Shown: in pieces, positions 1 through 64,000 of the stretch
How positions within the stretch are numbered: position 1 is the stretch's first letter
Layout of the letters: each line of letters begins with the position of its first letter
NCBI GenBank assembly: GCA_963749235.1
Contig: CAVVLV010000001.1
Location: 1,147,039-1,211,038 of the forward strand
Length of the DNA stretch: 64,000 bases
Direction: 5' to 3'
Source of the DNA: an uncultured Thermoplasmata archaeon
GTDB lineage: Archaea; Thermoplasmatota; Thermoplasmata; Lutacidiplasmatales; UBA184
Notes under the pieces: generated by a model
Seen by the model: only the letters and a program-made list of their open reading frames with translations
Told to the model about the DNA's origin: nothing
The model's database searches: none
Program-made: the position numbers and the translations under genes

Positions 1-961
1 CGAACTCGGGTACCGAATAGGCGAAGGCATCGACACAGAACCGGGACGCCTCGACCGCCACCGGCGTCTTCAGACGTCCGAGCGCCCGCCGGTATCGACC
101 CAGGAAGCCGTAGACCCCGACCTCGAAGGCGCACCATCGGTTGAACACTCCCGCCACGAACCTCCCGTCCGGTCGGAGGAGACGGCGGAGGGCCGACGGC
201 AGGGGCGTGAGATCCGGTTCGCAGTTCAGCGCCCCGTAGGTCGAGTAGATCCCGTCGAACGACCCCGGACCCTCGGTCGAGATCAGTTCCCCCACCTGCC
301 CGGCCCTGAGCTTGCGCGTAGAGAGACGGCCAGCCAGCCCGCGTGCCGTCGCCTTGGACTGGACCTGGGAGAGCATCGCCGACGAGATGTCGACGGCGAG
401 GATGTCGTGTCCGTCGGCAAGAAGCTCCAACGTCTCGGTCCCGGATCCGCACCCGATCTCGAGGAGACGACCGCCCCGAGGGAAGGTCGCCCGCATGAAC
501 TCGAGGGAGCGATCCCGCAACAGCCGGTTGATCCGATTGTCCAGGATGTGGTGGTCGTACTCGGCCGCGATCGAGTCGAACTCGGCCTCCAGCCATCCAA
601 AGTACCGGCTCCCGTCGGAGATCGAGGCCCCCGCGGTGGTGCCGAGAGCCACCTCGATGACCCGTCCGGCCGGGTGGAACCAGCGGTGGACGCGCTCCTC
701 CCCGTACTTCTGGCGAAACCGGCCCAAGACCCGAGCACGGCCCTCCGGATCGGCGACCAGCCGGCACCGTCCGGTCTGTTGACCTTCGGGCAGGGCGACC
801 GTAGCCTCGCCGTCCCGGAGGATGGTGACCGTCCAACTGCTCGCCCCATACTGACCGACCAACCATAGATGGGAGCCCTCCCGGACGTACGCGAGCGGGA
901 TGGAATCCTTCCCGATGGAGAGGCGTAGATGGTCGCCCCCGCTCGGCTCCATGGTCGGCAT
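1..961 (-). CDS. class I SAM-dependent methyltransferase with ~110-aa N-terminal domain; 3' end runs off the window
   Basis: Not in ORF track because no stop lies in the window. Manual translation from ATG (complement of 959-961) gives MPTMEPSGGDHLRLSIGKD...; it contains SAM motif I LLEIGCGSGT followed by ILAVDIS and LRPDGRFV. The frame is open to position 1. Confidence 0.75.
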   Translation of the reverse strand, partial: MPTMEPSGGDHLRLSIGKDSIPLAYVREGSHLWLVGQYGASSWTVTILRDGEATVALPEGQQTGRCRLVADPEGRARVLGRFRQKYGEERVHRWFHPAGRVIEVALGTTAGASISDGSRYFGWLEAEFDSIAAEYDHHILDNRINRLLRDRSLEFMRATFPRGGRLLEIGCGSGTETLELLADGHDILAVDISSAMLSQVQSKATARGLAGRLSTRKLRAGQVGELISTEGPGSFDGIYSTYGALNCEPDLTPLPSALRRLLRPDGRFVAGVFNRWCAFEVGVYGFLGRYRRALGRLKTPVAVEASRFCVDAFAYSVPEF

Positions 962-1116
962 GTACCGAGAGTGGGACCCCATCGATTTGCGAGGAGGCGG
1001 CCCACTATAACTCTAAACCCGGCAGGGGACGTCCCGACCTGGGGGTAAGCGCGGCGCGGAGGGAGGAGCTCGAGGGATCCTCCGCGGCGAACGAACTCCC
1101 TTTGTAGCTGAGCGAG

Positions 1117-1929
1117 GTGCCGGTTCCGGTGGCAACCGTGGCGGGGATCCGGACGGAGCAGCGAGGGGCCGTTCTGGCCATTACGATCGACCGGCCGGAC
1201 CGACTGAACGCTCTCGACGTCCCATCGATGATCGAACTGCGCCGAACCGTCCAAGCGGCTACGGTGGACCGAAAGGTCCGCGCCGTCCTCCTCACCGGTT
1301 CGGGGAAGGCATTCTGTGCGGGCGGGGACGTTGCTACGATGGAGGAGTTTCGGGCTCGCGGAGAGCTCACTCCGCTCTTCCACGAACTGACCGGCGAGCA
1401 GGAAACGACGGTCCGGGAACTCGTCATGATGAGGAAGCCCGTGGTGGCGGCGCTACCGGGCGTTGCGGCCGGGGGCGGTCTGTCCCTGGCGCTGGCGTGC
1501 GACTGGCGGATCGCTTCGGAATCGGCCCTTCTGGTGCCGGCGTTTCCGGGTCTGGGGGCGGTTCCGGACGGTGGCCTCACGTACTTCCTCCCCCACTACC
1601 TCGGCATCGGGCTTGCACAGGAACTCTTGTTCACCAACGCGCGGCTTTCGGCCGCCCGTGCACGGGAACTCGGCTTGGTGCACGAGATCGTAGCCTCGGA
1701 GCAGTTGGCCGAACGGGCCTGGGCGCGCGCCGAGGAGCTCGCCCGGGGGCCGACGTTCGCCTACGGGTGGATGAAGCGACTCATGGTTTCCGCATTCAGC
1801 GCGAGCCTGGAGACCCAGCTCCGCCTCGAGCGTCAGGGGATGGTCGAGGCGACGGAGCACGGGGAGCTCCCCGAAGGGATCCGTGCCTTCCGGGAGAAGC
1901 GTCCTCCCCACTTCCCGCCCCCGGCTTAG
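1117..1929 (+). CDS. enoyl-CoA hydratase/isomerase (crotonase) family protein
   Basis: 270-aa ORF. Crotonase hallmarks: ITIDRPDRLNALD, LLTGSGKAFCAGGDV, KPVVAALPGVAAGGG. Confidence 0.85.
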   Translation: MPVPVATVAGIRTEQRGAVLAITIDRPDRLNALDVPSMIELRRTVQAATVDRKVRAVLLTGSGKAFCAGGDVATMEEFRARGELTPLFHELTGEQETTVRELVMMRKPVVAALPGVAAGGGLSLALACDWRIASESALLVPAFPGLGAVPDGGLTYFLPHYLGIGLAQELLFTNARLSAARARELGLVHEIVASEQLAERAWARAEELARGPTFAYGWMKRLMVSAFSASLETQLRLERQGMVEATEHGELPEGIRAFREKRPPHFPPPA

Positions 1930-1957
1930 GCCTACCCCGGGCCGGCCCACCGCGGCC

Positions 1958-3277
1958 TCAGGGCAGGTCCCGCGGGCGAAGGGTCCCGTCGAACGGTCGG
2001 GCCACCCAGGCCTCGAGTTGATGACGAACGGCGGGCCACTCCGACTCGAGGATACTGTAGTAGAGCGAGGTCCGGTAGTCCCCGGAGGGGAATCGATAAT
2101 GCTCCCGTATGGCACCTTCCGGGACCGCCCCCAAACGGAGGATCGCTCGTTGCGATCGGAGGTTCCGACTGTCGGTCTTCAGCTGGACACGATGGGCCCC
2201 TTCGGATTCGAAAGCGTGGCGAAGAAGGAGGTATTTGGCCTCGGTGTTGACGGGAGTGCGCCACGCCGCGGGTCCTAGCCATGTACCGATCTCCACCCAT
2301 TGGTCGTCCCGATGGATGTCCAGGTAACGGATGACCCCGACCGGCATCTCGTCCGCCCCGGCCAGCACGGTGAACGGCAGCGTGTCTCCCGCAGTCTGGA
2401 GCGCCAGGTTGTCCTCGACCAGGGCCGCCATGTTCTCCGGAGTGTCCCCGTGGCGGATCCGCAGATACGTCCAGACGGACGGGTCCGCCAAGGCCCCCGC
2501 GAGGGCCGGAGCATGCTCCCGTCGTAGCGGGATCAGACGCACCCATCGCCCGGTCAGTTCGAGCGGGCCGGCGAAGGCGAGCGGGGGTCTTCGGGAAGGG
2601 AGTGGCACCGGAGTGCCGGACCCGGTTTCCCGTCGAGGGACCACCTTTGGACCGGTCGACGCCGGCGGAGGGCTCCACGAGCGGGCCAGCATGGACTCGA
2701 GTCGGGCCCTCACCGCGGGCCATTCCCGGTCGAGGATACTGTAGTAGACGCTCGTCCGAAATGCGTCGCTCCACAAGAGGACATCATCTCGAAGGCGCGC
2801 TTCGGGAACCGCACCCAACCGTTCGATCGCCCGTTGTGAGCGCGTGTTTCGAAGGTCCGTCTGGATCTGGACCCGGTGGACCCCTTCCACTTCGAACGCA
2901 TGCCGGAGCAGCAGCCACTTCGACTCGGTATTGACCGGTGTCCGCCAGAACGCCGAGTCGAGGACCGTCCCGCCGATCTCAACGCCCCGGCTCGCCCGGT
3001 CGATGCGGAGGTACCGAGTCAGACCGATCGGTCGACCCGTCGACCGCAGGGTCGTCGTGAACGGAAGATCGGTGCCTGCCGCTTGGCTCGCGAGCTGACC
3101 TTGGATGACCTCCTCGAGGTCCTCCACGGTCGGCCCGATCCGAGTGCGGAGCAGCCGCGTCACCTCGGGGTCCCGGAACGCCCACGCGAGATCGGGAGCA
3201 TGCTCCAAGGAGAGCGGGAGGAGTTCGATGAACCGTCCGGTCAATCGGATGGGAGTACGGAAGCCTTCCGCGGACAC
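1958..3277 (-). CDS. tandem-duplicated GNAT (RimJ/RimL-like) N-acetyltransferase
   Basis: 439-aa ORF. The two ~200-aa halves are clearly paralogous: GRFIELLPLSLEHAPDL...WRTPVNTESKWLLLRHAFEVEGVHRVQIQTD versus GRWVRLIPLRREHAPAL...WRTPVNTEAKYLLLRHAFESEGAHRVQLKTD. Confidence 0.8.
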   Translation of the reverse strand: MSAEGFRTPIRLTGRFIELLPLSLEHAPDLAWAFRDPEVTRLLRTRIGPTVEDLEEVIQGQLASQAAGTDLPFTTTLRSTGRPIGLTRYLRIDRASRGVEIGGTVLDSAFWRTPVNTESKWLLLRHAFEVEGVHRVQIQTDLRNTRSQRAIERLGAVPEARLRDDVLLWSDAFRTSVYYSILDREWPAVRARLESMLARSWSPPPASTGPKVVPRRETGSGTPVPLPSRRPPLAFAGPLELTGRWVRLIPLRREHAPALAGALADPSVWTYLRIRHGDTPENMAALVEDNLALQTAGDTLPFTVLAGADEMPVGVIRYLDIHRDDQWVEIGTWLGPAAWRTPVNTEAKYLLLRHAFESEGAHRVQLKTDSRNLRSQRAILRLGAVPEGAIREHYRFPSGDYRTSLYYSILESEWPAVRHQLEAWVARPFDGTLRPRDLP

Positions 3278-3366
3278 ACCCCTCCGAAACCGTCCGATGG
3301 ATAATCCCGGTGGGCGTGCTCCGGGGCGATGTTTTGGGCTCCCGGCCGTCAGGAAATCCCGAGGAG

Positions 3367-3374
3367 TTAAATAA
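3367..3374 (+). promoter_or_regulatory. TATA-box-like element (TTAAATAA) upstream of the nuo operon
   Basis: AT-rich octamer in GC-rich spacer, ~53 nt upstream of the nuoA ATG. GGAGGG Shine-Dalgarno-like motif at 3414-3419. Confidence 0.45.
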
Positions 3375-3423
3375 CGAGGAAGGGTCGCATTTGTTGTTCG
3401 CAGGCTAGCGGAAGGAGGGCGGG

Positions 3424-3789
3424 ATGGAAGCAGGGATCACGACGTTCTTGGTCTTTGCCGGGATTGCCGCTGCCTTCGGCGTCGGATCGCTGGTCGCGAA
3501 CCGTTCCCTGGGTGCCCCGGCCCGCCGCTCCTACCTGCAAACGACCACCTACGAGTGCGGCGAAGAGGCCGAGGGCGAGGCCCAGATCGACTTTCCGACC
3601 CAACACTACACATTCGCGATCGTCTTCGTCGCGGTGGACGTCCTCGGTTTCATCCTGGCCCTGTGGGGCCTGACGTTCCGGGGGGTCAATTCCGGTTGGT
3701 ACCCCATCTTCATCGCCGCCGCGTTCACGGCGCTCGCGATCACGGGCATTTACTACGCGTTGAGCGGCGAGCGGAAGTGGGTCGTATGA
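3424..3789 (+). CDS. nuoA: NADH-quinone oxidoreductase subunit A
   Basis: 121-aa, three hydrophobic helices, conserved YECGEE motif, first gene of the nuo cluster. Confidence 0.9.
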
Positions 3790-4409
3790 CGGCCCCCCCG
3801 TCCCCGGTCCCGCCCAAATCGGCCCCCTCGGCCGCCGACTCGTTCCGGTTGGAAGGGGAGCTGCCGATGGTGGACCAGCCCGGCGTACCCTTCATCGAGA
3901 TCGAGACCGTACGCGCCCGGGAGTTCATCCCGGCCGCCAAGGAGGCGTTCTCGGCCCTGGTCGCGGAGCAGGGCCAGAGCAAGGTGATCCGTCCGACGTT
4001 CAACTGGGCGGGGCGGAACTCTCTGTTCCCCCTCCACTGGGGTCTCGCTTGTTGTGCGATCGAGTTCGCGGCCGCGTTCTCGGCGCGGTGGGACTCGGAG
4101 CGGTTCGGGATCGTCCCCCGATCGTCGCCCCGACAGTGCGACCTCATGATCGTCAACGGCACCGTTACCTGGAAGGTCGCGCACAAGCTCATCACCCTCT
4201 ACGAGCAGATGCCCGAGCCCAAATGGGTCATCGCGATGGGCAACTGCGCCACCGGTGGGGGCCCGTTTCGCACGGCCTACTCCGTGGTCCCGGGGGTCGA
4301 CAAGCTCGTCCCGGTCGATGTGTACATCGCGGGGTGCCCCCCCCGCCCCGAGGCGATGATCGACGGAATCCTCCGCCTCGAAGGACTCATCCGGGAGCGC
4401 AAGCAGTAG
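3786..4409 (+). CDS. nuoB: NADH-quinone oxidoreductase subunit B (20 kDa, N2 cluster)
   Basis: ATGA overlap with the nuoA stop. Contains [20 protein letters not shown] and [11 protein letters not shown]. Confidence 0.92.
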
Positions 4410-4442
4410 GCGGACCGTTCGGCGGTACCGTCACAGGGAGCG

Positions 4443-4919
4443 ATGCAGCCGGACGACCTGACCAAGGCCCTGGCCCCGATGATGGGCGACCGGCTCTTAG
4501 GGGTCGAACCGTTCGCCGGAACGGCCGGCCGCGTTCGATTCCGACCCGAGGCCGCCCTCGACCTCTTCCGGTTGGTCCACGACCAGCTCGGCTTCCACCA
4601 CCTCTCGATGGTCGGAGGGATCGACTGGGTCGCGCATCGGGAGGTCTTCTACGTCGCGTGGTCGGATGACCTCCGACAGTATGTCATCCTCTCGGCCGAC
4701 GTCCCCGCGGAAGCGGCCCATATTGAGTCGGCGACCCCGGTCTGGGAAAGCGCGAACTGGCACGAGCGCGAGGCCTGGGAGCTCGTCGACATCACCTTCG
4801 ACCACCATCCGGACCTCCGCCACCTTCTCCTTCCCGACGGGTACGTGTTCCACCCGCTCCTGCGCTCGTTCAAGCTCCACGAGCCCGAGGAGCTGGAGGT
4901 GAAGCGGCGCAGTGTCTGA
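4443..4919 (+). CDS. nuoC: NADH-quinone oxidoreductase subunit C (30 kDa)
   Basis: 158-aa; ANWHEREAWELVDITFDHHPDLRHLLLP is typical of NuoC. Confidence 0.9.
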   Translation: MQPDDLTKALAPMMGDRLLGVEPFAGTAGRVRFRPEAALDLFRLVHDQLGFHHLSMVGGIDWVAHREVFYVAWSDDLRQYVILSADVPAEAAHIESATPVWESANWHEREAWELVDITFDHHPDLRHLLLPDGYVFHPLLRSFKLHEPEELEVKRRSV

Positions 4920-6058
4920 GATGTGGATCAACATGGGGCCGCAACACCCCATGACGCACGGACTTTGGAACCTCCGCGTCAAGATCGACGGGGAGATGGT
5001 GCTCGACTGCGACCCCGAGATGGGCTATCTCCACCGCGGGATCGAGAAGATCAGCGAGGACCGTCACTACAACGAAGTCATCACACTGATGGACCGGTGC
5101 TGTTACGTCGCCGGACTCGCGTGGGAGCATCTCTACATCCTCGCCGCCGAGGATGCGCTCCACATCCAACCGCCGGAGCGGGCGGAATACATCCGCACGA
5201 TGTGCGACGAGTTCCAGCGGATCGGTTCCCACCTGATGTGGTACTCGGCGTTCGTCCAGGACATCGGTCTGATGACCCCGTTCCTCTACGGAATGCGGGA
5301 TCGCGACCTCGTCCTGGACCTTTTCCAGAGTTACACGGGCGCCCGGATGACGTACCAGGTACATGCGGGTCGGCGGGGTTCGGAACGACCTCCCGCCCGG
5401 ATTCACCGGTCACGCTCGGAGGGTCTTGGACTGGCTGACGGAACGGTTCGTGGAGTACGACCGATTGTGCCTCGGTTCCGACATCTTCCGCAAGCGGTGC
5501 GACGGCCTCGGGGTGTTGAAGGCGGCCGACTGCATCTCCACGGGCGTCACCGGCCCGATGCTTCGATCGGCCAGCATGAAACGAGACCTTCGCCGGGACC
5601 GGCCCTACGCCGTGTACAAGCAGCTCGATTTCGAAGTGGCCGTCGCGGACGGGGCCGATGTGACCGCCCGCTACCTGGTCCGGATGGAGGAGATGCGGCA
5701 GTCGGTCCGGATTCTCCGCCAGGTCGTGGACTGGCTGGATCATCACCCGGCTCCGGTCCTCGCCGACCGGCTCCCCCGTTGGCTCGGCGCCCCCTACGCT
5801 CCGGTCGGACGGGAGGGCTACCTACTGAAACGAAACTTCCCGAAGGGAGTCGGTTTCTCATCCGTCGAAGAGCCCCACGGCGAGGCTCAGGCGTACGTCG
5901 TCAACGACGGCGGGGAGCACCCCTACCGCGTCAAGTTCCGTTCCCCGGTGTTCGCGAACGTCAGCGCGGCCCGTCACTATCTCGTCGGCTACCACGTGGC
6001 CGATATCCCCCCCATCATGGGGAGCGTCGACGTCTGCGTCGGGGAGGTGGACCGCTAG
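4912..6058 (+). CDS. nuoD: NADH-quinone oxidoreductase subunit D (49 kDa), interrupted by a +1 frameshift at ~5359
   Basis: The N-terminal part (MGPQHPMTHG...GYLHRGIEK...TGARMTYQ) is in frame 1 up to 5358. The C-terminal part (YMRVGGVRNDLP...VCVGEVDR) is in frame 2 from 5360. Deleting one G of caGGTAC restores TGARMTYQYMRVGGV. Confidence 0.9.
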
Positions 6059-6067
6059 GTCGGCCCC

Positions 6068-7198
6068 ATGTCGAACGTGACCCTCTACAGCGTCTCCTTC
6101 GACCTCGTCAACTGGGTGCTGCGTGGCATCGGTTCGGTGCTCCCGCACCCGCTCAACGCCTGGATCACGAACGGCGACCTGATCGTCGGACTCGCCGTCC
6201 TCCTGTTCGGCGTCATCCTGCTCGGCGCGAGCATGGTCAACACGATCATGCTGATCTGGTGGGAACGTAAGCTGCTCGGCCGCTTCATGGACCGTCGGGG
6301 GGCGATGCATGTCGGGTACGCGGGCCTGCTCCAGAACTTCGCCGACGGGATCAAGCTGTTCGCGAAGAACACGATCAAGCCGAAGGAGGCGGACTGGCTC
6401 GGCTTCTTCAGCGGGCCGACCGCCTACATGGTGACCTCGCTCGTCCTCTTCGGGATCCTTCCGATCTCGTCCGGCTGGAACTCGGGGGTCCTTCCCCTGA
6501 GCCTCCTTCTCGCGCTCGCGATCTTCTCGTTCGCGCCGTTGTTCATCTTCGTCAGCGCCTGGTCGAGCAACAACAAGTACTCCCTGATGGGCGGGATGCG
6601 CTCCGCGGCCCAGATGATCGCCTACGAGGTACCGATCCTCCTCGCGGTCGTGGCGGTCATCGTCGTCTCGGGAAGCTTCGACCTGACAACGATCGTCTAC
6701 GAGCAACAGAACTACTGGTTCTGGGGGCCGCTGTTCCTGGCGCTCGTCGTGTTCGTCGCGGGCATGCTCGCCGAGATGGAACGCATCCCCTTCGACCTTC
6801 CCGAGGCGGAGGCCGAGCTGGTGGAAGGTTGGAACACCGAGTACGGAGGGATGCTCTTTGCCTACTTCATGCTCGCCGACTACCTACGGGCGCTCGTCGG
6901 AAGCATCCTGGTCGTCCTCCTCTTCCTCGGCGGGTGGACGATGCCGAGCTGGGTCCCGTCGGCGGCGACCTCGTTCCCCCTCGCCGGGATCGTTTGGTTC
7001 ATGGTGAAGACCTACCTCGTCTTCGGCCTGTTCGTCTGGATCCGGGCCTCGTTACCCCGGGTCCGGACCGATCAGCTCCTTCGGGTTGGCTGGAACCGCA
7101 TGATCCCCCTGAGCCTCGCTGCCGTCTTCCTCGCGGCGGCCCTCGTGGTGGTGAAGTGCGTCCCGGTCTTCGGTTGCCTTCCTTCTCCAGGAGTCTAG
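6068..7198 (+). CDS. nuoH: NADH-quinone oxidoreductase subunit H
   Basis: 376-aa polytopic membrane protein with WWERKLLGRFMDRRG, AQMIAYEVP and EAEAELVEGWNTEYGG. Confidence 0.92.
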   Translation: MSNVTLYSVSFDLVNWVLRGIGSVLPHPLNAWITNGDLIVGLAVLLFGVILLGASMVNTIMLIWWERKLLGRFMDRRGAMHVGYAGLLQNFADGIKLFAKNTIKPKEADWLGFFSGPTAYMVTSLVLFGILPISSGWNSGVLPLSLLLALAIFSFAPLFIFVSAWSSNNKYSLMGGMRSAAQMIAYEVPILLAVVAVIVVSGSFDLTTIVYEQQNYWFWGPLFLALVVFVAGMLAEMERIPFDLPEAEAELVEGWNTEYGGMLFAYFMLADYLRALVGSILVVLLFLGGWTMPSWVPSAATSFPLAGIVWFMVKTYLVFGLFVWIRASLPRVRTDQLLRVGWNRMIPLSLAAVFLAAALVVVKCVPVFGCLPSPGV

Positions 7199-7208
7199 CG
7201 ATCGAACC

Positions 7209-7988
7209 ATGAGCGATCCCGCAACGGCCACGGAGAAAACCTCGGACAATCCGATCCTTTGGGTCGCCAAGCCAATGGTGACGGCGGCCCGGCAGTTCGC
7301 GCGCAGTCTGTTCCACCCGTCCACGGTCATCTACCCGTTCGAGCGTCTCGAGGATCCGGCCTTCCGCAAGGAGGTCGGCATCGAGTCGGGCAAGCCGATC
7401 GGGGTGGGTCCGATCTGGGACAACTATCGAGGCGTCCACGCCCTGAACATCGGGACGTGCATCAGCTGCAATCTCTGCGCGTTCTCCTGTCCCGACCTGT
7501 GCATCGAGATGGTCACCGTCCCCGGGGGCGACCCGAAGCATCCCAAGAAATGCCCCGAGATCGATTACGGGAAGTGCAGCTACTGCGGTTTCTGTTCCGA
7601 CGCGTGCCCGGAGGGGTGTCTCACCATGACGACCCGCTACGAGCTCTCGGTGACCAAGCGGTCGGACATGGTCTACTCGCCCCAGAAGATGTTCGGGATC
7701 TACCAGCAGAAGCTCCCGATGAACCCGATCCGGCTCGAGCGGCCGGCCAACGAGGACTCGATCCTCCTCGAACCCCCCCTCTGCATCGGCTGCAACGCCT
7801 GTGCCCGGGACTGCCCCACGCAATGCATCACGATGTTGGACATCCCCAAACCCGAGGCCAAGCCCGGCGAAAAGGTGGCGAAGCGGATCTGGAAGGAGCC
7901 GGTCATTAACGACTCGGATTGCGTCCGATGTGGCACGTGCATCAGCGTCTGCCCCAAGGAGTGCTTGTTCTGGGGGAATCGTAAGTGA
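7209..7988 (+). CDS. nuoI: NADH-quinone oxidoreductase subunit I with an extra C-terminal 2x[4Fe-4S] ferredoxin module
   Basis: 259-aa. Canonical pair CISCNLCAFSCP / CSYCGFCSDACP, plus a second pair CIGCNACARDCP / CVRCGTCISVCP in residues ~186-259. Confidence 0.88.
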   Translation: MSDPATATEKTSDNPILWVAKPMVTAARQFARSLFHPSTVIYPFERLEDPAFRKEVGIESGKPIGVGPIWDNYRGVHALNIGTCISCNLCAFSCPDLCIEMVTVPGGDPKHPKKCPEIDYGKCSYCGFCSDACPEGCLTMTTRYELSVTKRSDMVYSPQKMFGIYQQKLPMNPIRLERPANEDSILLEPPLCIGCNACARDCPTQCITMLDIPKPEAKPGEKVAKRIWKEPVINDSDCVRCGTCISVCPKECLFWGNRK

Positions 7989-8473
7989 ACTTGGAGGAAC
8001 TGGCGTTCCTCGCCCTCGCCGTCGTCGCGGTGGTGACCGGGCTCGCCGCGCTCCTCGTCCGCGAGCTCGTTCACACCATCCTCTGGGTCTCCGTGTTCTT
8101 CGTCGACCTTGCCGGGATCTACTTCCTTCTCGCCGCGCCGTTCCTGGGGGTGCTCCAACTGGGCGTCTACGCCGGGGCCGTGACGGTCCTCCTCCTCTTC
8201 GGGATCATGGTCACACGGAAGCGGATCTTCTCGCGGGACGCGGCGACGGGGATCGGGCCGATCCCCCTTGCGCTCGCCGCCGTCACCTTCGTCTTCTTGG
8301 TGGCCTCTCTCGGGGAGTTTCCCCAGAACGCGGTAGCGATCACCTCGTACGACCCCGCCGCCCTCTCGGCCGGGCTCTTCGGAGTCTACGGGCCGTGGCT
8401 GCTGCTCCTCGGCCTCATCATGCTCTCCGGGGTCGCGGGTGCGATCTACCTCGTCCGGGAGGGCCGCGAATGA
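7985..8473 (+). CDS. nuoJ: NADH-quinone oxidoreductase subunit J
   Basis: 162-aa hydrophobic protein in the nuoJ position. GTGA overlap with the nuoI stop. Confidence 0.85.
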   Translation: MNLEELAFLALAVVAVVTGLAALLVRELVHTILWVSVFFVDLAGIYFLLAAPFLGVLQLGVYAGAVTVLLLFGIMVTRKRIFSRDAATGIGPIPLALAAVTFVFLVASLGEFPQNAVAITSYDPAALSAGLFGVYGPWLLLLGLIMLSGVAGAIYLVREGRE

Positions 8474-8787
8474 CCTCCCTGCCCGAGTCGTGGTTCCTCG
8501 TTCTCTCGGGGGCGCTGCTCGCGGTCGGGATCTTCGGGCTACTGACCCGGCGGAACTTCATCCTCATCCTGATCGCCGTCGAGGTCGCCATGAACGCGAC
8601 CATCCTCAACTTCGTCTACTTCGCCGCGTTCTCCTCCGGCGGGGCGGGCCTCTCCGGCCAGGTCATCGCGGTCATCCTGGTCGGGTTCGCCGCGACCGAG
8701 GTCGCGGTCGGACTGGCGATCGTGCTTGCGCTCAACCGGATCAAGGGGACGATCAACGTCGCCCAGGCCACCGAGCTACGGGAGTAG
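8470..8787 (+). CDS. nuoK: NADH-quinone oxidoreductase subunit K
   Basis: ATGA overlap with nuoJ. 105-aa with three TM helices: MTSLPESWFLVLSGALLAVGIFGLLTRRNFILILIAVEVAMNA... Ends at TAG 8785-8787. Confidence 0.9.
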   Translation: MTSLPESWFLVLSGALLAVGIFGLLTRRNFILILIAVEVAMNATILNFVYFAAFSSGGAGLSGQVIAVILVGFAATEVAVGLAIVLALNRIKGTINVAQATELRE

Positions 8788-8946
8788 GAGGGATTCTCGA
8801 CGTCGGCTTTCACCACGCTCGACACCTGGGCCTTCCTGGTCCCGCTCCTCTCGGTCGCCGCGTTCGCGATCATCGGACTTGCCGGGACCCGCCTCCAGAA
8901 GATCGAGTGGGGCGGCTGGCTCGCGGTCGCGATCGCCGGCGCGGCG

Positions 8947-10797
8947 ATGGTCCTGGGGGTCCTGATCGCGGTCGGGGAGATGCTTCACCCCGGAGTCTAC
9001 GTCAACGCCCAGTACACCTGGCTGCATTTGGCCGGCGCCCCCGGACCGTTCCCGAACGGCGTCTCGCTGGTCGCGGGTACGCTCGTCGACCCGCTCTCGG
9101 CCCTGATGCTCCTCGTGGTCACGGTCGTCGGGTTCCTGGTGATGCTGTACTCGATCGGGTACATGCACCACGACCACGGGCTCCCTCGGTACTACGCCGA
9201 GCTCTCGCTCTTCCTCGCTGCCATGACCGGCCTCGTCCTCTCGAACAACCTGCTCGAGTTCTTCCTCTTCTGGGAACTGGTCGGCGTCTGCTCCTACTTC
9301 CTGATCGGGTTCTACTACGAGAAACCGAGCGCCGCCAGCGCCGCGAAGGAGGCGTTCCTCGTCACCCGCGTCGGGGACGTGCTCTTCCTCCTCGGGATCT
9401 TCATCTACTTCAACCTCTACGCAACGACCGGCCCGGCCGGCGGGTGGGCCGCGAACGGGTTCATCTTCGTGAACGGGACCTCGCCGTTCCTCCCGGTCGC
9501 CTCCGCCGGCAGCTCGACCCTCCTGACGGTCGCCGGCCTGATGATCCTGGGCGGTGCCGCCGGGAAGAGCGCGCAGTTCCCGCTCCACGTCTGGCTCCCC
9601 GACGCGATGGAGGGTCCGACGACCGTCTCGGCCCTCATCCACGCCGCGACGATGGTCGCGGCCGGGGTCTACCTGCTCGCGATCACGAGCGTCTTCATCG
9701 GGTTCACCGGCACCGACCAATTGGCGATCGTGGCGATCGGCGGGTTCACGACGTTCTTCGCCGCGACCATGGCGGTCGTCCACCCCGACATCAAACGGGT
9801 GATCGCCTACTCGACCATCAGCCAGCTCGGGTACATGGTCCTCGCCATCGGAGCCGGGTTCGCGATGGTCGGGCTCTTCCACCTCTTCACGCACGCGTTC
9901 TTCAAGGCGCTCCTCTTCCTCGCCGCCGGCTCGGTCATCCACGCCATCGGCACGCAGGACCTGTTCAAGATGGGCGGGCTCCGCAAGCCGATGCGGGTCA
10001 CCTCTCTCGCGTTCGCCATCGGCGCGCTGGCCCTCGCCGGGATCCCGCCGTTCGCGGGGTTCTGGAGCAAGGATGACGTGCTCGGTTCGGTCTACTCGCA
10101 ACTGGGCAGCCACCCGCTCTACTGGCCGTTCTTCCTCCTCGCGTTCGCTGCGGTGTTCCTGACGGCCTACTACATCTTCCGCGCCTGGTTCTTGGCGTTC
10201 TCCGGGGACCATCCCCGCGACCCGACCCTCCCCCACGCCCACGAGGGACCCTGGGTCATGCAGGTCCCGCTCGTCGTGCTTTCCGGGCTCGCGCTCGTCG
10301 CGGGTCTGTTCGTCTTCCTCCCCAACTTCCAGGGACTCCTCTTGAGCGGTGACGGGGTCGCCGGGATCCCTCCCGTATTCGGGGCGACCGACCTGATCCT
10401 CTCCTCCATCAGCGTCGGGCTCGGCGTGGCGGGCATCGGCCTCGCGTACGTTCTCTGGGGGAACGGCCGCGTCTTCGTCCTACCCGAAAACAGCGCGGTC
10501 CAGCCGGTCCGTCGGCTGCTCCTCAAGCGGTACTACTTCAAGATCGGGTACGATTGGATCGGACAGCGCGCGGTCTACGGGATCGCCCGGGGCGCGGACT
10601 TCGTCGACCGCTACGTCATCGACGGGACCGTTCACGGTTTCGAACGGGCCTTCGCGTCCGCCTCGAACCGGCTCCGGAAGGTTCAATCCGGGGTCGTCTC
10701 CGACTACGCCGCGCTCGTGATCGCCGGCCTCATCGGCGTCTTCCTCCTTCTGCTCGTCGTTGCGCCGCTCCTGATCGCCCGACTCGGAGGCGGATAG
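8947..10797 (+). CDS. nuoL: NADH-quinone oxidoreductase subunit L (first ATG; true N-terminus probably ~8800)
   Basis: 616-aa antiporter-like subunit (WELVGVCSYFLIGFYY, SAQFPLHVWLPDAMEGPT). The 53 in-frame codons upstream (8788-8946) encode a typical NuoL first helix but contain no ATG, GTG or TTG. Confidence 0.9.
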   Translation: MVLGVLIAVGEMLHPGVYVNAQYTWLHLAGAPGPFPNGVSLVAGTLVDPLSALMLLVVTVVGFLVMLYSIGYMHHDHGLPRYYAELSLFLAAMTGLVLSNNLLEFFLFWELVGVCSYFLIGFYYEKPSAASAAKEAFLVTRVGDVLFLLGIFIYFNLYATTGPAGGWAANGFIFVNGTSPFLPVASAGSSTLLTVAGLMILGGAAGKSAQFPLHVWLPDAMEGPTTVSALIHAATMVAAGVYLLAITSVFIGFTGTDQLAIVAIGGFTTFFAATMAVVHPDIKRVIAYSTISQLGYMVLAIGAGFAMVGLFHLFTHAFFKALLFLAAGSVIHAIGTQDLFKMGGLRKPMRVTSLAFAIGALALAGIPPFAGFWSKDDVLGSVYSQLGSHPLYWPFFLLAFAAVFLTAYYIFRAWFLAFSGDHPRDPTLPHAHEGPWVMQVPLVVLSGLALVAGLFVFLPNFQGLLLSGDGVAGIPPVFGATDLILSSISVGLGVAGIGLAYVLWGNGRVFVLPENSAVQPVRRLLLKRYYFKIGYDWIGQRAVYGIARGADFVDRYVIDGTVHGFERAFASASNRLRKVQSGVVSDYAALVIAGLIGVFLLLLVVAPLLIARLGGG

Positions 10798-12270
10798 ATG
10801 TTCCCGATCCTCTCCGCGCTCCTGCTGACCCTCCTCGCGGGGACCGTCCTCACCTTCCTATCGGGAACGTGGGCCCGGTGGACCGCGCTCGCGACCTCCG
10901 CGGCCTTCCTCGCCGAGGTCGGCTACCTCTTCCTCAACTTCCCGGGCTGGCCGGGATACAGCGGGATCGTCCCCCAGTTCGCCGACCAGGAGTCGTACGT
11001 CTGGATCCACTTGGGCTGGTTGAACGTCAACTACACGATCGGCGTGGACGGGATCTCCCTCGTCCTGATCCTCCTTACCGCGATCCTCCAGATCGCGACG
11101 GTCCTCTACTCGTGGAACGAGACGAAGCGCCCGGCGGCGTGGTTCGGGCTCCTCCTGCTGACCTGCCTGGGTTGCCTCGGTGTGTTCCTCGCCCTCGACA
11201 TCCTCCTGTTCTTCCTCTTCTGGGAGGCCGTTCTCGTCCCGATGTTCTTCATCATCGGCTACTGGGGCGGACCGCGCCGCCGGTACGCCGCGCTGAAGTT
11301 CTTCGTCTACACCCACGTCGCATCGGTCGTCATGCTGGTGAGCCTCCTGGCCCTCGTCTTCTACTCGGGGGCCACGAGCTTCGATTACTCCGCGGTGTAC
11401 GGGTCGGCGCGGACCCTGGTGACCGCGACGCAGGCAGTCCTGTTCCTCGCCCTCTTCTTCGGCTTCGGGGTGAAGTTCCCGATCGTCCCATTCCACACCT
11501 GGCTCCCCGACGCCCACGTGGAGGCTCCGACCGGTGGCTCGGTCCTCCTCGCCGGGCTGCTGCTGAAGCTCGGTGGCTACGGTCTCATCCGGTGGGCGGT
11601 CTTCGTCCTGCCGGCGGGATTCCACGAGGTCCAGCCGATCTTGTTCGTGGTGGCGTTCGCCTCCATCGCCTGGGGTTCGATCGTCTCGCTCGCACAACGG
11701 GACTTGAAGCGGCTGGTCGCCTTCTCCTCGATCAATCACATGGGCATCGTACTCCTCGCGATCGCCCTCGGCTCCTCGCTCGGACTGCTCGCCGCCGTGC
11801 TGCTCATGTTCGCCCACGGGATCGTGAGCGCGCTCCTGTTCATGGTCTCGGGGAGCGTCCACCACACCTACGGGACCCGGGACATCGCCGGGATCGGGGG
11901 GATCACGCCGAGCTCCCCGACGCTCTCGACCATGGTGATGGTGGGATCGCTCGCTTCGCTCGGGCTCCCCTGGCTGATCAGCTTCCCCGCGGAGTTCACG
12001 GCGTTGCTCGCGACCTGGGACGGCCTCTCGTACTGGGTGCTCATCCCGCTCGGGATCCTGGTCGTGACGGCGGCGTTCTACATCTGGATGATGCAGCGCA
12101 TGCTCTTCGGCCCGCCCCGGAACATCCCGGTCGGGGTCCACGACCTTCCGTGGCACGAGACCGCCGGGATGGCCATCCTGGTCGCGATGACCATCCTGTT
12201 CGGAGTGCTCCCTTTCCTGCTCGTGAATGTGATCACGAACTCGCCGATCGGCGGGTTCCCGGGGCTGTGA
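10798..12270 (+). CDS. nuoM: NADH-quinone oxidoreductase subunit M
   Basis: 490-aa antiporter-like subunit (FFLFWEAVLVPMFFIIGYWGG, FPIVPFHTWLPDAHVEAPT). Starts directly after the nuoL stop. Confidence 0.92.
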   Translation: MFPILSALLLTLLAGTVLTFLSGTWARWTALATSAAFLAEVGYLFLNFPGWPGYSGIVPQFADQESYVWIHLGWLNVNYTIGVDGISLVLILLTAILQIATVLYSWNETKRPAAWFGLLLLTCLGCLGVFLALDILLFFLFWEAVLVPMFFIIGYWGGPRRRYAALKFFVYTHVASVVMLVSLLALVFYSGATSFDYSAVYGSARTLVTATQAVLFLALFFGFGVKFPIVPFHTWLPDAHVEAPTGGSVLLAGLLLKLGGYGLIRWAVFVLPAGFHEVQPILFVVAFASIAWGSIVSLAQRDLKRLVAFSSINHMGIVLLAIALGSSLGLLAAVLLMFAHGIVSALLFMVSGSVHHTYGTRDIAGIGGITPSSPTLSTMVMVGSLASLGLPWLISFPAEFTALLATWDGLSYWVLIPLGILVVTAAFYIWMMQRMLFGPPRNIPVGVHDLPWHETAGMAILVAMTILFGVLPFLLVNVITNSPIGGFPGL

Positions 12271-12274
12271 GACG

Positions 12275-13861
12275 ATGGATCTCGTCTCGTTCGCGGCGCC
12301 GTTCGTGCCCGAGCTCATCCTGCTCGGCGCGGCGCTGCTGATCTTCCTCCTGGACGTCCTCCACCTCCGCCGGAACGAGTGGCTGAGCACGATCGCGGTC
12401 ACCGCCACGGTCCTCGGTCTCCTCTCGGTCGTGGGCGACCTGGGGTTCGCCCCGTTGAGCGTGCTCGCGACCGTCCCCTCTTCCCAGATCGATGCGATCC
12501 CCGCCCTCGGGGCCGCGCCGCTTTACCACTTCACGTCGCTGGGCCTCATCTTCCAGGGGATCTTCCTCCTCTCTGCCTTCCTGGTCGTCCTCGCGTCGGC
12601 GAGCCGCCCGTCCGACGAGCCGGGCGCCCCGATCTTCTACGGCCTGCTTCTGCTCGCGACCCTCGGCATGCTCCTGGTCGCGATCGCCTCGGACCTGATC
12701 TTCCTGCTGCTGGCGATCGAGGTGACCAGCATCGCGACGTACCTCCTCGTCGGGTACCATCGGCGGGAGCCCCGATCGATGGAGGCGGCGATGAAGTTCT
12801 TCATCATCGGAGCCCTCTCCACCGTCCTCTCGTTCTACGGTGCCTCCCTCCTCTTCGGGGCGTACGGCACCACCAACCTGTACCTGCTCCACACCGCCGG
12901 CGGCAACGTCGGGTACCCGGTGCTCGTCCTCTTGGGCTACGGGTTCCTGATCGCCGGTCTCGCGTTCAAGGTCACCCTGGTGCCGTTCCACGCCTGGGCG
13001 GTCGACGTGTACGACGGCGCCCCGAGTGACGTCAGCGCCTTCCTCGCCGGCGGGACCAAGAAGATCGGGCTCTTCGCGTTCTTCCTGGTCTTCTTGGGGC
13101 CGGTCCTGTTGATCGCGCCGGGCGCGGGTGGGAACTCCCCGTTCTCGGGGGGGCCCCTCGACCTCGGGCCGACCCTCTCCATCACGCTCGGGGTGCTCGC
13201 GGTCCTGACGATGACCGTGGGCAACGTGCTCGCGCTTCTCCAGAAGGAGATGAAGCGCATGCTCGCGTACTCGTCCATCAGCCAGGCCGGCTACATGCTC
13301 ATCGGGGTCGCGATCGGGTCCGCCCCGGCCCTTACGGGAGCGACGTTCCAGATCCTGGCCCATGTGCTGATGAAGGGCGGCGCCTTCCTCGTGGTCGCAG
13401 GGGTCGCCGGCCTCGGGGTCGGCCCGCTCATCGACGACTGGAAGGGGCTCGGCGTACGCCGCCCGCTCCTGGGCTCGGCGTTCGCCCTGATGCTCCTCTC
13501 GCTCGCCGGCGTTCCGCTGACCATCGGCTTCCTGTCGAAATTCGTCCTCTTCTCGTCGGCCGTCCAGGCGCAGGGCTTCTTCGTCTGGCTCGCGGTCGCG
13601 GGGGTCCTCAACAGCGCGCTCTCGCTGTTCTACTATGGACGGGTCCTGAAGGTCCTGTTCTTCGACCGGGGCGCAGAGGGCGGCTCGACGGGATCCGCCA
13701 CCCCGGGGGCTTCCGCCCTCCCGGCGGGAGGACTGGGCTACGGTCGGGCGGTCGCGATCGGGCTGGCCGCCGTCCTGATCGTGGGGTTGGGCCTCTATCC
13801 GCAGCCCGTGCTCGGGGCGATCCAGTCGGCCGCCCAGCACTTCGTGGCCCTCGGAGTGTAG
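12275..13861 (+). CDS. nuoN: NADH-quinone oxidoreductase subunit N
   Basis: 528-aa antiporter-like subunit (VPFHAWAVDVYDGAPSDVSAF). Last nuo gene. Confidence 0.9.
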   Translation: MDLVSFAAPFVPELILLGAALLIFLLDVLHLRRNEWLSTIAVTATVLGLLSVVGDLGFAPLSVLATVPSSQIDAIPALGAAPLYHFTSLGLIFQGIFLLSAFLVVLASASRPSDEPGAPIFYGLLLLATLGMLLVAIASDLIFLLLAIEVTSIATYLLVGYHRREPRSMEAAMKFFIIGALSTVLSFYGASLLFGAYGTTNLYLLHTAGGNVGYPVLVLLGYGFLIAGLAFKVTLVPFHAWAVDVYDGAPSDVSAFLAGGTKKIGLFAFFLVFLGPVLLIAPGAGGNSPFSGGPLDLGPTLSITLGVLAVLTMTVGNVLALLQKEMKRMLAYSSISQAGYMLIGVAIGSAPALTGATFQILAHVLMKGGAFLVVAGVAGLGVGPLIDDWKGLGVRRPLLGSAFALMLLSLAGVPLTIGFLSKFVLFSSAVQAQGFFVWLAVAGVLNSALSLFYYGRVLKVLFFDRGAEGGSTGSATPGASALPAGGLGYGRAVAIGLAAVLIVGLGLYPQPVLGAIQSAAQHFVALGV

Positions 13862-13862
13862 C

Positions 13863-14963
13863 GTGGAGCAGTTCGACGTCGTCGTCGTCGGGGCCGGCCC
13901 GGCGGGCTCGCTCGCCGCCCGCGCCGCCGCGGAAGGGGGCGCCCGAACCCTTCTGGTCGATCACCGACCCGAGCTGGGCCACCCGGTCCAGTGCGGCGAG
14001 TTCGTCCCGGCCCGAGAGGAGCTCGCGGACCTCTTCGAGTGCTCGGAGCTGATCTCGGCGGCGTTCGAGATCCCGCCCTCCACCGTCCTTCGCGAAACGC
14101 ACTGGATGACCTGCGTCTCGCCCTACGGCCATCGATTCCGCTTCCCACTCGCCGGGGCGACCGTCTCCCGTCGAGCGTTCGACAAGGCGCTCGCCTACCG
14201 GGCCGAGGGGGCCGGCGCGGAGCTTCGGTTCCCGCTCGGAGTGACCGGCGTGGACGGGACCACGGTGCACACCGTAGGGGGGGGCACCCTTGGCGCGCGA
14301 GTGATCATCGGCGCCGATGGGCCGCTCTCCACCGTGGGGCGATCGGTCGGCCTCGTTCCCGAGCGGACGCTCTTCCGCATGATCACGGCCACGGTCGACA
14401 CCCCGATGGAAGACGAGATCGACCTGTTCTTCGGCCGGGACGCCCCCGGCGGATACGCCTGGGCGTTCCCCCGGGCCCATGACGTGAACGTCGGCCTTGG
14501 GGTGGCGCGCGTTCCCCGCGGAGCCACGCTGGCGACGCTGCTCAGCCGATTCCTGGACCGACAGGGGTTTGGCCGGGCGCGCGACCCGACCCGATGGTGG
14601 GTCCCAGTGGGGGCTCCCCCCTCGACCCTCGTCCGCGGCTCCGCGCTCCTCTGCGGCGATGCCGCGAACCTGGTCATGGCCACCAACGGGGGCGGGATCC
14701 CCACGGCCATGCTGAGCGGCTGGTTGGCGGGCCGGTCGGCCGCGCGGCACGTCCGCGAGGGCGCTCCCCTATGCGACTACGACACCGCCTGGAAGGCGGC
14801 CCTCTTCGCCCCGCTCGAGCGGGCGGCCCGGATCCAACATTGGGGAGACCACTTCGCGTCGTACGACCCGATCCTGGCGCTCGGAATGCGCTATATTGGG
14901 GCCCAGGGTCTCGACTCGATGATGCGGTTGCGTTGGCCCCCCCGACTCGGAGGCGGATCGTGA
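13863..14963 (+). CDS. geranylgeranyl reductase family FAD-dependent oxidoreductase
   Basis: 366-aa, GTG start one nt after the nuoN stop. FDVVVVGAGPAGSLAA dinucleotide fold, then the QCGEFVP motif typical of GGR-family enzymes. Confidence 0.85.
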   Translation: MEQFDVVVVGAGPAGSLAARAAAEGGARTLLVDHRPELGHPVQCGEFVPAREELADLFECSELISAAFEIPPSTVLRETHWMTCVSPYGHRFRFPLAGATVSRRAFDKALAYRAEGAGAELRFPLGVTGVDGTTVHTVGGGTLGARVIIGADGPLSTVGRSVGLVPERTLFRMITATVDTPMEDEIDLFFGRDAPGGYAWAFPRAHDVNVGLGVARVPRGATLATLLSRFLDRQGFGRARDPTRWWVPVGAPPSTLVRGSALLCGDAANLVMATNGGGIPTAMLSGWLAGRSAARHVREGAPLCDYDTAWKAALFAPLERAARIQHWGDHFASYDPILALGMRYIGAQGLDSMMRLRWPPRLGGGS

Positions 14964-16018
14964 GCGAACCGGCCCGGTCCCCGGACAGCGTGGACCCTTC
15001 GCTCGAGGCGCTCGTCACCCAGACGCTCGGAGAGGTGGCGGCCGGACGCTTGGCGGAACTCGCCCCGGTCCTGGTACGCGACCTGGCCGACATCGATTGG
15101 CGGGTCGCAGAGGTGCTCGGGTCGACCTACGCGCAGCTGACGGAGGCGGCCCGGTATGCCTGTTCCACCGGCGGCAAGCGGGTGCGGCCGCTCCTGATGG
15201 CGTCCGCGTACCGGGCGCTCGGCGCGACCTCGACCCAACCCATTCATTCGCTCGCGGCGGCCTTCCAGCTCATCCACACGGCCACGCTTGTCCACGATGA
15301 CGTCATCGACCACGCCGAGACCCGCCGGGGGCGGCCGTCGATGCCCCGGGCCTTCGGGGTGCCGCTCGCGATCGTCGCGGGGGATTACCTGTTCGTTCGG
15401 GCCTTCGAGCTCGCGGCCGAATATCCCCGGTCGATCATCATGCGCTGTGGCGAGTCGTGCGCGGACCTGGTCGAGGGAGAGGTCCTGCAGGAGGCGTCCC
15501 GGTACGACCTGTCGACCGGTCGTTCTCACTACTTCCGCATCATCGAGCGAAAGACCGCGGCGATCATCGCGGCGGCCCTCGCGTCCGTCGCGGAGATCGG
15601 GGGAGCGGACCCGCATAGGGTCGATGCCCTGCAGGGGTACGGCCGGGCGCTCGGGATGGCGTTCCAGATCCGGGACGACCTGCTCGACGTCTACGGGGAC
15701 CCGGATCTGCTCGGAAAGCCGCTCTACGGCGACCTGCGGGAGGGCAACCCGACCCTGCTCTCGCTCGAAGCATACGCGCGGCTCGACCCTCGCCACCAGG
15801 CCGAGTTCGAGCACCTGTTCCAGCTCCATCACAAGAAGGCCAAGCACCTCCTCCGGTTGCGGGAGTTGACCCAGCTCACCGAGGCGCCCCAGGTGGTCGC
15901 CCGCGAGGCCTCGGAATGGGCCGAGCGGGGCATGCGGTGCTTGGAACCGCTCCCTTTGAGCCCGTACCGCACCCTCCTCGAGCAACTCGCCCGTGGGGCG
16001 GCCGAGCGGCGGTTCTGA
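14960..16018 (+). CDS. trans-polyprenyl diphosphate synthase, IspB-like (long-chain type)
   Basis: GTGA overlap with the upstream stop. FARM LIHTATLVHDDVIDHAETRRGRP with small residues (Ala/Thr) at -5/-4. SARM FQIRDDLLD. Confidence 0.88.
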   Translation: MSEPARSPDSVDPSLEALVTQTLGEVAAGRLAELAPVLVRDLADIDWRVAEVLGSTYAQLTEAARYACSTGGKRVRPLLMASAYRALGATSTQPIHSLAAAFQLIHTATLVHDDVIDHAETRRGRPSMPRAFGVPLAIVAGDYLFVRAFELAAEYPRSIIMRCGESCADLVEGEVLQEASRYDLSTGRSHYFRIIERKTAAIIAAALASVAEIGGADPHRVDALQGYGRALGMAFQIRDDLLDVYGDPDLLGKPLYGDLREGNPTLLSLEAYARLDPRHQAEFEHLFQLHHKKAKHLLRLRELTQLTEAPQVVAREASEWAERGMRCLEPLPLSPYRTLLEQLARGAAERRF

Positions 16019-16079
16019 GCCCGCCTATCCATCGAAAGCTACATCTTCCTTGCCCGGGCTCCTTCGCCCGCGGGAGCCG

Positions 16080-16529
16080 ATGGGAGGGTCTGCCACTGCC
16101 TCGGCCGGGGACGGCCCGGTCACATTCGATCGCCTGCCTCCCGCCTGGGAGCCCACGCCGGTACGCCCGCACCTTCCGATCGGGGTGGCGGTCGTCTCCA
16201 TCCTCATCGCCGTCGCCGCAGTCGTCCTCGTGCTCGGAGGGGCCCTCTACCTCCTGAACGAGGTCGGCACGACCTACGTCCCGCCCGCCTTCGACCTGTT
16301 CCCGTCGGTGAGCTTCCTCGGGGCGGTCATTCTCATGGTCCTGGGCGTCGCCCTTCTCGCCCTCGCGACGTCCCTCTGGAGGCAGGAGACCTGGGCCCTC
16401 TGGTCGACCCTGGTCCTCGTCTTCGGCACGACGCTCTACCTGTTCTTCACCGAGTCGATCACGGTGCTGTTCGTCCTCCTCGTCATCCTGTTCGTCTACC
16501 TCCTCGCGGTACGCCGGTACTTCTATTGA
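16080..16529 (+). CDS. hypothetical integral membrane protein (4 predicted TM helices)
   Basis: ORF 15993-16529. ATG at 16080 is preceded by GGGAG. Hydrophobic segments IGVAVVSILIAVAAVVLVLGG, FLGAVILMVLGVALLALA, etc. No recognisable family. Confidence 0.55.
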   Translation: MGGSATASAGDGPVTFDRLPPAWEPTPVRPHLPIGVAVVSILIAVAAVVLVLGGALYLLNEVGTTYVPPAFDLFPSVSFLGAVILMVLGVALLALATSLWRQETWALWSTLVLVFGTTLYLFFTESITVLFVLLVILFVYLLAVRRYFY

Positions 16530-17354
16530 CGCGCCTCCTCCTCGGCCAACTCGCCCCCGTCCCCGGGGACACGACCCGGAATCTGGAGCGGATCGCGCGG
16601 GTCGTGCGTAGCTCTCCGAGCGATCTCGCCATCTTCCCCGAGCTGTTCCTCTCCGGGCTACCGGGTCGGCGACGCTTCCACCGGCTCGCGCTCCGCCCCG
16701 GCGACCTGCACTGGAAGGAAGCCCTCCGGATTGCCCATGAGACGGGAACGACCCTCGTCCTCGGCACGCCCGCTCGCCTCCCCCGAGCGGAAGGGAGAGC
16801 TCGAGAACGCGGTCCTCGCGTTCTCCCCCTCCGGGCAGCGTGGGGATCCAGGTGAAGCGGTACCTCCCCAATTTCGGCCCCTTCGAGGAGGGCGTCCCGT
16901 TCACTCCCACCGACGTGAGCCGCCCCGTCCCGTTCGGCGAGTCATCAACTCGGACTCTCGATCTGTTACGACACGTTCTTCCCCGAGGTCGCGCGGAGCG
17001 CTCGCGCTCGGCGGGCGCGGACCTCCTCATCGTCGTCTCGGCCTCGCCCGTGACGAGCGGCCCGCTCTTCGAAAAACTGCTGCCCGCGCGAGCCATCGAG
17101 AACGGACTCCCGGTCGTCTACGTGAACCGGGTCGGGGTCGAGGACGGGATCGTCTTCGGCGGCGGGTCCGGGGTCTGGGACCCCCGGGGAGAGCCGATCG
17201 CCCCCTTGGATCCGGTCCCCGACCGCACTCTCGCCCCCGAGGAGCGGGTGCTGCGGGCCGAGATCGATCTCACGGAGAGCGCCCGCTGGCGTCCGTTCCG
17301 ACCCGTGCTGCGCGACGTCGACGACCCGGCCCGGGGAACCTCCCCGCGAACTGA
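16526..17354 (+). pseudogene. carbon-nitrogen hydrolase (nitrilase superfamily) gene broken by at least 5 single-base insertions
   Basis: CN-hydrolase motifs are scattered over all three frames: AIFPELFLSG (frame 2), ELENAVLAFSPSG (frame 0), VKRYLPNFGPFEE (frame 1), SICYDTFFPEVARS (frame 2), LALGG (frame 0), ADLLIVVSASP...ARAIENGLPVVYVNRVG (frame 1). Shifts at ~16784, 16836, 16942, 17000 and 17016. Confidence 0.75.
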
Positions 17355-17379
17355 CGCATCGTTCTATTCGAACACGCCA

Positions 17380-17387
17380 CTTATAGA
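17380..17387 (+). promoter_or_regulatory. TATA-box-like element (CTTATAGA) for top6B
   Basis: Centred ~27 nt upstream of the GTG at 17411, a spacing that implies a leaderless transcript. Confidence 0.45.
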
Positions 17388-17410
17388 GGGACACCGACCC
17401 TCCGAGCGCG

Positions 17411-19435
17411 GTGGTGCCTCCTCCCACCATCGCCCAGCAGCTCGCGGCGAAGCAGCGCGAGATCTCCGTCGCGGAGTTCTTCGAGCGGAATCGTCAGATC
17501 CTCGGGTTCGACAACCCGCAACGGTCGCTGCTCGACCACGGTCAAGGAGGCGGCCGACAACAGCCTGGACGGCTGCGAGGAGGCGTCCATCCTGCCGGAG
17601 GTCCTGGTCGAGATCTCGAAGGAGGGCGAGGACCGGCTGCAGGGTCGCGGTCGAGGACAACGGCCCCGGGATCCTGCGCACGCGAGATCCCGAACGTCTT
17701 CGCCCGACTCCTCTACGGCTCCCGCTTCCACTCCAACCGTCAGGCGCGCGGCCAGCAGGGGATCGGGATCAGCGCGGCCGTCCTCTACGCCAACCTCACG
17801 ACCGCCCAGCCCGCGAAGATCATCTCGAAGATCGAGGAGGAGGAGGCGGCCCATGTCCTCGAGCTCTTCCTCGACACCCAGAAGAACCTGCCCCGGATCG
17901 CTTCCGAGGACGTTCTCCTGTGGGACCGACCCCACGGGACCCGGATCGAGCTCTCCTCAAGGCCCGCTACGTGCGCGGCCGCCAGTCCCCGTACCAGTAC
18001 CTCCGCGGAACCGCGATCGTCAACCCCCACGCCCGGATCGTCCTGGTCGAACCGGACGGGACCCGGGTGACCTTCGAGCGGGCGACGAGCGAGCTCCCTC
18101 CGGTCCGCGAAGGAGACCCTCCCCCATCCCTACGGTCTCGAACTCGGCGAGCTCGGCTACTTCCTGAAGGGGACGAAGCGTCCGACTCTCTCTGAGTTCC
18201 TCGCGCGCGACCTCCAGGGCGTCTCCGCCCGGGCGGCTCGCGACGTCCTCACACAGGCCGAGCTGAAGGCGACCCAGACCCCCGGTTCGGTCCAAGGGGA
18301 GGCCCAGGAGCGACTCCTGAAGGCCCTCCACACGGTCCCTCTCGTCGCGCCGTCCGCCGACTGCCTTTCCCCGATCGGGGCGATGCTGATCAAGCGCGGT
18401 CTCCGCAACGTTCTGGGCGAGGTACGGCCGGATTTCTTCGCGCCTCCCGTGAGCCGTCCGCCCAAGGTCCGGGGCGGTTTTCCCTTCATGGTTGAGGTCG
18501 GCCTCGTGTACGGGGGCGCGCTTCCGGCCGACCAATCGGTCCAGATCCTCCGGTTCGCGAACCGCGTCCCCCTCCTCTTCCAGCAAGGGGCCTGCGCGAT
18601 CACGAACGCGATCTCGAACCTCGATTGGCGGCGGTACGGGCTCGAACAGAAGGGCGGCTCCGGGATCCCGTCCGGCCCCGCCCTCATCCTGGTCCACGTC
18701 GCGTCCACAAAGATCCCGTTCACGAGCGAGGCGAAGGAGGCGATCGCGGAGGACCCCGAGATCGACCGGGAAGTGACGCTCGCACTCCAGGTCGCCGCCC
18801 GTCACCTACGGACCCATCTCTCCCGGCGGACGCGCCGCGACCTCGCGGGGGAGAAGTTCTCGATCATCCTCAAGATCCTGCCGAAGCTCGCCGAGAAGAC
18901 GAGCCACCTGGTCGGGAAACCGGTCCCCGACCTCACGCCGGTCATCACGCGCATCATGGACGTCGTCAACTTGGAGGCCCCGGTGACCTCCGACAAGACG
19001 GGCGTCCACGTGCCCGTGGAGATCGTCAACTACACGCCGCGCGCCCGGGTCCTGGAACTGTTCCTCGAGATCCCGGCCGAAATGCTCGCGGTCGCCGCGT
19101 TCGACCCGGCCCCGGACGGGACGGAGAAGGAGCTCGGCCGCGCCTGGTGGACGCTCCCGAAGCTCGCGCCGAGCGGCCGCACCCAACTGGCCCTCACGTT
19201 CCCCCCGAAGACCGACCTCGAGGTCTCCGACCTGGACTGGTACATTGCCGGGATCGACGAGTCGCATCTCTTGGGCGCCGATCCGCTCCCGGGGGACTGG
19301 GACGTCCGGCTCCCGAGAACGATCGTCGAGGCGGCGGAAGCCGCCGCCGCCGAGGTCTCCCCCACCGGTGCGGGTGAGGAGGAGGTGGATTACGATGCCG
19401 CGGAGTCGAGCGCGAGTGCCAGCGAAGACGAGTGA
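17411..19435 (+). CDS. top6B: DNA topoisomerase VI subunit B, carrying 5 frameshifts as sequenced
   Basis: Bergerat-fold motifs read across frames: KQREISVAEFFERNRQILGFDNP (frame 2), TVKEAADNSLDGCEEA (frame 0), VAVEDNGPGI (frame 1), EIPNVFARLLYGSRFH...GQQGIGIS (frame 2), LKARYVRGRQSPYQYLRGTAIVNPHARI (frame 1), PHPYGLELGEL... to the end (frame 2). Shifts at ~17534, 17643, 17682, 17955 and 18109. Confidence 0.88.
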
Positions 19436-20534
19436 CGAGGACGAGCCGAAGATCCGGGCCGACGCCCTCCAGCCCACCTTGGGGCTCGCCCAGGACATCT
19501 GGAGCCAGCTCGACCGGGGCGAGATCCCCCGGATGCGGCTCCCGCTCCGGACGAAGCAGAACCTGGAGTTCAAGATGCGCGAAGGGGTCTGGAAGCTCGG
19601 GCGCCAGCAGGGCACCCGCAGCGCGCGGAAGCTCGACGGCGCGCTGATGCTCCTACGGACCTTCTACCTCGTCGACTTCATCAACGAGATGGCGGCCGAC
19701 AAGAAGACGTCGACCTTGCGGGAACTGTACTACATCAGCGAAGCCTGGGAGGAGGCGAAGTTCCACAGCGAGGACGAATCGAACCTCCTGATCGAGGACC
19801 TGGAGGTGATGTGCGAGCGCCTCCGGGAGGACTTCCGCCTGCATCCGGAGGAGAACGGCGCTTCCGTCCTCGGCGACCTTACGATCCGGGAGCGGAACCG
19901 GAAGGGGGTGGTGAAGACCATCAACTGCCGGGACGATGTCGGGGACGGCGGCTACGCGCTCCCGTTCAACGTCGAGAAAGAGAAGATTGAGTTCGTCAAG
20001 ACAAGCGCGAAGTTCATCATCGCGATCGAGTGCGGCGGCATGGTCGACCGCCTCGCCGAGAACGGCTTCGATGAGGCCAACGACGCGATCCTGCTCCATC
20101 TGAAGGGCCAGCCCGCCCGGTCGACCCGCCGGTTCCTCCGCCGGGTCTCGGACGAGCTGAAACTGCCGGTCGTCGTCTTCACCGACGGGGACCCCTGGTC
20201 GTTCCGGATCTTCGCTTCGGTCGCCTACGGGGCCATCAAGACCGCGCATCTCTCGAACTACCTCGCCACCCCGTCGGCGGAGTTCCTCGGCGTGACCGCC
20301 TCGGACATCGAGAACTACGACCTCCCCTCCGACCACTTGTCGGAGCAGGATATCCGGGCCCTCCAGGCCGAGCTCACCGACCCCCGGTTCGGGACCGCCG
20401 AATGGCGGGCCGAGATCGAGCTGATGCTCAAGAACGGCAAGAAGGCCGAGCAGCAGTCGCTCGCGAAGTACGGGCTCAACTACGTCACCGAGCACTACCT
20501 GCCCGAGAAGCTGGCTGAGATGGGCGTCCTCTGA
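19395..20534 (+). CDS. top6A: DNA topoisomerase VI subunit A (Spo11 family)
   Basis: ATG at 19395 inside the longer ORF, overlapping the top6B end by 41 nt. Contains TLRELYYISE (catalytic Tyr region) and the Toprim motif VVVFTDGDPWSFRI. Confidence 0.9.
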   Translation: MPRSRARVPAKTSDEDEPKIRADALQPTLGLAQDIWSQLDRGEIPRMRLPLRTKQNLEFKMREGVWKLGRQQGTRSARKLDGALMLLRTFYLVDFINEMAADKKTSTLRELYYISEAWEEAKFHSEDESNLLIEDLEVMCERLREDFRLHPEENGASVLGDLTIRERNRKGVVKTINCRDDVGDGGYALPFNVEKEKIEFVKTSAKFIIAIECGGMVDRLAENGFDEANDAILLHLKGQPARSTRRFLRRVSDELKLPVVVFTDGDPWSFRIFASVAYGAIKTAHLSNYLATPSAEFLGVTASDIENYDLPSDHLSEQDIRALQAELTDPRFGTAEWRAEIELMLKNGKKAEQQSLAKYGLNYVTEHYLPEKLAEMGVL

Positions 20535-21771
20535 CGGTTGCCCGTCCGCTCAGACCAGGATCTTGCAGCCCGGTGCGGCGCTCGACGTCGCGAACGGCCA
20601 CGGCCGCCGCCCCGCGCTCCCCGTGCGGGACGTGGCCGGAGGGGTCGCCTTCGATCGCGCTCACCCAAGCTCGCAGGTGGTCGAAGACCCGGTCCGTAGC
20701 GAGGTCCGCGGCCAGGTCACGCCGAACCTCAGTCGCGACCTCCCTGGCCCGGACGGCACCGACCCGGCCGCCCGCTCCCGGCTGCAACCAGGTCCGAAGG
20801 GTTCGGTAGATCCGTCGCCATTCAGAGGCCGCACGATGCAGACCGACGCCGGTCCAATGGAACCGGTCGGTGAGGGGCCGTCCCAGAAGATACCAACGCA
20901 GGGCATCCGGTCCGACCTCTTGCGTCGCGGTCCGAAGTGGAACCAGGTTCCCTTTCGACTTCGACATTTTCGACCCTTCCCAGAGGACGAGTCCCGGGTG
21001 AACGAACAGTCGGGCGAACGGGCGGTGGTTGAGGGCGAGGGCGACCTCGTTCTCCGCGTAGTGGTGGGGAAAGATCAGGTCGGTGCCCCCGCCGTGCACG
21101 TCGACGGGTAGACCGAGCAGCTCGTGGGCCATCGCGTAGCACTCGAGGTGCCATCCCGGGGTCCCGCGGCCCCAGGGTCCCGGCCACGACGGGCGGGGAC
21201 GGTCTTGGAGCTTCCATACCATGAACTCCCCCGCCGAAGCGTCGTCCAGTGGGAAGGGGTGGTCGGGTTCCTCGACCGCGTGGGACCCGAGCTCCTTACC
21301 AGTAAGGAAATTGGCGCCCGCCGGGCGGTTCGGGGGCGAGTAGAGCCACTCGTCCCCCTGTCGGTGAACGCGCCCGGTCCGGGCCAGACGACGCGCGACG
21401 TCGGTCATCTGCGGAACGAATGCGCTGGCCCGGGGCCGTACGTGGGGGGTGAGGATCCGCAGGTCACGGAGGTCGCGCAGGAAGCCCGCCTCCTCGCGGA
21501 GGGCGAGGGACCGCCACCCGAGCCCGAGTTCGGCCGCGCGCGCGTCGATCTTGTCTTCGAAGTTGGTCACGTTCATCACGTGTCGTACCGGGATCCCCTC
21601 CGCCTCGAGGTGGCGTCGAACCAGGTCGAAGAACAGGTAGGTTCGAGCATGCCCGACGTGGGCCCCGTCGTAGACGGTGGGCCCGCACACGTAGAGCGAG
21701 ACCGGGCGACCGGGGCGCCGCCGGACGGGCTGCGCTCGGCCCGAGAGCGTATCCCGGAGCAAGAGGTCCAT
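20485..21771 (-). CDS. cysS: cysteine--tRNA ligase
   Basis: Start at MDLLLRDTL (complement of 21769-21771). Contains VCGPTVYDGAHVGHARTY (HIGH-type) and KMSKSKGN. The upstream 107 codons of the ORF are non-homologous. Confidence 0.88.
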   Translation of the reverse strand: MDLLLRDTLSGRAQPVRRRPGRPVSLYVCGPTVYDGAHVGHARTYLFFDLVRRHLEAEGIPVRHVMNVTNFEDKIDARAAELGLGWRSLALREEAGFLRDLRDLRILTPHVRPRASAFVPQMTDVARRLARTGRVHRQGDEWLYSPPNRPAGANFLTGKELGSHAVEEPDHPFPLDDASAGEFMVWKLQDRPRPSWPGPWGRGTPGWHLECYAMAHELLGLPVDVHGGGTDLIFPHHYAENEVALALNHRPFARLFVHPGLVLWEGSKMSKSKGNLVPLRTATQEVGPDALRWYLLGRPLTDRFHWTGVGLHRAASEWRRIYRTLRTWLQPGAGGRVGAVRAREVATEVRRDLAADLATDRVFDHLRAWVSAIEGDPSGHVPHGERGAAAVAVRDVERRTGLQDPGLSGRATVRGRPSQPASRAGSAR

Positions 21772-21871
21772 CGGCGACGGAGGCCGCCGGGCGGACCATA
21801 ACTCTTTGGGACCCGGGGGTCGCTCGGTAACTTGATTTGGGGCAGGTCGGTGGGGGAACCGCAGCGCCCCC

Positions 21872-22108
21872 ATGGAAACGATCTTCCTCCTGGTCGAAAC
21901 CGAGGTCGGACAGCTCGAGTCGGTCCTCCAACGGATGAAGGCGGTCCCGGGGGTCGCCGAGGTCGAAGCGGTGACCGGCCCGTTCGACCTCATTGTCAAG
22001 GTGCAGGCCGCCCAACTCAACACCGCCCTCGACACGGTGATCCACAAGATCCGCAAGATCCCCGGCATCAAGTCCACCGAGACGCTCGTCACGGTCGCAA
22101 CCGGCTAG
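21872..22108 (+). CDS. stand-alone Lrp/AsnC-type ligand-binding (RAM) domain protein
   Basis: 78-aa: METIFLLVETEVGQLESVLQRMKAVPGVAEVEAVTGPFDLIVKV... typical of small AsnC-domain proteins. Confidence 0.7.
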   Translation: METIFLLVETEVGQLESVLQRMKAVPGVAEVEAVTGPFDLIVKVQAAQLNTALDTVIHKIRKIPGIKSTETLVTVATG

Positions 22109-22172
22109 GACCCTGCGCTCGTCGGCCCCCGAAGGGCGACCCACCCTCCGGCCGACTCGGGTCCGGGACGAG

Positions 22173-22181
22173 TTCAAATAT
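22173..22181 (+). promoter_or_regulatory. TATA-box-like element (TTCAAATAT) for bcp
   Basis: Centred ~26 nt upstream of the ATG at 22203, suggesting a leaderless transcript. Confidence 0.45.
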
Positions 22182-22202
22182 CGCCGCGCCCGTGGTCGCC
22201 CG

Positions 22203-22644
22203 ATGGTCGCAGTGGGAGAGATCGCCCCGAAGTACCACGCCTTGACCCAGGACGGCGCCCCGTTCGCCTCGGACTCGCTCCGGGGAAAGCGGGTCGTGCT
22301 CTACTTCTATCCGAAGGCCGACACCCCCGGTTGCGACGATCGAGGCGAAGGGATTCCGGGACGAGCTCCCCCAGTACCGGGCGAAGGGCGTGGAGATCGT
22401 CGGCGTGAGCACGGACGACTGCCCCGCCCAGAAGGCGTTCGCGACCAAGTACGGGCTCTCCTTCCCCCTCCTTGCCGACTCAAAGAAGGAGGTCGCGACG
22501 ACGTTCGGGGTCCTCCGCCCGACCGGGACGGCGCGGCGCGTCACGTTCTTGATCGAGAAGGACGGGAAGGTCGCCGAGGTGATCGACTCCTCCTCGGTCG
22601 ACGACCACCTCAACCGGGCGCGCGCCCGCTTCCTGACGGGCTAG
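22203..22644 (+). CDS. bcp: peroxiredoxin (Bcp/PrxQ type), +1 frameshift at ~22335
   Basis: VVLYFYPKADTPGC is in frame 0. TIEAKGFRDELPQYRAKGVEIVGVSTD...FPLLADSKKEVA is in frame 1. Removing G22335 restores the PGCT active-site motif. Confidence 0.85.
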
Positions 22645-25600
22645 TCGCGACCCCGTCCGTTGGCCCGGCGTCCGCCGCCGCGGCGACGGGGGCTTGGGGG
22701 CGCGTCCGGTCAGGCTCCAGGCCCGGTCGCCCACCAGTTGAAGCGCTGCCGGCACGAGGTAGGTGCGGACCACCATCGCATCGAGCACCACCGCGATGGC
22801 GACGGAGAAGCCGATCGCACGAATGAGGGTGAACTCTCCGATCAGGAGGGCCGCGAACGCGCTCGCCAGGATGACCGCGGCCGCGGTGATGATCCCGCCG
22901 GTGCGGCCGATCGCGGTCACGATCGCGGCGGTCGAGGAGGCGCCCTTGACCCGCTCCTCCCGGACCCGGGTCAGGACGAAGATGTTGTAGTCGATCCCCA
23001 GGCCGAGGATGAGGAGGAACATGATCGTCCGGACGTAGAAGAAGAGCGGGAACCCGAGGACGAGCTGGAAGACCAAGTAGGTGACCGCCCATGCCCAGGA
23101 GATGGAGAGGGCGATGGTCGCGATCGCCATCACGGCGATGATCCAAGAACGAAGGACCGCGAGCAGGACCAGGAGGAGCCCGATCGTGACGGCGATCACG
23201 AGGATCTCGGTCGCCGTCGCGGTCTCGTCGGCGAGGTCGCCGATCGTGGGCGCGCCCCCCCCGTATGCGACGGACGTGATGTCGGGATGGGACGACGCGT
23301 AGTTCGCGAAGGTCCCCTCGACCGACTTCACCGCGGCGACCGCATCGGACGAGAGTCCCGTCGAGCTCGGCTGGAGGGAGAGCAGGACCGTCCGTCCGTC
23401 GGTCCCCACGAACCCTTCCAAGAGCCCGAGCAGGTTCTGCTGCGGCGCCGGTAGGAGGGCCGAGAGGTTCTCCCATTCGCTCAGGGGCGCCCCGAATGGT
23501 CCGACCGGAGACTGGACGACGGCGATCCCCGACGTATTCTCCGCGAGCGAGGTCAGGTGGGCCACGTCCGTAAACTCGGTCACGTTCGTATAGTTCCCGA
23601 CCACCAGGGGGCTCGCGAACGTCACCAGCGCGAACGAAGGGACCGCGAAGCCGTCCCCGAAGTGGGAGTACAGCGACTGGAGCCCGTCGGTCGCGGGATG
23701 GCCTCCCGGAAGCTGGCCGTAGAAGTCGTACGCGAGCGGAACCTGGAGCGCGACCAGGACCAGCGGGATGCTCACGAGCAACAGGATCCCGAGAACGGTG
23801 GCGGGGCGTCGTTGCGTCAGGCGACCCGCGCGGTAGAAGTACGTGGCGCCGGCCGACGTCCGCGCGTTCACCTCCTCTGCCCGGCGGTCGAAGCGCCGGC
23901 CCGTGTCGGGCCAGAAGATCCGGGGGCCGAGGAGCTTCAGGGCCGCGGGTACGAGGGTGAGGGAGAGCAGGATCGTGAAGAGGATCGCAAGGGCGAGCAC
24001 CCGTCCCCACTGGGAGAGGAGGGCGACCCCGCTGAAGGTCAACGCGAGGGTGGCGATGATGGCCGTCGAACCGCTCGTCGCGACGGATTGACCTGCCCAG
24101 GCGAGCGACTGCTCGATCGCCTCGTCCGAGGACCGCCCCCGGTGGAGCTCTTCGCGGTACCGGGCCACGATGAAGATCGAGTAATCGGTCCCCACACCGA
24201 GCACGAAGACCTCCTCGAGGGTCAGGGACGTCGAATCGACCGGTCCGAAGAGCACGCCCAAGAGGACGGTCCCGCCGAGGGCCAGGACGAGGGCGATGCT
24301 GAGCGCCGCGAACGTCATGAGCGGCGTCAGCGGGGACCGGAAGTACGCCATCGAAATGACGAGGAGCAGGCCGACCGTGAGCGGCAGGACGAGCCGGAGG
24401 GAGTCGTCCACGATCGTGTTGGTCACGAGGTCCAAGGGCGCCGACCCGGTTTGGTAATACCGGATCGAGTGGGTCGCATCCGAGTCCGCCAGCACCGGGC
24501 CGACCCGGTCATCGATGGCAGGCAGGTCCGCGTAGACCGGTTGGCCGCCGCTCGAGTTCGTGTAATCGTCGGTCACGGAGAACGAGACCGAGATGAGGGA
24601 CGCGGTCCCGGCGGCATTCACGAAGGGACTCGAGAGGGCGTACGGAACCGGGAGCGGCTCGGTCCAGAGGGTCCCGTTCGACACCGTCCCGTTGGCCCAG
24701 GCGAGGGCGTCGGAGGCGGAGACCGACCCGGAGGGGAACGCGGCCCACACGGTGTCGACCCAACCCGCGGGCATCCCGACCTCCCCCGCGACGAGGGTCG
24801 ATGCGGTCGCCCGAACCTCGGGCCAGGCGGAAAAGTTCTCGACCTCCATTCCGGTGAGCGCAGCGGCTCCAACCGCTTGTCCCGAGCGTGGGAGAAGGCT
24901 GGGCAAGAGCGGCAACTCCTGGGTGCGAACGACCCGGTCGAGACAGGCTACCACCGCGACGGGGTCGGCGGCGCAGGCGGCGGTCCCGTTGAACCCGCCG
25001 ACCGACCCGTTGAACCCGGAGTAGAACGCGTCCAAGACCGCGAGTTGGGCGGCGTTGAAATGCCCGGCGGCGAGGGTCGCCTGATAGGCCGGGAAGTTTG
25101 CGCCGGAGGCGTTCCCCGAAGTGCCGTTCGCGTCGGATTCCCACTCGGAGAGGAACAGGGAGGGAACTCCCCAAAGGAGCGCAGCCGTTTGGTTGAGGCT
25201 CGTGAGTAGGCTCGGGGACGCGTGGGCCGCCCCTTCGATCCCCCCGGCGGCGAGTCGAACCTGCCCGGCGAGGTAGCTCGCGTAGCTCGTGTACACGCTC
25301 GCCACGTGGGCCACGTCCGTGAGCGACCGGTCGGAGACGAGCGTCCGGGTGACGTTCTCGATCACGCCCTGGCCGTTAGGGTCGGTGAGGTTCGTTCCGA
25401 CGAACAGGAGGATGCTCGACGCCCCCCCCGATTCGTTGGGGAAGAGTCGGGCGAGCTCGGCGTTCGCGACCGCGCTCGGCGAGTTCGTGGGGACCGACTC
25501 GGTCGAGTTGGTCGTGACGGACCCGAGCAGGGGTAGGAAGGGGATCACGAGGACGAGCAGGACCACCCAGAATACGACCGGATACCACGGGTGACGGAGG

Positions 25601-25668
25601 ATCCCGCGAGCGAGTCGGCTAAAGATCCGGGCCCCCGACGGGGTGCGTTCGGGCTCCCGGCGGGACAC
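22480..25668 (-). CDS. MMPL/RND-superfamily membrane transporter
   Basis: 1062-aa with two blocks of ~6 TM helices and two large soluble loops (GTDYSIFIVARYREE, GIDYNIFVLTRVREE). The last ~80 residues are Arg-rich and antisense to bcp, so the true C-terminus may be shorter. Confidence 0.8.
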   Translation of the reverse strand: MSRREPERTPSGARIFSRLARGILRHPWYPVVFWVVLLVLVIPFLPLLGSVTTNSTESVPTNSPSAVANAELARLFPNESGGASSILLFVGTNLTDPNGQGVIENVTRTLVSDRSLTDVAHVASVYTSYASYLAGQVRLAAGGIEGAAHASPSLLTSLNQTAALLWGVPSLFLSEWESDANGTSGNASGANFPAYQATLAAGHFNAAQLAVLDAFYSGFNGSVGGFNGTAACAADPVAVVACLDRVVRTQELPLLPSLLPRSGQAVGAAALTGMEVENFSAWPEVRATASTLVAGEVGMPAGWVDTVWAAFPSGSVSASDALAWANGTVSNGTLWTEPLPVPYALSSPFVNAAGTASLISVSFSVTDDYTNSSGGQPVYADLPAIDDRVGPVLADSDATHSIRYYQTGSAPLDLVTNTIVDDSLRLVLPLTVGLLLVISMAYFRSPLTPLMTFAALSIALVLALGGTVLLGVLFGPVDSTSLTLEEVFVLGVGTDYSIFIVARYREELHRGRSSDEAIEQSLAWAGQSVATSGSTAIIATLALTFSGVALLSQWGRVLALAILFTILLSLTLVPAALKLLGPRIFWPDTGRRFDRRAEEVNARTSAGATYFYRAGRLTQRRPATVLGILLLVSIPLVLVALQVPLAYDFYGQLPGGHPATDGLQSLYSHFGDGFAVPSFALVTFASPLVVGNYTNVTEFTDVAHLTSLAENTSGIAVVQSPVGPFGAPLSEWENLSALLPAPQQNLLGLLEGFVGTDGRTVLLSLQPSSTGLSSDAVAAVKSVEGTFANYASSHPDITSVAYGGGAPTIGDLADETATATEILVIAVTIGLLLVLLAVLRSWIIAVMAIATIALSISWAWAVTYLVFQLVLGFPLFFYVRTIMFLLILGLGIDYNIFVLTRVREERVKGASSTAAIVTAIGRTGGIITAAAVILASAFAALLIGEFTLIRAIGFSVAIAVVLDAMVVRTYLVPAALQLVGDRAWSLTGRAPKPPSPRRRTPGQRTGSRLARQEAGARPVEVVVDRGGVDHLGDLPVLLDQERDAPRRPGRAEDPERRRDLLL

Positions 25669-25698
25669 GTCGCGGGGGGGGCGGACGAAAAGATAACC

Positions 25699-26661
25699 CT
25701 ACCGCGCCGAGGGAGGGTCCTTCGTGATCCCGGTGCGGCGCCACTGGGCGGGATACCGGGCCGGGTCGGCGAAGACCCGGGTCTCGCCGACGACCCATCC
25801 GTGCCGGACCGATGAGACCTCCTTGGAGTCGATGGTGGCGACCCCGGTCGCGATCAACGTCCCGGTGCGGGTGACGAGGGCGACCCGGGCCCCCTTCGGG
25901 AACGCCCGGGGGAGTGCGAGGATCCCGCCCTTCGCCAGGCCGGCGCCGTGGGCGACCGCGCTCGCGGCCCCCTCCTTGAGCACGATGGTCGGGAACTCCC
26001 TCCAAACCTCCTCGATCGGGTGGAGCAGGGCCAGGAGCGCATCGGGGTCGCCGGAGCGCGCCGCCGTGACGGCATCAGCGAGGACGGTGAGGGGAACGGA
26101 CTGACCCTCATCGAACGGTCCGGTCGAGACGCGGCGGAGCTCCTCCAAGTGCCCTCCCGTCCCGAGCGCCTCGGCGAGATCGACGGCGAGCGTACGGATG
26201 TAGGTCCCCGAATCGGTGACCGCGTCGAGGAGGGCGTGGGTCCCCTCCGTCTCGAGGACCGCGAGCCGATGGATCGTCCGGACTCGGCGTTCGCGCTTGA
26301 CCGCGGAGCGTACCGGCGGGGTCTGGTAGATCGGCGCCGTGAATTCCGCGACGACCCGATCCAGGTCCTTTCGCGGAACGGCCGAGTGGAAGTTCACCGC
26401 CCCGATGTATCGCTTTGGGAACTCGAGGACGAGCGGGAGGAGCTTGAGCGCCGGGCCGACGCCGACCCAGAGCAGGCCCGAGACGTTCGGGTCGAGCGTC
26501 CCCGCGTGCCCCGCGACATCGACCCCGAGGAGGTCGCGGGCCCACGCGGTGACCTGGTGGGACGAGGGGCCTCGGGGCTTGTCGATCAGGAGGAAGGCGC
26601 CCTGTTCCAGCCGTTCCGTGACGGAAGCGGGCCACGGCGCCGGGGCGGGCGCGGCGGTCAC
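25699..26661 (-). CDS. cbf5: tRNA/rRNA pseudouridine synthase Cbf5 (TruB family with PUA domain)
   Basis: 320-aa. LLIDKPRGPSSHQV and HAGTLDPNVSGLL (catalytic Asp), plus a C-terminal PUA-like region. Confidence 0.88.
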   Translation of the reverse strand: MTAAPAPAPWPASVTERLEQGAFLLIDKPRGPSSHQVTAWARDLLGVDVAGHAGTLDPNVSGLLWVGVGPALKLLPLVLEFPKRYIGAVNFHSAVPRKDLDRVVAEFTAPIYQTPPVRSAVKRERRVRTIHRLAVLETEGTHALLDAVTDSGTYIRTLAVDLAEALGTGGHLEELRRVSTGPFDEGQSVPLTVLADAVTAARSGDPDALLALLHPIEEVWREFPTIVLKEGAASAVAHGAGLAKGGILALPRAFPKGARVALVTRTGTLIATGVATIDSKEVSSVRHGWVVGETRVFADPARYPAQWRRTGITKDPPSAR

Positions 26662-27206
26662 GGGGCGGCCCCGGGCGATCGAACGCTCAGGTAGTGAACG
26701 ATCTTTTCGGCGACCTCGACGGCGGGGAGGGAGGTCGAATCGACGGTCAGGTCGGCGGGCTCACTTTCCGGGGCGAGGTCGTAGATGCGCCGATAGCGCT
26801 TGCGTTCGCTGTCCTCCCGCGCCCGGATCTGACGGAGCGCGTCGGGGACGGACTCTCCGTCCCGCTGGGCCACCCGCCGGGCGCGTTCCCGCTCCTCCGC
26901 GGTCACCACGATCGCGTAGACGGGACGGCCCCCCCGCCGGCAGAGCGCGGACTGGATCCGTCCGTCCAGGAGCCGCCCGGGTTGGGCGAGCGCCTGCATC
27001 GTGGAATCGAGTTCACGGTCGACCTCCGGATGGGCCTCGGCGTACCGGCCGAACGCCTCCAGATCGAGGCCCCGGGCCTTCGCCTCGGCGCGGAAGACCT
27101 CGCCCGCGGACCGGTACTCGAGCCGAAGCGACGCGGCGACCAGGCGGCCCGCCGTCGACTTGCCGCTTCCCGGGGGGCCCCCGATCGCAACGACTCGGTC
27201 GATCAC
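26658..27206 (-). CDS. cmk: cytidylate kinase (archaeal type)
   Basis: GTG at 27206 overlaps the upstream stop (GTGA). P-loop AIGGPPGSGKST. Overlaps the cbf5 start by 4 nt. Confidence 0.8.
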   Translation of the reverse strand: MIDRVVAIGGPPGSGKSTAGRLVAASLRLEYRSAGEVFRAEAKARGLDLEAFGRYAEAHPEVDRELDSTMQALAQPGRLLDGRIQSALCRRGGRPVYAIVVTAEERERARRVAQRDGESVPDALRQIRAREDSERKRYRRIYDLAPESEPADLTVDSTSLPAVEVAEKIVHYLSVRSPGAAP

Positions 27207-28099
27207 GCCGGTCTCCCGGCCACCGTCGGGGCCGGGGCCACGGGCTCCACCTGGTGCTCGCGGGCGTACCGTCGGACCCAGTAGGTCTTGAGCGCGCGGC
27301 GGAAGACGAACGAGAACGGGACCGTGTAGAGCGAGAAGATGAGGAACCACCACGGGATCGGGAGGCCGGAGAGGACCGGGTTGAGCAGGTGGAGCGATCC
27401 GCCGCCGAGCGAGATCGTCTGCTCGGACAAGGTCGCGTTGAAGATCACGAGGCCGATCCAGGTGTACATCAGGATGAGCATGAAGTAGGTGATCGCCATC
27501 CCCTTGAACTGGGCGATCGTCACCTCGCTGGAGAGGCGGGTGAGCCGCTCCTGGTACGGCTTCAGCGCCTCGATGCGATCCTTCTTCCCGGACCGGATCG
27601 CCTCCATCTGGACCTTCCGGAAGGCGCCGCTCCACTTCGCGACCTTCGCCTGCTTCACCCAGTCGGTCGTGTAGTTGTACGCGAGCGCGGTGACGAGCAT
27701 CTCGAGCGCCCCGGCGAGCGCCATGGTCGCGAGCAGGTAGCGGGACGAGAACCCGAAGACCGAGTAGAGGGGTCCGCCGGAGCTCGGGCTCACGCCCAGG
27801 CTCTGCGCGATCGAGTTGCGGGTGTTCGGCTCGAGCAGCATCAGGAGGCCGAGGAGACCCAGGAAGACGATCAGGAACGTCGAGATCTTGAACGCCGGTC
27901 GGGGCGCCGGGGGCTTCACGGCCGGCGCGGCCACAGGGGCGGCGGCCGCTTCGTCGGGGGTCGTCGGGGTTTCCTCGGACGTCGTCTCGGGAAGGGGGCC
28001 CTCGGCCGCGCCTTCCGTGAGCAGGCTCTCCTCCGTCTCCGCCCCGGGGGACGCCCCCGGGTCACCTCCCGATCGGAGGGGCGCGCCCGGGTTCGTCAT
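27203..28099 (-). CDS. DUF106 / EMC3-TMCO1-like membrane protein (archaeal YidC/Oxa1-like insertase family)
   Basis: 298-aa. Disordered acidic/Pro-rich N-terminus, then TM, coiled-coil and TM architecture (KYQERLTRL-type segment). Occupies the conserved position after secY and before cmk. Confidence 0.7.
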   Translation of the reverse strand: MTNPGAPLRSGGDPGASPGAETEESLLTEGAAEGPLPETTSEETPTTPDEAAAAPVAAPAVKPPAPRPAFKISTFLIVFLGLLGLLMLLEPNTRNSIAQSLGVSPSSGGPLYSVFGFSSRYLLATMALAGALEMLVTALAYNYTTDWVKQAKVAKWSGAFRKVQMEAIRSGKKDRIEALKPYQERLTRLSSEVTIAQFKGMAITYFMLILMYTWIGLVIFNATLSEQTISLGGGSLHLLNPVLSGLPIPWWFLIFSLYTVPFSFVFRRALKTYWVRRYAREHQVEPVAPAPTVAGRPA

Positions 28100-28100
28100 C

Positions 28101-29867
28101 CTACGACTCGCCTCCGAGGAAGCGACGGAGCAACGGGTTCATTTCCATCAGCTGCTCGCGGCCCATCGCCTCGTACAGGTTGATGATGATCCCGACCATG
28201 AGGAGCACCCCCGTACCGCTCGCATTACCGAGCGTTCCGATGAGGTCGGCGCCGGCCGCCAGCGCTCCGACCGCGGCCCCGCTGATGACGGTGATGACGG
28301 GGATGTACCGCTCGAGCACCCTCCGCAGGACGCGCGGTTCCCGTCGGAACCCGGGGATCTGCATGCCGGACGCCTCGATCTGCCGGGCGACGGCCTCCGG
28401 GCCCATGTTGGTCGTCTGGATCCAGAACTTCGCGAAGAGGATCGAACCACCGACCATCGCGCAGAAGTAGACCAGGACGTGGACCATCCCCTGCAACACG
28501 GTGTGGCCGTACAGGTAGCCTCCGTACTGCTGGAAGTTCAGGATCGGCAGCAACCAGGACTCGAGCCCGTTGACGGTCGAGAGATAGTACGCCCCGCCGG
28601 TGAGAGGTTGGGTCTGACTGATCCCCGTTTGCGCGGCGACCGCGGCCGTGGGGTAGGACCCCACCCACCACTGATGTCCGAGCCCCGGGAAGCGCGAGAG
28701 CGTCGTGTTCGACCAGAGAAGGATGGAGAAGAGCGAGACGTTCGCGAGCAGCGCACTCATCAGAATGACGGGAATGTTCGACGCGTAGATCAGGCGCAAC
28801 GGATACCGGCCCCGCGCGCCCCGCGCCTCCGCGTGCGAGAGGGGGAGCTCGATCCGGGTCGACTCGGTCCACGCGACCAGGAAGAAGATCGCCGCGGTAC
28901 CGACCAGCGCGACGATGGGATTCGGCTGACGCAAGAGCACCTGTTCCCAACCCCCGCTCGCCATCTGGCTGGCTGTATAGTGGGTCAAGAACCAGAACGC
29001 CTTGGGGAGCGCCCCGCTCGGCGGATTCGTGGCACTGATGGCCACGGAGGGATTCTGGGGCACCCAATTGAGCGTCCCTTGGACGATCTGCTGGGAGACC
29101 CCCGCCGCGATGAACAGCGAGATCCCGCTCCCGATCCCCCACTTCGAGACGACCTCGTCCATCAGGAAGACGAGGTAGCTGCCGAAGACCAACTGGGCGA
29201 TAATGATCGTGTTGGCGAGGAGGAGGCCGTTCCCGGGCGAGGCTTGGCCCAGGCTCGTGACGAGGGACGCCGACGGAGTGAGGTACCCGTAGACCTGGGG
29301 CACCGCCTCCACCAGGATCATCGCGATGACGAGGACCTTCTGGGTCCCCTGGTACATCCCCTTGTCCTCGTCGTCGGTGAGGTCCAGGTTGATGATCTTC
29401 GCGCCGGTGAACAGTTGCATGATGATCGACCCGGTGACGATCGGGCCGATGCCGAGGTGCATCAGGGTGCCTTGGGCGCCCGCGAGAATGGCACGGTAGC
29501 TCGCGAAGAGGTCGATGACGGTCGCCTGGTCGACCCCGAAGAGGTAGATGTTGGTCAGGAGGAAGTAGAGCAGCAGGACGCTGATCGTCCAGAACAGCTT
29601 CGTCCGGAAATGGACGTGCCCTTTCGGCTGCGTCACCGCGGGCATCCGCGTCGTGACCGGTTTCAAGCCGTACAGCTTGGAGCGGGTGCCGGAGTACGAG
29701 AGACCGAGGAAGAGCAGGGAGAGGACGATGAAGATGACGAACGAGATCAGCAGGAAGGCGACCAGGGTCGGCTGGCTCCAGAACCAGACGACCGCGAGAA
29801 GGGTGGCCCCGACCACGGCGAGCGGAATCGCCCAACGCGGGTCGCGGGGGATCTCCTCGTCCGCCAT
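28101..29867 (-). CDS. secY: preprotein translocase subunit SecY with ~64-aa N-terminal extension
   Basis: ORF 28101-29885 begins with TTG. The ATG at 29867 (MADEEIP) fits the upstream TATA box. The canonical SecY core starts at LYGLKPVTTRMPAVTQPKGHVHFRTKLFWT. Confidence 0.9.
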   Translation of the reverse strand: MADEEIPRDPRWAIPLAVVGATLLAVVWFWSQPTLVAFLLISFVIFIVLSLLFLGLSYSGTRSKLYGLKPVTTRMPAVTQPKGHVHFRTKLFWTISVLLLYFLLTNIYLFGVDQATVIDLFASYRAILAGAQGTLMHLGIGPIVTGSIIMQLFTGAKIINLDLTDDEDKGMYQGTQKVLVIAMILVEAVPQVYGYLTPSASLVTSLGQASPGNGLLLANTIIIAQLVFGSYLVFLMDEVVSKWGIGSGISLFIAAGVSQQIVQGTLNWVPQNPSVAISATNPPSGALPKAFWFLTHYTASQMASGGWEQVLLRQPNPIVALVGTAAIFFLVAWTESTRIELPLSHAEARGARGRYPLRLIYASNIPVILMSALLANVSLFSILLWSNTTLSRFPGLGHQWWVGSYPTAAVAAQTGISQTQPLTGGAYYLSTVNGLESWLLPILNFQQYGGYLYGHTVLQGMVHVLVYFCAMVGGSILFAKFWIQTTNMGPEAVARQIEASGMQIPGFRREPRVLRRVLERYIPVITVISGAAVGALAAGADLIGTLGNASGTGVLLMVGIIINLYEAMGREQLMEMNPLLRRFLGGES

Positions 29868-29893
29868 GTAGCCGAGTCCGACCAAATGGCCGA

Positions 29894-29903
29894 TTTATAT
29901 AGT
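29894..29903 (-). promoter_or_regulatory. strong TATA box (minus-strand CTATATAAA) immediately upstream of secY
   Basis: The only AT-rich stretch in the rpl15-secY spacer. Centred ~30 nt upstream of the ATG at 29867. Confidence 0.55.
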
Positions 29904-29935
29904 CTACGGGAGGGCAGGCGCCGGGAGCCCCGTCG

Positions 29936-30373
29936 CTACGCCTCTCCCTTCGACGAGCCGGGGGCTTCCTTCAAGAGCGTGACCTTTTCGCCCGCGTGCT
30001 TCGTGGCGTGGCCGACGAAGACGTGCCAGGAGTTCGAGGTCGAGCCGCCGCCCAGGAGGCGGTCGTAGCCGGCCTTCGTGAGGTCCGCCACCAGGGTCTC
30101 GCCGACGCGAACGACCGCGCCCGCGGCCTCGAGCGCCGGAACCAGCCGGTCGAGTTCGCCGACGTTGACGGACGTGGGATGCGCGACGATCTTCGGGGGC
30201 CGCTGGAAGCCGTGCCGGCCGAAGTGGTCGGGCGCGTAGATCAGCATCGACTTGAACTTGTACTTGTGCAGGCCGGCGTTGCCGCGGCCTCCTTGCTTAC
30301 CGGCGCCTCGGCCGGCCTTGATCCCGCGGCCGTGCGTGCGGAGTCCCCGGAACTTCCTCGTGCGGCTCGGCAT
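29936..30373 (-). CDS. rpl15: 50S ribosomal protein L15 (uL15)
   Basis: 145-aa from MPSRTRKFRGLRTHGRGIKAGRGAGKQGGRGNAG. The rest of the 342-aa ORF is upstream read-through. Confidence 0.9.
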   Translation of the reverse strand: MPSRTRKFRGLRTHGRGIKAGRGAGKQGGRGNAGLHKYKFKSMLIYAPDHFGRHGFQRPPKIVAHPTSVNVGELDRLVPALEAAGAVVRVGETLVADLTKAGYDRLLGGGSTSNSWHVFVGHATKHAGEKVTLLKEAPGSSKGEA

Positions 30374-30381
30374 CGTTCCAC

Positions 30382-30840
30382 CTACACCATCCGTCGGACG
30401 AGGTCGTTGATGGCCGCCCCGCGGTAGCCGAGCGCGCCGCCCAGCCCGAACGGCTTCTTGGTCGACCGCCAGCCGCCCTTGGGGGCCTTGAGGCGGAACA
30501 GGGGCCGGAGCCCTGGGACGGGGATGAGACCGGTCGCAAGCACGGAGGACGTCAGTTCCGAGAGGTCCTTTGCGGGGAGCTCCTTGCCCAGGGTGGACTC
30601 GGTGACCCGTTCCCCCTTGTCGGTCACCCCGCGTTCGCGGAGCAGCATCCCGACCGTCTCCACGTCGGTCTCGCCCCAGGTGATGTAGCCCTGGGCTCGG
30701 ATGAGCATGCCGCGGTACTCGGCGACCTCGGGGATCACCGTCGCATGGTTGGCGCGGTTGATGTGGAGGTAGCGGAGCGTCTCGACGATCTCGTGCTTCG
30801 CGTGGATCGTCCCGCGGACCCGCACGACCAGGAACGCCAT
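30382..30840 (-). CDS. rpl30: 50S ribosomal protein L30 (uL30)
   Basis: 152-aa from MAFLVVRVRGTIHAKHEIVETLRYLHINRANHA. Confidence 0.9.
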   Translation of the reverse strand: MAFLVVRVRGTIHAKHEIVETLRYLHINRANHATVIPEVAEYRGMLIRAQGYITWGETDVETVGMLLRERGVTDKGERVTESTLGKELPAKDLSELTSSVLATGLIPVPGLRPLFRLKAPKGGWRSTKKPFGLGGALGYRGAAINDLVRRMV

Positions 30841-30842
30841 GT

Positions 30843-31742
30843 CTAGCGACCTCCGGAGGGGGGCGGGCGGCGGGGACCGCTGCCCGGGGGAGGCGGAGGT
30901 CCTCCGCGTCCCGGCGGACCCCGTCCCGGACCGCCTCGGCCCGGACCGCCGCGTCCGGGGCCACCTCGGCCCCGACCGCGACCGCGGCCTCCCATCGGTC
31001 GGGCGCCCTCCTCCTTCGGCGGGAGGATCGACGTGCCGACCGGGCCGCGGACGATCTTCAGCCGCTCGGCGTCGCCGGGCGGGATCTTGAGGTCCGAGAG
31101 GGCGACCAGCGCCCCGTAGGCGGCCTGGGCGTAGTTCACCGTGGTCTTGGTGTGGCCGTCGGTGTATCCCCAGGCGTCGGTGATGCCGGCGAACCGAAGG
31201 ACGGGTTTCGCCACGTCCCCGACCGCGAGCCCGACTCCCCGGGGCGCAGGGCGGAAGTTGACGACGACCGAGCCCGCGCGTCCCTCGACCTCGAACGGCA
31301 GGGTGTGCGAGCGGCCGCAGCCACATTCCCAGCTTCCGCAGCCGCGCAGCACCGCGACGATCTCGAGCTTCGCCCGGTCGATCGCGCGGCGGATCGTGGG
31401 TCCGACCTCGCGGCCCTTCGCCCGGCCGAGGCCGACGAACCCGTCGCCGTTCCCGACGACGACCGTGACGGCGAACTTGAACCGACGGCCCGAGTCGGTC
31501 ATCCGCTGGACCATGTTGACGTCCAGGACCTCGTCGTGCAAGCCGGGGAGGAGCTTGTCGACGATCTGCGGCTCCCGGAGGGGCAGCCCGCTCGCGAGCG
31601 CCTCGCTCATCGTCTTGATCTCGTCGGCGGCGACCTTCTTGCCGAGCTCCGTCTTCGGGACCCAGGGCGGAGGCGCGGGCGCCCCGCCGGAACCAAACCC
31701 TCCACCGGGGCCGCGGGACGGCCCGGAAACGGCGCCGCTCAT
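30843..31742 (-). CDS. rps5: 30S ribosomal protein S5 (uS5) with Gly-rich N-terminus and RG-repeat C-terminal tail
   Basis: 299-aa. Core is [37 protein letters not shown]. Tail is [31 protein letters not shown]. Confidence 0.9.
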
Positions 31743-32266
31743 GCGGCCGCCCCCTCGGGGTGGACGAGGCCGGGGAGCTTCAGTTTGTACGCTTCGAGGG
31801 GCTGCGGCAGCGCCTTCGGGAGGTGGGCCCCGTTCAAACGGTCGGCCTTGGGGAACCCTTCGTCCCCGTGGGGGATGTCGAGGCCCGAGTCGAGCAGTCC
31901 CTTGAGCGCGGCGGAGAGACGGCCCCCGGCCGTCGGGTGACGGATCCCGAGGTCGAGCACGGCTTCCTCGGTCCCGGACGCCTTGGCCCGGAGTCCGGCG
32001 AGGTACGCCGTGAGGTACGCCGCGGGGGTGGACGCAAGACTCGATGCCGGGAAGGCGATCCCGCCGAGCTCGGTGGAGTCGGCGGCGGCGACCACCCGGT
32101 CGCCGGTGGGGTCGAACGTGACGAGCGCGACGCGCACCCGGCGCTCGGAGATGCGCACGACGGCCCGGGTGCGGCCGGACTTCAAGAGCTTCAAGCGGAC
32201 CCGGTAATCGGTGCGGCCCTCCCGCCGGCGGCGGAAGTGGACGCGGTAGCGAGGTCCCGTCTTCAT
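31739..32266 (-). CDS. rpl18: 50S ribosomal protein L18 (uL18)
   Basis: 175-aa: [23 protein letters not shown]. Confidence 0.9.
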
Positions 32267-32724
32267 GCGGTTCCCTCCTTCATGTGGCCCGCGAGCTTCA
32301 GGTTCTGGAGTAGGTGGGCCCGGCTCCGGAACATCCCGCCCTTCGCGCGCCGATAGAATTCGCGATAGACCGATGGGGGGATCTTCTTCGAGCCGCGGAG
32401 CTCCTTCAAGAGGTCCCGTTGGGCGCGGATCCGCCGGATCCAGCGCTCCTTGCGGGGGACGCGCGCGAACGGCGTGCCCCGGCGGGAGCCGGGTCCCTGG
32501 TGTCGGCCCTTGGCGACCTCGCCCGCATGGCGCTTGGCCCGCGCCCGCGACGTGCCCTGGATCGGCTTCCGCTTGATGACCCCGGCCTTGATCGCGCCGC
32601 GGATGTCTGCGCGCGTCACGGCATCGGCGAGGTCTTCCTGGCTCGCCGGATCGAGGAAGACGCGGCCCTCACCGCAGTCCAACAGGGCGGCGGCGAGACG
32701 CCGCTGATTCGAGAGATCGGGCAT
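32263..32724 (-). CDS. rpl19e: 50S ribosomal protein L19e
   Basis: 153-aa: [24 protein letters not shown]...GPGSRRGT...[11 protein letters not shown]. Confidence 0.9.
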
Positions 32725-32730
32725 GGAAGA

Positions 32731-33339
32731 TCACTCCCCCCCGCCCGTGCGGATGGGGTTCAGGACCCGGACGCCGCGCTTGCGGGCGGTCTCCTCGAGA
32801 CCGAGCCTCCGGCGCGTGCCGACCCGACGGGAGATGATGGCCGCCTCGACCTTCGGGTTGAGCCCCTCGATCTCGGCGTCCGTCTGGACCAGGATCGGCC
32901 GATACCCGCTCGGGGCCAATCCCCGCACCTTGGCGGGGGAGCCATAGCCGATCGAGACGAGCTGGGCCCGGTAGCCGTAGTGTCGGCGCTGCTTCGACTG
33001 GAGCCCGCGGGGGCGTCGCCACGCCCCGTCACGGCCGATCCGGTAGTAGCGGTTCGCGGCTTGCCGGCCGAAGATCGGTCGGCGTCGGTTGATCGTGCGT
33101 CGGGTGCGCAGGAGCGTGACGGATTCGGCGGAGAGGTTCGGGTGCTTCGGCGCCCCGGCGTCCTCCTCCTTCTTCGCATCGGATGTCTCCTTCTTGGAGG
33201 GTGCCGCGCCGGTGGAGCCCGAGGCCTTCGTGCCCTTGGGCTCGCTGGCGGGTTCCGACTTCTTGGCGGCGCGCGCCCGGGGCTTGGCGGGGGTCGGAGG
33301 TGTCGCGTCCTTCGGCGGAGTGGGGACGTCGTCCGCCAT
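32731..33339 (-). CDS. rpl32e: 50S ribosomal protein L32e with ~70-aa low-complexity N-terminal extension
   Basis: 202-aa. Core is FGRQAANRYYRIGRDGAWRRPRGLQSKQRRHYGYR. The N-terminus is Lys/Ala/Pro-rich. Confidence 0.88.
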   Translation of the reverse strand: MADDVPTPPKDATPPTPAKPRARAAKKSEPASEPKGTKASGSTGAAPSKKETSDAKKEEDAGAPKHPNLSAESVTLLRTRRTINRRRPIFGRQAANRYYRIGRDGAWRRPRGLQSKQRRHYGYRAQLVSIGYGSPAKVRGLAPSGYRPILVQTDAEIEGLNPKVEAAIISRRVGTRRRLGLEETARKRGVRVLNPIRTGGGE

Positions 33340-33901
33340 CAGTTCGCCTCCTTGAAGTGCGCTCGCTCAACGAGGTAGATGCCGTCCTGGAAGACCCGCG
33401 GGTCGTAGTCCCGGATGTGGGTCACCCGCTCGATGTTCGCCGCGCTCTGGCCGACCTGCTCCAGGTCGTTACCTGAGAGCACCACGAACTCGCCCTCGAC
33501 GGCCGCCTTGGTGCCGGCCGTGAGGCGGGTGGTCCGGGGTACTTCTCGCCCAAGAAGTTGTCGATGACGAGCTCCTCCCCGCGGACCTGGACCTTCATCG
33601 GGAAGTGGGCCGCGACGACTTTGAGCTTCGCCTCCACCCCGAGGGTCAACCCGGCGGCGAGGTTGCGGACGTGGGCCGCCCACGTCCCGAGGAGCGCCTG
33701 CGACGCCTTGCGCGTCGGCGGGAGGAGGAGCGTGAGCGTCGCCGTCCCCTTCGCGACCTTGAGCTCCAAGATGTCGGACGGGAAGGGCCGCTGGGCGGCG
33801 CCGAGGGGGCCTTTCGCGCGGAGGATCTTACCGTCCACGGTGAACGAGACCCCCTTCGGGACCTCGATGATCGCGTGGCGGCGGTCGGACTCAGTAGACA
33901 T
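33339..33901 (-). CDS. rpl6: 50S ribosomal protein L6 (uL6), single-base deletion at ~33536-33540
   Basis: The N-terminal part MSTESDRRHAIIEVPKGVSF...IDNFLGEKY is in one frame. The C-terminal part PRTTRLTAGTKAAVEGEFVVLSGNDLEQVGQSAANIE...RVFQDGIYLV is in another. One extra G in the GGGG run before TAC restores GEKYPRTTR. Confidence 0.88.
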
Positions 33902-34280
33902 AGGCGAGCAGCCGACCTCCGATCTTCTTCTCGCGCGCCTCGCGGTGCGACACGACACCCTGGTTGGTCGAAAGGACGAGGATTCCGAAGTCCTGGGCCG
34001 GAAGGAAGCGCGCTTCGTACCGCTCCAGCCGGTCGTGGGGGACCGAGATCCGGGGCTTGATCACGCCGCACGAGTTGATCCGGCGCGCTAGCTCGACGTC
34101 GTACTGTCCACCGCGGCCGTTCGGGACGAACGTGAACTCCTCGATGTACTGGTGCTCTCGGAAGATGCGCAGTACCTCCGCGATCAGTCGCGAGGTGGGA
34201 TGGAGCTGGACGGTCGGCTTGCCGTCCTGGTCGGCGTGGCGAATGGTCACGAGGGCGTCGTTGAGAAGATCCTGCTGCAT
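33891..34280 (-). CDS. rps8: 30S ribosomal protein S8 (uS8)
   Basis: 129-aa from MQQDLLNDALVTIRHADQDGK. Confidence 0.9.
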   Translation of the reverse strand: MQQDLLNDALVTIRHADQDGKPTVQLHPTSRLIAEVLRIFREHQYIEEFTFVPNGRGGQYDVELARRINSCGVIKPRISVPHDRLERYEARFLPAQDFGILVLSTNQGVVSHREAREKKIGGRLLAYVY

Positions 34281-34291
34281 CGATGACCGTC

Positions 34292-34438
34292 CTACTGGTA
34301 CTTTTGGAACCCGAGGTCCATCGCGACCTCTCGGAAGCATTGGCGACAGAGGTGGAGGCCGTACCGGCGCACGATCCCGCGCTTGCGGTCGCACCGGAGA
34401 CACCCGACCTTCCGCCCGAACAGCTTCTTCGGTTTCAT
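34292..34438 (-). CDS. rps14: 30S ribosomal protein S14 (uS14, zinc-binding type)
   Basis: 48-aa: [37 protein letters not shown]. Confidence 0.9.
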
Positions 34439-34448
34439 GGTCCCCCCC

Positions 34449-35009
34449 TTAGTCGAGCAGCGTGACCCCGAACGCACTGGTCAGGAAGGCGCGCGTCTCC
34501 TCCCGGGTCGAGCGGAGCGCCTTCGGCAGCGGGCGAGATTGGATGCGTCGGTTGCGCACGCGGTAGCCCTCGCGGCCCAGCTCGACCGCGACATCCATCC
34601 CGTGGATGCCGATCGCCGGGTCGTACTTGAGACCGACAAAATCGGTGTAGTCCGCGACCCCGAACGAGAAGTTCCCGTTGCGGTCAATCGAATCGGAGTC
34701 GAGCTGGCGGTCCCGTGCGTCGAACGCGCGCTGGAGGAAGTCGACCGCGACGGTACCGCGGAGCGTGACCTTCGCGCCGATCTCCTGCCCGGCCCGGATC
34801 CCGAAGTCCCGGTTCGTCGAGTGGGCCTTCGTCGCGACGGGCTTCTGGTGCGTGACCATCTGGAGCACCTTCTCCGCCTTCGTCCGCGGCTCGCCCGACT
34901 CGCCGACCCCGGCGTTCACGACGACCTTGATCACACGGATCGCCCGGGCGCCGGCGGCGAGCGGGGCGGGCGCAGCGGCGACCGGGGCGGCGGGATCGGT
35001 CGCGCTCAT
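34449..35009 (-). CDS. rpl5: 50S ribosomal protein L5 (uL5)
   Basis: 186-aa: [14 protein letters not shown]...[14 protein letters not shown]. Confidence 0.9.
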
Positions 35010-35722
35010 TGGTCGACTCCTTCGGCGAGGGTGACCTCGGGAGACGTCGATCCGACCACGTAGACGTACTCCTTGGTCGTGGAGAATCCCTCGGCGAAAT
35101 GGACGAGGTTCGGCTGCGGCGAGTTACGGACCTCCACCCGCTCGACGCGGGCGAGCTGACCGACGTGGGAGCCCCCGGCGACGAACGCGAGGGCGCCCGG
35201 GGCGAGCTTGAGATGGTCCACGACCTTCTGGGCCGGGACCTCGATCTTGACCGAGTCGCCGACGCGGTACGCGGTCGACGCGGCGACGAGCAGGTTGCGC
35301 CCGTCGTGGAGGGTCACCTCGACCTTGCCGGAGGGGACCGTGTGCTTGAACCGCACACGGCCGATCTTGAGACCGGCCTCGGGGGAGGGGATGCGGACCA
35401 GGACGAGCTTTCCCCGGCGGTCCTTCACCATCCGGTAGTGGGCGTCGAGCGGGGCGGCGAGCGAGATCGTGTCCATGAGGCCCAGGCCCCGGTCGAGGTC
35501 CTTCGTGACCTTGCCGTCGACCTTGACCACGCCCGTGCGGACGAGGATGCGGGCCTCCCGCGCGCTCTGGACCACGTGCAACAGGTCCCGGAGGACGAGG
35601 AGGACGGGAACCGACTGGTCCTGGGCGTGCGGCCCGGGCCCGGGACGCTTGATCCACTTCGTGCCCTTGCGGGCGATCGTCCAGGCCCGAGGGGCGGCAC
35701 CGCGCTTCAAGCGGAACGTCAT
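35006..35722 (-). CDS. rps4e: 30S ribosomal protein S4e
   Basis: 238-aa: LKRGAAPRAWTIARKGTKWIKRPGPGPH. Confidence 0.9.
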   Translation of the reverse strand: MTFRLKRGAAPRAWTIARKGTKWIKRPGPGPHAQDQSVPVLLVLRDLLHVVQSAREARILVRTGVVKVDGKVTKDLDRGLGLMDTISLAAPLDAHYRMVKDRRGKLVLVRIPSPEAGLKIGRVRFKHTVPSGKVEVTLHDGRNLLVAASTAYRVGDSVKIEVPAQKVVDHLKLAPGALAFVAGGSHVGQLARVERVEVRNSPQPNLVHFAEGFSTTKEYVYVVGSTSPEVTLAEGVDQ

Positions 35723-36291
35723 TCGGCGTCCTCCTTCGGGGCGGCCCCGGCCGTAGGCTTCGGTTTCCGGGCCCGCTTCGGAGGCGGTTTCGCCGCGGCC
35801 TCCGACGAGGTGGCTTCGGATTCCTTCGACTCGGTCGCAGCGGGCGCCGGCGGAGCCGCCACGGTGGGCGCCGGGGCTTCGCCCTCGGCGACGTCGGGGG
35901 TTTCGCCCCGCTCCTCGGGCGTGACCTCCTCCTCCCGGACCTGGAGCGACTTGCGCCGCCAGGCGTCAGCGAGGTTGAGTCGGATGATCAGGAGATGGTT
36001 CGTCCGCACCGGGAGCGGTTTCAACTTCTCCTCCCCGGTCTTCAAGGTGACGTTGTCGAGCGTGACCGTGTAGCTGCGCCGGTCCATCTTGGCCACGCGC
36101 TCCTCCCGTCCGATGAAGCTGCCCTTCATCACCCGGACCGTGTCCCCCTTGCGGAGCGGGACCGAGCGGACGTGGAACCGCGACCGAAGCTCCCGCGAGA
36201 GCGGTACGGTCATGCGGAGCCGGCGCTCGAACGTGTCCGCGTTGTAGACCGCGCGGCGCTGGCGTCGGGGAGAATGGGGAGAGACCGGCAT
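35719..36291 (-). CDS. rpl24: 50S ribosomal protein L24 (uL24) with ~70-aa acidic/Ala-Pro/Lys C-terminal tail
   Basis: 190-aa from MPVSPHSPRRQRRAVYNAD. KOW region is LRKGDTVRVMKGSFIGREERV. Confidence 0.88.
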   Translation of the reverse strand: MPVSPHSPRRQRRAVYNADTFERRLRMTVPLSRELRSRFHVRSVPLRKGDTVRVMKGSFIGREERVAKMDRRSYTVTLDNVTLKTGEEKLKPLPVRTNHLLIIRLNLADAWRRKSLQVREEEVTPEERGETPDVAEGEAPAPTVAAPPAPAATESKESEATSSEAAAKPPPKRARKPKPTAGAAPKEDAE

Positions 36292-36298
36292 GTTCCTC

Positions 36299-36697
36299 CT
36301 AGACGATGATGGACGAGGCGGCCGCGATGCGCGGCCAGCGTTCGGCGGCCTCCTTTGCCACCGGTCCCTTGATCTGAGAGCCCTTGATCTCACCGGTTTC
36401 GGTCGTGATGACCGCGGCGTTGTCCTCGAACATGAGTCGGGTGCCGTCGGCCCGGTGGATCGCGGAGCGCGAGCGGACGATGACGGCGTGGAGGACCTGG
36501 CGTCGCATCTCGGGGGTCCCCTTCTTGACGGAGACGATCACCAGATCGGCGATGCCGGCCCGGGGGTACCGGCGGTGGGTCCCGTGCCAGTTGCGCACCG
36601 CGATGATCTCGACGATCTTGGCGCCCGTGTTGTCGACACAGTCGAGCCGCGCGCCCTTCGGCAGGCCTCGGCTCCGTCGTCCCGCGAGGCCCTTCAT
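36299..36697 (-). CDS. rpl14: 50S ribosomal protein L14 (uL14)
   Basis: 132-aa: [17 protein letters not shown]...[23 protein letters not shown]. Confidence 0.92.
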
Positions 36698-37122
36698 GCC
36701 TCCTCCTTCGCGGGGGGCGTGGGCGATGGCGCGTCGAGCGGATCCTGGCCGGCGACCCGGCGGGCGGCCTCGCCCAGGTCCTCAACGATGCAGAACGAAA
36801 CGAGCTTGGAAAGCGGTCGGGTCTCGGCGATCCGGACGCGGTGTCCGACGGGCACGTGCAGGCAGGGGGGAGCATGCGCGAGGTAGCGGCGTCGTCGCTT
36901 CTCGTACCGTTCGTACTTCGGCACGAAATGGAGGAGCGTGCGTTCGACGACCGCGGTCCGTTGCATCCCGACCGAGACGACGGTCCCTTCGATGACCTGA
37001 CCGCGGACGGGAAGGCGGCCGTGGAAGGGGCAATGACGGTCGTCACACCGCGTCTTGGGGGCCCGGACGTCGAGACCGATGTCCCGCGCGCGGCGGGCGG
37101 ACGGCGTACGTGCTGGGCTCAT
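36694..37122 (-). CDS. rps17: 30S ribosomal protein S17 (uS17)
   Basis: 142-aa: [25 protein letters not shown]...[15 protein letters not shown]. Confidence 0.9.
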
Positions 37123-37442
37123 CGGAACCTCCGAGGACCACCGGCCAAGACCCGCTTCGTGCGGTCCTCAGGGCGCACGCGAAGGGCCTCGCCACTTAAC
37201 GGTAACTCTCGCCCGCCGAGGAGAATCGTCCCCGACAGGGAGGACTTCGGGATCCGCACGACCCGCGCGCCGCCCGATTCCCGGACGTGGAGGAGCGAGA
37301 GCGTTTCGTCCACTACGATCCCGTCCACCGGTCGGCGGACGGCGGCGGAGGGCAGGATCCGCACGGGGGCACCCAGGATCTCGCCCGCGTAGGCGAGCCG
37401 GTCGGAGGGGGGAAGGTCGATGCCGGGTCCGGAGTGCGTCAT
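37119..37442 (-). CDS. rnp1: ribonuclease P protein component 1 (Rpp29/Pop4)
   Basis: 107-aa Sm-like fold protein in the conserved slot between rpl29 and rps17. Contains GAPVRILPSAAVRRPVDGIVVDETLSLLHV. Confidence 0.7.
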   Translation of the reverse strand: MTHSGPGIDLPPSDRLAYAGEILGAPVRILPSAAVRRPVDGIVVDETLSLLHVRESGGARVVRIPKSSLSGTILLGGRELPLSGEALRVRPEDRTKRVLAGGPRRFR

Positions 37443-37460
37443 CGTGGCCCGTTCCCCTGA

Positions 37461-37688
37461 TTACGCGCGGCGCTCGCCGCGCGCGGAGGCGATCTCGCGT
37501 TGCCGAAGTACCGTCAGGGAGCGAGCGACGTTGGTGCGCAGGGCCCGCATCCGCCCCGGGCTGGGCGGTGCGCCGCCCATCGCAGCGATGCCGCGCTCGC
37601 GCAGGAGATCGCTCTCGGTCTCCGCGATGCGTCGGTAGAGGTCCTCGTCGGTGAGGGCCCGCAGTTCCTTCATGCGCATGAGCGCCAT
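37461..37688 (-). CDS. rpl29: 50S ribosomal protein L29 (uL29)
   Basis: 75-aa: MKELRALTDEDLYRRIAETESDLLRER. Confidence 0.88.
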   Translation of the reverse strand: MALMRMKELRALTDEDLYRRIAETESDLLRERGIAAMGGAPPSPGRMRALRTNVARSLTVLRQREIASARGERRA

Positions 37689-38384
37689 CTAGACCTCCGG
37701 CGGCAGGGGGGGCTCGGGTAGGGCGCCCACGATGACGGCCTCTTCCTCGATCGGCGGGAGCTCGACCACCGGCGCCACGACGCGCGACTCGGCGCCCTTG
37801 ACGACGATCTCGTCGGGGAGCTTCGAGTTCGCCCGCATGATCCACACACTGACGCCGATGACGCCCGGCTTCAAGCGCGCCTGATAGAATCCCTTGTCCA
37901 CCCAGAGGTGGACGGCCTCGCCACAGTCCTTGATCGTCCCGGCCTTGAACCGCTCGGTCCGGTGCCGCTCGCCCGTGAGCTTGCCCGAGAGAATGACCTG
38001 GCAGCCTCGCGCGCCCGCCTCCATGATGCGGCGGACGGTCGAGTGGCCGGCCCGGCGGAAGTGCCAGCCCCGTTCGAGGGTGGACGCCAGCTTCTCGCTC
38101 ATCAGTTGGGCGTTCAGGCTCGGGGCGCGCTCTTCCTGCACCTCGATCTGGGGGTTGTCGAGCTGGAACCGCGCGTGGATGTCCTCGGTGAGCCGCTTGA
38201 TCAGCTCGCCCCGGTGACCGATCAGGATCCCGGGCCGTTCGCAGATGAGGGTGACCCGGGTGCCCATCGGAGTGCGGGTGATCTCGAGCCCTCCGAACCC
38301 GGCGCGGGCGCTCTCCTGGACGAGGAAGTCCTTGAGGAGCACGCGGCGGGTCGCTTCCTGGATGACCTTCCGTTCCGCGCTCAT
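37689..38384 (-). CDS. rps3: 30S ribosomal protein S3 (uS3)
   Basis: 231-aa with a KH domain: ITRTPMGTRVTLICERPGILIGHRG. Confidence 0.92.
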   Translation of the reverse strand: MSAERKVIQEATRRVLLKDFLVQESARAGFGGLEITRTPMGTRVTLICERPGILIGHRGELIKRLTEDIHARFQLDNPQIEVQEERAPSLNAQLMSEKLASTLERGWHFRRAGHSTVRRIMEAGARGCQVILSGKLTGERHRTERFKAGTIKDCGEAVHLWVDKGFYQARLKPGVIGVSVWIMRANSKLPDEIVVKGAESRVVAPVVELPPIEEEAVIVGALPEPPLPPEV

Positions 38385-38839
38385 TCCTTCTCCTTCCGTT
38401 CCGCGAGCACGATCTCGACGTTGGTCGTCTGCTCGTTCCAGGCGGTCGCGCGGCCGTGGGCCCGTGGCATGGACGCCTTTCGGATCCGGCCGCGGCCGCT
38501 CGCGGCGACCTTCACGAAGAGAGCGTCCGTGTCCAATCCTTCGTACTCCGCGTTCTCGCGCGCGTTCCGGAGGAGGGCGAGGACGTTCTTGGCGACCTTC
38601 TTCGGGTACCGGCCGGGGCCGATCCCCTTCTTGTGCGCCGTCTCCTGGTTGTAGCGACGGAAGGGGACGGCCCGACGGAGCTCGATGACCTCCTCGAGGA
38701 ACGTCTCGGCCCGGCCGACCGGGAGACCCCGGATCGCATTCAGGACCTCGTACGTCTTCTTCGGGGACATCGGGAGCTCGTTCCCCCGGGAGCGGGCGGT
38801 GGTGATGCCCGGTTCCGGTTGGTAGGTGTACCCTCGCAT
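38381..38839 (-). CDS. rpl22: 50S ribosomal protein L22 (uL22)
   Basis: 152-aa: SPKKTYEVLNAIRGLPVGRAETFLEEV. Confidence 0.9.
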   Translation of the reverse strand: MRGYTYQPEPGITTARSRGNELPMSPKKTYEVLNAIRGLPVGRAETFLEEVIELRRAVPFRRYNQETAHKKGIGPGRYPKKVAKNVLALLRNARENAEYEGLDTDALFVKVAASGRGRIRKASMPRAHGRATAWNEQTTNVEIVLAERKEKE

Positions 38840-38849
38840 CCGACCTCCC

Positions 38850-39276
38850 TCACTTCAACGGCATGAACTTGGACGAACGGGTCGCACCCACGCCGGGCCC
38901 CGAGTGCTTTTCGAATCGTCGGGTCAGGGCGAACTCCCCGTAGTAATGGCCGACCATCTCGGGACGGATCTCGACTTCCTTGAACTCCTTCCCCGTGTGG
39001 ATCGCGACCCGTCGGCCGACGTGCTCGGGAAGGATCGAGCGCGTCGCGGCAATGGGTGCGCACGACCTTGCCGGACGGCGTCTCGCGCATCCGCTCGAAG
39101 AAGCGGGTCGTCTCGGTGTTGAACCCGCGCCGGATGGAGCGGCGCGCCCGGGCGCCGACGATCTTCCCGAATTCGGCGAGGCTGAGCTTCTGGAGGTCGG
39201 GGAGGGTGAGCCCTCGGTACGTGAACTCCCGCTTCCGGCGGGCCTCGACCTTCTTGGTCCGTCGACCCTTCGGCAT
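38850..39276 (-). CDS. rps19: 30S ribosomal protein S19 (uS19), single-base insertion at ~39036
   Basis: [23 protein letters not shown]...VVRTHCRD is in one frame. [40 protein letters not shown]...SKFMPLK* is in the next. TAATG overlap with the rpl2 stop. Confidence 0.88.
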
Positions 39277-40004
39277 TAGCGACCCTTCTCCCGGTCCAGG
39301 CGCCGCTTCTTGCGGATGGAGCGCGAGAACCGACCGACCTTGGCGCCGGGCCACGTGCCGCTCGACACCGTGCTCGGACGACCGACGTGCTGGTGGGCGC
39401 CGCCTCCGAACGGGTGGTTGACGGGGTTCATCGCGACGCCCCGCACTTTGAAGGCCGCGCGGGCGAGCGAACGGGTCGCCCAGACCTTCTTGCCGGCCTT
39501 GATGATCGGGCGTTCCAATCGACCACTGCCGCCGACCGCGCCCACCTGGGCCCGGCACGTGTCGAGCAGCCGCTTGAAGTCCCCCGAGGGAAGCTGGACC
39601 GTCACTTCGTTGCCCGAGTGGGCGACGACCAGGGCGCCCGCGCCGGCGGAGCGAACGAGACGACCCCCGTCGAACGGCTTGACCTCGATGTTGGAGACCA
39701 GGGTGCCGTCGGGAATGCGGGAGAGGGCGAGGATGGAGCCGCGATCGACCTTCCCTTCATGGAAGGCGACCGTATCGCCCGTCGCGAGACCCGCGGACGC
39801 CAGGATTCGCACGGTCGTTCCGTCGGGAGCCGTGACCTCGGCGACCGGGGCGCTCCGACCGGGGGCCTGCTCGATCGAGATGACCTTGCCATCCCCGACC
39901 ATACTCGCCGCGGGGTGGTAGATCGGGCCGTGGTGACGGTGGCTCGGCGAGCGGTACGTCGGAGTGCCGGATCCGCGGCGCCGAGAGATGATGCGCTTAC
40001 CCAT
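39276..40004 (-). CDS. rpl2: 50S ribosomal protein L2 (uL2)
   Basis: 242-aa from MGKRIISRRRGSGTPTYRSPSHRH; contains MNPVNHPFGGG. Confidence 0.92.
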   Translation of the reverse strand: MGKRIISRRRGSGTPTYRSPSHRHHGPIYHPAASMVGDGKVISIEQAPGRSAPVAEVTAPDGTTVRILASAGLATGDTVAFHEGKVDRGSILALSRIPDGTLVSNIEVKPFDGGRLVRSAGAGALVVAHSGNEVTVQLPSGDFKRLLDTCRAQVGAVGGSGRLERPIIKAGKKVWATRSLARAAFKVRGVAMNPVNHPFGGGAHQHVGRPSTVSSGTWPGAKVGRFSRSIRKKRRLDREKGR

Positions 40005-40267
40005 TAGAATACTCCCGCCCGGCTCCCGATGTCCTCGGCCGAGAACTCCTTGCGGAACCGGACCGTCGCGATCTTTCCGACGCGGACGATCTTCGTGTTG
40101 ACCTTCTCGACGCGGCAGTTGTACGTCTCCTCGACCGCGCGCTTGATCTCGGCGCGGGAGGCCCGGTGGTCGACGACGAACTCGAGCTTGTTGAGTCGCT
40201 CCATCTCGTCCATCGACTTCTCCGTGACGTAGGCATGGAGGATGATGCGGTGACGGATCTGCGTCAT
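40004..40267 (-). CDS. rpl23: 50S ribosomal protein L23 (uL23)
   Basis: 87-aa from MTQIRHRIILHAYVTEKSMDEMERLNKLEFVV. Confidence 0.9.
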   Translation of the reverse strand: MTQIRHRIILHAYVTEKSMDEMERLNKLEFVVDHRASRAEIKRAVEETYNCRVEKVNTKIVRVGKIATVRFRKEFSAEDIGSRAGVF

Positions 40268-41079
40268 GTCGCGATCTCCCCGAGGCGCGCGCGGAGGAGT
40301 TCGACGGCGGCGTGCGAGAAGACCGTGAGCCGGCCGGCGTCCCCGCCGGGCGCAAGGTCCTCGGTCGCGAGCCGCTGGGCCGAGACGACCTCGACCCCCG
40401 TCAGGTTGCGGAATCCGCGCGCGAGTCCCGAATCGCTCGTCACGAACAGGAGGCTGCGGGGAACTCGGCGTCCCCGGCCCCGGCGTCGGGCGCGCCCGGA
40501 CTTCAACTGGATCCCATCGTGCGAGCGCTCGACATCCCACCAGAGCTCGAGCCGCTCCAGGAGCGCCCGGGCGTCCTTGGTGGTATGGATCTGTTCGACC
40601 GGGTCCTCGAGGATGACGGGGAGATGGAGGCCCTCGGGGACCGTGTGACCCCGCGCCTGGGCGAGCGAGGTCTCGCGGGTCGCGGCGAGCGCCGAGGCGA
40701 AGGCGAGGCTCGCCTCCTTGCGGTTCATCTTCTTGGTCCAGATCCGATCGGCTCGAGGCGGGTGCGCTTGCGCGCCCCCGACGGTGTTGGGGGCCTGGGC
40801 GCCGCGCATCGAGTCCATCAGGCGGGGCGACCGAGAGACGCCCTTGCCCTTCCCCGACCATTGGACGGAGTGGCGCCGACCGCCGTTGGGCGAAGTGCCG
40901 TAGGGCTGTCGGCGGTGGCTCTGGGCTGCGACGACCGCCCGCCGGATCAGGTCCGGTCGTACGGCCGTGGAAAAGGCAAGCGGAAGGGCGAGGGTCGAGC
41001 GCTCCTTGCCATCGAGACCGAGCAGGTGGCCGCGGTGGTGCGGCGCGTGCGCCTCGGGCGGGGGAGCGTCGGGCGTCAT
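40264..41079 (-). CDS. rpl4: 50S ribosomal protein L4 (uL4)
   Basis: 271-aa: QPYGTSPNGGRRHSVQWSGKGKGVSRSPR. Confidence 0.9.
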   Translation of the reverse strand: MTPDAPPPEAHAPHHRGHLLGLDGKERSTLALPLAFSTAVRPDLIRRAVVAAQSHRRQPYGTSPNGGRRHSVQWSGKGKGVSRSPRLMDSMRGAQAPNTVGGAQAHPPRADRIWTKKMNRKEASLAFASALAATRETSLAQARGHTVPEGLHLPVILEDPVEQIHTTKDARALLERLELWWDVERSHDGIQLKSGRARRRGRGRRVPRSLLFVTSDSGLARGFRNLTGVEVVSAQRLATEDLAPGGDAGRLTVFSHAAVELLRARLGEIAT

Positions 41080-42077
41080 CAGGATCCCTGCTTCGAGCGC
41101 GTGCTGAGGTAGCGAATGTCGACCTTCTCGACCGCGACGACGCGACTGCGGATCGGGGTACGGAATCGAAGCAGGCGCTTGGCCGGACCTGGGACGGAGC
41201 CGTGGAGGAGAATGCAGGCGGTGCGAACCTCGCCGTAGTGCGGAAAACCGCCGGTCGGCGTGATGGGGTCCGTGCGGGGGTCTTTCACCACGCGCAAGAC
41301 CCGCATGTTGAACTGGGTCCTTCGGTGGTATCCCTGCTGACCGGCCTGGGGGATGCGGTACGTGACAAAGCTCGGATTGTGGGGACCGAGCGTTCCGATC
41401 ATGCGGCGGTGTTTCGAGTTCTTTCGCGGCTGAAGCTTGACGCCCCAGCGCTGAATATGACCCTGGAAACCGAACCCCTTGGTGACGCCCAGAACGTCGA
41501 CGAACTCGCCTTCCTTGGCGAGCTCCTCGGCCGGGATCTCCTTCCCGAGCGCCGCGACGGCGAAGGCCCGCCGCTCCTCGAACTTCTCGCCCGATACGCG
41601 AATCTCGAACAACGACGGCGTCTTCGACCCGATCCCGGTGATCAGGTGCGGTTGGGTGTAGACCATGACCCGGACCTCGTCGCCCGGACTCTTGCTGAAC
41701 GTGTCGATCTGATCACCGGGACTGGCCGGGTGGGCGGGGAGGAGTCGGTCGAGCTCCTCGATGGGCGCGCCCCCCCAGATCTCGCTCACCACGCGCTGCC
41801 CGTAGGGGTGGCGGGCGTAGATACGGGCGCCGGCGATCCGGATCGGCGGGACCTCGATGACGGTGACGGGGACGGAGACCTCCTGACCGGCGGTGGTGGA
41901 GCGCTTACGATAATCCACCATGAACGCGTGCGTCATCCCGACCTTGTAACCGGCAAACCCCTCGATGGCGGGAGGTTTCGGGCCGGCGGCCCAGGAACGG
42001 ATCCGGGGGACCGGCCGGGCGGAACGGGAACGGGGCGAATAGGCGAGCGAACCTCGCCGTGGACGATGACGGGCCAT
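41079..42077 (-). CDS. rpl3: 50S ribosomal protein L3 (uL3)
   Basis: 332-aa: RRGSLAYSPRSRS...FAGYKVGMTH...TKGFGFQG. Confidence 0.92.
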   Translation of the reverse strand: MARHRPRRGSLAYSPRSRSARPVPRIRSWAAGPKPPAIEGFAGYKVGMTHAFMVDYRKRSTTAGQEVSVPVTVIEVPPIRIAGARIYARHPYGQRVVSEIWGGAPIEELDRLLPAHPASPGDQIDTFSKSPGDEVRVMVYTQPHLITGIGSKTPSLFEIRVSGEKFEERRAFAVAALGKEIPAEELAKEGEFVDVLGVTKGFGFQGHIQRWGVKLQPRKNSKHRRMIGTLGPHNPSFVTYRIPQAGQQGYHRRTQFNMRVLRVVKDPRTDPITPTGGFPHYGEVRTACILLHGSVPGPAKRLLRFRTPIRSRVVAVEKVDIRYLSTRSKQGS

Positions 42078-42127
42078 GAGACGATAGGGGGTCCTACCTC
42101 CGGTGGGGACGGGGGAGAAAGGTACCC

Positions 42128-42134
42128 TATATAA
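42128..42134 (-). promoter_or_regulatory. TATA box (minus-strand TTATATA) for the rpl3-led ribosomal protein operon
   Basis: AT-rich heptamer ~54 nt upstream of the rpl3 ATG, in an otherwise GC-rich spacer. Confidence 0.5.
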
Positions 42135-42387
42135 CGGCTCCTCGGAAATACGTCGATTCTTCGAGAGTGTAACGCTCCTGCACCGCCGAGCCGTGTGCCA
42201 CCGGCACGCGCCGGCTCGAACGCGCGCGTAGAGGAATTCCCCAACGCACGACGCCGCGGCGGAATCGAAACACGAACGACGAGAGCTCGCCCAAAACTCG
42301 ATTTCGATCCGCTCCGCAGGTGGCGGAGGCGGTAACCTCGGCGCTCTCTCCCCCGTAAATACTCCGCGCGTACTCTCCTACGTAGCG

Positions 42388-42879
42388 ATGGCGCGATCTC
42401 CCCCCGCCGCGGGTCCCGAGGTCGACTCCCCCGCCCGACTGTGGACGGCCCGGGAAGCGAACGCCCGCATCGCCGAGCTGGAGGAGCTTCTCCCCCGACT
42501 GCGCGCCTGGGCTCACCGTCTGGGCGAGGTCCACGCGGAGATCCACCGGCTGGTCGAGTTCTGGGGCGAAGAGGTCGACGCGCCGGACCATGCCGACCAC
42601 GAGCGCAAGACCCAGCTCGACACCGAATGGAAGCATCTCACGCACCGCCTCGAGGAGGCGGTCTCTTCGCTCCAACGGGATGGCATCGAGGTCAAGGACC
42701 TCGAGACGGGTCTCGTCGACTTCTACGGCCGGGTCGACGCGGAGGTCGTGTTCCTCTGCTGGCGCCACGGTGAGAGCGAAGTCGGATTCTATCATTCGTT
42801 GACCGGCGGTTATCGAACCCGCCGCCCGCTTTCCGAAGAGCGTCCGGTCTCCTCTGCTCGGTCGCACGAACCCCGTTAG
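42388..42879 (+). CDS. DUF2203 family protein
   Basis: 163-aa. N-terminal helical region, then GIEVKDLETGLVDFYGRVDAEVVFLCWRHGESEVGFYH, which I recognise as the DUF2203 pattern. Confidence 0.55.
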   Translation: MARSPPAAGPEVDSPARLWTAREANARIAELEELLPRLRAWAHRLGEVHAEIHRLVEFWGEEVDAPDHADHERKTQLDTEWKHLTHRLEEAVSSLQRDGIEVKDLETGLVDFYGRVDAEVVFLCWRHGESEVGFYHSLTGGYRTRRPLSEERPVSSARSHEPR

Positions 42880-43712
42880 CCCGGGTCCGGGCCGACCGAG
42901 TCCTCGAGCCGGCGCGCGCCGCGCGCGAACCGACCGAAATCGATCGGCTCGAGCCCCACCTCGCTGCGGAACTCGTTGACCGACGCCGGGGCGAACCCCG
43001 CGTAATGGTTGTTGAAGACCACGAACGTGTACTGCACGTCGGCCCGCCGCTCCTGAACTCGGCGGGCCCAGAGCGTCGTTTCTCGCGCGCGGTCGACGCG
43101 GACCTCGCCGTGCTGTTCCGCCGGGACGGTCTCGTGATCGCCGATGAAGCGGAGATACACGAAGTCGGAGGTCACCTCGGGGGGAATGTCGAGGTACGTC
43201 AGGTACGACCAGGCGAGCGCCACTTTCCGGTCGGCGAGCTCCCGGCGCACGCTGCTCCAGACCTCCCCCTGGTACCACGCCGCATCGCGCAGCTCGACGG
43301 CGTATGCGAGCGTGGGGTCCAAGGTCTCCAGGAGGGAGGTGAGGAACGGGCGGCCTCGGCCCGGGCGGAACCACGGGGGGAACTGGAGGAGGATCGGGCC
43401 GAGCTTCTCGCGAAGGGCCCGGGCGCTGGCCAGGAAGTTCTCCACCGCCGCGGGGTCCACGGGTGACTTGGGATCGAGCAGGTCGCGGGGAAACTTCAGC
43501 GTGAACCGAAACTCCTCCGGGGTCTTGCGTCGCCAGCTGTCGACCACCGCCCGCGCCGGGCTTCGGTAGTACGTCGAGTCGACCTCGACGGTGTCGAACA
43601 GCTTGGCGTACAGCCCGAGGCGTTCCCCGTCCGAGATCCCCTTCGGGTAGACCCGGCCCCACCACGCGTCGGAGGTCCACGAACAGCATCCGACCCGGAT
43701 CGGCGACGGCAC
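42876..43712 (-). CDS. DUF72 (UPF0759) family protein
   Basis: GTG at 43712 gives VPSPIRVGCCSWTSDAWWGRVYP..., the typical DUF72 N-terminus. Also contains LLQFPPWF and NNHYAG. Confidence 0.7.
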   Translation of the reverse strand: MPSPIRVGCCSWTSDAWWGRVYPKGISDGERLGLYAKLFDTVEVDSTYYRSPARAVVDSWRRKTPEEFRFTLKFPRDLLDPKSPVDPAAVENFLASARALREKLGPILLQFPPWFRPGRGRPFLTSLLETLDPTLAYAVELRDAAWYQGEVWSSVRRELADRKVALAWSYLTYLDIPPEVTSDFVYLRFIGDHETVPAEQHGEVRVDRARETTLWARRVQERRADVQYTFVVFNNHYAGFAPASVNEFRSEVGLEPIDFGRFARGARRLEDSVGPDPG

Positions 43713-43767
43713 GGCGTACCCCCAGCCGACCGGGTGTTTAGGTCTCTTCGTCCGAGCGGGGCGACCT

Positions 43768-44688
43768 TCAATCCGGGGCCGGGCCCGTCTGGGCCATCTG
43801 GACCGCCCGGATCGAAAGGGCAAACGCCCCGAGGATCGCGAGCGCGCCGGAGCCCTCGAGGAGGATCGGGAAGGCGCTCCCGAGGGAGAGGAAGGCGAGG
43901 GCGACCGGTGCGAACAGGCCCGCGCCTCCCGCCACGACGCCCACCGCGGGGCGGTCGGACCGGAGGGTCAGCGCCGCGGCGTACCCCGTCAACAGCGCGA
44001 CGAACCCGAGAATGACAACCCCGCCGCCGATCGCCGCGACGAACTGCTCCAGGTTCGGGTACGGCGTGAGCGCGACGGTGGAGCTGTTGGTCGCGCTGCC
44101 GGGGGTGAGCTGGACGATCATCCCCGAGTTCCCCGAAGAATACAGAGTGGAGACGAAGACGCCGACCGTGATGGGCGAGTACCCGGCGTCCGTGATCGTG
44201 AGAGCGACCCCGCCCGCCGGCAAACCCAGGAGCGAGAACGTTCCCCCCGACCCCACGATGGTGGTGAAGGTCGCGCCGGACTCCACGGTGGCCACCACTT
44301 GGGCCCCGCTCCCTGGCAAGATCCCGCCGGACGCGGGAGCCAACTGGACGGTCCCGCTGACCGAAAATTCGCCCGGCGCCGGCGCGAGAACGGCATAGTA
44401 CCCGAAGAGGGCGGCCAGGACGGCGGCCAGGATCGCCGTGCCGACCAGCGCGCCGGCGGCGAGGCGGCGCACCCGCCATCGCGGGATGCGGGGCGCCGGC
44501 AGCGCGCGGTAAAGACCCGGCATCACTTCCCAGCTGTAGAGCGGGGGCGGGTCGCGCGGGACGACGACCGGCACCGGGGCATGGCATTGCGCGCACGGAA
44601 ACCACTGGGTCGGCGGCGCCGGGGCGAGCAGCACGCGAAGCGGAGTGCCGCACGCGGGGCAGCGCACGGTCGTCGCCGGTCCGACCAT
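43768..44688 (-). CDS. hypothetical membrane protein: N-terminal zinc ribbon, one TM, carboxypeptidase-regulatory-like beta domain, C-terminal TM bundle
   Basis: 306-aa. CPACG...CAQCH motif. GTVQL...GTFSLLGLPAGGVALTITDAGY resembles CarboxypepD_reg. Hydrophobic C-terminus. Confidence 0.55.
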   Translation of the reverse strand: MVGPATTVRCPACGTPLRVLLAPAPPTQWFPCAQCHAPVPVVVPRDPPPLYSWEVMPGLYRALPAPRIPRWRVRRLAAGALVGTAILAAVLAALFGYYAVLAPAPGEFSVSGTVQLAPASGGILPGSGAQVVATVESGATFTTIVGSGGTFSLLGLPAGGVALTITDAGYSPITVGVFVSTLYSSGNSGMIVQLTPGSATNSSTVALTPYPNLEQFVAAIGGGVVILGFVALLTGYAAALTLRSDRPAVGVVAGGAGLFAPVALAFLSLGSAFPILLEGSGALAILGAFALSIRAVQMAQTGPAPD

Positions 44689-44721
44689 CGGGCCCGACCG
44701 AGCGGCCCCGGGGTCTTAGCC

Positions 44722-45321
44722 TTGCGGCGGGCCTTCGCGAAGGACCACTTCCGCGTGGTCGGCGTAGATGACGGGGCGTTCACTCGAGAGGACACGTGGG
44801 CGCCGGTCGCTGCGGTCGCCGTGGCCGCCCCGGACCGGGTGGAGGCGATGCGCGTCGGGCGGGTCCGGGTCGACGGGCGGGGGGCCGCGACCGAGATCGT
44901 GCGGCTGGTCCGCGCCACCGGCGGGCTCGAGGGGTTGCGCGCGGTCCTCCTCGACGGAGCGGTCGTCGGGGGGTTCAACGTGGTCGACCTGGACGCAGTC
45001 CACGCCGCCTTGGGCGTGCCGATCGTCGCCGTCACACGTCACCGCCCCGACTTTCCGGGGATCCTAGCCGCGCTGCGCAAATGGTTCCCGCGCGACGCGG
45101 CGGCCCGCTGGAAGCTCCTGCGTGCCCATCGGCTCTACGCACTTCCTTTCGCCGACCTCCCGCTCCTCGTCGCGACCGTGGGTTGCGGACGCGCGGACGC
45201 GGCCGTGCTCGTCCGTAAGACCACCGTGCGGGGACACGTCCCCGAGCCGATCCGCCTGGCCCACCTCGTTGCCTCGGCTGGACCGACCCCGGGCCCGTCG
45301 CCCCGAAAGAAGAATCCTTAA
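44722..45321 (+). CDS. DUF99 / UPF0215 family protein (endonuclease-V-like fold)
   Basis: TTG at 44722. FRVVGVDDGAF...VDGRGATEIV...AVLLDGAVVGGFNVVD...PIVAVTRHRPD matches the DUF99 pattern. Confidence 0.65.
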   Translation: MRRAFAKDHFRVVGVDDGAFTREDTWAPVAAVAVAAPDRVEAMRVGRVRVDGRGAATEIVRLVRATGGLEGLRAVLLDGAVVGGFNVVDLDAVHAALGVPIVAVTRHRPDFPGILAALRKWFPRDAAARWKLLRAHRLYALPFADLPLLVATVGCGRADAAVLVRKTTVRGHVPEPIRLAHLVASAGPTPGPSPRKKNP

Positions 45322-45346
45322 GGGGAACGGCCCCCGTCGGAGGTGC

Positions 45347-45453
45347 GGGCCTGTAGCTTAGCCCGGACGAAGCACTGGCCTTCTAAGCCAGCTAACTCGG
45401 GTTCAAAGGTCCGGGGCGAGCACCGCCCCGGACGGAGATTCCCGACAGGCCCG
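45347..45453 (+). tRNA. tRNA-Arg (anticodon UCU) with a 32-nt intron in the T-loop (45408-45439)
   Basis: Hand-folded cloverleaf. Acceptor GGGCCUG/CAGGCCC; U8; D arm GCUU-AGCCCGGACG-AAGC; anticodon arm CUGGC-CUUCUAA-GCCAG; variable loop CUAAC; T stem UCGGG/CCCGA; T-loop UUCAAA[intron]U; discriminator G. Confidence 0.85.
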
Positions 45454-45570
45454 CCCCCAGGGGGAGCCACATCCCGATTACCGAGCACCCACCGTTTCCT
45501 CACCCGGGGAGTTGGCCAACCCCGGGAAGTTCCTCGATCGGTCGGGGGGGCCGCTCGGCGTGAACCCGAG

Positions 45571-46576
45571 ATGAAATACGACTGCGCGATTGGCCCCCGT
45601 GCGATGCCGCGGGAGGAGGTGTTGGACTGGTTGCTCGAACCCGAGCAGCCGTCGGTGCGCTACCTCGCGTTGACCCAACTCCTCGGGAAGAAGGAGAGCG
45701 ACGCGGAGGTCCGCAAGGCCAAGGCTCGCATTCCAACTACGGGATGGGTGGCCGACACGCTCGCCCGCCGGAACGCCGCCGGATGGTGGGAGCGGGACAA
45801 GGGCTGGATGGAGCCCCGGTTCACGGCGACCCACTGGACGATGCTCGCGTTGGCCGATCTGGGGGCGACGCGGGCCATCCCGCAGGTGGCCGCGTCGGCG
45901 GAGGTACTGGATGGCCAAGTCGCCGCTCGAAGGAGGGGGCGTGGGAGGCTTCGGGAAGGGGAAGGGGCACCATTGTTACACGGCCAACATGGCGCGCGGC
46001 CTCCTTCGCATGGGCTTCGAAGACGACCCCCGGGTCCGCAAGACTCTCGAATGGCTGGTCCAGACCGCCCACCCCAAGGGAGGCTGGTCCTGCCGGTACG
46101 TCAAGAACGGGCCGGCCACGAGCCGTTCGCTCGACGCGTGGGAGGGATTGGGCGCCTTCGCCGCGTACCCTCGTTCCCGTTGGAGTCCGGCGGTGAAGGC
46201 CGTCGTGGAGCGGACCGCCGAGTACTACCTCGAGCACGAGCTCCACATTCAGGGCGACCGGTACGAGCCATGGTACCGCTTCCACTGGCCCGTCCACTAC
46301 TACTACGACCTGTTGGTCGGCCTGGATTGCCTGACTGCGCTCGGCTACGGCAACGACCCGCGACTGGGGTACGCGCTCGACCTCCTGCGCAAGAAGCAGC
46401 GGCCCGATGGAACGTGGGTCCTCGACGCGTTCCAACCGGATCCGTACCCGGAGTTCGTCGATTGGTTTGCGAACCACCCCGGAAACTGTCCGGTGCCGCT
46501 GACATTCGAGGCGGAAGGAAAACCGAGCAAAATGATCACGCTGAGGGCGATGACCGTCCTTTCGCGCCTGAATTAG
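45571..46576 (+). CDS. hypothetical alpha/alpha-toroid (prenyltransferase/terpene-cyclase-like repeat) protein, +1 frameshift at ~45903
   Basis: MKYDCAIGPRAMPREEVLDWLLEPEQPSVRYLALTQLLG... is in frame 1 up to SAE. YWMAKSPLEGGGVGGFG...HPKGGWSC...QRPDGTW is in frame 2. Family assignment is tentative. Confidence 0.5.
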
Positions 46577-46647
46577 GAACGTGCGCCGGGTCGGCGACAT
46601 TTCGAGACCCCTGGCATCGGGTGGGGTGGGACCGAAGCGTCCGCGGT

Positions 46648-47710
46648 CTAGCTTCCGGCGACTTCCGCGGCGCACTTGTCGCACAGGATGCCCTTCGCAT
46701 CGGACGGGAGCGGCGCCCCACAGAGGGGGCACGACGCCCGGGCGTCCGCCGCCGCGAGGAGTTCTTGTACGCTCGTGCGCAGCGCCGGATTGGCACCGCC
46801 CGTGTCCGGCGGGGGCGCGCTCGGTTCGGCGACGGGAACCGGCATGAACGCGTCGAGCCGGGGGCGGTAGACGCCGGTCCGGCGGTCGAACGTGACGAGG
46901 CCACGGGCCGCGAGCCCCTGGAGCGCGGAGTCGACGAGCTCGCGCACCCCGCCGAATACGTGGGTCATCTCGAGCGCGGTGAGCCCGTGCGACTCCACGA
47001 TCACCGCAAGGCAGCGCGAGGCGAGGAGCGGCATTTCCCCCCGGCCGACCAGGCGGTCGACGTACCAGCTGACCCGGGCGGACCGGCGCACGCGGCGCTG
47101 AGGAGGGAGCCGGCGGCCCGGGGGTCGGTGAGAATGAGGGAACGGACCAGGTCGAGATCGTACGTGACCCGCTCGTCCGGGTAGTAGGCGAGGACGGAGA
47201 CGCAGAACGGGAGGAGCGCGATCGAGCGGCTCCCCACCAGCCCCTCCTGGAGGCTACGGAGGTGAGTGGCGATGGCAACGCGCGCCCCGCCGGCGGCCGC
47301 CCGGTCCTCCTCGACCCGGGTGCGGGGCAAATAGTGCTCCCGAAGGAGGAACCGCGCGATCACGCGCGTCGGCGCGCCGGTCGCGACCGGGAAGACCTGG
47401 GCGGACCCGTCGGTTTCGAAGACGATCCGTTCGAAGGGACGGAGGAACTCCCACGGCGCCCCGGGGCCGGCGCCGGGTCGAGCCGAAGCTCGATCGGGGA
47501 CGTGCTGGCCGCGGGGTTCGCGGCGAGTTCGTAGACCGTTGAGTACTCCTGTTCACCGACCCGGAGCCGGAACGGCCCGATCGGGGTCCGCCGGCGGGCG
47601 AGATACTCCTCGTACGCACGAGTGAGGGCACGCTCGGAGTAGGCGTCGTGCCGTTCGGCCGCCAGCTGCCGTGCGATCTGGTCGAGCTCAGCCAGGGGAA
47701 CGACTGCCAT
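46648..47710 (-). CDS. hypothetical protein with C-terminal winged-helix and CxxC...CxxC zinc-ribbon-like motif; two frameshifts (~47465, ~47065)
   Basis: Three consecutive ORFs (47360-47710, 47001-47363, 46648-47091) join into one coherent ~350-aa reading. wHTH-like LTALEMTHVFGGVRELVDSALQGLAARGLVTFDRRTGVY. C-terminus CPLCG...CDKC. Confidence 0.5.
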
Positions 47711-48897
47711 TCGAACTCCGCGCCTCGATGAGATGCTCGTAGAGGAAGATAAAGCGACGGGCCATCGTCTCGACCGACGCGCGTTCTCGGACGTACTCGC
47801 GACCGTGGGCGCCCAAGGATCGGCGCAGCACGGGATCGTCCGCGAGCTGGACGAGCGCCGCCGCGAGCGCCCCGGGCTCGAGGACCGGGACCCGCCGACC
47901 GTTCCGCCCGTCCTCGAGCAGCTCCGCCGCGCCCCCCTCGGCCGGACCGATCACTGCGGTGGCGCAGGCCATCGCCTCCAGGAGGGCGATGCTGGACGTA
48001 TCGCTGGTGGAGGGCAGGACGAAGACGTCACTCTGCCCGAGCAGGGCCGGCTTTTCCTCCTCGGCCACGGGTCCCACGTACCGGGCGATCCCTCGGAGTC
48101 GAGGGTCGTCCCGGATCCGAGCCCGCACCGCGGCCTCCTCCGGCCCGGCGCCGCCGACGACCGCGACCACGTCGGTGCGGGCGCGGGCGTCCGCGACCGC
48201 GTCGAGGAAACGGTGCACGCCCTTGTCGACCGTCAGCCGGCCCAGATACGTAACGAGGGGCACCGAGGAGAATCCGCATCGCGCGCGCCAATCGGGGACG
48301 GTGACGTCGGGCGCGAACCGGTCGAGGTCGATCCCGTTGGGGACGACCTCCACGGACCGTCGGAATGGTTTCCGCACGCTTCCGACGAGCGCGTCGCGCG
48401 CCGCGACCGAGGGCGCGGTCGCGACGTCACACCGCCAGGTACAATCCCAAGTTCCACCACCAGGCGACGCGAAAGAACGACGGGACCAAGAACTTCGACG
48501 GTACGCTCGAGGCCATCTCGCGAATATTCGTATGGAACGTTCCCAAGAGCGGTCGGCCGAAGCGGCGGGCGGCCAGGAAGCCGACGCTCCCCAAGCCGCC
48601 GGGCGAATGGACATGCAGCACGTCCGCCTCCGCGGCCCCCTGCGCTTCGCGTAGCGCGCTGAACGGGAATAACGGCCATCGGTACTGCCCATAGAGCGGG
48701 ACCCGAAGGCTGCGGAGCCGACGCACGGAGACCCCGCCCTCCCGGCTCTCCTCGGAGGGAGCCCCGCTCACCGGATTCGGTGCAAAGACCCGGACTTGGT
48801 GGCCGAGGCGGACCAGCTGGTTGGCTAGGCTGCCCGTGACCTGGGCGACCCCGTCCCGCATCGGCGGGTAGGAGTCCGTGAAGAACGCGATCTCCAT
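47688..48897 (-). CDS. GT4-family (GT-B) glycosyltransferase, single-base insertion at ~48438
   Basis: The N-terminal domain MEIAFFTDSYPPMRDGVAQV...VHSPGGLG...GTFHT is in one frame. The C-terminal part VVPNGIDLDRF...FVLPSTSDTSSIALLEAMACATAVI is in another. Confidence 0.8.
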
Positions 48898-48988
48898 GGT
48901 TCGATCGGACGACTCGGGGTGACGTGGCCGTCCGGGTTCCTATGCTTATGGGTCCTCAGGCGAGGACCGGTTGCGGCACACCGTCGCG

Positions 48989-49774
48989 TTATAGTACGCT
49001 CTGGAACGCGCGCTCGAGGCGGCTCGCGTCCTTGAGATCGAGCGACCTCGGGTCGAAGGAAACGATGAGGGCCGAGCCGGTGTCGTGGACCTGGGTGACG
49101 AGCCAGTTGACGAACCGGAGGGTCAGCTCGAGGGAGTGCTCCGTGGCGAGGAATTCGAGGGCGTCGACGTAGACGAGCGCGCCGCCGGCCAGCTCCGTCG
49201 GACCGCGGAGTCGTCCGCTGATCTCCCCCGGCGTCGGCAGGGTCGACGCGAGCCCTTCGCCCGCCCCGCTCGGGGAGATCACGACCAGCCGCTCTGCGCC
49301 CAGGTCGGGGATCGTCGGCGGATGGAGGGAGACGACGGCGACCCGGGGGAAGTCCGCCACGTTCGTCCGCAGGATCTCGAGCGCGCGCGCGGGTCGCTCC
49401 TCCCGGACGAGGACGCTCCGGCCCGCGCCGAGGTGGATCGCCGCGGGTGGAGGGGTCGGACCCACCGGACTGAGCCAGGGCCGGGCCGAGGTCGGCGGCC
49501 GGAGCAACGCCCCCCATGCCGGGCGCCGCGGGGGCGCGAGGAGGCTGCGACGTTTCAAATCGACCTCCTCCGAGAGGCGGGCGAGGCGGCTTTCCGCGAG
49601 CATGCGGAGCTCTTGAGTCGTGTGGCCGCGCGAGGCGTGTCCCAAGACCTCCCGCAACGCGCTCCGGACCCCTTCCTCGTACCCCGTCGCGTAGGCCCGG
49701 ACGTATTCCTCGTCGGTCGGGTCCTCCTCCGGCGGTCGGGAAGGAGCGCCGTCCCGGCGCGGCGAGTCGTTCAC
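48989..49774 (-). CDS. DUF835 domain protein
   Basis: GTG at 49774 overlaps the DUF35 stop (GTGA). The C-terminal ~170 aa fit the DUF835 pattern (SVLVREERPARALEIL...ALVYVDALEFLATEHSLELTLRFVNWL...ALIVSFDPRSLDLKDASRLERAF). The remaining 538 codons of the 799-aa ORF are antisense to the thiolase gene. Confidence 0.6.
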   Translation of the reverse strand: MNDSPRRDGAPSRPPEEDPTDEEYVRAYATGYEEGVRSALREVLGHASRGHTTQELRMLAESRLARLSEEVDLKRRSLLAPPRRPAWGALLRPPTSARPWLSPVGPTPPPAAIHLGAGRSVLVREERPARALEILRTNVADFPRVAVVSLHPPTIPDLGAERLVVISPSGAGEGLASTLPTPGEISGRLRGPTELAGGALVYVDALEFLATEHSLELTLRFVNWLVTQVHDTGSALIVSFDPRSLDLKDASRLERAFQSVL

Positions 49775-50259
49775 GCCGGGGCCCGGTCCGGCTCCGGGGT
49801 ACCGGACGGGACGGGCGGCCGGGTCCCCCGGCGGCCCGGCACAGGATCGGTGTCGACGGCGGGGGCGAACTTGTATCCGTAATGGATGACGCCCGCCTTC
49901 CCCTCCTCCCGGAGCTTTCGGAAGGTCGCACGGACCCGAAGCCCGATCGCGACCTCGGGGGGGTTCACGTCCACGACCTGGCCGGTGAGCATCGGTCCCT
50001 CGACGGTCTTCACGAGGGCGACCACGTACGGGACCTGCATCTCGAATCCTTCGGCCGCCTCGTGGACGACCGTGAAGGAGTACACGGTCCCATCGCCGCT
50101 CAACTGGAACGGCGCCATCTTCTCGATCGTCTGCCGGTGGTGCGGGCAGGTGGGGCAGACCGAGCGCGGGGGGAAATAGACCGTCTCGCAGACCCCGCAT
50201 CGGGAGCCACCCAGATTGTAGCGTCGGGGCGTCTCGCGCCAGAAACGTGCGACCGACAT
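49771..50259 (-). CDS. DUF35 OB-fold/zinc-ribbon protein (scaffold of the archaeal thiolase-HMG-CoA synthase complex)
   Basis: 162-aa. CGVCETVYFPPRSVCPTC zinc ribbon, then an OB-fold segment GTVYSFTVVH. Confidence 0.8.
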   Translation of the reverse strand: MSVARFWRETPRRYNLGGSRCGVCETVYFPPRSVCPTCPHHRQTIEKMAPFQLSGDGTVYSFTVVHEAAEGFEMQVPYVVALVKTVEGPMLTGQVVDVNPPEVAIGLRVRATFRKLREEGKAGVIHYGYKFAPAVDTDPVPGRRGTRPPVPSGTPEPDRAPA

Positions 50260-50268
50260 GGGACCCTC

Positions 50269-51438
50269 CTACGCCGCCCTCTCCAGGAGGTGGACCACGC
50301 TCGTCGCACCGGTGCCGCCGACGTCGTGGGTGAGCCCGAGCGTGGCGTCCTTCACCTGCCGGTCTTTTGCCTCGCCCCGGAGCTGCTTCACGATCTCCAC
50401 GACCTGGGCGACCCCGACTGCACCGAACGGACGTCCTTGGGCCTTCATCCCCCCGGACGGGTTGAGCGTGAGCGGGCCCGCGAAGCCGAACCGTCCCGAG
50501 GCGAATTCCGGGCCGGCCTCCCCCTTCTCGACGAATCCCAGGTCCTCGAGCGCGACCAGCGCGCTGATCGTGTAGGCATCGTTGATCTCGGCGACGCGCA
50601 CGTCGGCCGGGGCGCGGCGGGCCCGTTCGAAGGCGTGCCGCGCCGCGACCACCGTCGACTCGACCGTGGTCACGCTCGCCCGGTGCTGGAGCGCCATCGT
50701 GTCGCAGGCGACCTCGCTCGCGGCGATGCGGATCGGGATGTCCGTGTGTCCGCGGGCCATGTCGAGGGGACCTAGGACGACCGCCGCCGCTCCGTCCGAG
50801 AGCGGGGCGCAGTCGAGCATCCCGAGCGGTTCCGCGACCTCGCCCGCCCCCATCACCTGTTCCAGCGTCAGCTGGTTCCGGTAGTGGGCGAGCGGGTTCT
50901 TCGCGGCCATCGCGTGGTCGTGGACGGCCACCCGGGCGAGCTGCTCGCGCGTTGTGCCGAAGTCGTGCATGTGCCGCTGGGCCACGAGGCCCCATAGGGC
51001 GGGGAGCGTCGCACCGAAGACGACCTCCCACTCGTGGTCGGCGGTGGAACTCGTGATCCGGTTCGCCGTTTCGTCGGGGACGTCCGTCATCTTCTCGGCC
51101 CCGCCCACGACGACAAAGTCGTACTGGCCGCTCGCGACCGCCAGGTATCCCGCATGCAGGGCGAGGGCACCGGAAGCGCCGCCCCCTTCCACCCGGACCG
51201 CGGGAAGGTGCCGACCGGCGAGGCCGGCGTAGTCGAGGATCAGCGGCGCGATGTGCTCCTGGTCGAGGAGAGAGCCCGAGGCCATGTTCCCGAGGAACAA
51301 TCCCCCCAGGTCGGCCGACGAGAGCTTCGCGTCGACGAGCGCCTGCAGGCCGGCTTCGATCCCGATCTCCCGGAAGGAGCGGTCCCACAGCTCGCCGAAC
51401 TTCGTCTGACCGACGCCGAGCACGGCCACGTCGCGCAT
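50269..51438 (-). CDS. acetyl-CoA C-acetyltransferase (archaeal thiolase)
   Basis: 389-aa: MRDVAVLGVGQTKFGE..., GGGASGA, and C-terminal GLTHDVGGTG. Confidence 0.88.
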   Translation of the reverse strand: MRDVAVLGVGQTKFGELWDRSFREIGIEAGLQALVDAKLSSADLGGLFLGNMASGSLLDQEHIAPLILDYAGLAGRHLPAVRVEGGGASGALALHAGYLAVASGQYDFVVVGGAEKMTDVPDETANRITSSTADHEWEVVFGATLPALWGLVAQRHMHDFGTTREQLARVAVHDHAMAAKNPLAHYRNQLTLEQVMGAGEVAEPLGMLDCAPLSDGAAAVVLGPLDMARGHTDIPIRIAASEVACDTMALQHRASVTTVESTVVAARHAFERARRAPADVRVAEINDAYTISALVALEDLGFVEKGEAGPEFASGRFGFAGPLTLNPSGGMKAQGRPFGAVGVAQVVEIVKQLRGEAKDRQVKDATLGLTHDVGGTGATSVVHLLERAA

Positions 51439-51440
51439 GG

Positions 51441-52493
51441 CTACTCCCCTCCCATGTGGATCTTGCCCCGGAACTTCGCGTAGACCGCGTAGGGGATCTC
51501 GATCCCCGCGTCCAGGTACTCTTGCACCGGGCGTCCGAACGAACGGTCGTAGTTCGCGATCTCGTCCATGACCTCGAAGTCGAAGGCGTCGGAACCGGCG
51601 CCCGAGCCGTAGCCGACCATCAGGATCCGTTCGCCGGGTTGGGCCCGGTCGAGCACGTTCGCGAGGCCGATCAAGGCGGCTCCCGAGTAAGTGTTGCCGA
51701 TGTACGGGGTTACGAGGCCGTACTTCATCTGGGCCTCCGTGAAGCCGAGCTGCTTACCCACCCGCTGCGGGAACTTTCCGTTCGGCTGGTGGAAGACCAC
51801 GTGGGCGTAGTCCTTCGGGGTCGTGCCCGACGCCGCGAACATCCGCTTCGCGCATTCGGTGACGTGACGGAAGTACGCAGGCTCCCCCGTGAACCGGCCG
51901 CCGTGGCTGGGATACTTCTGTCCCTCCCTCCGCCAGAAATCAGGGGTATCGGTCGTGTAGGAGAGCGTGCCGAGCACGCGGGCGATGACCCGCTCGCGGC
52001 CGATGATCATGGCGGCTCCGCCGGCGCTCGCCGAGTACTCGAGCGCGTCCCCGGGGGCGCCTTGCGACGTGTCCGTCCCGATCGCGACGCCGTAGCGGAT
52101 CATCCCCGAGCCCGCGAGGCCGAGGCAGGTTTGGATCGCCGCGGTGCCCGCCTTGCAGGCGAACTCGAAGTCCGCCGCGGTGAGGTTCGGGGTCGCTCCC
52201 ACCGCCGACGCGACCACCGTCGCGGTCGGCTTCACGGCGTAGGGATGGGATTCGGAGCCGACGTAGATCGCTCCGATCTGCTGCGGGTCGATCCCGCCCC
52301 GCACGAGCGCGACCCGGAGGGCTTCGGTCGAGATCGTGATGGTGTCCTCGTCGGGGGCGGGGACGCTCTTCCGGATGACATTGAGTCCCTGCCCCATCCC
52401 CTCCCCGTCGACGCCCCAGACCCGCCCGATCTCGGCGGGCGTGATCCGGTATCTCGGCACATACGCTCCGTAGCTCACGATCCCTGCGTCCAT
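51441..52493 (-). CDS. hydroxymethylglutaryl-CoA synthase
   Basis: 350-aa: [14 protein letters not shown]...PDEDTITIS...FACKAGT...[10 protein letters not shown]. Confidence 0.88.
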
Positions 52494-52511
52494 GGTTCCC
52501 TCCGGTTTCCT

Positions 52512-53189
52512 CTAGAGTTCCTCGAGCCGTTCGAGCACCGCCGGCGCGGCCAGCGCGGTGGTCAGGAGGGGAATGTTCTCGACCTCGGAGAGACGGACCG
52601 CGAGCGGGTCGATCCGGCCCGGTGCGGCAAAGACGACCGCGGCCGGCTTCAACGGATGCGCGCGGATCGCCACCATCGGGGAGCGCCCGTACTTCACGTT
52701 GGAAAAGATGAGCGCCCGCTGGGTCGTCCAGCCGTAGACCTCGACGAACCGGGACGCATCGATCGAAAGGATCGCCCGCGGCGCGTCCAGGATCGTGAAC
52801 CCGTGGATGTCGCGGTGCAGGTCGACCCGGCTCACCGGCTTCGCGTCCAGCCGGTCGGCGAGGGCCCGGAGCGGGATCGCGACCGTGAATTCCCGCATCC
52901 CGAGGATGCCGTCCGAATGAGGACGGACCCCGAGGCGCTGGCCGACCCGGCTCCCGTTCTGGCTGTCCAGGGCCAAGAGGCTGTCCACGTACCGACGGAT
53001 GAACCCGGCGCCCGGGCTCACCCGGCGTTCCGATTCGTAGTCCGAGATCACGGAGGGAACCGTCGCGAGCTGCTTCGCGAGGTCGCGCTGGGAGATCCCG
53101 AAATCCTCCCTCCACTTCCGGAGCGTGCGACCCGGGTGAGGAGAGAGAACCACCTCCCCTGCGATCTTCTCGCGGATGTCGGCCTCCAC
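52512..53189 (-). CDS. XRE-type helix-turn-helix transcriptional regulator (archaeal COG1395-like)
   Basis: 225-aa, GTG start. LRKWREDFGISQRDLAKQLATVPSVISDYESERR is a clear HTH_3 motif. The C-terminal ~140-aa domain is of unknown function. Confidence 0.65.
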   Translation of the reverse strand: MEADIREKIAGEVVLSPHPGRTLRKWREDFGISQRDLAKQLATVPSVISDYESERRVSPGAGFIRRYVDSLLALDSQNGSRVGQRLGVRPHSDGILGMREFTVAIPLRALADRLDAKPVSRVDLHRDIHGFTILDAPRAILSIDASRFVEVYGWTTQRALIFSNVKYGRSPMVAIRAHPLKPAAVVFAAPGRIDPLAVRLSEVENIPLLTTALAAPAVLERLEEL

Positions 53190-53213
53190 GTTCCGCCCCG
53201 AGGCCGGGGCCGG

Positions 53214-53219
53214 TATAAA
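53214..53219 (-). promoter_or_regulatory. TATA box (minus-strand CTTTATAC) for the HTH regulator / mevalonate operon
   Basis: Centred ~27 nt upstream of the GTG at 53189, suggesting a leaderless transcript. Confidence 0.45.
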
Positions 53220-53283
53220 GGGCTAGGGTTCGTGTCGGTGGGTGCGCTCGACACATGCCGACATTGACCTCACCCGGACGGAG

Positions 53284-53388
53284 TGGACCGGGCGAGATTC
53301 TCCGGGCGGGGTCCATGCCGGCCCCACCCCTTTGAACTCGCGACCTCTACCTTGCCAAGGTAGCGATCTTCCGCTGATCTACCGGCCC
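53284..53388 (-). tRNA. tRNA-Ala (anticodon GGC) with a 33-nt intron in the T-loop (53298-53330)
   Basis: Hand-folded cloverleaf. Acceptor GGGCCGG/CCGGUCC with the G3:U70 Ala identity pair; D arm GAUC-AGCGGAA-GAUC; anticodon arm CUACC-UUGGCAA-GGUAG; variable loop AGGUC; T stem GCGAG/CUCGC; T-loop UUCAAA[intron]U; discriminator A. Confidence 0.88.
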
Positions 53389-53414
53389 ACGAGGCCCGCC
53401 GACGCCCGGCGCGG

Positions 53415-53422
53415 GATAAAAT
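53415..53422 (-). promoter_or_regulatory. TATA box (minus-strand ATTTTATC) for tRNA-Ala
   Basis: Lies 27-34 nt upstream of the mature tRNA 5' end at 53388. Confidence 0.55.
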
Positions 53423-53514
53423 CTTCTCCCGGTGGACCGCCCCTCGCCAGACCCCGCCGACCGAACGACCCTGCCGGCCAAAGGGTTAAGGGTCCCGCCC
53501 GATTTCGCCGCACG

Positions 53515-53871
53515 ATGGCCGAAGGATCCTCCGGGGAACCGATCGACCTGATCGTGAAGAGCACTCGGGACCTCCTCCGCCCGGAGGAGCTCGTCCGCGA
53601 GGCGACCCGGGACATCGTCAAGGAGGAGATCCGCCACCACCTGGAGAAGACCCTCCGCGAGGACCCGAAGCTCGCCCAGGACCTGAAGGACGCCGTCCGG
53701 GACCTCCTCGAGGCGCGGGCCCGCGAGTACGCCGCCATCGTGCGCGTAGGAGCGGCCACCGCGCGGCTCGGCCTCTCCGCCCTCCCGCCGGATGTCCGCC
53801 GCGCGCTCACGGAGGATATCGTGAACCTCCTCTCGAAGGAGATCGGCCACATCGTGGAGAGGTCGCTCTGA
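53515..53871 (+). CDS. hypothetical small helical protein
   Basis: 118-aa from ATG 53515 (MAEGSSGEPIDLIVKSTRDLL...). Charged, helix-forming composition. The upstream part of ORF 53242 is antisense to tRNA-Ala and therefore not coding. Confidence 0.5.
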   Translation: MAEGSSGEPIDLIVKSTRDLLRPEELVREATRDIVKEEIRHHLEKTLREDPKLAQDLKDAVRDLLEARAREYAAIVRVGAATARLGLSALPPDVRRALTEDIVNLLSKEIGHIVERSL

Positions 53872-53879
53872 CGAACCAG

Positions 53880-54686
53880 ATGGCCCCGGACCAGGTCCGG
53901 ATCTACGAGATCAAGCGCGTCGACGTCGAGGGCGCCATCGTGATCGACGGGTTCCCGTCGGTCGGACTCGTCAGCTCGATCGTGGCGAACTACCTCATCG
54001 ACACGCTCGAGATGGAACAAATCGGGATCGTCGAGTCCCCGGCCTTCCCCACCGTCTCGCTGGTGCGAAACGGCCGACCCCAACACCCGGTCCGGATCTA
54101 TGCCGGCCATCCCCCCGCCGACCGGGCGGGGCACGGCGCCGACAAGATCGTCGCCTTCGTGTCCGAATTCCATCCGGCGCCTGCGATCATCCACCCGCTC
54201 GCCATCGCGATCCTGGATTGGGTGCAGGAGCAGCGGTGTTCCCTCCTGGTCTCCCCCGAGGGGCTCGTGGTCGAGGCCGACCCCCACCGCGCGAAGGGAC
54301 GCGGACCGCGCTTGAACGACGTGAAGGTCTACGGGGTCGCCAGCACCCGCAAGGCCCGCGAGCTCTACATCGAACCGAACATGATCCCGTTCGCGGAGGG
54401 GGTCATCACCGGCATCGCCGGGGTCCTCCTGAACGAGGGCCGCCGTAGGGGCTTCGACGTGCTCACCTTCCTCGCGGAAGCGCAGGCGGACTACCCGGAT
54501 GCGCGCGCGGCGGCGAAGGTGATCGAAACGATCAACTCGATCCTCTTGCGGACGCCCTTGGACGCGGTCCCGCTCTACGCCGAGGCCGAGCGGATCGAGC
54601 AGCAGCTCTTGACGATCCAGCGGCACGCGGCCGACCGGTCCCCGAAGGAGCCTTCGGGGTCGTCTTCCCCGCCGATGTACCGCTGA
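53880..54686 (+). CDS. PAC2-family proteasome assembly chaperone
   Basis: 268-aa: AIVIDGFPSVGLVSSIVANYLI...GVITGIAGVLLNEG. Confidence 0.7.
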   Translation: MAPDQVRIYEIKRVDVEGAIVIDGFPSVGLVSSIVANYLIDTLEMEQIGIVESPAFPTVSLVRNGRPQHPVRIYAGHPPADRAGHGADKIVAFVSEFHPAPAIIHPLAIAILDWVQEQRCSLLVSPEGLVVEADPHRAKGRGPRLNDVKVYGVASTRKARELYIEPNMIPFAEGVITGIAGVLLNEGRRRGFDVLTFLAEAQADYPDARAAAKVIETINSILLRTPLDAVPLYAEAERIEQQLLTIQRHAADRSPKEPSGSSSPPMYR

Positions 54687-55899
54687 CGGGCACGCGGGCG
54701 AGCAGTTCCTTCAACCCCGCGACGAGGACCTCGACATCCTCGGCGTTGTTGTAGAAGTAGAAGGACGCCCGCACATTGCCCGGGATGTTCCGCTCGGCGT
54801 ACCAGGAGTGGACACAGTGCCGTCCCGACCGGACCATCACGCCGTACCCTTCGTCCAGGAAGAGCGCCGCGTCGTGGGGGTCGATCCCTTCGATGGTGAA
54901 CGCGACGAGGCTCGGCCGGTCGTTGGGATCTTGGGGTCCCAAGATGCGGATCCGGGGCTCGCCGGCGAGAGCGTTCGTCAGCCGGGCATTCAGGTCCCGT
55001 TCGTGGGCCCGCATCTCCGTGGGGTCGAGCTGTTCCAAGTACCGGAGGGCGGCCCCCAGGCCGACGAGCCCCGCGTAGTTCTGGAGGCCGGCCTCGAACC
55101 GATATGGCGGTGGACGCAGTTCGTGCTCGGTGAGCGTGCTCCACTCTACCGTCTCCCCTCCCAGGAGGAGCGGTCGCAACGTGGCGAGACGCTCCGGGCT
55201 CGCCGCGAGGATGCCGGTCCCGGTCGGTCCCAGCATCTTGTGCCCGGACACGGCGTAGAAATCGACCCCCATCCGGTCGAGCTCGAGCGGGGCGTGGGGG
55301 GCGGCCTGACACCCGTCGAAGAGGACCTGCGCTCCGCGGTCGTGCGCGAGTTCCGTGATCTCTTCCACCGGAAGGCTCCGCCCATCCAGGTTCGACGTAT
55401 GGAACAAGCTGACGAGGCGCACCCCCTTGCGGAGCCGCTCTTCGAGGACCAGCTGGTCGAAGCCTCCCTCGTCCGAAAGCGGGAGGATCTCCACCCGGAT
55501 CCCTCGCTCCGTCGCCAATCGTTGCCAGACGATGAGGTTCGAGTTATGCTCCCGATCCGAGATCAGGACCCGCTCCCCGCGCTTCCACGGGAGCCCTTGC
55601 GCGACCAGGTTGATCGCCTCCGTCGAATTCCTGAGGAAGACGATCCCGCGCGGGTCGGCGACCCCGAGCCGATGCGCGAAGAGGGACCGGGTCTCCTCGT
55701 ACCGTCGGCCGACCTCCTCCGCGAACCGGTGAAGGCTGCGACCGCCGCACCCGGGGAAATCCCGGTAGTAGGAGGCGGTCGCGTCGAGGACGGCCTGGGG
55801 GACGAGCGACATGCAGGCGGAATCTAGGTAGACGGGCGGCAACCCGGACTCCCGCGGCCGCAGGGCGGGGAAGTCGCGTCGCCGGTCGGCGAGGCTCAT
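54532..55899 (-). CDS. class V aminotransferase / cysteine desulfurase (SufS/CsdA-like)
   Basis: 455-aa: VYLDSACMSL, FYAVSGHKMLGPTGTGIL (PLP lysine), RSGRHCVH. The last ~45 residues are Arg/Ala-rich and antisense to the PAC2 gene. Confidence 0.82.
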   Translation of the reverse strand: MSLADRRRDFPALRPRESGLPPVYLDSACMSLVPQAVLDATASYYRDFPGCGGRSLHRFAEEVGRRYEETRSLFAHRLGVADPRGIVFLRNSTEAINLVAQGLPWKRGERVLISDREHNSNLIVWQRLATERGIRVEILPLSDEGGFDQLVLEERLRKGVRLVSLFHTSNLDGRSLPVEEITELAHDRGAQVLFDGCQAAPHAPLELDRMGVDFYAVSGHKMLGPTGTGILAASPERLATLRPLLLGGETVEWSTLTEHELRPPPYRFEAGLQNYAGLVGLGAALRYLEQLDPTEMRAHERDLNARLTNALAGEPRIRILGPQDPNDRPSLVAFTIEGIDPHDAALFLDEGYGVMVRSGRHCVHSWYAERNIPGNVRASFYFYNNAEDVEVLVAGLKELLARVPVSGTSAGKTTPKAPSGTGRPRAAGSSRAAARSARPRRRAGPRPRASARGSS

Positions 55900-57092
55900 C
55901 CGATCCCCCGTTGAAGTCCCTCGGCGGACGCAGCGAGGGCGGCCGCCCCGATCACGAGCGAGCGCTCGTCCGGAGCGAAGGTGGCGGAGTGAAGGCTCGC
56001 CGGACGGCCGGCGATGCCCACGCCGAGACGGAGGAAGGTGCCGGGAACCCGTTCCAGATACCGGGAGAAGTCTTCCGCCCCCATGATCGGCTCGGGGACT
56101 TCGACGGCCGCCTCTTTACCGAACTCCCGGGCGAGCGCGTCGGCCACGACCCGGGTCGCGGTCGGATCATTGACGAGCGGCGGGTATCCGATGAAGTACT
56201 CGATACGCACCTTTGCGCCCCACCCCGCCGCGATCGCACGGACGCGCCGGCGCAACGAGCTCTCCATGAGCTCCCGGGTCGCGGTTGACAAGGTCCGCAC
56301 CGTTCCTTCGAGGACCACTTCGTCCGGCAGGATGTTGTTCCGGGTGCCGCCGTGGATCGAACCGACGCTGACCACTACCGGATCGACCGGGTTGCGGACG
56401 CGGCTCACAAGTGTCTGAAGCCCGACCACGATCTCGCTGGCCACGACGACGGCGTCGGGTCCCTGGTGGGGCGTGGCTGCGTGCCCGCCCTTTCCTCGGA
56501 CGGTCAGACGGAAATGATCCGCCGCTGCCATCATGGGGCCGGCGCGCCAGCCGACCTGACCGAGCGGCAACGTCGGGATAACATGCTGACCGACCACAAA
56601 ATCGACCTTGGGATCCTTGAGACATCCGTCCTCGATGAGCGGCAAGGCTCCGCCGCGGCTACCGTCCTCTTCGGCGGGTTGGAAGATCAGCTTCACGGGA
56701 CCGGCCAGGGGCCGGGGCGGTCGTTGCAGGATGGCCGCGGCGCCGAGCAGACTCGCCAGGTGCACATCATGGCCGCAGGCGTGCATGCGACCGGGATGCT
56801 TCGACTCGAACGGCAATCCGGTCTCCTCGATCACGGGAAGACCGTCCATGTCGGCGCGGAGCGCGACCACCGGCCCCGACCGGTCGCCCCCGATAAGGCC
56901 GACGACCCCGTAGTGGTCCTCGTAGGTCCGGAACGGGATGTTCATCTCCTCCAGCGCACGGACCACCTTGTCGCGAGTCCGTTCCTCGTGGGAGGAGAGT
57001 TCCGGCTCCTGATGGAACGCGGTGCGCCAGGCCCGCATCGCCGGAAGGGTCCGGCGGGCCGCCGGCGTCCACGGCTCCCAGGCCCCGGGCAT
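55896..57092 (-). CDS. M20-family amidohydrolase (N-acyl-amino-acid amidohydrolase type)
   Basis: 398-aa: FHQEPELSSHEERT, ALRADMDGLP, MHACGHDVH. Confidence 0.82.
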   Translation of the reverse strand: MPGAWEPWTPAARRTLPAMRAWRTAFHQEPELSSHEERTRDKVVRALEEMNIPFRTYEDHYGVVGLIGGDRSGPVVALRADMDGLPVIEETGLPFESKHPGRMHACGHDVHLASLLGAAAILQRPPRPLAGPVKLIFQPAEEDGSRGGALPLIEDGCLKDPKVDFVVGQHVIPTLPLGQVGWRAGPMMAAADHFRLTVRGKGGHAATPHQGPDAVVVASEIVVGLQTLVSRVRNPVDPVVVSVGSIHGGTRNNILPDEVVLEGTVRTLSTATRELMESSLRRRVRAIAAGWGAKVRIEYFIGYPPLVNDPTATRVVADALAREFGKEAAVEVPEPIMGAEDFSRYLERVPGTFLRLGVGIAGRPASLHSATFAPDERSLVIGAAALAASAEGLQRGIG

Positions 57093-57113
57093 CGGATGCG
57101 GAACGGACCGTGC

Positions 57114-57121
57114 GTTATAAT
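57114..57121 (-). promoter_or_regulatory. TATA box (minus-strand ATTATAAC) for the M20 amidohydrolase / aminotransferase pair
   Basis: Centred ~26 nt upstream of the ATG at 57092. Confidence 0.45.
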
Positions 57122-57137
57122 GCGCGCGGGAGTGCGC

Positions 57138-57895
57138 TCAGCGTCGACGGGCTCGACGCCCGGGCGGACCACCGCGGATGGTCCGCTCCGCCGGGGGCGT
57201 GGGGCGGAACGAAGTGATCTCCTCGACCCGGTGGCGGGTCGGACGCGCCCGACCGAAGCGGTTGAACCAGACCGGCCGGATCCCGGCCGCATGGGCGCCG
57301 AGGACATCGTCGGTCCAGGAGTTCCCAACCATCACCGCGTCGCGGGGACCGACGTGGGCCGCCTCCAATGCGGCCCGGAAGATCGCGGGTCCGGCTTGGC
57401 GACCCCCACAGCCTCCGAGATGATCAGATGGTCGACGAGCTCGGAGATCCCGAGGAAGTTCAGCTTCTCGACCTGTTCCGCGACCTGGTTGTTCGTCACG
57501 ATGCCGATGGGGACCGTCCGGGCCATCCTTCGGACGAGCTCGACCGCTCCCGGCACCGGGCGGCGGAGGCGCAAGTACTGCTTGCGATAGAGAGAGGAGA
57601 TCGCCCGAGCCTCCCCGGTGTCGAGGTTCCAGCCGACCGAAGAGGCCAAGGCGCGGAACCGGCCCGCCCGCGCTTCCTCGTAGACGCGGGGGGGATGCCC
57701 GACCGAGCCCAAAGTCAGGTCCGACGCATTCAGTCGTTCCTCGTACCGGTGCCAAAGGTCGTCGAGAGACCGCGACGTAAACCGGGGTTCGGTCCGAACG
57801 ACCTCGGCGAGGGCGGCCCGGCACGTCAAGGAGTGGTCGAAGAGCGTGTCGTCGAGGTCGAACAGGACGAGCGCGGGAGGTGGAACCGACGGCAC
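57138..57895 (-). CDS. HAD-superfamily hydrolase, single-base deletion at ~57386
   Basis: Motif I LVLFDLDDTL, motif II IGIVTNN and ISEAVGVAKPDP are in one frame. AIFRAALEAAHVGPRDAVMVGNSWTDDVLGAHAAG (motifs III/IV) is in another. The start is either GTG 57895 or TTG 57922. Confidence 0.75.
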
Positions 57896-58007
57896 GTACA
57901 GTAGCAGCGGTGAGGCTCTCAAAACGGCTGGGGTCGGGCTCGCGAAGGCCCTCGTTCCCTACCGGAGCGCCCGGGCTTCGCCGAGGGGGCGGACCAATAA
58001 GCGCTCC

Positions 58008-58050
58008 TTTTTATAGTAGCCTTGAATTACTTGTAATGTAAATCGAAGCG
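58008..58050 (+). promoter_or_regulatory. AT-rich island with TATA-like elements (TTTTTATA; ATGTAAAT) upstream of dnaK
   Basis: ~45 bp of markedly AT-rich sequence in a GC-rich spacer, 45-90 nt upstream of the dnaK ATG. It could also serve the divergent HAD gene. Confidence 0.45.
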
Positions 58051-58095
58051 GTTGGGGGCCGGCTTTTGGGCCGTCGATCCTTCGGGAAAACCACC

Positions 58096-60000
58096 ATGGC
58101 AAAGATCATCGGAATCGACCTCGGAACCAGCAACTCGGCGGCCGCCTTCTTGGAAGGGGGTCGCCCGGCGATCATCCCGAGCGCCGAAGGGACGACCGTG
58201 GGCGGCGGCAAGGCGTTCCCCTCGTACGTCGCCTTCACGAAGGACGGACAGCTCATCGTCGGGGAGCCGGCTCGACGCCAGGCGATCTCCAACCCGGAAG
58301 GGACGGTCACCGCCTTCAAGCGGAAGATGGGGACCGACTACCATTACACGCTGCACGGCAAACCCTACACGCCGCAGCAGCTGTCGGCGTTCCTCCTCCA
58401 GAAGATCAAGCGGGACGCCGAGGCGTTCCTCGGCGAGAAGATCGAGAAGGCGGTCATCACCGTCCCCGCCTACTTCAACGACAACCAGCGCCAGGCGACG
58501 AAGGACGCGGGCGCCATCGCCGGCCTCGATGTCGTGCGGATCATCAACGAGCCGACCGCCGCGAGCCTGGCGTACGGCCTCGACAAGGCGGGCAAGAACC
58601 AGAAGATCCTTGTCTTCGACCTGGGCGGGGGCACCCTCGATGTCACGATCATGGACTTCGGCGACGGGGTGTTCGAGGTCCTTTCCACGAGCGGCGACAC
58701 GCAGCTCGGTGGCACCGACATGGACAGTTCGATCACCGACTGGATCGCGGCCGAATTCCAGAAGGAATCCGGGGTCGACGTCCGCAAGGACAAGATGGCG
58801 GCCCAGCGCGTTCGGGACGCCGCCGAGAAGGCGAAGATCGAGCTCTCCTCCACCCTCGAGACCCAGGTCAACCTCCCCTTCCTGACCGCGACCTCGGACG
58901 GACCGAAGCACCTCGCGGTGACCCTGTCGCGGGCCAAGCTCGAGGAGCTGGTCCGCCCGATCGTCGACCGGTGCAAGGGCCCTGTTGAGCAAGCAATCCG
59001 CGACGCGAAGCTGGCGAAGGACCAGATCAGCCGTATCGTCCTCGTCGGCGGTCCGACGCGGATGCCGATCGTTCAGAAGTTCCTCGAACAGGCCGTTGGG
59101 CGCCCGATCGAACGCGGCGTGGACCCGATGGAGTGCGTCGCGCTCGGCGCCGCCGTCCAGGGCGGGGTCCTCGCGGGTGAGGTCAAGGACGTCCTCCTGC
59201 TGGACGTCACGCCGCTCTCGCTCGGCGTGGAGACCATGGGCGGAGTGGCAACCAAGCTGATCGAGCGCAACACCACGATCCCGACCCGAAAGAGCCAGAT
59301 CTTCACGACGGCCGCCGACAACCAGTCGTCGGTCGAGATCAAGGTCTTCCAGGGAGAGCGGCCCCTCTCCGCCGACAACGTCGCGCTCGGCAGCTTCCTC
59401 CTGACCGGGATCCCTCCCGCCCCGCGGGGGACCCCGCAGGTCGAGGTCGGGTTCGACATCGACGCCAACGGGATCCTGAGCGTTTCCGCGAAGGACTTGG
59501 CGACGGGACGGAAGCAGGGGATCACGATCACCGCGGCGAACAAGCTCTCCAAGGACGAGGTGCAGAAGATGGTGCACCAGGCCGAGGAGTTCGCCTCGAC
59601 CGACCGGGAGCGGGCGGAGCTCGTCACGGCGAAGAACCAAGCCGAGTCGCTCGCCTACGAGGCCGAGCGCGTCCTCGCGGACTCGAAGGACAAGATCGAG
59701 GAGGCGGACGCCGCGGACGTGACCGGGAAGGTCGCGGCCGTCCGGCAGACGCTCCAGGCCAAGGACGCCACGGCCGCCCAGCTCCACGACCAGACCGATG
59801 CCCTGACGAAGGCGTTGCACGCCATCGCTCAGAAGCTGTACCAGCAGGCCGCAGCGAGCCCGCCGGGACCGTCGGCCGATTCCGGTGGACCGAGTGAGCC
59901 CACGCCCCCTCCCAGCGACGCCGGTCCCTCCTCCGGTCCCGTGGACGCCGACTTCAAGGTCGTCGACGAGGACACGGGCAAGGAGAAAGGCGACTCCTAG
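58096..60000 (+). CDS. dnaK: molecular chaperone DnaK (Hsp70)
   Basis: 634-aa from [14 protein letters not shown]. Also DLGGGTLDV and [10 protein letters not shown]. The ORF track starts 10 codons earlier at an alternative start. Confidence 0.93.
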
Positions 60001-60016
60001 ATCCGCTCCCGCTGCC

Positions 60017-61147
60017 TCAGTGGCCGGGGAGCGGCCGGGGCCACTGTCGGCCCTTCGCCGGGCCGACGTACTCGACCTCGGGCCGGATCATGCGGTTGTC
60101 GGCCGCCTGCTCGAGGGCGTGGGCGGTCCAGCCGGCCGTCCGTGCGACCGCGAAGGTGGGCGTGAACAGCTCCCGGGGAAGGCCCACGGACTCCAAGACG
60201 ACCGCGCTGTAGAACTCGACGTTCGTGAAGAGGCGCGCCCCCGGTTTCGCGGCGCGCAGCGCCGTGAGCGCGCTCTCCTCGACCGCCTCGGCCAAGCGGA
60301 GACGGACCGGGTCGGCGACCTCCCGGGCAACCCGATGAAGGACGAAGGAGCGCGGGTCGTCGGCCTTGTAGGCCCGGTGGCCGAACCCGAAGAGGACCTC
60401 CTTCCGGGCCAGCCGTTCGGCGATCCAGGCGTCCGCCCGTTCGGGGGATCCGATCGCGTCCAACATGTCCGACACCTTGCTCGGGGCCCCGCCGTGCACC
60501 GGCCCCTTCAAGGTCGCCAGTCCGGCGGTCGCCGCGCTGGCGAGGTCGGATTGCGTCGAGATCGCCACCCGGAGGGCGAACGTCGAGGCGTTCATCCCGT
60601 GGTCCGCGAGGAGTACCAGATAGGATTCCAGGGCCCGCACCCGCACCGGGTCGGGCTCCCCGCCCGTGATCATCGTGAGGTAGTTGGCGGCGTGGGAGAG
60701 GTCGGTCCGGGGGGCGATCGGGGCGAGGCCCTTCGACCGGCGAACGTGCCGGGCGAGCAGCACGGGGGTTTGCGCGATGAGACGGAATCCCTCCTCCATG
60801 CGCGGCGGATACCCGAAGCTCCCGTCGCCGAGGGCCGAGAGAATGGTTCGGAGCGCCTCCAGCGGAGGGAGGGTGGGCGCCAGGGCGTCGACCACCTTCT
60901 CCACGGCGGTCGGGGGGAGGTGCTGGTCGCGGAGCGCCGCCGCCACCTCGGGGGAGGGGTCCCGCGAGGGAGGCTCCCCAAAGAGAATGAGATGGACCGC
61001 CGACTCGTAGGGGATGCCGGGGACGAGATCGCGAACATCAAACCCCCGATACACGAGGTCGCCGGTTTCGCCGCCCACCCACGAGATCGAGGAGCGGTCG
61101 ACCACCACGTGGTCGAGCCCCTTCGAGATCCCGGGCGACGCGGCCAT
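60017..61147 (-). CDS. citrate synthase (2-methylcitrate synthase family)
   Basis: 376-aa from MAASPGISKGLDHVVV. Contains LLADHGMNASTF, GPVHGGA, GFGHRAYK. Confidence 0.88.
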   Translation of the reverse strand: MAASPGISKGLDHVVVDRSSISWVGGETGDLVYRGFDVRDLVPGIPYESAVHLILFGEPPSRDPSPEVAAALRDQHLPPTAVEKVVDALAPTLPPLEALRTILSALGDGSFGYPPRMEEGFRLIAQTPVLLARHVRRSKGLAPIAPRTDLSHAANYLTMITGGEPDPVRVRALESYLVLLADHGMNASTFALRVAISTQSDLASAATAGLATLKGPVHGGAPSKVSDMLDAIGSPERADAWIAERLARKEVLFGFGHRAYKADDPRSFVLHRVAREVADPVRLRLAEAVEESALTALRAAKPGARLFTNVEFYSAVVLESVGLPRELFTPTFAVARTAGWTAHALEQAADNRMIRPEVEYVGPAKGRQWPRPLPGH

Positions 61148-61243
61148 GGTCCCTCGAAGCCGGTCCCCGCTTAGCCTCGCCGGACGGATCGTACGCTCCC
61201 GCCGGCGGCAAACGCTAAAGAGCGGTCGCACGTCGTGCGACCG

Positions 61244-61486
61244 ATGGTGGACTCCCCAACCAGCCTGGTCGAGCGGCTGGTCTCCCAGCGGGTCACGTTG
61301 TTCCTGAAGGATACCCGCCAGCTCTCCGGGAAGCTCTTGGGCGTCGACGAGCACATGAACCTCGTCCTGGACGATGCCGATGAGACCACCTCGGAGATCA
61401 GTCGCCACTTGGGACGCGTCGTCCTCCGCGGGTCGAACGTGGTGACCCTGCACTCGCCTCAGGGCGCGGCCTCGAAGCCCACCTGA
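61244..61486 (+). CDS. Sm-like (LSm/SmAP) RNA-binding protein
   Basis: ATG at 61244 is 26 nt downstream of CTAAAGAG. Sm1/Sm2 motifs: VTLFLKDTRQLSGKLLGVDEHMNLVLDDA...VVLRGSNVV. Confidence 0.82.
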   Translation: MVDSPTSLVERLVSQRVTLFLKDTRQLSGKLLGVDEHMNLVLDDADETTSEISRHLGRVVLRGSNVVTLHSPQGAASKPT

Positions 61487-61488
61487 AC

Positions 61489-62190
61489 GTGCCCGCCACG
61501 GCCACCCCCCCCAATCCGGTCCGGCCGCGGCCCAAGGGGGAGGCGCTCGCCGTTCTCCGTCTCTTGGCCCAGCTCGGAGCCGACCATACGGCCGCCGTCC
61601 TCACGTCGCGCGAGGTCGGGGACCGGCTCGGGGTCAGTCAGCAGGCCGCCGACCGGTACCTCGTCGCGCTCGAGAAGCGCGGACTTCTCACGCGATCCCT
61701 GGCCCAGCGCCGGCAGCGCCTCCTGCTGACCCCCGCCGCGATGGAGTTGCTCCGGGTCGAGTACCATTCCTACCGACGCATCTTCGAGGGGCCTGCCCGC
61801 ATCACGTTCGACGGCAAAGTGGCGAGCGGCCTCGGCGAGGGACGGTACTACCTCTCCCAGCCGGGGTACGTGGTCCAGTTCTCCGAGCGACTCGGGTATT
61901 CGCCGTATCCCGGCACGCTGAACGTCCGAGTCGGCGGTGAGGCGCTGCGCCAGGTCGGTGCGGTCGCCCATTGGACCGGCCTGCGGATCGATGGATTCCA
62001 GGCGAGCGGGCGAACGTTTGGGGGGGCGACGTGCTTTGCCGCCCGGATGAACGGACATCGCTGCCATCTCATCCACCCGGACCGGTCGCACTACAAAGAC
62101 GTGGTCGAGTTCGTCGCGGCCGACTGCCTCCGCGACGCCCTCGGGCTCAAGGACGACGACACTGTGACACTGGACCTCGAGGAATCGTGA
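61489..62190 (+). CDS. ribK: bifunctional winged-helix regulator / CTP-dependent riboflavin kinase (RbkR type)
   Basis: 233-aa. N-terminal wHTH (REVGDRLGVSQQAADRYLVALEKRGLL). C-terminal archaeal RibK domain (GKVASGLGEGRYYLS...YPGTLNV...GGATCFAA). Confidence 0.8.
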   Translation: MPATATPPNPVRPRPKGEALAVLRLLAQLGADHTAAVLTSREVGDRLGVSQQAADRYLVALEKRGLLTRSLAQRRQRLLLTPAAMELLRVEYHSYRRIFEGPARITFDGKVASGLGEGRYYLSQPGYVVQFSERLGYSPYPGTLNVRVGGEALRQVGAVAHWTGLRIDGFQASGRTFGGATCFAARMNGHRCHLIHPDRSHYKDVVEFVAADCLRDALGLKDDDTVTLDLEES

Positions 62191-63211
62191 CGCCCGAATC
62201 GCTCGCCCGGACGGTCGCCCGTGAGCGACGGCCCGAACCGGCGGCCCCTGCGGACGCCCGTCGGTACGTGAACCAGTGGGTGGAGCGAGAAGCGATCGGA
62301 CCGGACGAGGTCGCCGCGTTCGTCCTAATCCTCCGTACGCGGGGCTGCTACTGGGCGGACCAGAAGGGCTGCTCGATGTGCGGCTACGCGAAGGACACGC
62401 TCGGGCGTTCCGCCACGGCGGACGAGCTCTCCGAGCAGCTCGACCGGGCCCTGGCGCGCTACCGGGGGGAACCGTACGTCAAGGTCTACACTTCGGGGAG
62501 CTTCTTGGACGACCGCGAGGTCGACGGGCCGAGCCGGCTCGCTCTCGTCCGGGCGTTCTCTGGCAAGGCTCGTCGGTTGCTCTTCGAGACGCTCCCCGAG
62601 TTCGCGACGCCGGAGGCCTTGACCCCGCTCCGGGAAGCGTTCTCGGGGGAGCTGGAAGTGGCGTTGGGCCTCGAATCGACGGACCCGAACGTTCTCGGCC
62701 GGCTGGTGCACAAGAACGCCCCGCCCTCCGAGTACCTGGACGCGGGCGATCGGGTCCGCCGCCTGGGCCTCCGGGCGAAGGCCTACCTCTTGCTGAAACC
62801 GCCCTACCTCACGGAGCAGGAAGCGGTGCGAGACGTCCTCGCCTCCATCGCCGAGGCGAGCGGACGGTTCGACGCCCTCTCGGTCAACCCGGTCCACATC
62901 CAGAACGGAACCGTGGTCGAGTGGCTCTACCGGCGCGGCCGGTACCGCCCGCCTTGGCTCTGGTCCGTCGTGGAGACGCTGCGCCGCGGAGCGGCCGACA
63001 AGGGGTCCGCTCGGCTCGTCTCGTTCCCCACCGCCGGCGGCCTTCCCCGCGGACCCCATAACTGCGGGAAGTGCGACGCGCGAGGTACCTGGAGGCGATC
63101 GAGACCGCCTCCCTGCGGCAGGACTTCACGGTCCTGGACTCCCTCGAGTGCGACTGCCGGGCCGACTGGGAACGACTCGGGAGGATCGAGCCGCTGGGGG
63201 TCGAGGCGTGA
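62187..63211 (+). CDS. radical SAM protein of the COG1244/TIGR01210 family (RaSEA-like, archaeosine pathway), single-base deletion at ~63084
   Basis: GTGA overlap with the ribK stop. LILRTRGCYWADQKGCSMCGY cluster motif. After GPHNCGKCDAR the conserved continuation YLEAIETASLRQDF...* is in the -1 frame. Confidence 0.7.
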
Positions 63212-64000
63212 CGGACCTCGTGCCCCGGCTTCCCCGCGGGACCGTCCCGGCCCTCCATCAGTTCCTCCGCGCGCATGCCGGTCCGCCGATGGCCGAGGGC
63301 GTCGTGATCGGCCTCTCGGGCGGGATCGACAGCGCGGTGACGGCCCGGGTTGCGCGCGATGCCCTGGGAGCCGAACGGGTCCTCGGGGTGCTCCTCCCGG
63401 ACGGCCCGTACTCCCCCGCCCTCCTCCGCGAGACGACTGAATTCGCCGACTCGCTCGGGATCGAGCACCGTACCATCCCTCTCGAACCCGCGCTGAGCGC
63501 CTTCCACGCGCTCCTGCCCGAGGTCCACGATCGGGTCACGCTCGGGAACGCGACCGCCCGCTTGCGGATGACCCTCCTCTACACGCTGGCGCGGGAACGC
63601 GGCCGCGTCGTGCTCGGGACGGGCAACAAGTCCGAGCTCCTCGTGGGGTACTTCACCAAGTATGGGGATGGCGGCGTGGACCTCGTCCCGCTCGGCGACC
63701 TCTACAAGACCCAGGTCCGGGCCCTCGCCGAGGAACTCGACCTTCCCGCGCCGATCCGCGACCGCCCGCCGACCGCGGGGTTCTGGGAGGGCCAGACCGA
63801 CGAAGCCGAGCTCGGGCTCCCGTACGAGCGCCTGGACCGGATCCTGTACGGGTTCGAGCAGCTTCGGACCGAAGAGGAGATCCATGCCCGGACGGGGATC
63901 GCGCTCGACGACATCCGCCGGGTCGCCGACCGGATCGCTCGGAACCGGCACAAACGGCGACCCCCGCCGATCCCCAAGCTCGGGCTCCGTACGGTCGGGC
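63208..64000 (+). CDS. nadE: NH3-dependent NAD+ synthetase, 3' end beyond the window
   Basis: Not in the ORF track because no stop lies in the window. GTGA overlap with the upstream stop. Manual translation gives VIGLSGGIDSAV (PP-loop), GTGNKSELLVGYFTKYGDGG, LGDLYKTQV. Confidence 0.85.
   Translation, partial: MTDLVPRLPRGTVPALHQFLRAHAGPPMAEGVVIGLSGGIDSAVTARVARDALGAERVLGVLLPDGPYSPALLRETTEFADSLGIEHRTIPLEPALSAFHALLPEVHDRVTLGNATARLRMTLLYTLARERGRVVLGTGNKSELLVGYFTKYGDGGVDLVPLGDLYKTQVRALAEELDLPAPIRDRPPTAGFWEGQTDEAELGLPYERLDRILYGFEQLRTEEEIHARTGIALDDIRRVADRIARNRHKRRPPPIPKLGLRTVG

What the first reader, a model, noticed from the sequence alone, without database searches (positions are those of the whole stretch)
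45347..45453. tRNA-Arg(UCU) interrupted by a 32-nt hairpin intron inside the T-loop (position 59/60)
Every arm of a canonical cloverleaf is present, but only if 45408-45439 is removed.
- The T stem UCGGG (45397-45401) pairs with CCCGA (45441-45445). The T-loop reads UUCAAA...U.
- The inserted 32 nt are GGUCCGGGGCGAGCACCGCCCCGGACGGAGAU. They contain a perfect 10-bp hairpin: 45409-45418 pairs with 45424-45433.
- Archaeal tRNA introns are canonically at 37/38. T-loop introns are known mainly from Thermoproteales-type crenarchaea and a few other lineages.
- The surrounding gene content (dnaK, RbkR) does not obviously point to such a lineage.
- Standard gene callers often miss genes of this kind.
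Basis: partly seen in the sequence, partly recalled or inferred. Interest (0 to 1): 0.68.

Follow-up and report, generated by a model that had tools for sequence, protein, structure and literature searches.

The report
T-loop intron in archaeal tRNA-Arg
This is a real arginine tRNA gene of a soil archaeon, interrupted in its T-loop by a 32-base intron of the known protein-spliced archaeal type; the intron is conserved across a whole group of related archaea, so it is a solid but fairly ordinary find.

Summary
Window 45347-45453 (+) encodes tRNA-Arg(UCU) split by a 32-nt insert (45408-45439) between T-loop positions 59 and 60. Removing the insert gives a clean 75-nt cloverleaf.

The insert and the T arm together form an archaeal bulge-helix-bulge (hBHBh') splicing motif. 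It has the same geometry as canonical 37/38 introns, moved to the T arm. One of the four central-helix pairs is always a purine·A57 mismatch.

The host is a 68.7% G+C uncultured Thermoplasmata archaeon, most likely Ca. Lutacidiplasmatales. Seventeen other Thermoplasmata species carry a 29-35 nt insert at the same site. Their exons are almost invariant, and 7 of the 9 scored hairpin pairs covary. A TATA-like box sits at -28 to -32 in 17 of the 18 genes. No intron-less allele was found in a metagenome scan.

ARAGORN and the generic Rfam tRNA model miss or truncate these genes.

The 59/60 site and BHB introns are well documented. tRNAscan-SE 2.0 already records rare non-canonical introns in sister Thermoplasmata orders. 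Verdict: new member of a known kind, of modest interest. The clade's endonuclease type and actual splicing remain untested.

The parts
45318..45322 (+). TTAAG box, a putative TATA element of the tRNA promoter. It is preceded by a purine-rich stretch, cgaaagaagaa (45304-45314), which may be a BRE.
   Evidence: A TT(A/T)A(A/G) box lies 28-32 nt upstream of tRNA position 1 in the window and in 16 of the 17 orthologous loci examined. The flanks are otherwise unconserved and about 69% G+C. The distance to the tRNA is kept whatever the frame or end of the upstream ORF. Promoter function is inferred, not shown. In the window its TAA (45319-21) is also the stop codon of the upstream Endo_dU gene.
45347..45407 (+). 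Exon 1 of tRNA-Arg(UCU), tRNA positions 1-59. It holds the acceptor 5' strand, D arm, anticodon arm (anticodon UCU at 45382-45384), variable loop, T-stem 5' strand and T-loop nucleotides 54-59.
   Evidence: It is almost invariant across the 17 aligned sequences.
45408..45439 (+). 32-nt BHB intron. It consists of G45408 (third nucleotide of the 5' bulge), the h' hairpin (45409-18 pairing with 45424-33, loop 45419-23), the Hb strand GGAG (45434-37) and AU (45438-39, first two nucleotides of the 3' bulge).
   Evidence: Orthologous inserts are 29-35 nt long with the same layout. In the h' helix, 7 of the 9 scored pairs change on both sides and 93.5% of cells are paired.
45440..45453 (+). Exon 2: U60, the T-stem 3' strand CCCGA (45441-45), the acceptor 3' strand CAGGCCC (45446-52) and discriminator G73 (45453). 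No CCA is encoded; CCCCCA follows.
   Evidence: It is invariant in all orthologs except for one discriminator change.
45397..45445 (+). The complete hBHBh' splicing motif.
- h: T stem, 45397-401 pairing with 45441-45.
- H: UUCA (45402-05) against GGAG (45434-37), giving U54·G, U55-A, C56-G and an A57·G mismatch.
- 5' bulge: AA|G (45406-08).
- 3' bulge: AU|U (45438-40).
- h': 10 bp.
The predicted cuts fall after 45407 and after 45439.
   Evidence: The same register rule gives a perfect 4-bp H for two canonical 37/38 introns recovered in the same scan, L042 and L024. Three H pairs are kept in 17 of 17 sequences, with a G-to-A change opposite U54 that preserves pairing. The fourth is never a standard pair.

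Best explanation
Window 45347-45453 is the functional tRNA-Arg(UCU) gene of a high-GC soil Thermoplasmata archaeon, most likely Ca. Lutacidiplasmatales. It carries one protein-spliced archaeal intron of 32 nt between T-loop positions 59 and 60.

Proposed mechanism:
1. The gene is transcribed from its own TATA-like promoter about 29 nt upstream (inferred).
2. In the precursor, the T stem forms helix h. T-loop nucleotides 54-57 pair with the intron's 3' tail to form central helix H. The intron hairpin forms helix h'.
3. This places two 3-nt bulges four positions apart, which is a bulge-helix-bulge motif in the same loop position (6|7) as canonical 37/38 introns.
4. The archaeal splicing endonuclease EndA cuts after the second nucleotide of each bulge, that is after A59/45407 and after 45439.
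5. An RtcB-type ligase joins the exons. The result is a 75-nt tRNA with the normal 7-nt T-loop UUCAAAU, and CCA is added afterwards.

What is shown: the anatomy, the conservation and the covariation. What is inferred: cleavage, ligation and promoter use.
For: - The cloverleaf appears only after the insert is removed, and ARAGORN then calls a clean tRNA-Arg(tct).
- The host is archaeal and a Thermoplasmata. Three orthologs come from MAGs named as Lutacidiplasmatales in PMC9287336.
- Seventeen other species have a 29-35 nt insert at the same site.
- Exons are nearly invariant, while 7 of the 9 scored h' pairs show compensatory changes. Overall 95.3% of cells are paired, and 0 of 500 shuffles reach the observed covariation score. 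Sliding the partner columns collapses pairing to 32-53%.
- The BHB register rule is validated on two canonical introns.
- The predicted spliced T arm equals that of the intron-less ortholog L100. The spliced junction is 25/25 identical to intron-less tRNA-Arg genes.
- No intron-less Arg(UCU) allele with these exons turned up in the metagenome scan.
- A promoter-like box is conserved at a fixed distance from the tRNA.
- The literature lists 59/60 as a known BHB intron site (PMC4090602). A 59/60 intron of ARMAN-2 tRNA-Cys is cleaved in vitro (PMC3239211).
Against: - The central helix is not a strict 4-bp helix. The pair next to the 5' bulge is A57·G, or A57·A in one ortholog, in all 17 sequences.
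- Nearest-neighbour energies put the BHB fold 3.2 kcal/mol above an open 7x7 internal loop.
- Reviews state that the α4 and α'2 enzymes typical of Euryarchaeota need a strict 3-4-3 motif. The endonuclease type of this clade is unknown, and no EndA lies in the window or the related loci.
- There is no RNA evidence for splicing.
Confidence: 0.9

Rival explanations
1. The locus is a disrupted tRNA pseudogene. A 32-nt hairpin-forming insertion killed the gene, and another gene supplies tRNA-Arg(UCU).
For: Generic tools score it poorly. Rfam tRNA gives 30.6 bits over only 45347-45405, and ARAGORN miscalls the gene as 45345-45424. The genome scan was truncated, so a second copy cannot be formally excluded.
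Against: - Exons are almost invariant across 17 species while the insert's helix changes freely and stays paired. That pattern shows purifying selection on both the tRNA body and the intron structure.
- The promoter-like box is conserved.
- No intron-less allele was found in the metagenome collection.
- No second Arg(UCU) locus from any intron-bearing assembly appeared among the 120 rows returned.
Confidence: 0.03
2. The insert is retained in the mature RNA, giving a tRNA with an expanded T-loop hairpin, rather than being spliced out.
For: There are no RNA data. The central BHB helix is imperfect and thermodynamically marginal.
Against: - The 7-nt T-loop and its contact with the D-loop are universal requirements of elongator tRNAs (established knowledge).
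- The conserved parts of the insert are exactly those that build the two bulges and helix H, and the hairpin varies in sequence and length.
- The layout mirrors canonical BHB introns base for base.
Confidence: 0.03
3. The intron is real and spliced, but only because this clade has an endonuclease with broadened specificity: an (αβ)2-like or ε2-like enzyme, or an α'2 or α4 enzyme with an extra specificity loop. The motif would then count as relaxed rather than strict.
For: - The A57·purine mismatch is conserved in all 17 sequences.
- The literature links non-canonical introns to enzymes carrying specificity loops, including α4 enzymes with an L3 loop in some lineages.
- Sister orders also hold a few non-canonical introns.
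Against: Both 3-nt bulges and both flanking helices are present, so the motif departs from the strict hBHBh' form only at one H pair. Known Thermoplasmatales enzymes are α'2 homodimers (PDB 2OHC seen; Ferroplasma abstract). No EndA sequence from this clade was examined.
Confidence: 0.25
4. The insert is an assembly or binning artefact, or the remnant of a mobile-element attachment site.
For: The window comes from a metagenome-assembled genome. tRNA 3' halves are common integration sites (established knowledge).
Against: The same architecture occurs in 17 independent assemblies from different studies, with different intron sequences. The exon 2 sequence is not duplicated. The flanking genes are syntenic housekeeping genes, and no integrase lies next to the tRNA.
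Confidence: 0.01

Closest known systems
[quoted passage not shown]
   Same: The insertion point (59/60) is the same, and the intron is a short one of about 13-35 nt. The splice sites are defined by bulges flanking a helix built from T-loop nucleotides and the intron tail. The mechanism is protein-only, endonuclease plus ligase.
   Different: The host is a Thermoplasmata euryarchaeon rather than a crenarchaeon or a DPANN archaeon. The gene has a single intron and is not part of a heavily disrupted tRNA set, as far as can be seen. The motif keeps both bulges (hBHBh'-like), whereas ARMAN-2 tRNA-Cys has the relaxed hBH form. It also has a conserved A57·purine mismatch in H.
Canonical 37/38 archaeal tRNA introns with a strict hBHBh' motif
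   Same: The geometry is identical: stem (h), four loop nucleotides paired to the intron tail (H), a 2|1 bulge at each splice site, and an intron hairpin (h'). The intron lies between loop positions 6 and 7 of a 7-nt loop.
   Different: The motif is built on the T arm instead of the anticodon arm. One of the four H pairs is non-standard. Splicing must come before formation of the T-loop/D-loop elbow.
Non-canonical tRNA introns recorded by tRNAscan-SE 2.0 in Methanomassiliicoccales (6 in 3 genomes) and Thermoplasmatales (1 in 5 genomes)
   Same: The class (Thermoplasmata) and the kind of feature are the same, and in both cases such introns are rare in the genome.
   Different: The positions and tRNA identities of those introns were not available here. 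The Methanomassiliicoccales ortholog of this gene (L075) has no intron. Lutacidiplasmatales genomes were not part of that survey.

Membership tests
Archaeal BHB (endonuclease-spliced) tRNA intron | Two 3-nt bulges on opposite strands carry the splice sites | tested here: met
   The bulges are AA|G (45406-08) and AU|U (45438-40). The same positions are present in all 17 aligned sequences.
Archaeal BHB (endonuclease-spliced) tRNA intron | A central helix H of exactly 4 base pairs lies between the bulges (strict 3-4-3 form) | tested here: inconclusive
   U54·G/A, U55-A and C56-G are kept in 17 of 17 sequences. The fourth position, A57 opposite G or A, is never a standard pair. The spacing is right but only 3 of 4 pairs are standard. 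Whether a sheared A·G pair fills the slot cannot be tested here.
Archaeal BHB (endonuclease-spliced) tRNA intron | Flanking helices h and h' of at least 2 bp lie on either side | tested here: met
   h is the 5-bp T stem, which is invariant. h' is a 9-13 bp hairpin in which 7 of the 9 scored pairs covary.
Archaeal BHB (endonuclease-spliced) tRNA intron | Removing the intron at the bulge-defined sites restores a canonical tRNA | tested here: met
   ARAGORN calls a clean 75-nt tRNA-Arg(tct) on the spliced sequence. The T arm is identical to that of intron-less ortholog L100. The junction is 25/25 identical to intron-less tRNA-Arg genes.
Archaeal BHB (endonuclease-spliced) tRNA intron | The host encodes the splicing endonuclease EndA and an RtcB-type ligase | not testable with these tools
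   No EndA homolog is present in the 64-kb window or in the 17 syntenic loci. Presence is expected because EndA is conserved throughout Archaea (PMC3239211).
Archaeal BHB (endonuclease-spliced) tRNA intron | A spliced product is observed in RNA | not testable with these tools
   No transcriptome data were available.
tRNA (Rfam RF00005), isoacceptor Arg(UCU) | A cloverleaf with conserved U8, A14, G18G19, U33, T54-Ψ55-C56, A58 and the G53-C61 pair, with anticodon UCU | tested here: met
   All are present in the spliced sequence. The unspliced gene still reaches 30.6 bits against the 29-bit gathering score. Intron-less orthologs reach 65-68 bits.
Group I self-splicing tRNA intron | A catalytic core of P3-P9 helices, more than 200 nt long, normally in the anticodon loop | tested here: not met
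   The insert is 32 nt long and lies in the T-loop. The window has no Rfam intron hit.
Intron-encoded C/D box sRNA (as in haloarchaeal tRNA-Trp) | C (RUGAUGA) and D (CUGA) boxes within the intron | tested here: not met
   Neither motif occurs in the 32 nt.

The most novel reading that the evidence does not exclude
The 59/60 intron is kept across the order because it matters, and is not just tolerated. One version: Lutacidiplasmatales have evolved an endonuclease with altered specificity that accepts the conserved A57·purine mismatch, which would be a new instance of tRNA and EndA evolving together inside the Euryarchaeota. Another version: the intron is selected, for example to shield the T-arm and 3' half from integrase targeting, or to order T-loop modification after splicing.
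Probability: 0.12. Interest if true: 0.5.

Novelty: new member of a known kind. Interest (0 to 1): 0.3.

Why it matters
For annotation: in this abundant soil archaeal group, the only tRNA-Arg(UCU) gene found is missed or truncated by ARAGORN, and it barely passes the generic Rfam model. Genome completeness and codon-capacity estimates for AGA decoding can therefore be wrong unless an intron-aware caller is used.

For biology: it adds a well-supported, clade-wide non-canonical intron in a euryarchaeal lineage. Such introns are rare there (25 among 6,970 genes in the tRNAscan-SE 2.0 survey). The prevailing view ties them to broad-specificity endonucleases.

It gives a clean natural substrate, nearly strict in form, in the T arm, with one fixed mismatch, for testing how strict α'2-type enzymes really are. 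It does not reveal a new mechanism.

Tried and rejected
- MAFFT alignment of the full precursors (A1) put the variable hairpin out of structural register. I replaced it with an in-register alignment (A2) in which only the apical loops were cut out, and counted pairs on that.
- Identifying the clade's EndA type failed. The M. jannaschii EndA sequence I recalled was validated against PDB 1a79, but it found nothing in the window or the syntenic loci. A database search limited to the top 120 hits would have returned only Methanococcales, so I did not spend one.
- I tested the idea that the conserved TTAAG box is merely the stop codon of the syntenic Endo_dU gene. The box keeps its distance to the tRNA even where its TAA is out of frame with, or far from, that gene (L005, L052, L086, L099). 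A promoter element is the better reading, but both roles overlap in the window.
- I rejected the pseudogene, retained-insert, att-site, artefact, group I intron and C/D-box sRNA readings. The reasons are under the rival explanations and the membership tests.
As substitutes I used ARAGORN on the spliced sequence and Rfam scores of intron-less orthologs.
The taxonomic extent of the intron and the absence of second copies are therefore lower-bound statements.

Full report
**1. The observation**

- Acceptor stem: GGGCCUG (45347-53) pairs perfectly with CAGGCCC (45446-52). G45453 is the discriminator.
- D arm: 45356-59 pairs with 45370-73.
- Anticodon arm: 45375-79 pairs with 45387-91. The loop is CUUCUAA and the anticodon UCU lies at 45382-84.
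- T stem: UCGGG (45397-401) pairs with CCCGA (45441-45).
- Between the two T-stem strands lie UUCAAA, a 32-nt insert (45408-39) and a single U (45440).
- The insert contains a perfect 10-bp hairpin, 45409-18 pairing with 45424-33.

With the 32 nt deleted, ARAGORN returns a textbook 75-nt tRNA-Arg(tct) with a 7-nt T-loop, UUCAAAU. The unspliced 107-nt sequence folds much better than shuffles (z = -4.35).

On the raw window, the general tools recognise only the 5' part.
- ARAGORN miscalls the gene as 45345-45424, using the intron hairpin as a false T arm.
- The Rfam tRNA model gives 30.6 bits for 45347-45405, just above its 29-bit threshold.

**2. The organism**

The window is 68.7% G+C. It encodes an archaeal-type ribosomal protein L3 inside a ribosomal-protein operon, plus DnaK, a NuoL-like subunit and a thiolase. 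The L3 protein occurs exactly in assembly GCA_049585655.1, and its closest homologs are all labelled 'Thermoplasmata archaeon'.

Three of the orthologous tRNA loci found later come from MAGs SubAcS15-31, AcS1-3 and SubAcS13-64. Sheridan et al. 2022 (PMC9287336) list these as Ca. Lutacidiplasmatales (TMEG / GTDB UBA184), soil archaea with about 69% G+C. The window shares its tRNA exons, gene order and 62-72% identical flanking proteins with SubAcS13-64. It therefore most likely belongs to that order or a close relative. This placement is an inference.

**3. The splicing motif**

Applying the archaeal bulge-helix-bulge layout to the T arm gives the following.
- h: the T stem.
- H: T-loop nucleotides 54-57, UUCA (45402-05), against GGAG (45434-37).
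- 5' bulge: A58 A59 | G (45406-08).
- 3' bulge: A U | U60 (45438-40).
- h': the 10-bp intron hairpin.

I derived the register (four loop nucleotides paired to the four intron nucleotides that precede the last two, with a cut after the second nucleotide of each bulge) from the canonical 37/38 case. I then checked it on two canonical introns recovered in the same database scan. For L042 (Acidilobaceae) and L024 (Nanoarchaeia) the rule gives a perfect 4-bp H.

In the window it gives U54·G, U55-A, C56-G and an A57·G mismatch. The motif is therefore hBHBh' in layout, with both bulges and both outer helices, but with only three standard pairs in H. Position 59/60 is the T-arm equivalent of 37/38: both lie between loop nucleotides 6 and 7 of a 7-nt loop.

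Nearest-neighbour energies do not favour the 3-bp H. The BHB fold scores -28.2 kcal/mol against -31.4 for an open internal loop. The motif may therefore depend on a non-standard A·G pair or on the enzyme.

**4. Relatives**

I scanned one genome per species for the D-arm plus anticodon-arm pattern of tRNA-Arg(UCU).

Seventeen Thermoplasmata MAGs from several independent studies carry a 29-35 nt insert at exactly the same site. Every insert has the same plan: one unpaired G, a 9-13 bp hairpin, then RGAR-RN directly before U60.

Other lineages have the gene uninterrupted at this site.
- Other Thermoplasmata: L100 and the Methanomassiliicoccales locus L075.
- L010 (labelled 'Methanobacteriota archaeon').
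- All the other archaea in the scan. A few of these have introns elsewhere in the gene.

I counted pairs on an in-register alignment of 17 sequences in which only the apical loops were removed (A2).
- Exon helices never vary, apart from one compensated anticodon-stem pair.
- In the h' helix, 7 of the 9 scored pairs change on both sides, and 93.5% of cells are paired.
- Over the whole structure 95.3% of cells are paired, and none of 500 shuffles reach the observed covariation score.
- Sliding the partner columns by 1-3 positions drops pairing to 32-53%.
- In H, the base opposite U54 switches between G and A and keeps the pair. The pairs with U55 and C56 are invariant. The base opposite A57 is always a purine.

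This is the pattern expected of a functional tRNA whose intron is constrained only in structure.

**5. Other support**

- The predicted spliced T arm, UCGGGUUCAAAUCCCGA, is identical to that of the intron-less Thermoplasmata ortholog L100.
- I probed 241 million metagenome records with the 25-nt spliced junction. It found only four contigs. All are intron-less tRNA-Arg(CCG) or tRNA-Arg(GCG) genes from organisms with 41-48% G+C.
- The junction is therefore a genuine tRNA-Arg 3' half, and no intron-less Arg(UCU) allele with these exons turned up. The clade itself is well represented in those metagenomes, since many JGI L3 homologs are 80-90% identical.
- Intron-less orthologs score 65-68 bits with Rfam tRNA. 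Intron-bearing ones score 30.6-37 bits with truncated coordinates.
- ARAGORN finds nothing in 10 of the 17 intron-bearing loci, one of which is cut by a locus edge. It truncates the gene in the other 7.
- A TTAAG-type box preceded by a purine-rich stretch lies 28-32 nt upstream of tRNA position 1 in the window and in 16 of the 17 loci examined.
- In the window the box's TAA doubles as the stop codon of the upstream Endo_dU-domain gene. In L005, L052, L086 and L099 the box is not the in-frame end of that gene, so it tracks the tRNA. I read it as the TATA element. This is an inference.

**6. Comparison with what is known**

- BHB introns at non-canonical positions, 59/60 explicitly included, are textbook archaeal features (Yoshihisa 2014, PMC4090602; Hirata 2019, PMC6379350).
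[quoted passage not shown] ARMAN-2 pre-tRNA-Pro has introns at 53/54 and 59/60 that form a strict hBHBh' motif (Fujishima 2011, PMC3239211).
- The reviews associate non-canonical introns with (αβ)2 and ε2 endonucleases. They state that α4 and α'2 enzymes need the strict 3-4-3 motif.
- Non-canonical introns are rare in Euryarchaeota: 25 among 6,970 tRNA genes. tRNAscan-SE 2.0 nevertheless already lists 6 in three Methanomassiliicoccales genomes and 1 in five Thermoplasmatales genomes (PMC8450103, Supplementary Table S7). Its archaeal mode searches for BHB introns by default.
- My text searches found no report of this particular intron, or of tRNA introns in Lutacidiplasmatales. That library is incomplete, so this is weak evidence.

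**7. What remains open**

- The endonuclease type of the clade is unknown. No EndA is encoded in the window or the syntenic loci, and the rest of the genome was out of reach.
- Whether the conserved A57·purine mismatch is tolerated by an ordinary α'2 enzyme, or reflects an enzyme with altered specificity, is untested.
- Splicing, ligation and promoter use are inferred, not shown.
- The genome scan was truncated. The full taxonomic spread of the intron and the absence of a second gene copy are therefore not established.

**8. Verdict**

It is a new, clade-wide example of a known kind of element in a lineage where such elements are uncommon. It has practical value for annotation and some value as a test substrate for endonuclease specificity. 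It does not point to a new mechanism.
- Interest: 0.3.
- Confidence that it is an endonuclease-spliced 59/60 intron in a functional tRNA-Arg(UCU): 0.9.

Noticed in passing
window 47688-48897 (-): A GT4 glycosyltransferase appears split into two overlapping ORFs. ORF 48427-48897 carries the N-terminal Glyco_transf_4 domain, and ORF 47688-48692 carries the C-terminal Glycos_transf_1 domain. This could be a frameshift, a pseudogene or an assembly error.
   Followed up: no
window 44299-45321 (+): An Endo_dU (PF01949) domain protein lies immediately upstream of the tRNA. Its TAA stop (45319-21) sits inside the tRNA's TATA-like box. The gene order Endo_dU, tRNA, orf147 (on the opposite strand) is conserved in most related MAGs.
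   Followed up: partly
window 49771-52493 (-): A thiolase (50269-51438) lies next to a DUF35/ChsH2-type OB-fold protein (49771-50259) and a third, unannotated ORF (51441-52493). The arrangement resembles the archaeal thiolase / HMG-CoA synthase / DUF35 trio that feeds the mevalonate pathway. The third gene was not checked.
   Followed up: no
window 45343-47184 (+): A 613-aa GTG-initiated ORF runs straight across the tRNA gene. It is a typical spurious long ORF of a 69% G+C genome and could be miscalled as a protein where the tRNA is missed.
   Followed up: no
window 58066-60000 (+), 8947-13861 (+), 22480-25668 (-): The window also encodes a bacterial-type DnaK, a NuoL-like subunit of respiratory complex I at 8947-10797 followed by two further long ORFs that were not checked, and a large MMPL/RND-family transporter. 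This fits the aerobic soil lifestyle described for Lutacidiplasmatales.
   Followed up: no
L033 (Solimonas soli NZ_KI440837.1), locus positions about 6400-6450 (-): A bacterial tRNA-Arg(UCU) 5' half, up to the anticodon arm, is followed directly by non-tRNA sequence. It could be a truncated tRNA copy left at the edge of an integrated element, or a long intron.
   Followed up: no
L091 (Thermoproteaceae WANN01000033.1) and L042 (Acidilobaceae JALTZJ010000048.1): The same tRNA-Arg(UCU) carries other introns in crenarchaea. L091 has a short non-canonical insert just after the anticodon arm, and L042 has a 41-nt canonical 37/38 intron. They show how the intron position in one isoacceptor differs between lineages.
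   Followed up: partly

Follow-up and report, generated by a model that had tools for sequence, protein, structure and literature searches.

Two tRNA genes in the 64,000-nucleotide stretch of archaeal DNA analyzed here (the window) carry inserts within the T-loop, which raises the question of what these inserts are, how they would be removed and how they came to be there. In the unspliced DNA, the tRNA-Arg was mis-modelled by both ARAGORN and Rfam, whose tRNA match on the 5′ part scored 30.6 bits, and the tRNA-Ala was either missed or left below threshold (Rfam match at 53333-53388). Once 45408-45439 (32 nt) had been deleted from the tRNA-Arg(TCT) and 53330-53298 (33 nt) from the tRNA-Ala(GGC), both formed clean cloverleaves, the latter with its G3:U70 identity pair. 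The two spliced T-loops read UUCAAAU, and removal of the insert also restored the cloverleaf in all relatives. The pattern TTCAAAG-N(15-40)-GGAGAWT matched the window exactly twice (45402-45440 on the plus strand and 53336-53297 on the minus strand) and gave no match in 100 of 100 dinucleotide-preserving shuffles; this pair of T-loop motifs is real and not a product of chance. We read both inserts as archaeal tRNA introns of the bulge-helix-bulge (BHB) type, which proteins would splice from between nucleotides 59 and 60. Splicing and junctions are predicted, and we place our confidence in the best explanation as a whole, including the parts developed below, at roughly 0.78. The features are as follows.

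45347..45453, plus strand: tRNA-Arg(TCT) gene including the intron, G1 to discriminator G73; canonical cloverleaf when spliced
45347..45407, plus strand: tRNA-Arg 5′ exon, nucleotides 1-59
45397-45401, plus strand: 5′ strand of the T stem, UCGGG
45402-45407, plus strand: T-loop U54-A59
45408..45439, plus strand: predicted intron, 32 nt, between nucleotides 59 and 60; orthologues in relatives
45408, plus strand: intron bulge base G
45409-45433, plus strand: intron hairpin h′, 10 bp with a 5-nt loop
45434-45437, plus strand: intron GGAG, partner of U54-A57
45438-45439, plus strand: intron bulge bases A and U
45440..45453, plus strand: tRNA-Arg 3′ exon, with U60 (third base of the 3′ bulge), T stem CCCGA, acceptor 3′ strand and G73
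53284..53388, minus strand: tRNA-Ala(GGC) gene including the intron, G1 at 53388, A73 at 53284, G3:U70; canonical cloverleaf when spliced
53331..53388, minus strand: tRNA-Ala 5′ exon
53341-53337, minus strand: 5′ strand of the T stem, GCGAG
53336-53331, minus strand: T-loop U54-A59
53298..53330, minus strand: predicted intron, 33 nt, between nucleotides 59 and 60; orthologues in metagenomes
53330, minus strand: intron bulge base G
53329-53304, minus strand: intron hairpin h′
53303-53300, minus strand: intron GGAG
53299-53298, minus strand: intron bulge bases A and A
53284..53297, minus strand: tRNA-Ala 3′ exon, with U60, T stem CUCGC, acceptor 3′ strand and A73

Each intron is laid out as a G, a GC-rich hairpin extending from intron nucleotide 2 to directly 5′ of GGAG, the GGAG itself and two further nucleotides. 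The four structural elements named by a sequence-only reading of this DNA are all present in both window sequences: a 5-bp T stem (UCGGG/CCCGA in tRNA-Arg, GCGAG/CUCGC in tRNA-Ala), a central helix of UUCA against GGAG (U54.G, U55:A, C56:G and A57.G in both tRNAs), a 5′ bulge A58-A59-G, and a 3′ bulge that is A-U-U60 in tRNA-Arg and A-A-U60 in tRNA-Ala. Both flanking helices are there, the outer one (h) being the 5-bp T stem and the inner one (h′) the intron hairpin of about 8-12 bp. The two 3-nt bulges lie on opposite strands, each 3′ of its own strand of the central helix and each bearing a predicted splice site, as in the canonical BHB (PMC4090602).

In the mechanism that we propose, the native T stem would serve as helix h, and U54-U55-C56-(A57) would pair with the four intron bases preceding the last two to give a central helix (H) of four positions. 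A58-A59 and the first intron base would make up the 5′ bulge, the last two intron bases and U60 the 3′ bulge, and the GC-rich hairpin h′. Because the intron would follow the sixth base of the 7-nt loop on a 5-bp stem, the precursor T arm would have the same geometry as an anticodon arm with the canonical intron at 37/38. In the canonical BHB, loop bases 32-35 lie in H and bases 36 and 37 in the bulge (PMC4090602), and these map exactly onto T-loop bases 54-57 and 58 and 59. The motif is a 3-4-3 BHB in which the T arm mimics the anticodon arm and 59/60 corresponds to 37/38. The splicing endonuclease EndA is predicted to cut each bulge 3′ of its second base, and an RtcB-type ligase would then join A59 to U60; formation of the T-loop and of the tRNA elbow would have to await ligation. 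The likeness to the 37/38 intron thus covers stem length, loop length and insertion after the sixth loop base, as well as the use of loop bases 1-4 in a central helix with the 3′ part of the intron and of bases 5-6 with the first intron base in the 5′ bulge (PMC4090602). The present motif differs in being built on the T arm, in the A.G position of A57 tRNAs, and in the 3′ part of the intron: since the exon contributes the invariant UUCR to the helix, this part scarcely varies (GGRR) and does not differ between tRNAs.

Folding of the precursors, which the sequence-only reading had proposed, does not by energy alone predict the central helix: the UUC:GAG helix had a pair probability of at most 0.004, and the BHB conformer lay above the minimum free energy by 3.2 kcal/mol in tRNA-Arg and 4.5 kcal/mol in tRNA-Ala (overall range, 1.0-4.5 kcal/mol). 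The tRNA-Ala sequence would also permit splice sites 1 or 2 nt further 5′ with the mature T-loop unchanged.

Comparison across many introns, by contrast with folding energy, bears out both the architecture common to the introns and the register of their pairing. A metagenome scan with tRNA-Ala exons, which placed no constraint on the intron sequence, recovered 102 contigs; they contain 87 distinct introns, each of them at 59/60, and a further 16 came from tRNA-Arg genes nearby, for a total of 103. The base opposite C56 was G in 103 of 103 introns, that opposite U54 a purine (A or G) in 103 of 103, that opposite U55 a purine in 102 and that opposite A57 G in 101. Both 3-nt bulges (5′ A58-A59-N1 and 3′ N-N-U60) were kept in all 103 of these unbiased introns and in about 20 instances from metagenome-assembled genomes (MAGs), and the bulge bases varied among the 103. 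A register shifted by one base would account neither for the invariance of the second G nor for the restriction of the fourth base to purines. In the one G57 tRNA encountered, a tRNA-Gln, G57 faces a C (intron CGGG) and all four pairs are standard, two of them Watson-Crick and two G.U, whereas the central helix of A57 tRNAs has three standard pairs, one of them G.U, plus the conserved A57.G. The hairpin always adjoins the bulge and H, both in the relatives and in the 103 introns. In a covariation test of the hairpin 91% of cells were paired and double, compensatory changes occurred at 8 of 11 pairs; none of 500 shuffles reached the observed values, and slid registers did much worse.

These data also bear on whether the inserts are introns at all. 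That the mature RNA retains them as an additional arm, or that the genes are decaying pseudogenes, is suggested by the failure of standard tRNA finders to call the genes correctly, but we consider it highly improbable. An insertion of 32 bases would prevent the T-loop from forming; the exons are perfectly conserved whereas the hairpin of the insert evolves freely under a pairing constraint; the exact 3-4-3 geometry recurs in more than 100 variants; and no Ala(GGC) or Arg(TCT) gene other than the intron-bearing ones was seen at the conserved loci. Promoter-like boxes at about -25 speak against it as well:

45316..45323, plus strand: A/T-rich box CCTTAAGG, its 3′ end 24 nt upstream of tRNA-Arg
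53414..53422, minus strand: A/T-rich box ATTTTATCC, its 3′ end 26 nt upstream of tRNA-Ala

By its sequence the CCTTAAGG box is likely to be an archaeal TATA-like promoter element, and the ATTTTATCC box is likewise a likely TATA-like element of tRNA-Ala. Similar boxes (AAGCTTAAGG / GCTTATC) occur upstream of intron-bearing tRNAs in L003, L020, L025, L043 and L115.

If the inserts are introns, the next question is which enzyme would remove them. The sequence-only reading had called the motif a relaxed BHB and had expected an α2β2 or ε2 endonuclease. In the literature, however, "relaxed" denotes a motif with one bulge missing, disrupted or replaced by a loop, as in hBH, HBh′ and BHL (PMC6379350, PMC3239211), and here both 3-nt bulges and the central helix of four positions are kept, with one non-Watson-Crick position that is itself conserved. 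With both bulges intact the motif is near-strict and not relaxed in that sense, yet with a conserved A.G at one of its four central positions it is not a textbook strict BHB either. Enzymes of the α′2 and α4 types act on the canonical BHB at 37/38 (PMC4090602, PMC4033280); broad-specificity EndAs are encoded as separate α and β genes or as a three-unit protein, with a lysine-bearing loop inserted in the catalytic unit (PMC5829648).

Our EndA searches returned hundreds of two-unit proteins of about 345-390 aa, of which the named matches were Thermoplasmata or Methanomassiliicoccales. All EndAs traced to high-GC Thermoplasmata contigs (66-74% GC) were of the two-unit α′2 type (347-354 aa), and no α2β2 or ε2 enzyme was found among them. 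P0373, the one protein examined in detail, aligned over both units with the α′2 EndA of A. fulgidus and lacked any insertion where the specificity loop sits. GC-rich single-unit EndAs, as judged by amino-acid composition in the first search, were either Methanopyrus-like or a single protein (P0120) on a non-Thermoplasmata-like contig of 56% GC. An EndA gene was found neither in the window nor at the intron-bearing loci, and eleven contig look-ups gave none from the 21 intron-bearing MAGs and none tied to the window genome; the JOPF MAG series includes both two-unit EndA contigs and intron-bearing MAGs. The strict 3-4-3 geometry points to the ordinary two-unit α′2 EndA of Thermoplasmata, rather than a broad-specificity type, as most likely the enzyme, although these genomes may hold a second EndA of another type.

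In the opposing view the motif counts as a relaxed BHB on account of the A57.G mismatch, a strict enzyme could not cut it, and a broad-specificity EndA (ε2, or α2β2 with a specificity loop), which the genome must then encode, let T-loop introns accumulate. This view draws on the central helix, which folding does not predict and which has no more than three standard pairs (one a G.U), on surveys that tie non-canonical intron positions to α2β2 and ε2 enzymes (PMC3239211, PMC5829648, PMC6379350), on the use of ε2 by ARMAN-2, which has 59/60 introns (PMC3239211), and on the failure of our searches to recover the EndA of the window genome. We judge it unlikely. Every intron examined in detail has both 3-nt bulges intact, unlike hBH, HBh′ and BHL; the G57 tRNA has its four standard pairs; and a tRNA-Leu of the same clade (L111) has a second intron, in the D-loop, that forms a fully Watson-Crick, perfectly strict 3-4-3 BHB by the same rule. 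The EndA homologues on high-GC Thermoplasmata contigs, the missing insertion in P0373 and the origins of the GC-rich single-unit proteins, described above, argue the same way.

The window lineage is assigned to high-GC (about 69%) Thermoplasmata. Syntenic loci were found in MAGs labelled Thermoplasmata (83-97% protein identity), and about 20 of the 120 genome-scan matches listed were true cassettes, all in high-GC MAGs of the Thermoplasmata class (one labelled Methanomassiliicoccales). They occupy at least eight isoacceptors, Ala(GGC), Arg(TCT), Ser(GCT), Ser(GGA), Ser(CGA), Leu(TAA), Leu(TAG) and Gln(CTG), a lower bound drawn from the matches listed and, because the scan pattern forced GG...CGGAGAWTC, from a biased MAG sample. 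A scan along the lines proposed by the sequence-only reading yielded further examples beyond the window, and their range fits its suggestion that the cassette could be used in any tRNA. Its suggestion of intron spread between tRNA genes, taken as recent spread, fared less well: orthologous introns resemble one another and introns of different tRNAs within one genome do not. The tRNA-Arg intron has orthologues in L001, L054, L057 and L063 and in 16 metagenome contigs. Orthologous introns were alike (85% identity for Arg, 73% for Ala; 0-1 of 500 shuffles scored as high), whereas hairpins of different tRNAs within one genome were 48-62% identical and, in L054 and L111, no more alike than shuffles.

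A recently mobile cassette, in which a G-hairpin-GGAGA unit was copied between tRNA genes and the two window introns are recent copies of each other, would suit the recurrence of the same flanking motif in at least eight isoacceptors and the marginal likeness of the window hairpins (18 of 500 shuffles scored as high), and intron transposition in Thermoproteales offers a precedent (Fujishima 2010, as cited in PMC4090602). We nevertheless think it quite improbable. The bases common to the cassettes are exactly those fixed by pairing with the invariant T-loop and so carry no signal of common descent; the orthologues are clearly alike and the within-genome hairpins of L054 and L111 are not; and both introns lie at syntenic loci across relatives (78-97% protein identity) and in more than 100 metagenome contigs, so the insertions are old. 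The comparison of orthologous with within-genome introns gave no sign of recent transposition, and viral contigs held no cassette, all 19 matches being due to chance. The distribution indicates that a soil and peat clade of high-GC Thermoplasmata has long carried these introns, in many isoacceptors and by vertical inheritance. The Thermoproteales case, as described in PMC4090602, is similar in that one kind of intron occupies one kind of site in many tRNA genes, but it involves high similarity between introns of different tRNAs, whereas here only structurally constrained bases are shared and inheritance appears vertical.

Introns at 59/60 are known from Crenarchaeota (Marck & Grosjean 2003, as cited in PMC6379350) and from Candidatus Micrarchaeum ARMAN-2, where pre-tRNA-Pro(GGG) has a strict hBHBh′ motif and pre-tRNA-Cys(GCA) an hBH motif (PMC3239211); for the Thermoplasmata group they were undescribed until now. 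The introns reported here share with them the T-loop site, the use of T stem and T-loop bases in the BHB, the short length and the expected removal by EndA. They differ in host, a Thermoplasmata clade and not Crenarchaeota or DPANN; in keeping both bulges, unlike the ARMAN-2 tRNA-Cys; in an enzyme that is likely α′2 and not ε2 or α2β2; and in a cassette conserved over many species and at least eight isoacceptors with a fixed G opposite A57. A known intron site is thus met in an unexpected taxonomic and enzyme context. The T arm is likewise interrupted in tRNA-Ile(UAU) of the red alga Cyanidioschyzon merolae, where the intron must be removed before the T-loop forms or is modified (PMC9602550); that intron, set apart here by description only, belongs to a eukaryote, has relaxed motifs and depends on another enzyme complex.

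The introns at position 59/60 are a real, conserved and well-structured feature. In the window, the pattern TTCAAAG-N(15-40)-GGAGAWT has two matches, 45402-45440 (+) and 53336-53297 (-), and none of 100 dinucleotide-preserving shuffles of the window contains it. Removal of 45408-45439 (32 nt) leaves a canonical tRNA-Arg(TCT), and removal of 53330-53298 (33 nt) leaves a canonical tRNA-Ala(GGC) in which the identity pair G3:U70 is present; the T-loop of each spliced form is UUCAAAU. Since both motif sites lie inside tRNA genes and excision restores the tRNAs, the two T-loop introns described in the sequence-only reading are confirmed together with their coordinates. Its anatomy was also exact, the T stem, the UUCA/GGAG helix and two 3-nt bulges all being legible in the sequence.

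Anatomy of the two window introns
45347-45453 (+): tRNA-Arg(TCT) gene; intron hairpin of 10 bp
53388-53284 (-): tRNA-Ala(GGC) gene; intron hairpin of 8 bp, then 2 further bp beyond a one-base bulge
Layout in both genes: G, GC-rich hairpin, GGAG and two nucleotides (AU or AA end)
Outer helix: T stem, 5 bp
Central helix: U54.G, U55:A, C56:G, A57.G
5′ bulge: A58-A59-G
3′ bulge: A-(U/A)-U60

The window has a GC content of 65-71% and carries archaeal genes for ribosomal protein L3, an HMG-CoA synthase/thiolase pair and PAC2. The same thiolase, with no difference, is encoded on JBAVAJ010000100.1 (GCA_049585655.1), a contig that has both tRNAs, and syntenic loci with 78-97% protein identity come from MAGs labelled "Thermoplasmata archaeon", chiefly from projects on soil and peat; JBKQNC01 is the nearest (96-97%). 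Between the two tRNA genes, at 49771-52493 (-), lie archaeal genes for HMG-CoA synthase, thiolase and a DUF35/OB-fold protein, an ordinary mevalonate pathway context; the synteny of this trio with tRNA-Ala is conserved across relatives.

A total of 185,579 species genomes were scanned with GTTCAAAGG-N(18-30)-CGGAGAWTC; all counts refer to the matches listed, of which there were at least 120. About 100 of those listed were chance matches that lacked T-stem complementarity. At least 20 were true cassettes, and among the matches listed these were all in Thermoplasmata-class MAGs of 62-73% GC, one of them labelled Methanomassiliicoccales; when spliced they gave tRNA-Ala(GGC), Arg(TCT), Ser(GCT), Ser(GGA), Ser(CGA), Leu(TAA) and Leu(TAG). 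When the cassette loci were scanned without the pattern, two further tRNAs that do not match it came to light. The intron of a bystander tRNA-Arg ends in GGAAGC, so that U54 is paired with A, and a bystander tRNA-Gln(CTG) has the T-loop UUCGAAU and the intron end CGGGAC, giving G57:C, C56:G, U55.G and U54.G. The earlier proposal that one cassette could serve in various tRNAs thus agrees with the tabulation, which reached at least eight isoacceptors across related MAGs.

An unbiased sample was obtained by scanning JGI metagenomes with the tRNA-Ala exon sequence, T-loop positions 57-60 and the entire intron being left free. This yielded 102 contigs; their introns, 87 of them distinct, measure 27-34 nt and without exception sit at 59/60, and neighbouring tRNA-Arg genes on JGI metagenome contigs supplied 16 further distinct introns.

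Bases at key intron positions in the unbiased sample (87 Ala and 16 Arg introns)
First intron base: Ala G 73, C 11, A 3; Arg G 16
Opposite A57: Ala G 85; Arg G 16
Opposite C56: Ala G 87; Arg G 16
Opposite U55: Ala A 79, G 7, C 1; Arg A 14, G 2
Opposite U54: Ala G 55, A 32; Arg G 8, A 8

The closing pair of the hairpin is G:C in 85 of 87 Ala and 16 of 16 Arg introns (101/103); in the 3′ bulge both intron bases vary, the first being mostly A. Classical covariation is impossible for the central helix because its exon side is invariant; the substitutions tolerated in the intron half are precisely the set that preserves pairing to C, U and U, and the 103 introns keep pairing to C56, U55 and U54 (102/103 at U55). 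For 26 introns of equal length, the full model has 91% of cells paired, and in 8 of the 11 hairpin pairs both partners have changed; the observed pairing values were reached by none of 500 shuffles, and slid registers fall to 29-54% paired. An alternative register (C56:G1, U55.G2, U54:R3) was rejected, since it would give no account of why the second G is invariant or the fourth base always a purine, and it does not fit tRNA-Gln. On these comparative data the predicted shared architecture and its original register are well supported. The base opposite A57 (window 45434 and 53303, and metagenome loci L137-L238) is G in 101 of the 103 introns and never the pairing partner U; the A57.G "mismatch" is itself conserved. 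A K-turn reading of an A.G pair beside a 3-nt bulge was rejected by reasoning only, as the strand order here (helix H, bulge, GC-rich stem) is the reverse of that in a K-turn.

Folding with ViennaRNA bore out only part of the proposed structure: the T stem was solid, as was the hairpin of the intron, but the UUC:GAG helix was not predicted unaided, with pair probabilities of at most 0.004. Relative to the minimum-energy fold, the BHB conformer is less stable by 3.2 kcal/mol for Arg, 4.5 for Ala and 1.0 for the G57-containing tRNA-Gln. The calculated folding energy is neutral to mildly unfavourable; the case for the fold rests on the comparative data.

A canonical pre-tRNA holds the first two anticodon bases within the 4-bp central helix and its splice sites within the bulges (Yoshihisa review, PMC4090602). 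It follows that positions 32-35 are in the helix and that 36, 37 and the first intron base form a bulge. The T arm likewise has a 5-bp stem and a 7-nt loop, so that 54-57 match 32-35 and 59/60 matches 37/38. We infer that the T arm of the precursor would be a geometric copy of an anticodon arm carrying a canonical intron. Relaxed motifs (hBH, HBh′, BHL) have one bulge lost or disrupted (PMC6379350, PMC3239211). Every intron inspected in detail retains its two 3-nt bulges and the spacing of 4 positions, and the label "relaxed BHB" used in the sequence-only reading was not borne out; judged from the sequences, we would call the motif a near-strict hBHBh′ in which tRNAs with A57 have a single, conserved non-Watson-Crick position.

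A second site within one tRNA gene follows the same geometry. The tRNA-Leu(TAG) gene of L111, a related contig (CAVOMG010000001.1), has two non-canonical introns, and excision of both gives a clean class II cloverleaf.

Features of the L111 tRNA-Leu gene (L111 coordinates)
528-~673 (+): tRNA-Leu(TAG) gene
552-578 (+): D-loop intron, 27 nt, with a fully Watson-Crick 3-4-3 BHB
627-658 (+): 59/60 intron, 32 nt

The D-loop intron was located by an explicit BHB search, a brute-force deletion scan with ARAGORN being uninformative. In its BHB the D stem is helix h, and the D-loop GGCC, whose conserved GG we take to be G18-G19, enters the central helix. Together with the T-loop introns, this suggests that the clade's non-canonical introns share one rule, in which a native stem-loop seems to be used as an anticodon-arm mimic; such use would preserve a strict 3-4-3 motif.

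Textbooks treat α′2 EndA as limited to canonical 37/38 introns. Reviews place the introns of Euryarchaeota with α4 or α′2 enzymes at 37/38 only (PMC4090602, PMC4033280), and the α′2 EndA of T. acidophilum is described as narrow in specificity (PMC6379350). BHB introns at 59/60 are already known: that of ARMAN-2 pre-tRNA-Cys has an hBH motif and is cleaved by the ε2 EndA in vitro, that of ARMAN-2 pre-tRNA-Pro is a strict hBHBh′ (both PMC3239211), and archaeal T-loop intron sites are mentioned in a review (PMC6379350). The present introns are no new kind of system, but the host lineage is unexpected and the enzyme type is probably unexpected as well. A full-text literature search, with subscription journals outside its coverage, returned no report of T-loop introns in Thermoplasmata.

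Neither the window nor ~1.1 Mb of related loci encodes an EndA by tblastn and a small HMM; a weak match in L020, a related locus, is a coiled-coil ORF. A profile built from PDB-derived sequences retrieved mostly Archaeoglobus and Methanocaldococcus. The path from PDB-verified EndA sequences led to a Thermoplasmatales EndA, and from there to 30 two-unit representatives that were GC-rich by amino-acid composition. Hundreds of further relatives have ~345-390 aa, the named ones being from Thermoplasmata, Methanomassiliicoccales or Methanobacteriota. The two-unit EndA contigs that were looked up have 66-74% GC.

Loci with a two-unit EndA gene (locus coordinates)
L129, L135, L239: 10001-11065, two-unit EndA gene
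L132: 803-1867, two-unit EndA gene
L240, L243, L264: two-unit EndA gene

On high-GC Thermoplasmata contigs the gene has two conserved neighbourhoods, one downstream of CarS-like and phosphoribosyltransferase genes and upstream of the trp operon, the other in divergent orientation to a PDDEXK_19-HTH gene. Most of these two-unit EndAs contain the Pfam N-domain and catalytic domain twice. One of them, P0373, aligns over both units to the A. fulgidus α′2 EndA (1r0v) and the fused M. kandleri enzyme, and in this alignment it has no insertion at the site of the crenarchaeal/ARMAN specificity loop. The α2β2 or ε2 enzyme predicted earlier found no support but keeps some likelihood, and on this indirect evidence we lean towards an α′2 EndA in this clade. 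The EndA contigs include four MAGs of the JOPF series, which also holds five intron-bearing MAGs; none comes from the 21 intron-bearing MAGs compared, and no tRNA lies within 10 kb of EndA. Amino-acid composition, WGS prefixes, shared DNA and tRNAs within 10 kb gave no same-genome link between EndA and the introns. The DUF72 adjoining EndA in L264 is only ~44% identical to that of the window, which places the L264 lineage at a distance. A GC-rich single-unit EndA, P0120, was set aside (56% GC contig, no Thermoplasmata-like context).

We give a probability of about one half to the reading that a soil and peat Thermoplasmata clade whose sole EndA is a loop-less, two-unit α′2 enzyme gained many T-loop introns and at least one D-loop intron through anticodon-arm mimicry, with 3-4-3 spacing kept. 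If so, the rule of co-evolution by which non-canonical introns need α2β2 or ε2 would have a clear exception, non-canonical position and relaxed motif would be separable, and the conserved A57.G would be a non-Watson-Crick pair that a strict enzyme tolerates or requires in its substrate. Should the α′2 assignment itself hold, intron position would be independent of motif strictness. Conserved 59/60 introns in many isoacceptors of a Thermoplasmata clade widen the known range, and the more than 100 natural variants, which separate free from fixed positions including the near-invariant G opposite A57, are a ready series of candidate EndA substrates.

Both window introns are found throughout the clade at syntenic loci. 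Orthologous intron hairpins are 73-85% identical (0-1 of 500 shuffles as high), whereas those of different tRNAs in a single genome share 48-62% identity, in the related loci L054 and L111 no more than shuffles do; the window Arg/Ala pair is marginally alike (18 of 500 shuffles as high). In viral contigs the cassette is absent, the scan matches being chance only. Intron spread between tRNA genes, which the sequence-only reading had thought compatible with a portable cassette, shows no sign of being recent; the presence in at least eight isoacceptors is consistent with repeated insertions at a single favourable site or with a spread long ago.

On the unspliced window, ARAGORN reports a wrong 80-nt tRNA-Arg (45345-45424), taking part of the intron as the T arm, and misses tRNA-Ala. 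Of the two genes, only Arg, and only in its 5′ part, scores above the gathering threshold of the Rfam tRNA model; Ala is sub-threshold. No other tRNAs were detectable in the 64-kb window. A tRNA-Ser with an 869-nt intron (ARAGORN, run with and without the intron option) was spurious and discarded, and a supposed tRNA-Asp in the related locus L003, which resembles coding sequence, was dropped. Annotation of this clade's MAGs probably misses some of their tRNAs. The number of tRNAs serves to grade the quality of MAGs and to infer decoding capacity, and without BHB-aware tools it will be underestimated for this widespread clade of soil and peat archaea.

Upstream of the tRNA genes that carry introns, A/T-rich boxes (CCTTAAGG, ATTTTATCC, AAGCTTAAGG, GCTTATC) contrast with their GC-rich surroundings and are likely archaeal TATA elements.

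Positions of the A/T-rich boxes
45316-45323 (+) and 53414-53422 (-): window, ending ~24-26 nt before the gene start
L003, L020, L025, L043, L115: upstream regions in relatives

The dinucleotide GC at 45345-45346, before G1 of tRNA-Arg, is complementary to the GC at 45453-45454, made up of G73 and the base after it, and could give a 9-bp acceptor stem in the precursor; this extension is probably due to chance in a genome of 69% GC. A weak match to the actinobacterial sRNA Ms_AS-8 of Rfam at 55093-55167 (+) (25 bits against a gathering score of 48, E = 0.74) is almost certainly chance.

Follow-up and report, generated by a model that had tools for sequence, protein, structure and literature searches.

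A tRNA-Ala(GGC) gene of Ca. Lutacidiplasmatales with a probable archaeal intron in the T-loop

The stretch of DNA analyzed here (64,000 nucleotides, referred to as the window) carries on its minus strand a tRNA-Ala(GGC) gene in which the T-loop is interrupted by 33 nucleotides. The locus raises the question of whether the insert has destroyed the gene, or whether it is an intron that is removed to yield a functional tRNA. Based on comparisons of the window with its relatives, we conclude that the locus is very probably a functional tRNA-Ala(GGC) gene with a protein-spliced archaeal intron between T-loop positions 59 and 60.

Anatomy, detection and promoter of the gene

The gene and its main parts are the following:

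53284-53388, minus strand: whole pre-tRNA-Ala(GGC) gene, 105 nt, with G1 at 53388 and the discriminator A73 at 53284.
53331-53388, minus strand: 5' exon, 58 nt (tRNA positions 1-59), based on the ARAGORN-supported spliced product and on the relatives.
53298-53330, minus strand: candidate intron, 33 nt, GGGGUGGGGCCGGCAUGGACCCCGCCCGGAGAA, at position 59/60; its removal restores tRNA-Ala.
53284-53297, minus strand: 3' exon, 14 nt, consisting of U60, CUCGC (53296-53292), CCGGUCC and A73.
53415-53430, minus strand: promoter-like element, a BRE-like GGGAGAAGA (53430-53422) followed by a TATA-like TTTTAT (53421-53416), based on the composition of 166 loci.

Read from 53388 to 53284, the successive segments are GGGCCGG, UA, GAUC, AGCGGAA, GAUC, G, CUACC, UUGGCAA, GGUAG, AGGUC, GCGAG, UUCAAA, the 33 inserted nucleotides, U, CUCGC, CCGGUCC and A. 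The 5' exon thus contains the acceptor 5' strand, the D arm, the anticodon arm (GGC), the variable region, the T stem 5' strand (53341-53337) and the first six bases of the T-loop, UUCAAA (53336-53331), which are separated from the following U by the insert. An earlier note on this DNA had described the D arm, the anticodon arm and the T stem as perfect, with the alanine pair G3:U70 in the acceptor stem, and inspection of the minus strand confirmed the description: the acceptor stem GGGCCGG/CCGGUCC includes G3:U70, and the D stem GAUC/GAUC, the anticodon stem CUACC/GGUAG with the loop UUGGCAA and the T stem GCGAG/CUCGC pair perfectly, as does the acceptor stem. The insert is the exact reverse complement of 53298-53330 and follows UUCAAA, as the note had proposed. 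The tRNA-Ala identity elements were all found, namely the anticodon GGC, A73 and, in 79/79 sequences of the alignment described below, G3:U70. The CCA end is not encoded.

Deletion of the 33 nucleotides from 53330 to 53298 gave a perfect 72-nt cloverleaf. The detection by ARAGORN suggested in the earlier note was only partly successful, since the spliced 72-nt sequence was called as tRNA-Ala(ggc) but the unspliced DNA of the locus gave no call. The Rfam tRNA model scored 24.8 bits on the 5' part of the gene (53333-53388), which is below the threshold of 29 bits. In genomes of this order, which is abundant in soil and peat, annotation with ARAGORN or filtering by the Rfam gathering threshold would give the impression that tRNA-Ala(GGC), which reads the most used codon, is absent. 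This codon, GCC, accounted for 182 of 3,185 codons in ten window genes. Folding of the 105-nt precursor yielded -55.7 kcal/mol (z = -4.23), and none of 200 shuffled sequences folded as well. Searches for non-canonical introns of this type are performed by default in tRNAscan-SE 2 (PMC8450103).

Other types of interrupted genes were considered and rejected. A split or permuted tRNA gene does not agree with exons that are contiguous, collinear and 33 nt apart, and a self-splicing group I or II intron does not agree with an insert of 27-36 nt that forms a single hairpin in the T-loop. The group I and II introns of tRNA genes are hundreds of nucleotides long, have a conserved catalytic core and are usually located in the anticodon loop. 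No match to the Rfam intron families was found in the window. A C/D-box guide RNA within the intron was also rejected, as a crude check for box motifs matched only one of 167 introns.

The TATA box that the earlier note had placed at 53415-53422 lies within a conserved A/T-rich element. The TATA-like ATTTTATC at 53422-53415 corresponds to positions -34 to -27 from the 5' end of tRNA-Ala, and falls on a stretch rich in A/T at -33 to -28 that is conserved in 166 non-redundant related loci, the sequence around it being otherwise 80-90% G+C. The A+T fraction of these loci is 0.86-0.97 at -31 to -29, as compared to a background of 0.1-0.3, and positions -38 to -35 are A/G-rich. Between -38 and -28, the loci display a run of mostly purines that leads into TTTAT, CTTAT or GTTAAA; in the window the BRE-like sequence is likewise purine-rich, with TTTTAT at -33 to -28. 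As a separate observation, the two positions next to the gene (53389-53390, minus strand) carry G(-2) in 96% and U(-1) in 99% of the 166 loci, with the rest of the leader being unconserved.

Conservation of the insert and structure of the junction

Two sets of related loci were compared. The first consists of 79 genome loci, which are the syntenic GTDB loci with enough upstream DNA, and the second of 202 loci, comprising the 79 genome loci plus metagenome contigs among the matches listed. In 79/79 syntenic genome loci, the insert follows UUCAAA and tRNA-Ala(GGC) is located upstream of a gene for an HTH regulator. Within the larger set, all 202 loci with the gene have an insert at the identical site (for the metagenome part, among the matches listed), with 167 distinct introns of 27-36 nt among these genome loci and listed metagenome matches. 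Among the 79 genome loci, the introns are all different (79 sequences of 28-36 nt), whereas the exons come in no more than six variants; those of 67 loci are identical to the exons of the window. In three sequences, the acceptor pair C5-G68 has been replaced by U5-A68, a compensatory change, and all stems of tRNA-Ala pair in 100% of the sequences in the 79-sequence alignment. The identity of random pairs of sequences was 0.996 for the exons, approximately 0.46 for the intron arms and 0.31-0.46 for the flanks. Judging from these alignments, the exons are under strong purifying selection, while the intron arms and flanks drift. The view of the earlier note that the gene does not look decayed is supported by this exon identity and by the presence of the insert in the 79 syntenic and 202 total loci.

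A search for the intron-less 44-nt junction of the tRNA-Ala 3' half in 241 million metagenome records gave no matches, and at least 120 metagenome matches were obtained for the same exons with an insert of 10-40 nt. When IMG/VR contigs were searched for a mobile-element attachment site, the T-arm and 3' end of tRNA-Ala was absent in both its spliced and its unspliced form.

The splice position is ambiguous in the window sequence alone, where 57/58, 58/59 and 59/60 are indistinguishable and yield the same product because of a run of A residues. Among the relatives, the last base of the intron varies (C in 61, A in 42, U in 41 and G in 19 distinct introns), and therefore 59/60 is the only site that gives an invariant mature T-loop. 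We describe the intron by the notation i1 - hairpin - X1X2X3X4 - b1b2, which in the window corresponds to the following elements:

53304-53329, minus strand: inner helix h', a GC-rich hairpin of intron nucleotides 2-27, based on the fold and on compensatory changes.
53300-53303, minus strand: intron tail GGAG (X1-X4), based on its invariance in distinct introns, on the register test and on pair counts.
53332-53330, minus strand: putative 5' bulge of A58, A59 and intron nucleotide 1, based on the free variation of intron nucleotide 1.
53297-53299, minus strand: putative 3' bulge of the last two intron bases (AA) and U60, based on free variation among the relatives.

In the central helix H, the bases X4, X3 and X2 pair with U54, U55 and C56 (53336-53334), and X1 (G) is located opposite A57 (53333) in the tRNA-Ala of the window. 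Each of 163 distinct introns has G at X2 and purines at X3 and X4, a pattern that matches the need to pair with C56, U55 and U54; X1 is G in 157 of the 163. The three pairs of H (U54, U55 and C56 with R, R and G) hold in 100%, 100% and 100% of the sequences, and in 79/79 sequences of the alignment. The single bases i1, b1 and b2 vary freely, which the neighboring paired bases do not. The outer helix is the T stem, paired in 100% of the sequences. For h', 90.7% of the cells in the 79-sequence alignment were paired, and compensatory double changes were observed in eight of the eight scored pairs. Over the whole structure, 94.7% of the cells were paired and none of 500 shuffles of the 79-sequence alignment reached the observed value for any of five measures. 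Pairing fell to 32-54% when the partners were displaced by 1-3 columns. The covariation-backed structure includes the GC-rich hairpin mentioned in the earlier note, which had omitted the key feature, a bulge-helix-bulge (BHB) of the 5' half of the T-loop with the GGAR tail. The alignments fit a BHB motif at 59/60, formed by the T-loop 5' half and the 3' tail of the intron (GGAR), and it is this type of arrangement that archaeal EndA recognizes. With standard BHB geometry, the predicted cleavage sites are between 53331 and 53330 on the 5' side and between 53298 and 53297 on the 3' side.

A BHB in the strict sense has four standard base pairs between its two 3-nt bulges (PMC3239211, PMC5829648). 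The fourth central pair of tRNA-Ala has A57 opposite G in 78 of 79 sequences, and the motif is therefore not a strict hBHBh'. The pair is standard only in rare variants with U at X1 and in a divergent tRNA-Arg from locus L120 (G57, X1 = C). The motif has the features of a relaxed BHB, with the splice sites in bulges on opposite strands, the flanking helices h and h' and a short central helix. Its structure is conserved over its sequence, as seen from the compensatory changes and from the low identity of the arms (about 0.46 versus 0.996 for the exons). RNAfold does not favor the BHB: the cloverleaf-plus-BHB structure has -47.3 kcal/mol versus -55.7 kcal/mol for the MFE structure, and the H register is part of the MFE structure in only one of 159 sequences. 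Since the register is not predicted by RNAfold, the structure rests on comparative evidence.

Alternative readings and proposed splicing pathway

The comparative data support the view that the insert behaves as a spliceable intron, and four other explanations were weighed against this view. A decayed pseudogene, destroyed by the insertion and replaced in its function by another copy, would agree with the failure of both ARAGORN and the Rfam gathering threshold to detect tRNA-Ala, and a sequence-divergent, intact paralogue may be located elsewhere in the genome. This reading does not account for exons that are 99.6% identical where the flanks are 31-46% identical, for a compensated change in the acceptor stem, for the conserved promoter or for a spliceable structure that is kept in 167 insert variants. 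It is also at odds with the lack of any intron-less copy of the tRNA-Ala 3' half among 241 million metagenome records, and with GCC being the most used codon. Decay is thus exceedingly improbable, and an assignment as a tRNA pseudogene was rejected based on the exon identity of 0.996, the 100% paired stems and the conserved promoter. A chance resemblance, in which a GC-rich region mimics two tRNA halves, has nothing in its favor except that spurious helices and spurious ARAGORN calls are common at high G+C; we give it no credence, since all four arms of the cloverleaf are perfect, the alanine identity elements are in place, and the gene recurs in a syntenic, intergenic position in 79 species and on at least 120 metagenome contigs.

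The two remaining explanations accept that the gene is real. If the insert were retained, the product would be a mature tRNA or tRNA-like molecule with an extra T-arm hairpin, and thermodynamic folding does yield a stable extended T arm. Every elongator tRNA requires the U54-A58 and G18/G19-U55/C56 contacts, and these cannot be made by the unspliced T-loop. Moreover, the features that are conserved are those needed for recognition by an endonuclease (pairing of G-R-R with C56-U55-U54, and two 3-nt bulges that are left free), whereas the sequence, loop and length (27-36 nt) of the hairpin drift freely; retention is for these reasons highly improbable. Alternatively, splicing could proceed in a register shifted by one base (U54-X3, U55-X2, C56-X1), with three base pairs and two 4-nt bulges, a relaxed motif for which an endonuclease of broad specificity would be required. 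The shifted pairs are present in 100%, 100% and 96% of the 167 introns and account for the G at X1 in 96%, but it is the unshifted register alone that fits every sequence (100/100/100%). The unshifted register also accounts for the purine that X4 invariably has, and it gives a full 4-bp helix both with U at X1 (opposite A57) and in the L120 tRNA-Arg (G57, X1 = C). Its cuts are, moreover, those that give the invariant mature T-loop, and we consider the shifted register very unlikely.

For the favored reading, a protein-spliced intron at 59/60, the mechanism is in all likelihood that of standard archaeal tRNA splicing. In the following scheme, we infer which enzymes act, where exactly they cleave and in what order the steps take place. 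The BRE/TATA element near -30 would direct transcription from a start a few nucleotides upstream of G1. The precursor would be unable to form a T-loop, and U54-U55-C56(-A57) would pair instead with the 3' tail of the intron (G-G-A-R). The resulting central helix is expected to stack between the T stem, as the outer helix, and the intron hairpin, as the inner helix, so as to display a 3-nt bulge on either strand (A58-A59-i1 and b1-b2-U60). The splicing endonuclease EndA would make one cut per bulge, the first following A59 and the other preceding U60, and an RtcB-type ligase would join the exons and release the intron, which is probably circularized. RNase P and RNase Z would trim the ends and the CCA enzyme would add CCA. 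Only after splicing would the T-loop fold, dock on the D-loop and gain its T-loop modifications.

In Euryarchaeota, of which Thermoplasmata are a part, EndA is mostly of the alpha4 or alpha'2 type, which requires strict motifs (PMC3239211). A regular expression for the EndA catalytic motif gave no match in the six-frame translation of the window. Similarly, tblastn with five EndA sequences (that of M. jannaschii, which matched PDB 1a79, and four taken from the alignments of that same comparison) gave no match when run against the window, some 15 kb of additional flanking DNA and the related loci (1.6 Mb). It is conceivable, although we regard it as rather doubtful, that the entire Ca. Lutacidiplasmatales has 59/60 introns as a fixed trait, present in many or most tRNA genes and kept with A57-G, which would imply that an endonuclease of broadened specificity has evolved or been acquired. 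If so, the lineage would represent a further independent case of co-evolution between tRNA genes and EndA outside TACK and DPANN.

A companion tRNA gene, known systems and the host lineage

The window contains a second interrupted tRNA gene:

45347-45453, plus strand: tRNA-Arg(TCT) with a 32-nt intron (45408-45439) at position 59/60; ARAGORN calls the spliced product tRNA-Arg(tct).

The two introns were said in the earlier note to share their position, and both are indeed found at 59/60. The junction of tRNA-Arg reads UUCAAA, G, hairpin, GGAG, AU and U, with the predicted cuts after UUCAAA and before the last U, and has the same anatomy as in tRNA-Ala. For the unspliced gene, ARAGORN reported a mis-folded 80-nt gene (45345-45424), and Rfam covered only 45347-45405. 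Orthologues were identified at 23 loci with 22 distinct introns of the same anatomy, and the covariation values observed for the tRNA-Arg intron were not reached by any of 500 shuffles. Upstream of tRNA-Arg, the Endo_dU (PF01949) gene (44755-45321) ends in a stop codon that is overlapped by a TATA-like CCTTAA (45316-45321). The divergent tRNA-Arg(TCT) mentioned above (L120:8543-8651, minus strand, metagenome contig Ga0080006_1136662) has G57 together with C at X1, and this compensating C in the intron tail results in a full 4-bp central helix. It encodes CCA, unlike the tRNA genes of the window. Transposition of an intron between the Ala and Arg genes was rejected, as within a single genome the two introns agree only at the constrained positions. 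With respect to codon usage in the ten window genes, AGA is the rarest codon (2/3185) and GCC the commonest (182/3185), and the two tRNAs with interrupted T-loops thus serve opposite extremes of codon demand.

Additional tRNA genes were searched for using ARAGORN, ARAGORN with introns, Rfam at E <= 10 and our own scan for T-loop introns. The search covered the window, roughly 15 kb of DNA flanking it and 1.6 Mb from related loci, and gave no real tRNA beyond Ala(GGC) and Arg(TCT); both sampled tRNA genes of the lineage (2/2) are thus interrupted in the T-loop. In DNA with a GC content of 57-75%, ARAGORN, and especially its -i option, calls tRNAs within protein-coding sequences such as the thiolase and M20 peptidase genes. 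The calls at L027:1784-1867, L071:7650-7723 and L031/L038:~6626-6784 were rejected as false, since the inspected sequence was coding DNA, and the Rfam tRNA model had no match at the ARAGORN-called positions in L071, L154, L198 and L204.

T-loop introns at 59/60 are an established archaeal category, to which the lineage adds a member without revealing a new mechanism. Position 59/60 is a listed site of non-canonical introns in Archaea, for example in the Thermoproteales (PMC4090602). In Ca. Micrarchaeum acidiphilum ARMAN-2, 59/60 introns are present in pre-tRNA-Cys(GCA) and pre-tRNA-Pro(GGG) (Fujishima et al. 2011, PMC3239211), and the intron of the Cys precursor was cleaved in vitro by the ARMAN-2 EndA (PMC3239211). 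These introns resemble the one in tRNA-Ala in their T-loop position, short length and BHB-type junction, with the T stem as the outer helix. However, the ARMAN-2 Cys intron has 13 nt and a relaxed hBH motif in which one bulge is absent, whereas tRNA-Ala has both bulges and an inner hairpin, with one non-standard central pair. The hosts also differ, ARMAN-2 being a DPANN archaeon with an epsilon2 EndA and the tRNA-Ala host belonging to a Thermoplasmata order. The non-canonical introns of Crenarchaeota (Marck & Grosjean 2003; Sugahara et al. 2008; Fujishima et al. 2010; reviewed in PMC4090602) are comparable in that the Thermoproteales and other Crenarchaeota have BHB-flanked introns outside 37/38, including at 59/60, with a conserved structure rather than sequence. 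Their hosts have an (alpha-beta)2 EndA with a specific loop and often several introns per gene, and the introns are near-identical across tRNAs, suggesting transposition, whereas those of Ala and Arg share only constrained positions. Canonical introns at 37/38 occur in Euryarchaeota, for example in tRNA-Trp and tRNA-Met. The euryarchaeal introns have in common with the present one the inferred use of EndA and ligase and the succession of 3-nt bulge, central helix and 3-nt bulge, but the tRNA-Ala intron is located in the T-loop instead of the anticodon loop and has a conserved A-G mismatch in the central helix. Introns in the T arm of otherwise normal tRNA genes are also found in nucleomorphs and in Cyanidioschyzon merolae (PMC4090602), although these are eukaryotic and processed by other enzyme complexes, those of nucleomorphs being 3-24 nt long (PMC4090602).

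As far as the aligned sequences tell, the differences from the known cases are the Thermoplasmata host, the fixation of the intron in every relative examined and the conserved A57-G mismatch. Non-canonical introns would thereby extend to a Thermoplasmata order thought to carry endonucleases of strict specificity. The more than 160 variants of a single 59/60 intron also represent a natural mutagenesis series, which distinguishes constrained positions of the junction (the G-R-R tail and the G opposite A57) from free ones.

The host is an uncultured soil archaeon of the Thermoplasmata order Ca. Lutacidiplasmatales (TMEG, GTDB UBA184). The G+C content of the window is about 69%, and GCA_049585655.1 contains a contig with an identical copy of the region. 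When GTDB species genomes were scanned, 80 syntenic loci were obtained, including UBA184, UBA61 and AcS/SubAcS soil MAGs. The latter MAGs define Ca. Lutacidiplasmatales, or the Terrestrial Miscellaneous Euryarchaeota Group, with about 69% GC and genomes of about 2.1 Mb; introns are not mentioned in the one genomic description of the group that was found (PMC9287336).

The earlier note had dismissed an open reading frame on the opposite strand (53242-53871) as spurious. Its 5' extension across the tRNA is indeed an artefact, but the last 357 nt (53515-53871, plus strand) represent a conserved gene for 118/119 amino acids (118 in the window) without a Pfam match, of which the 209-aa frame is a 5'-extended reading. 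The gene is divergent from tRNA-Ala and always located just upstream of a gene for a PAC2 proteasome chaperone (53880-54686). Immediately downstream of tRNA-Ala, on the same strand, is the gene for the 225-aa HTH regulator (52512-53189), whose nearest relatives are all from MAGs named 'Thermoplasmata archaeon'. A TTTATA (53214-53219, minus strand) is located about 27 nt upstream of its GTG start (53189), which suggests a leaderless transcript that begins right after the tRNA-Ala gene; in the window there is no oligo-T terminator between tRNA-Ala and this box. The regulator is followed by genes for HMG-CoA synthase, thiolase and a DUF35/OB-fold protein (49771-53189 in total, minus strand). The latter three form the archaeal mevalonate-entry trio, and the order of regulator and trio is kept in the four distinct relatives with gene tables.
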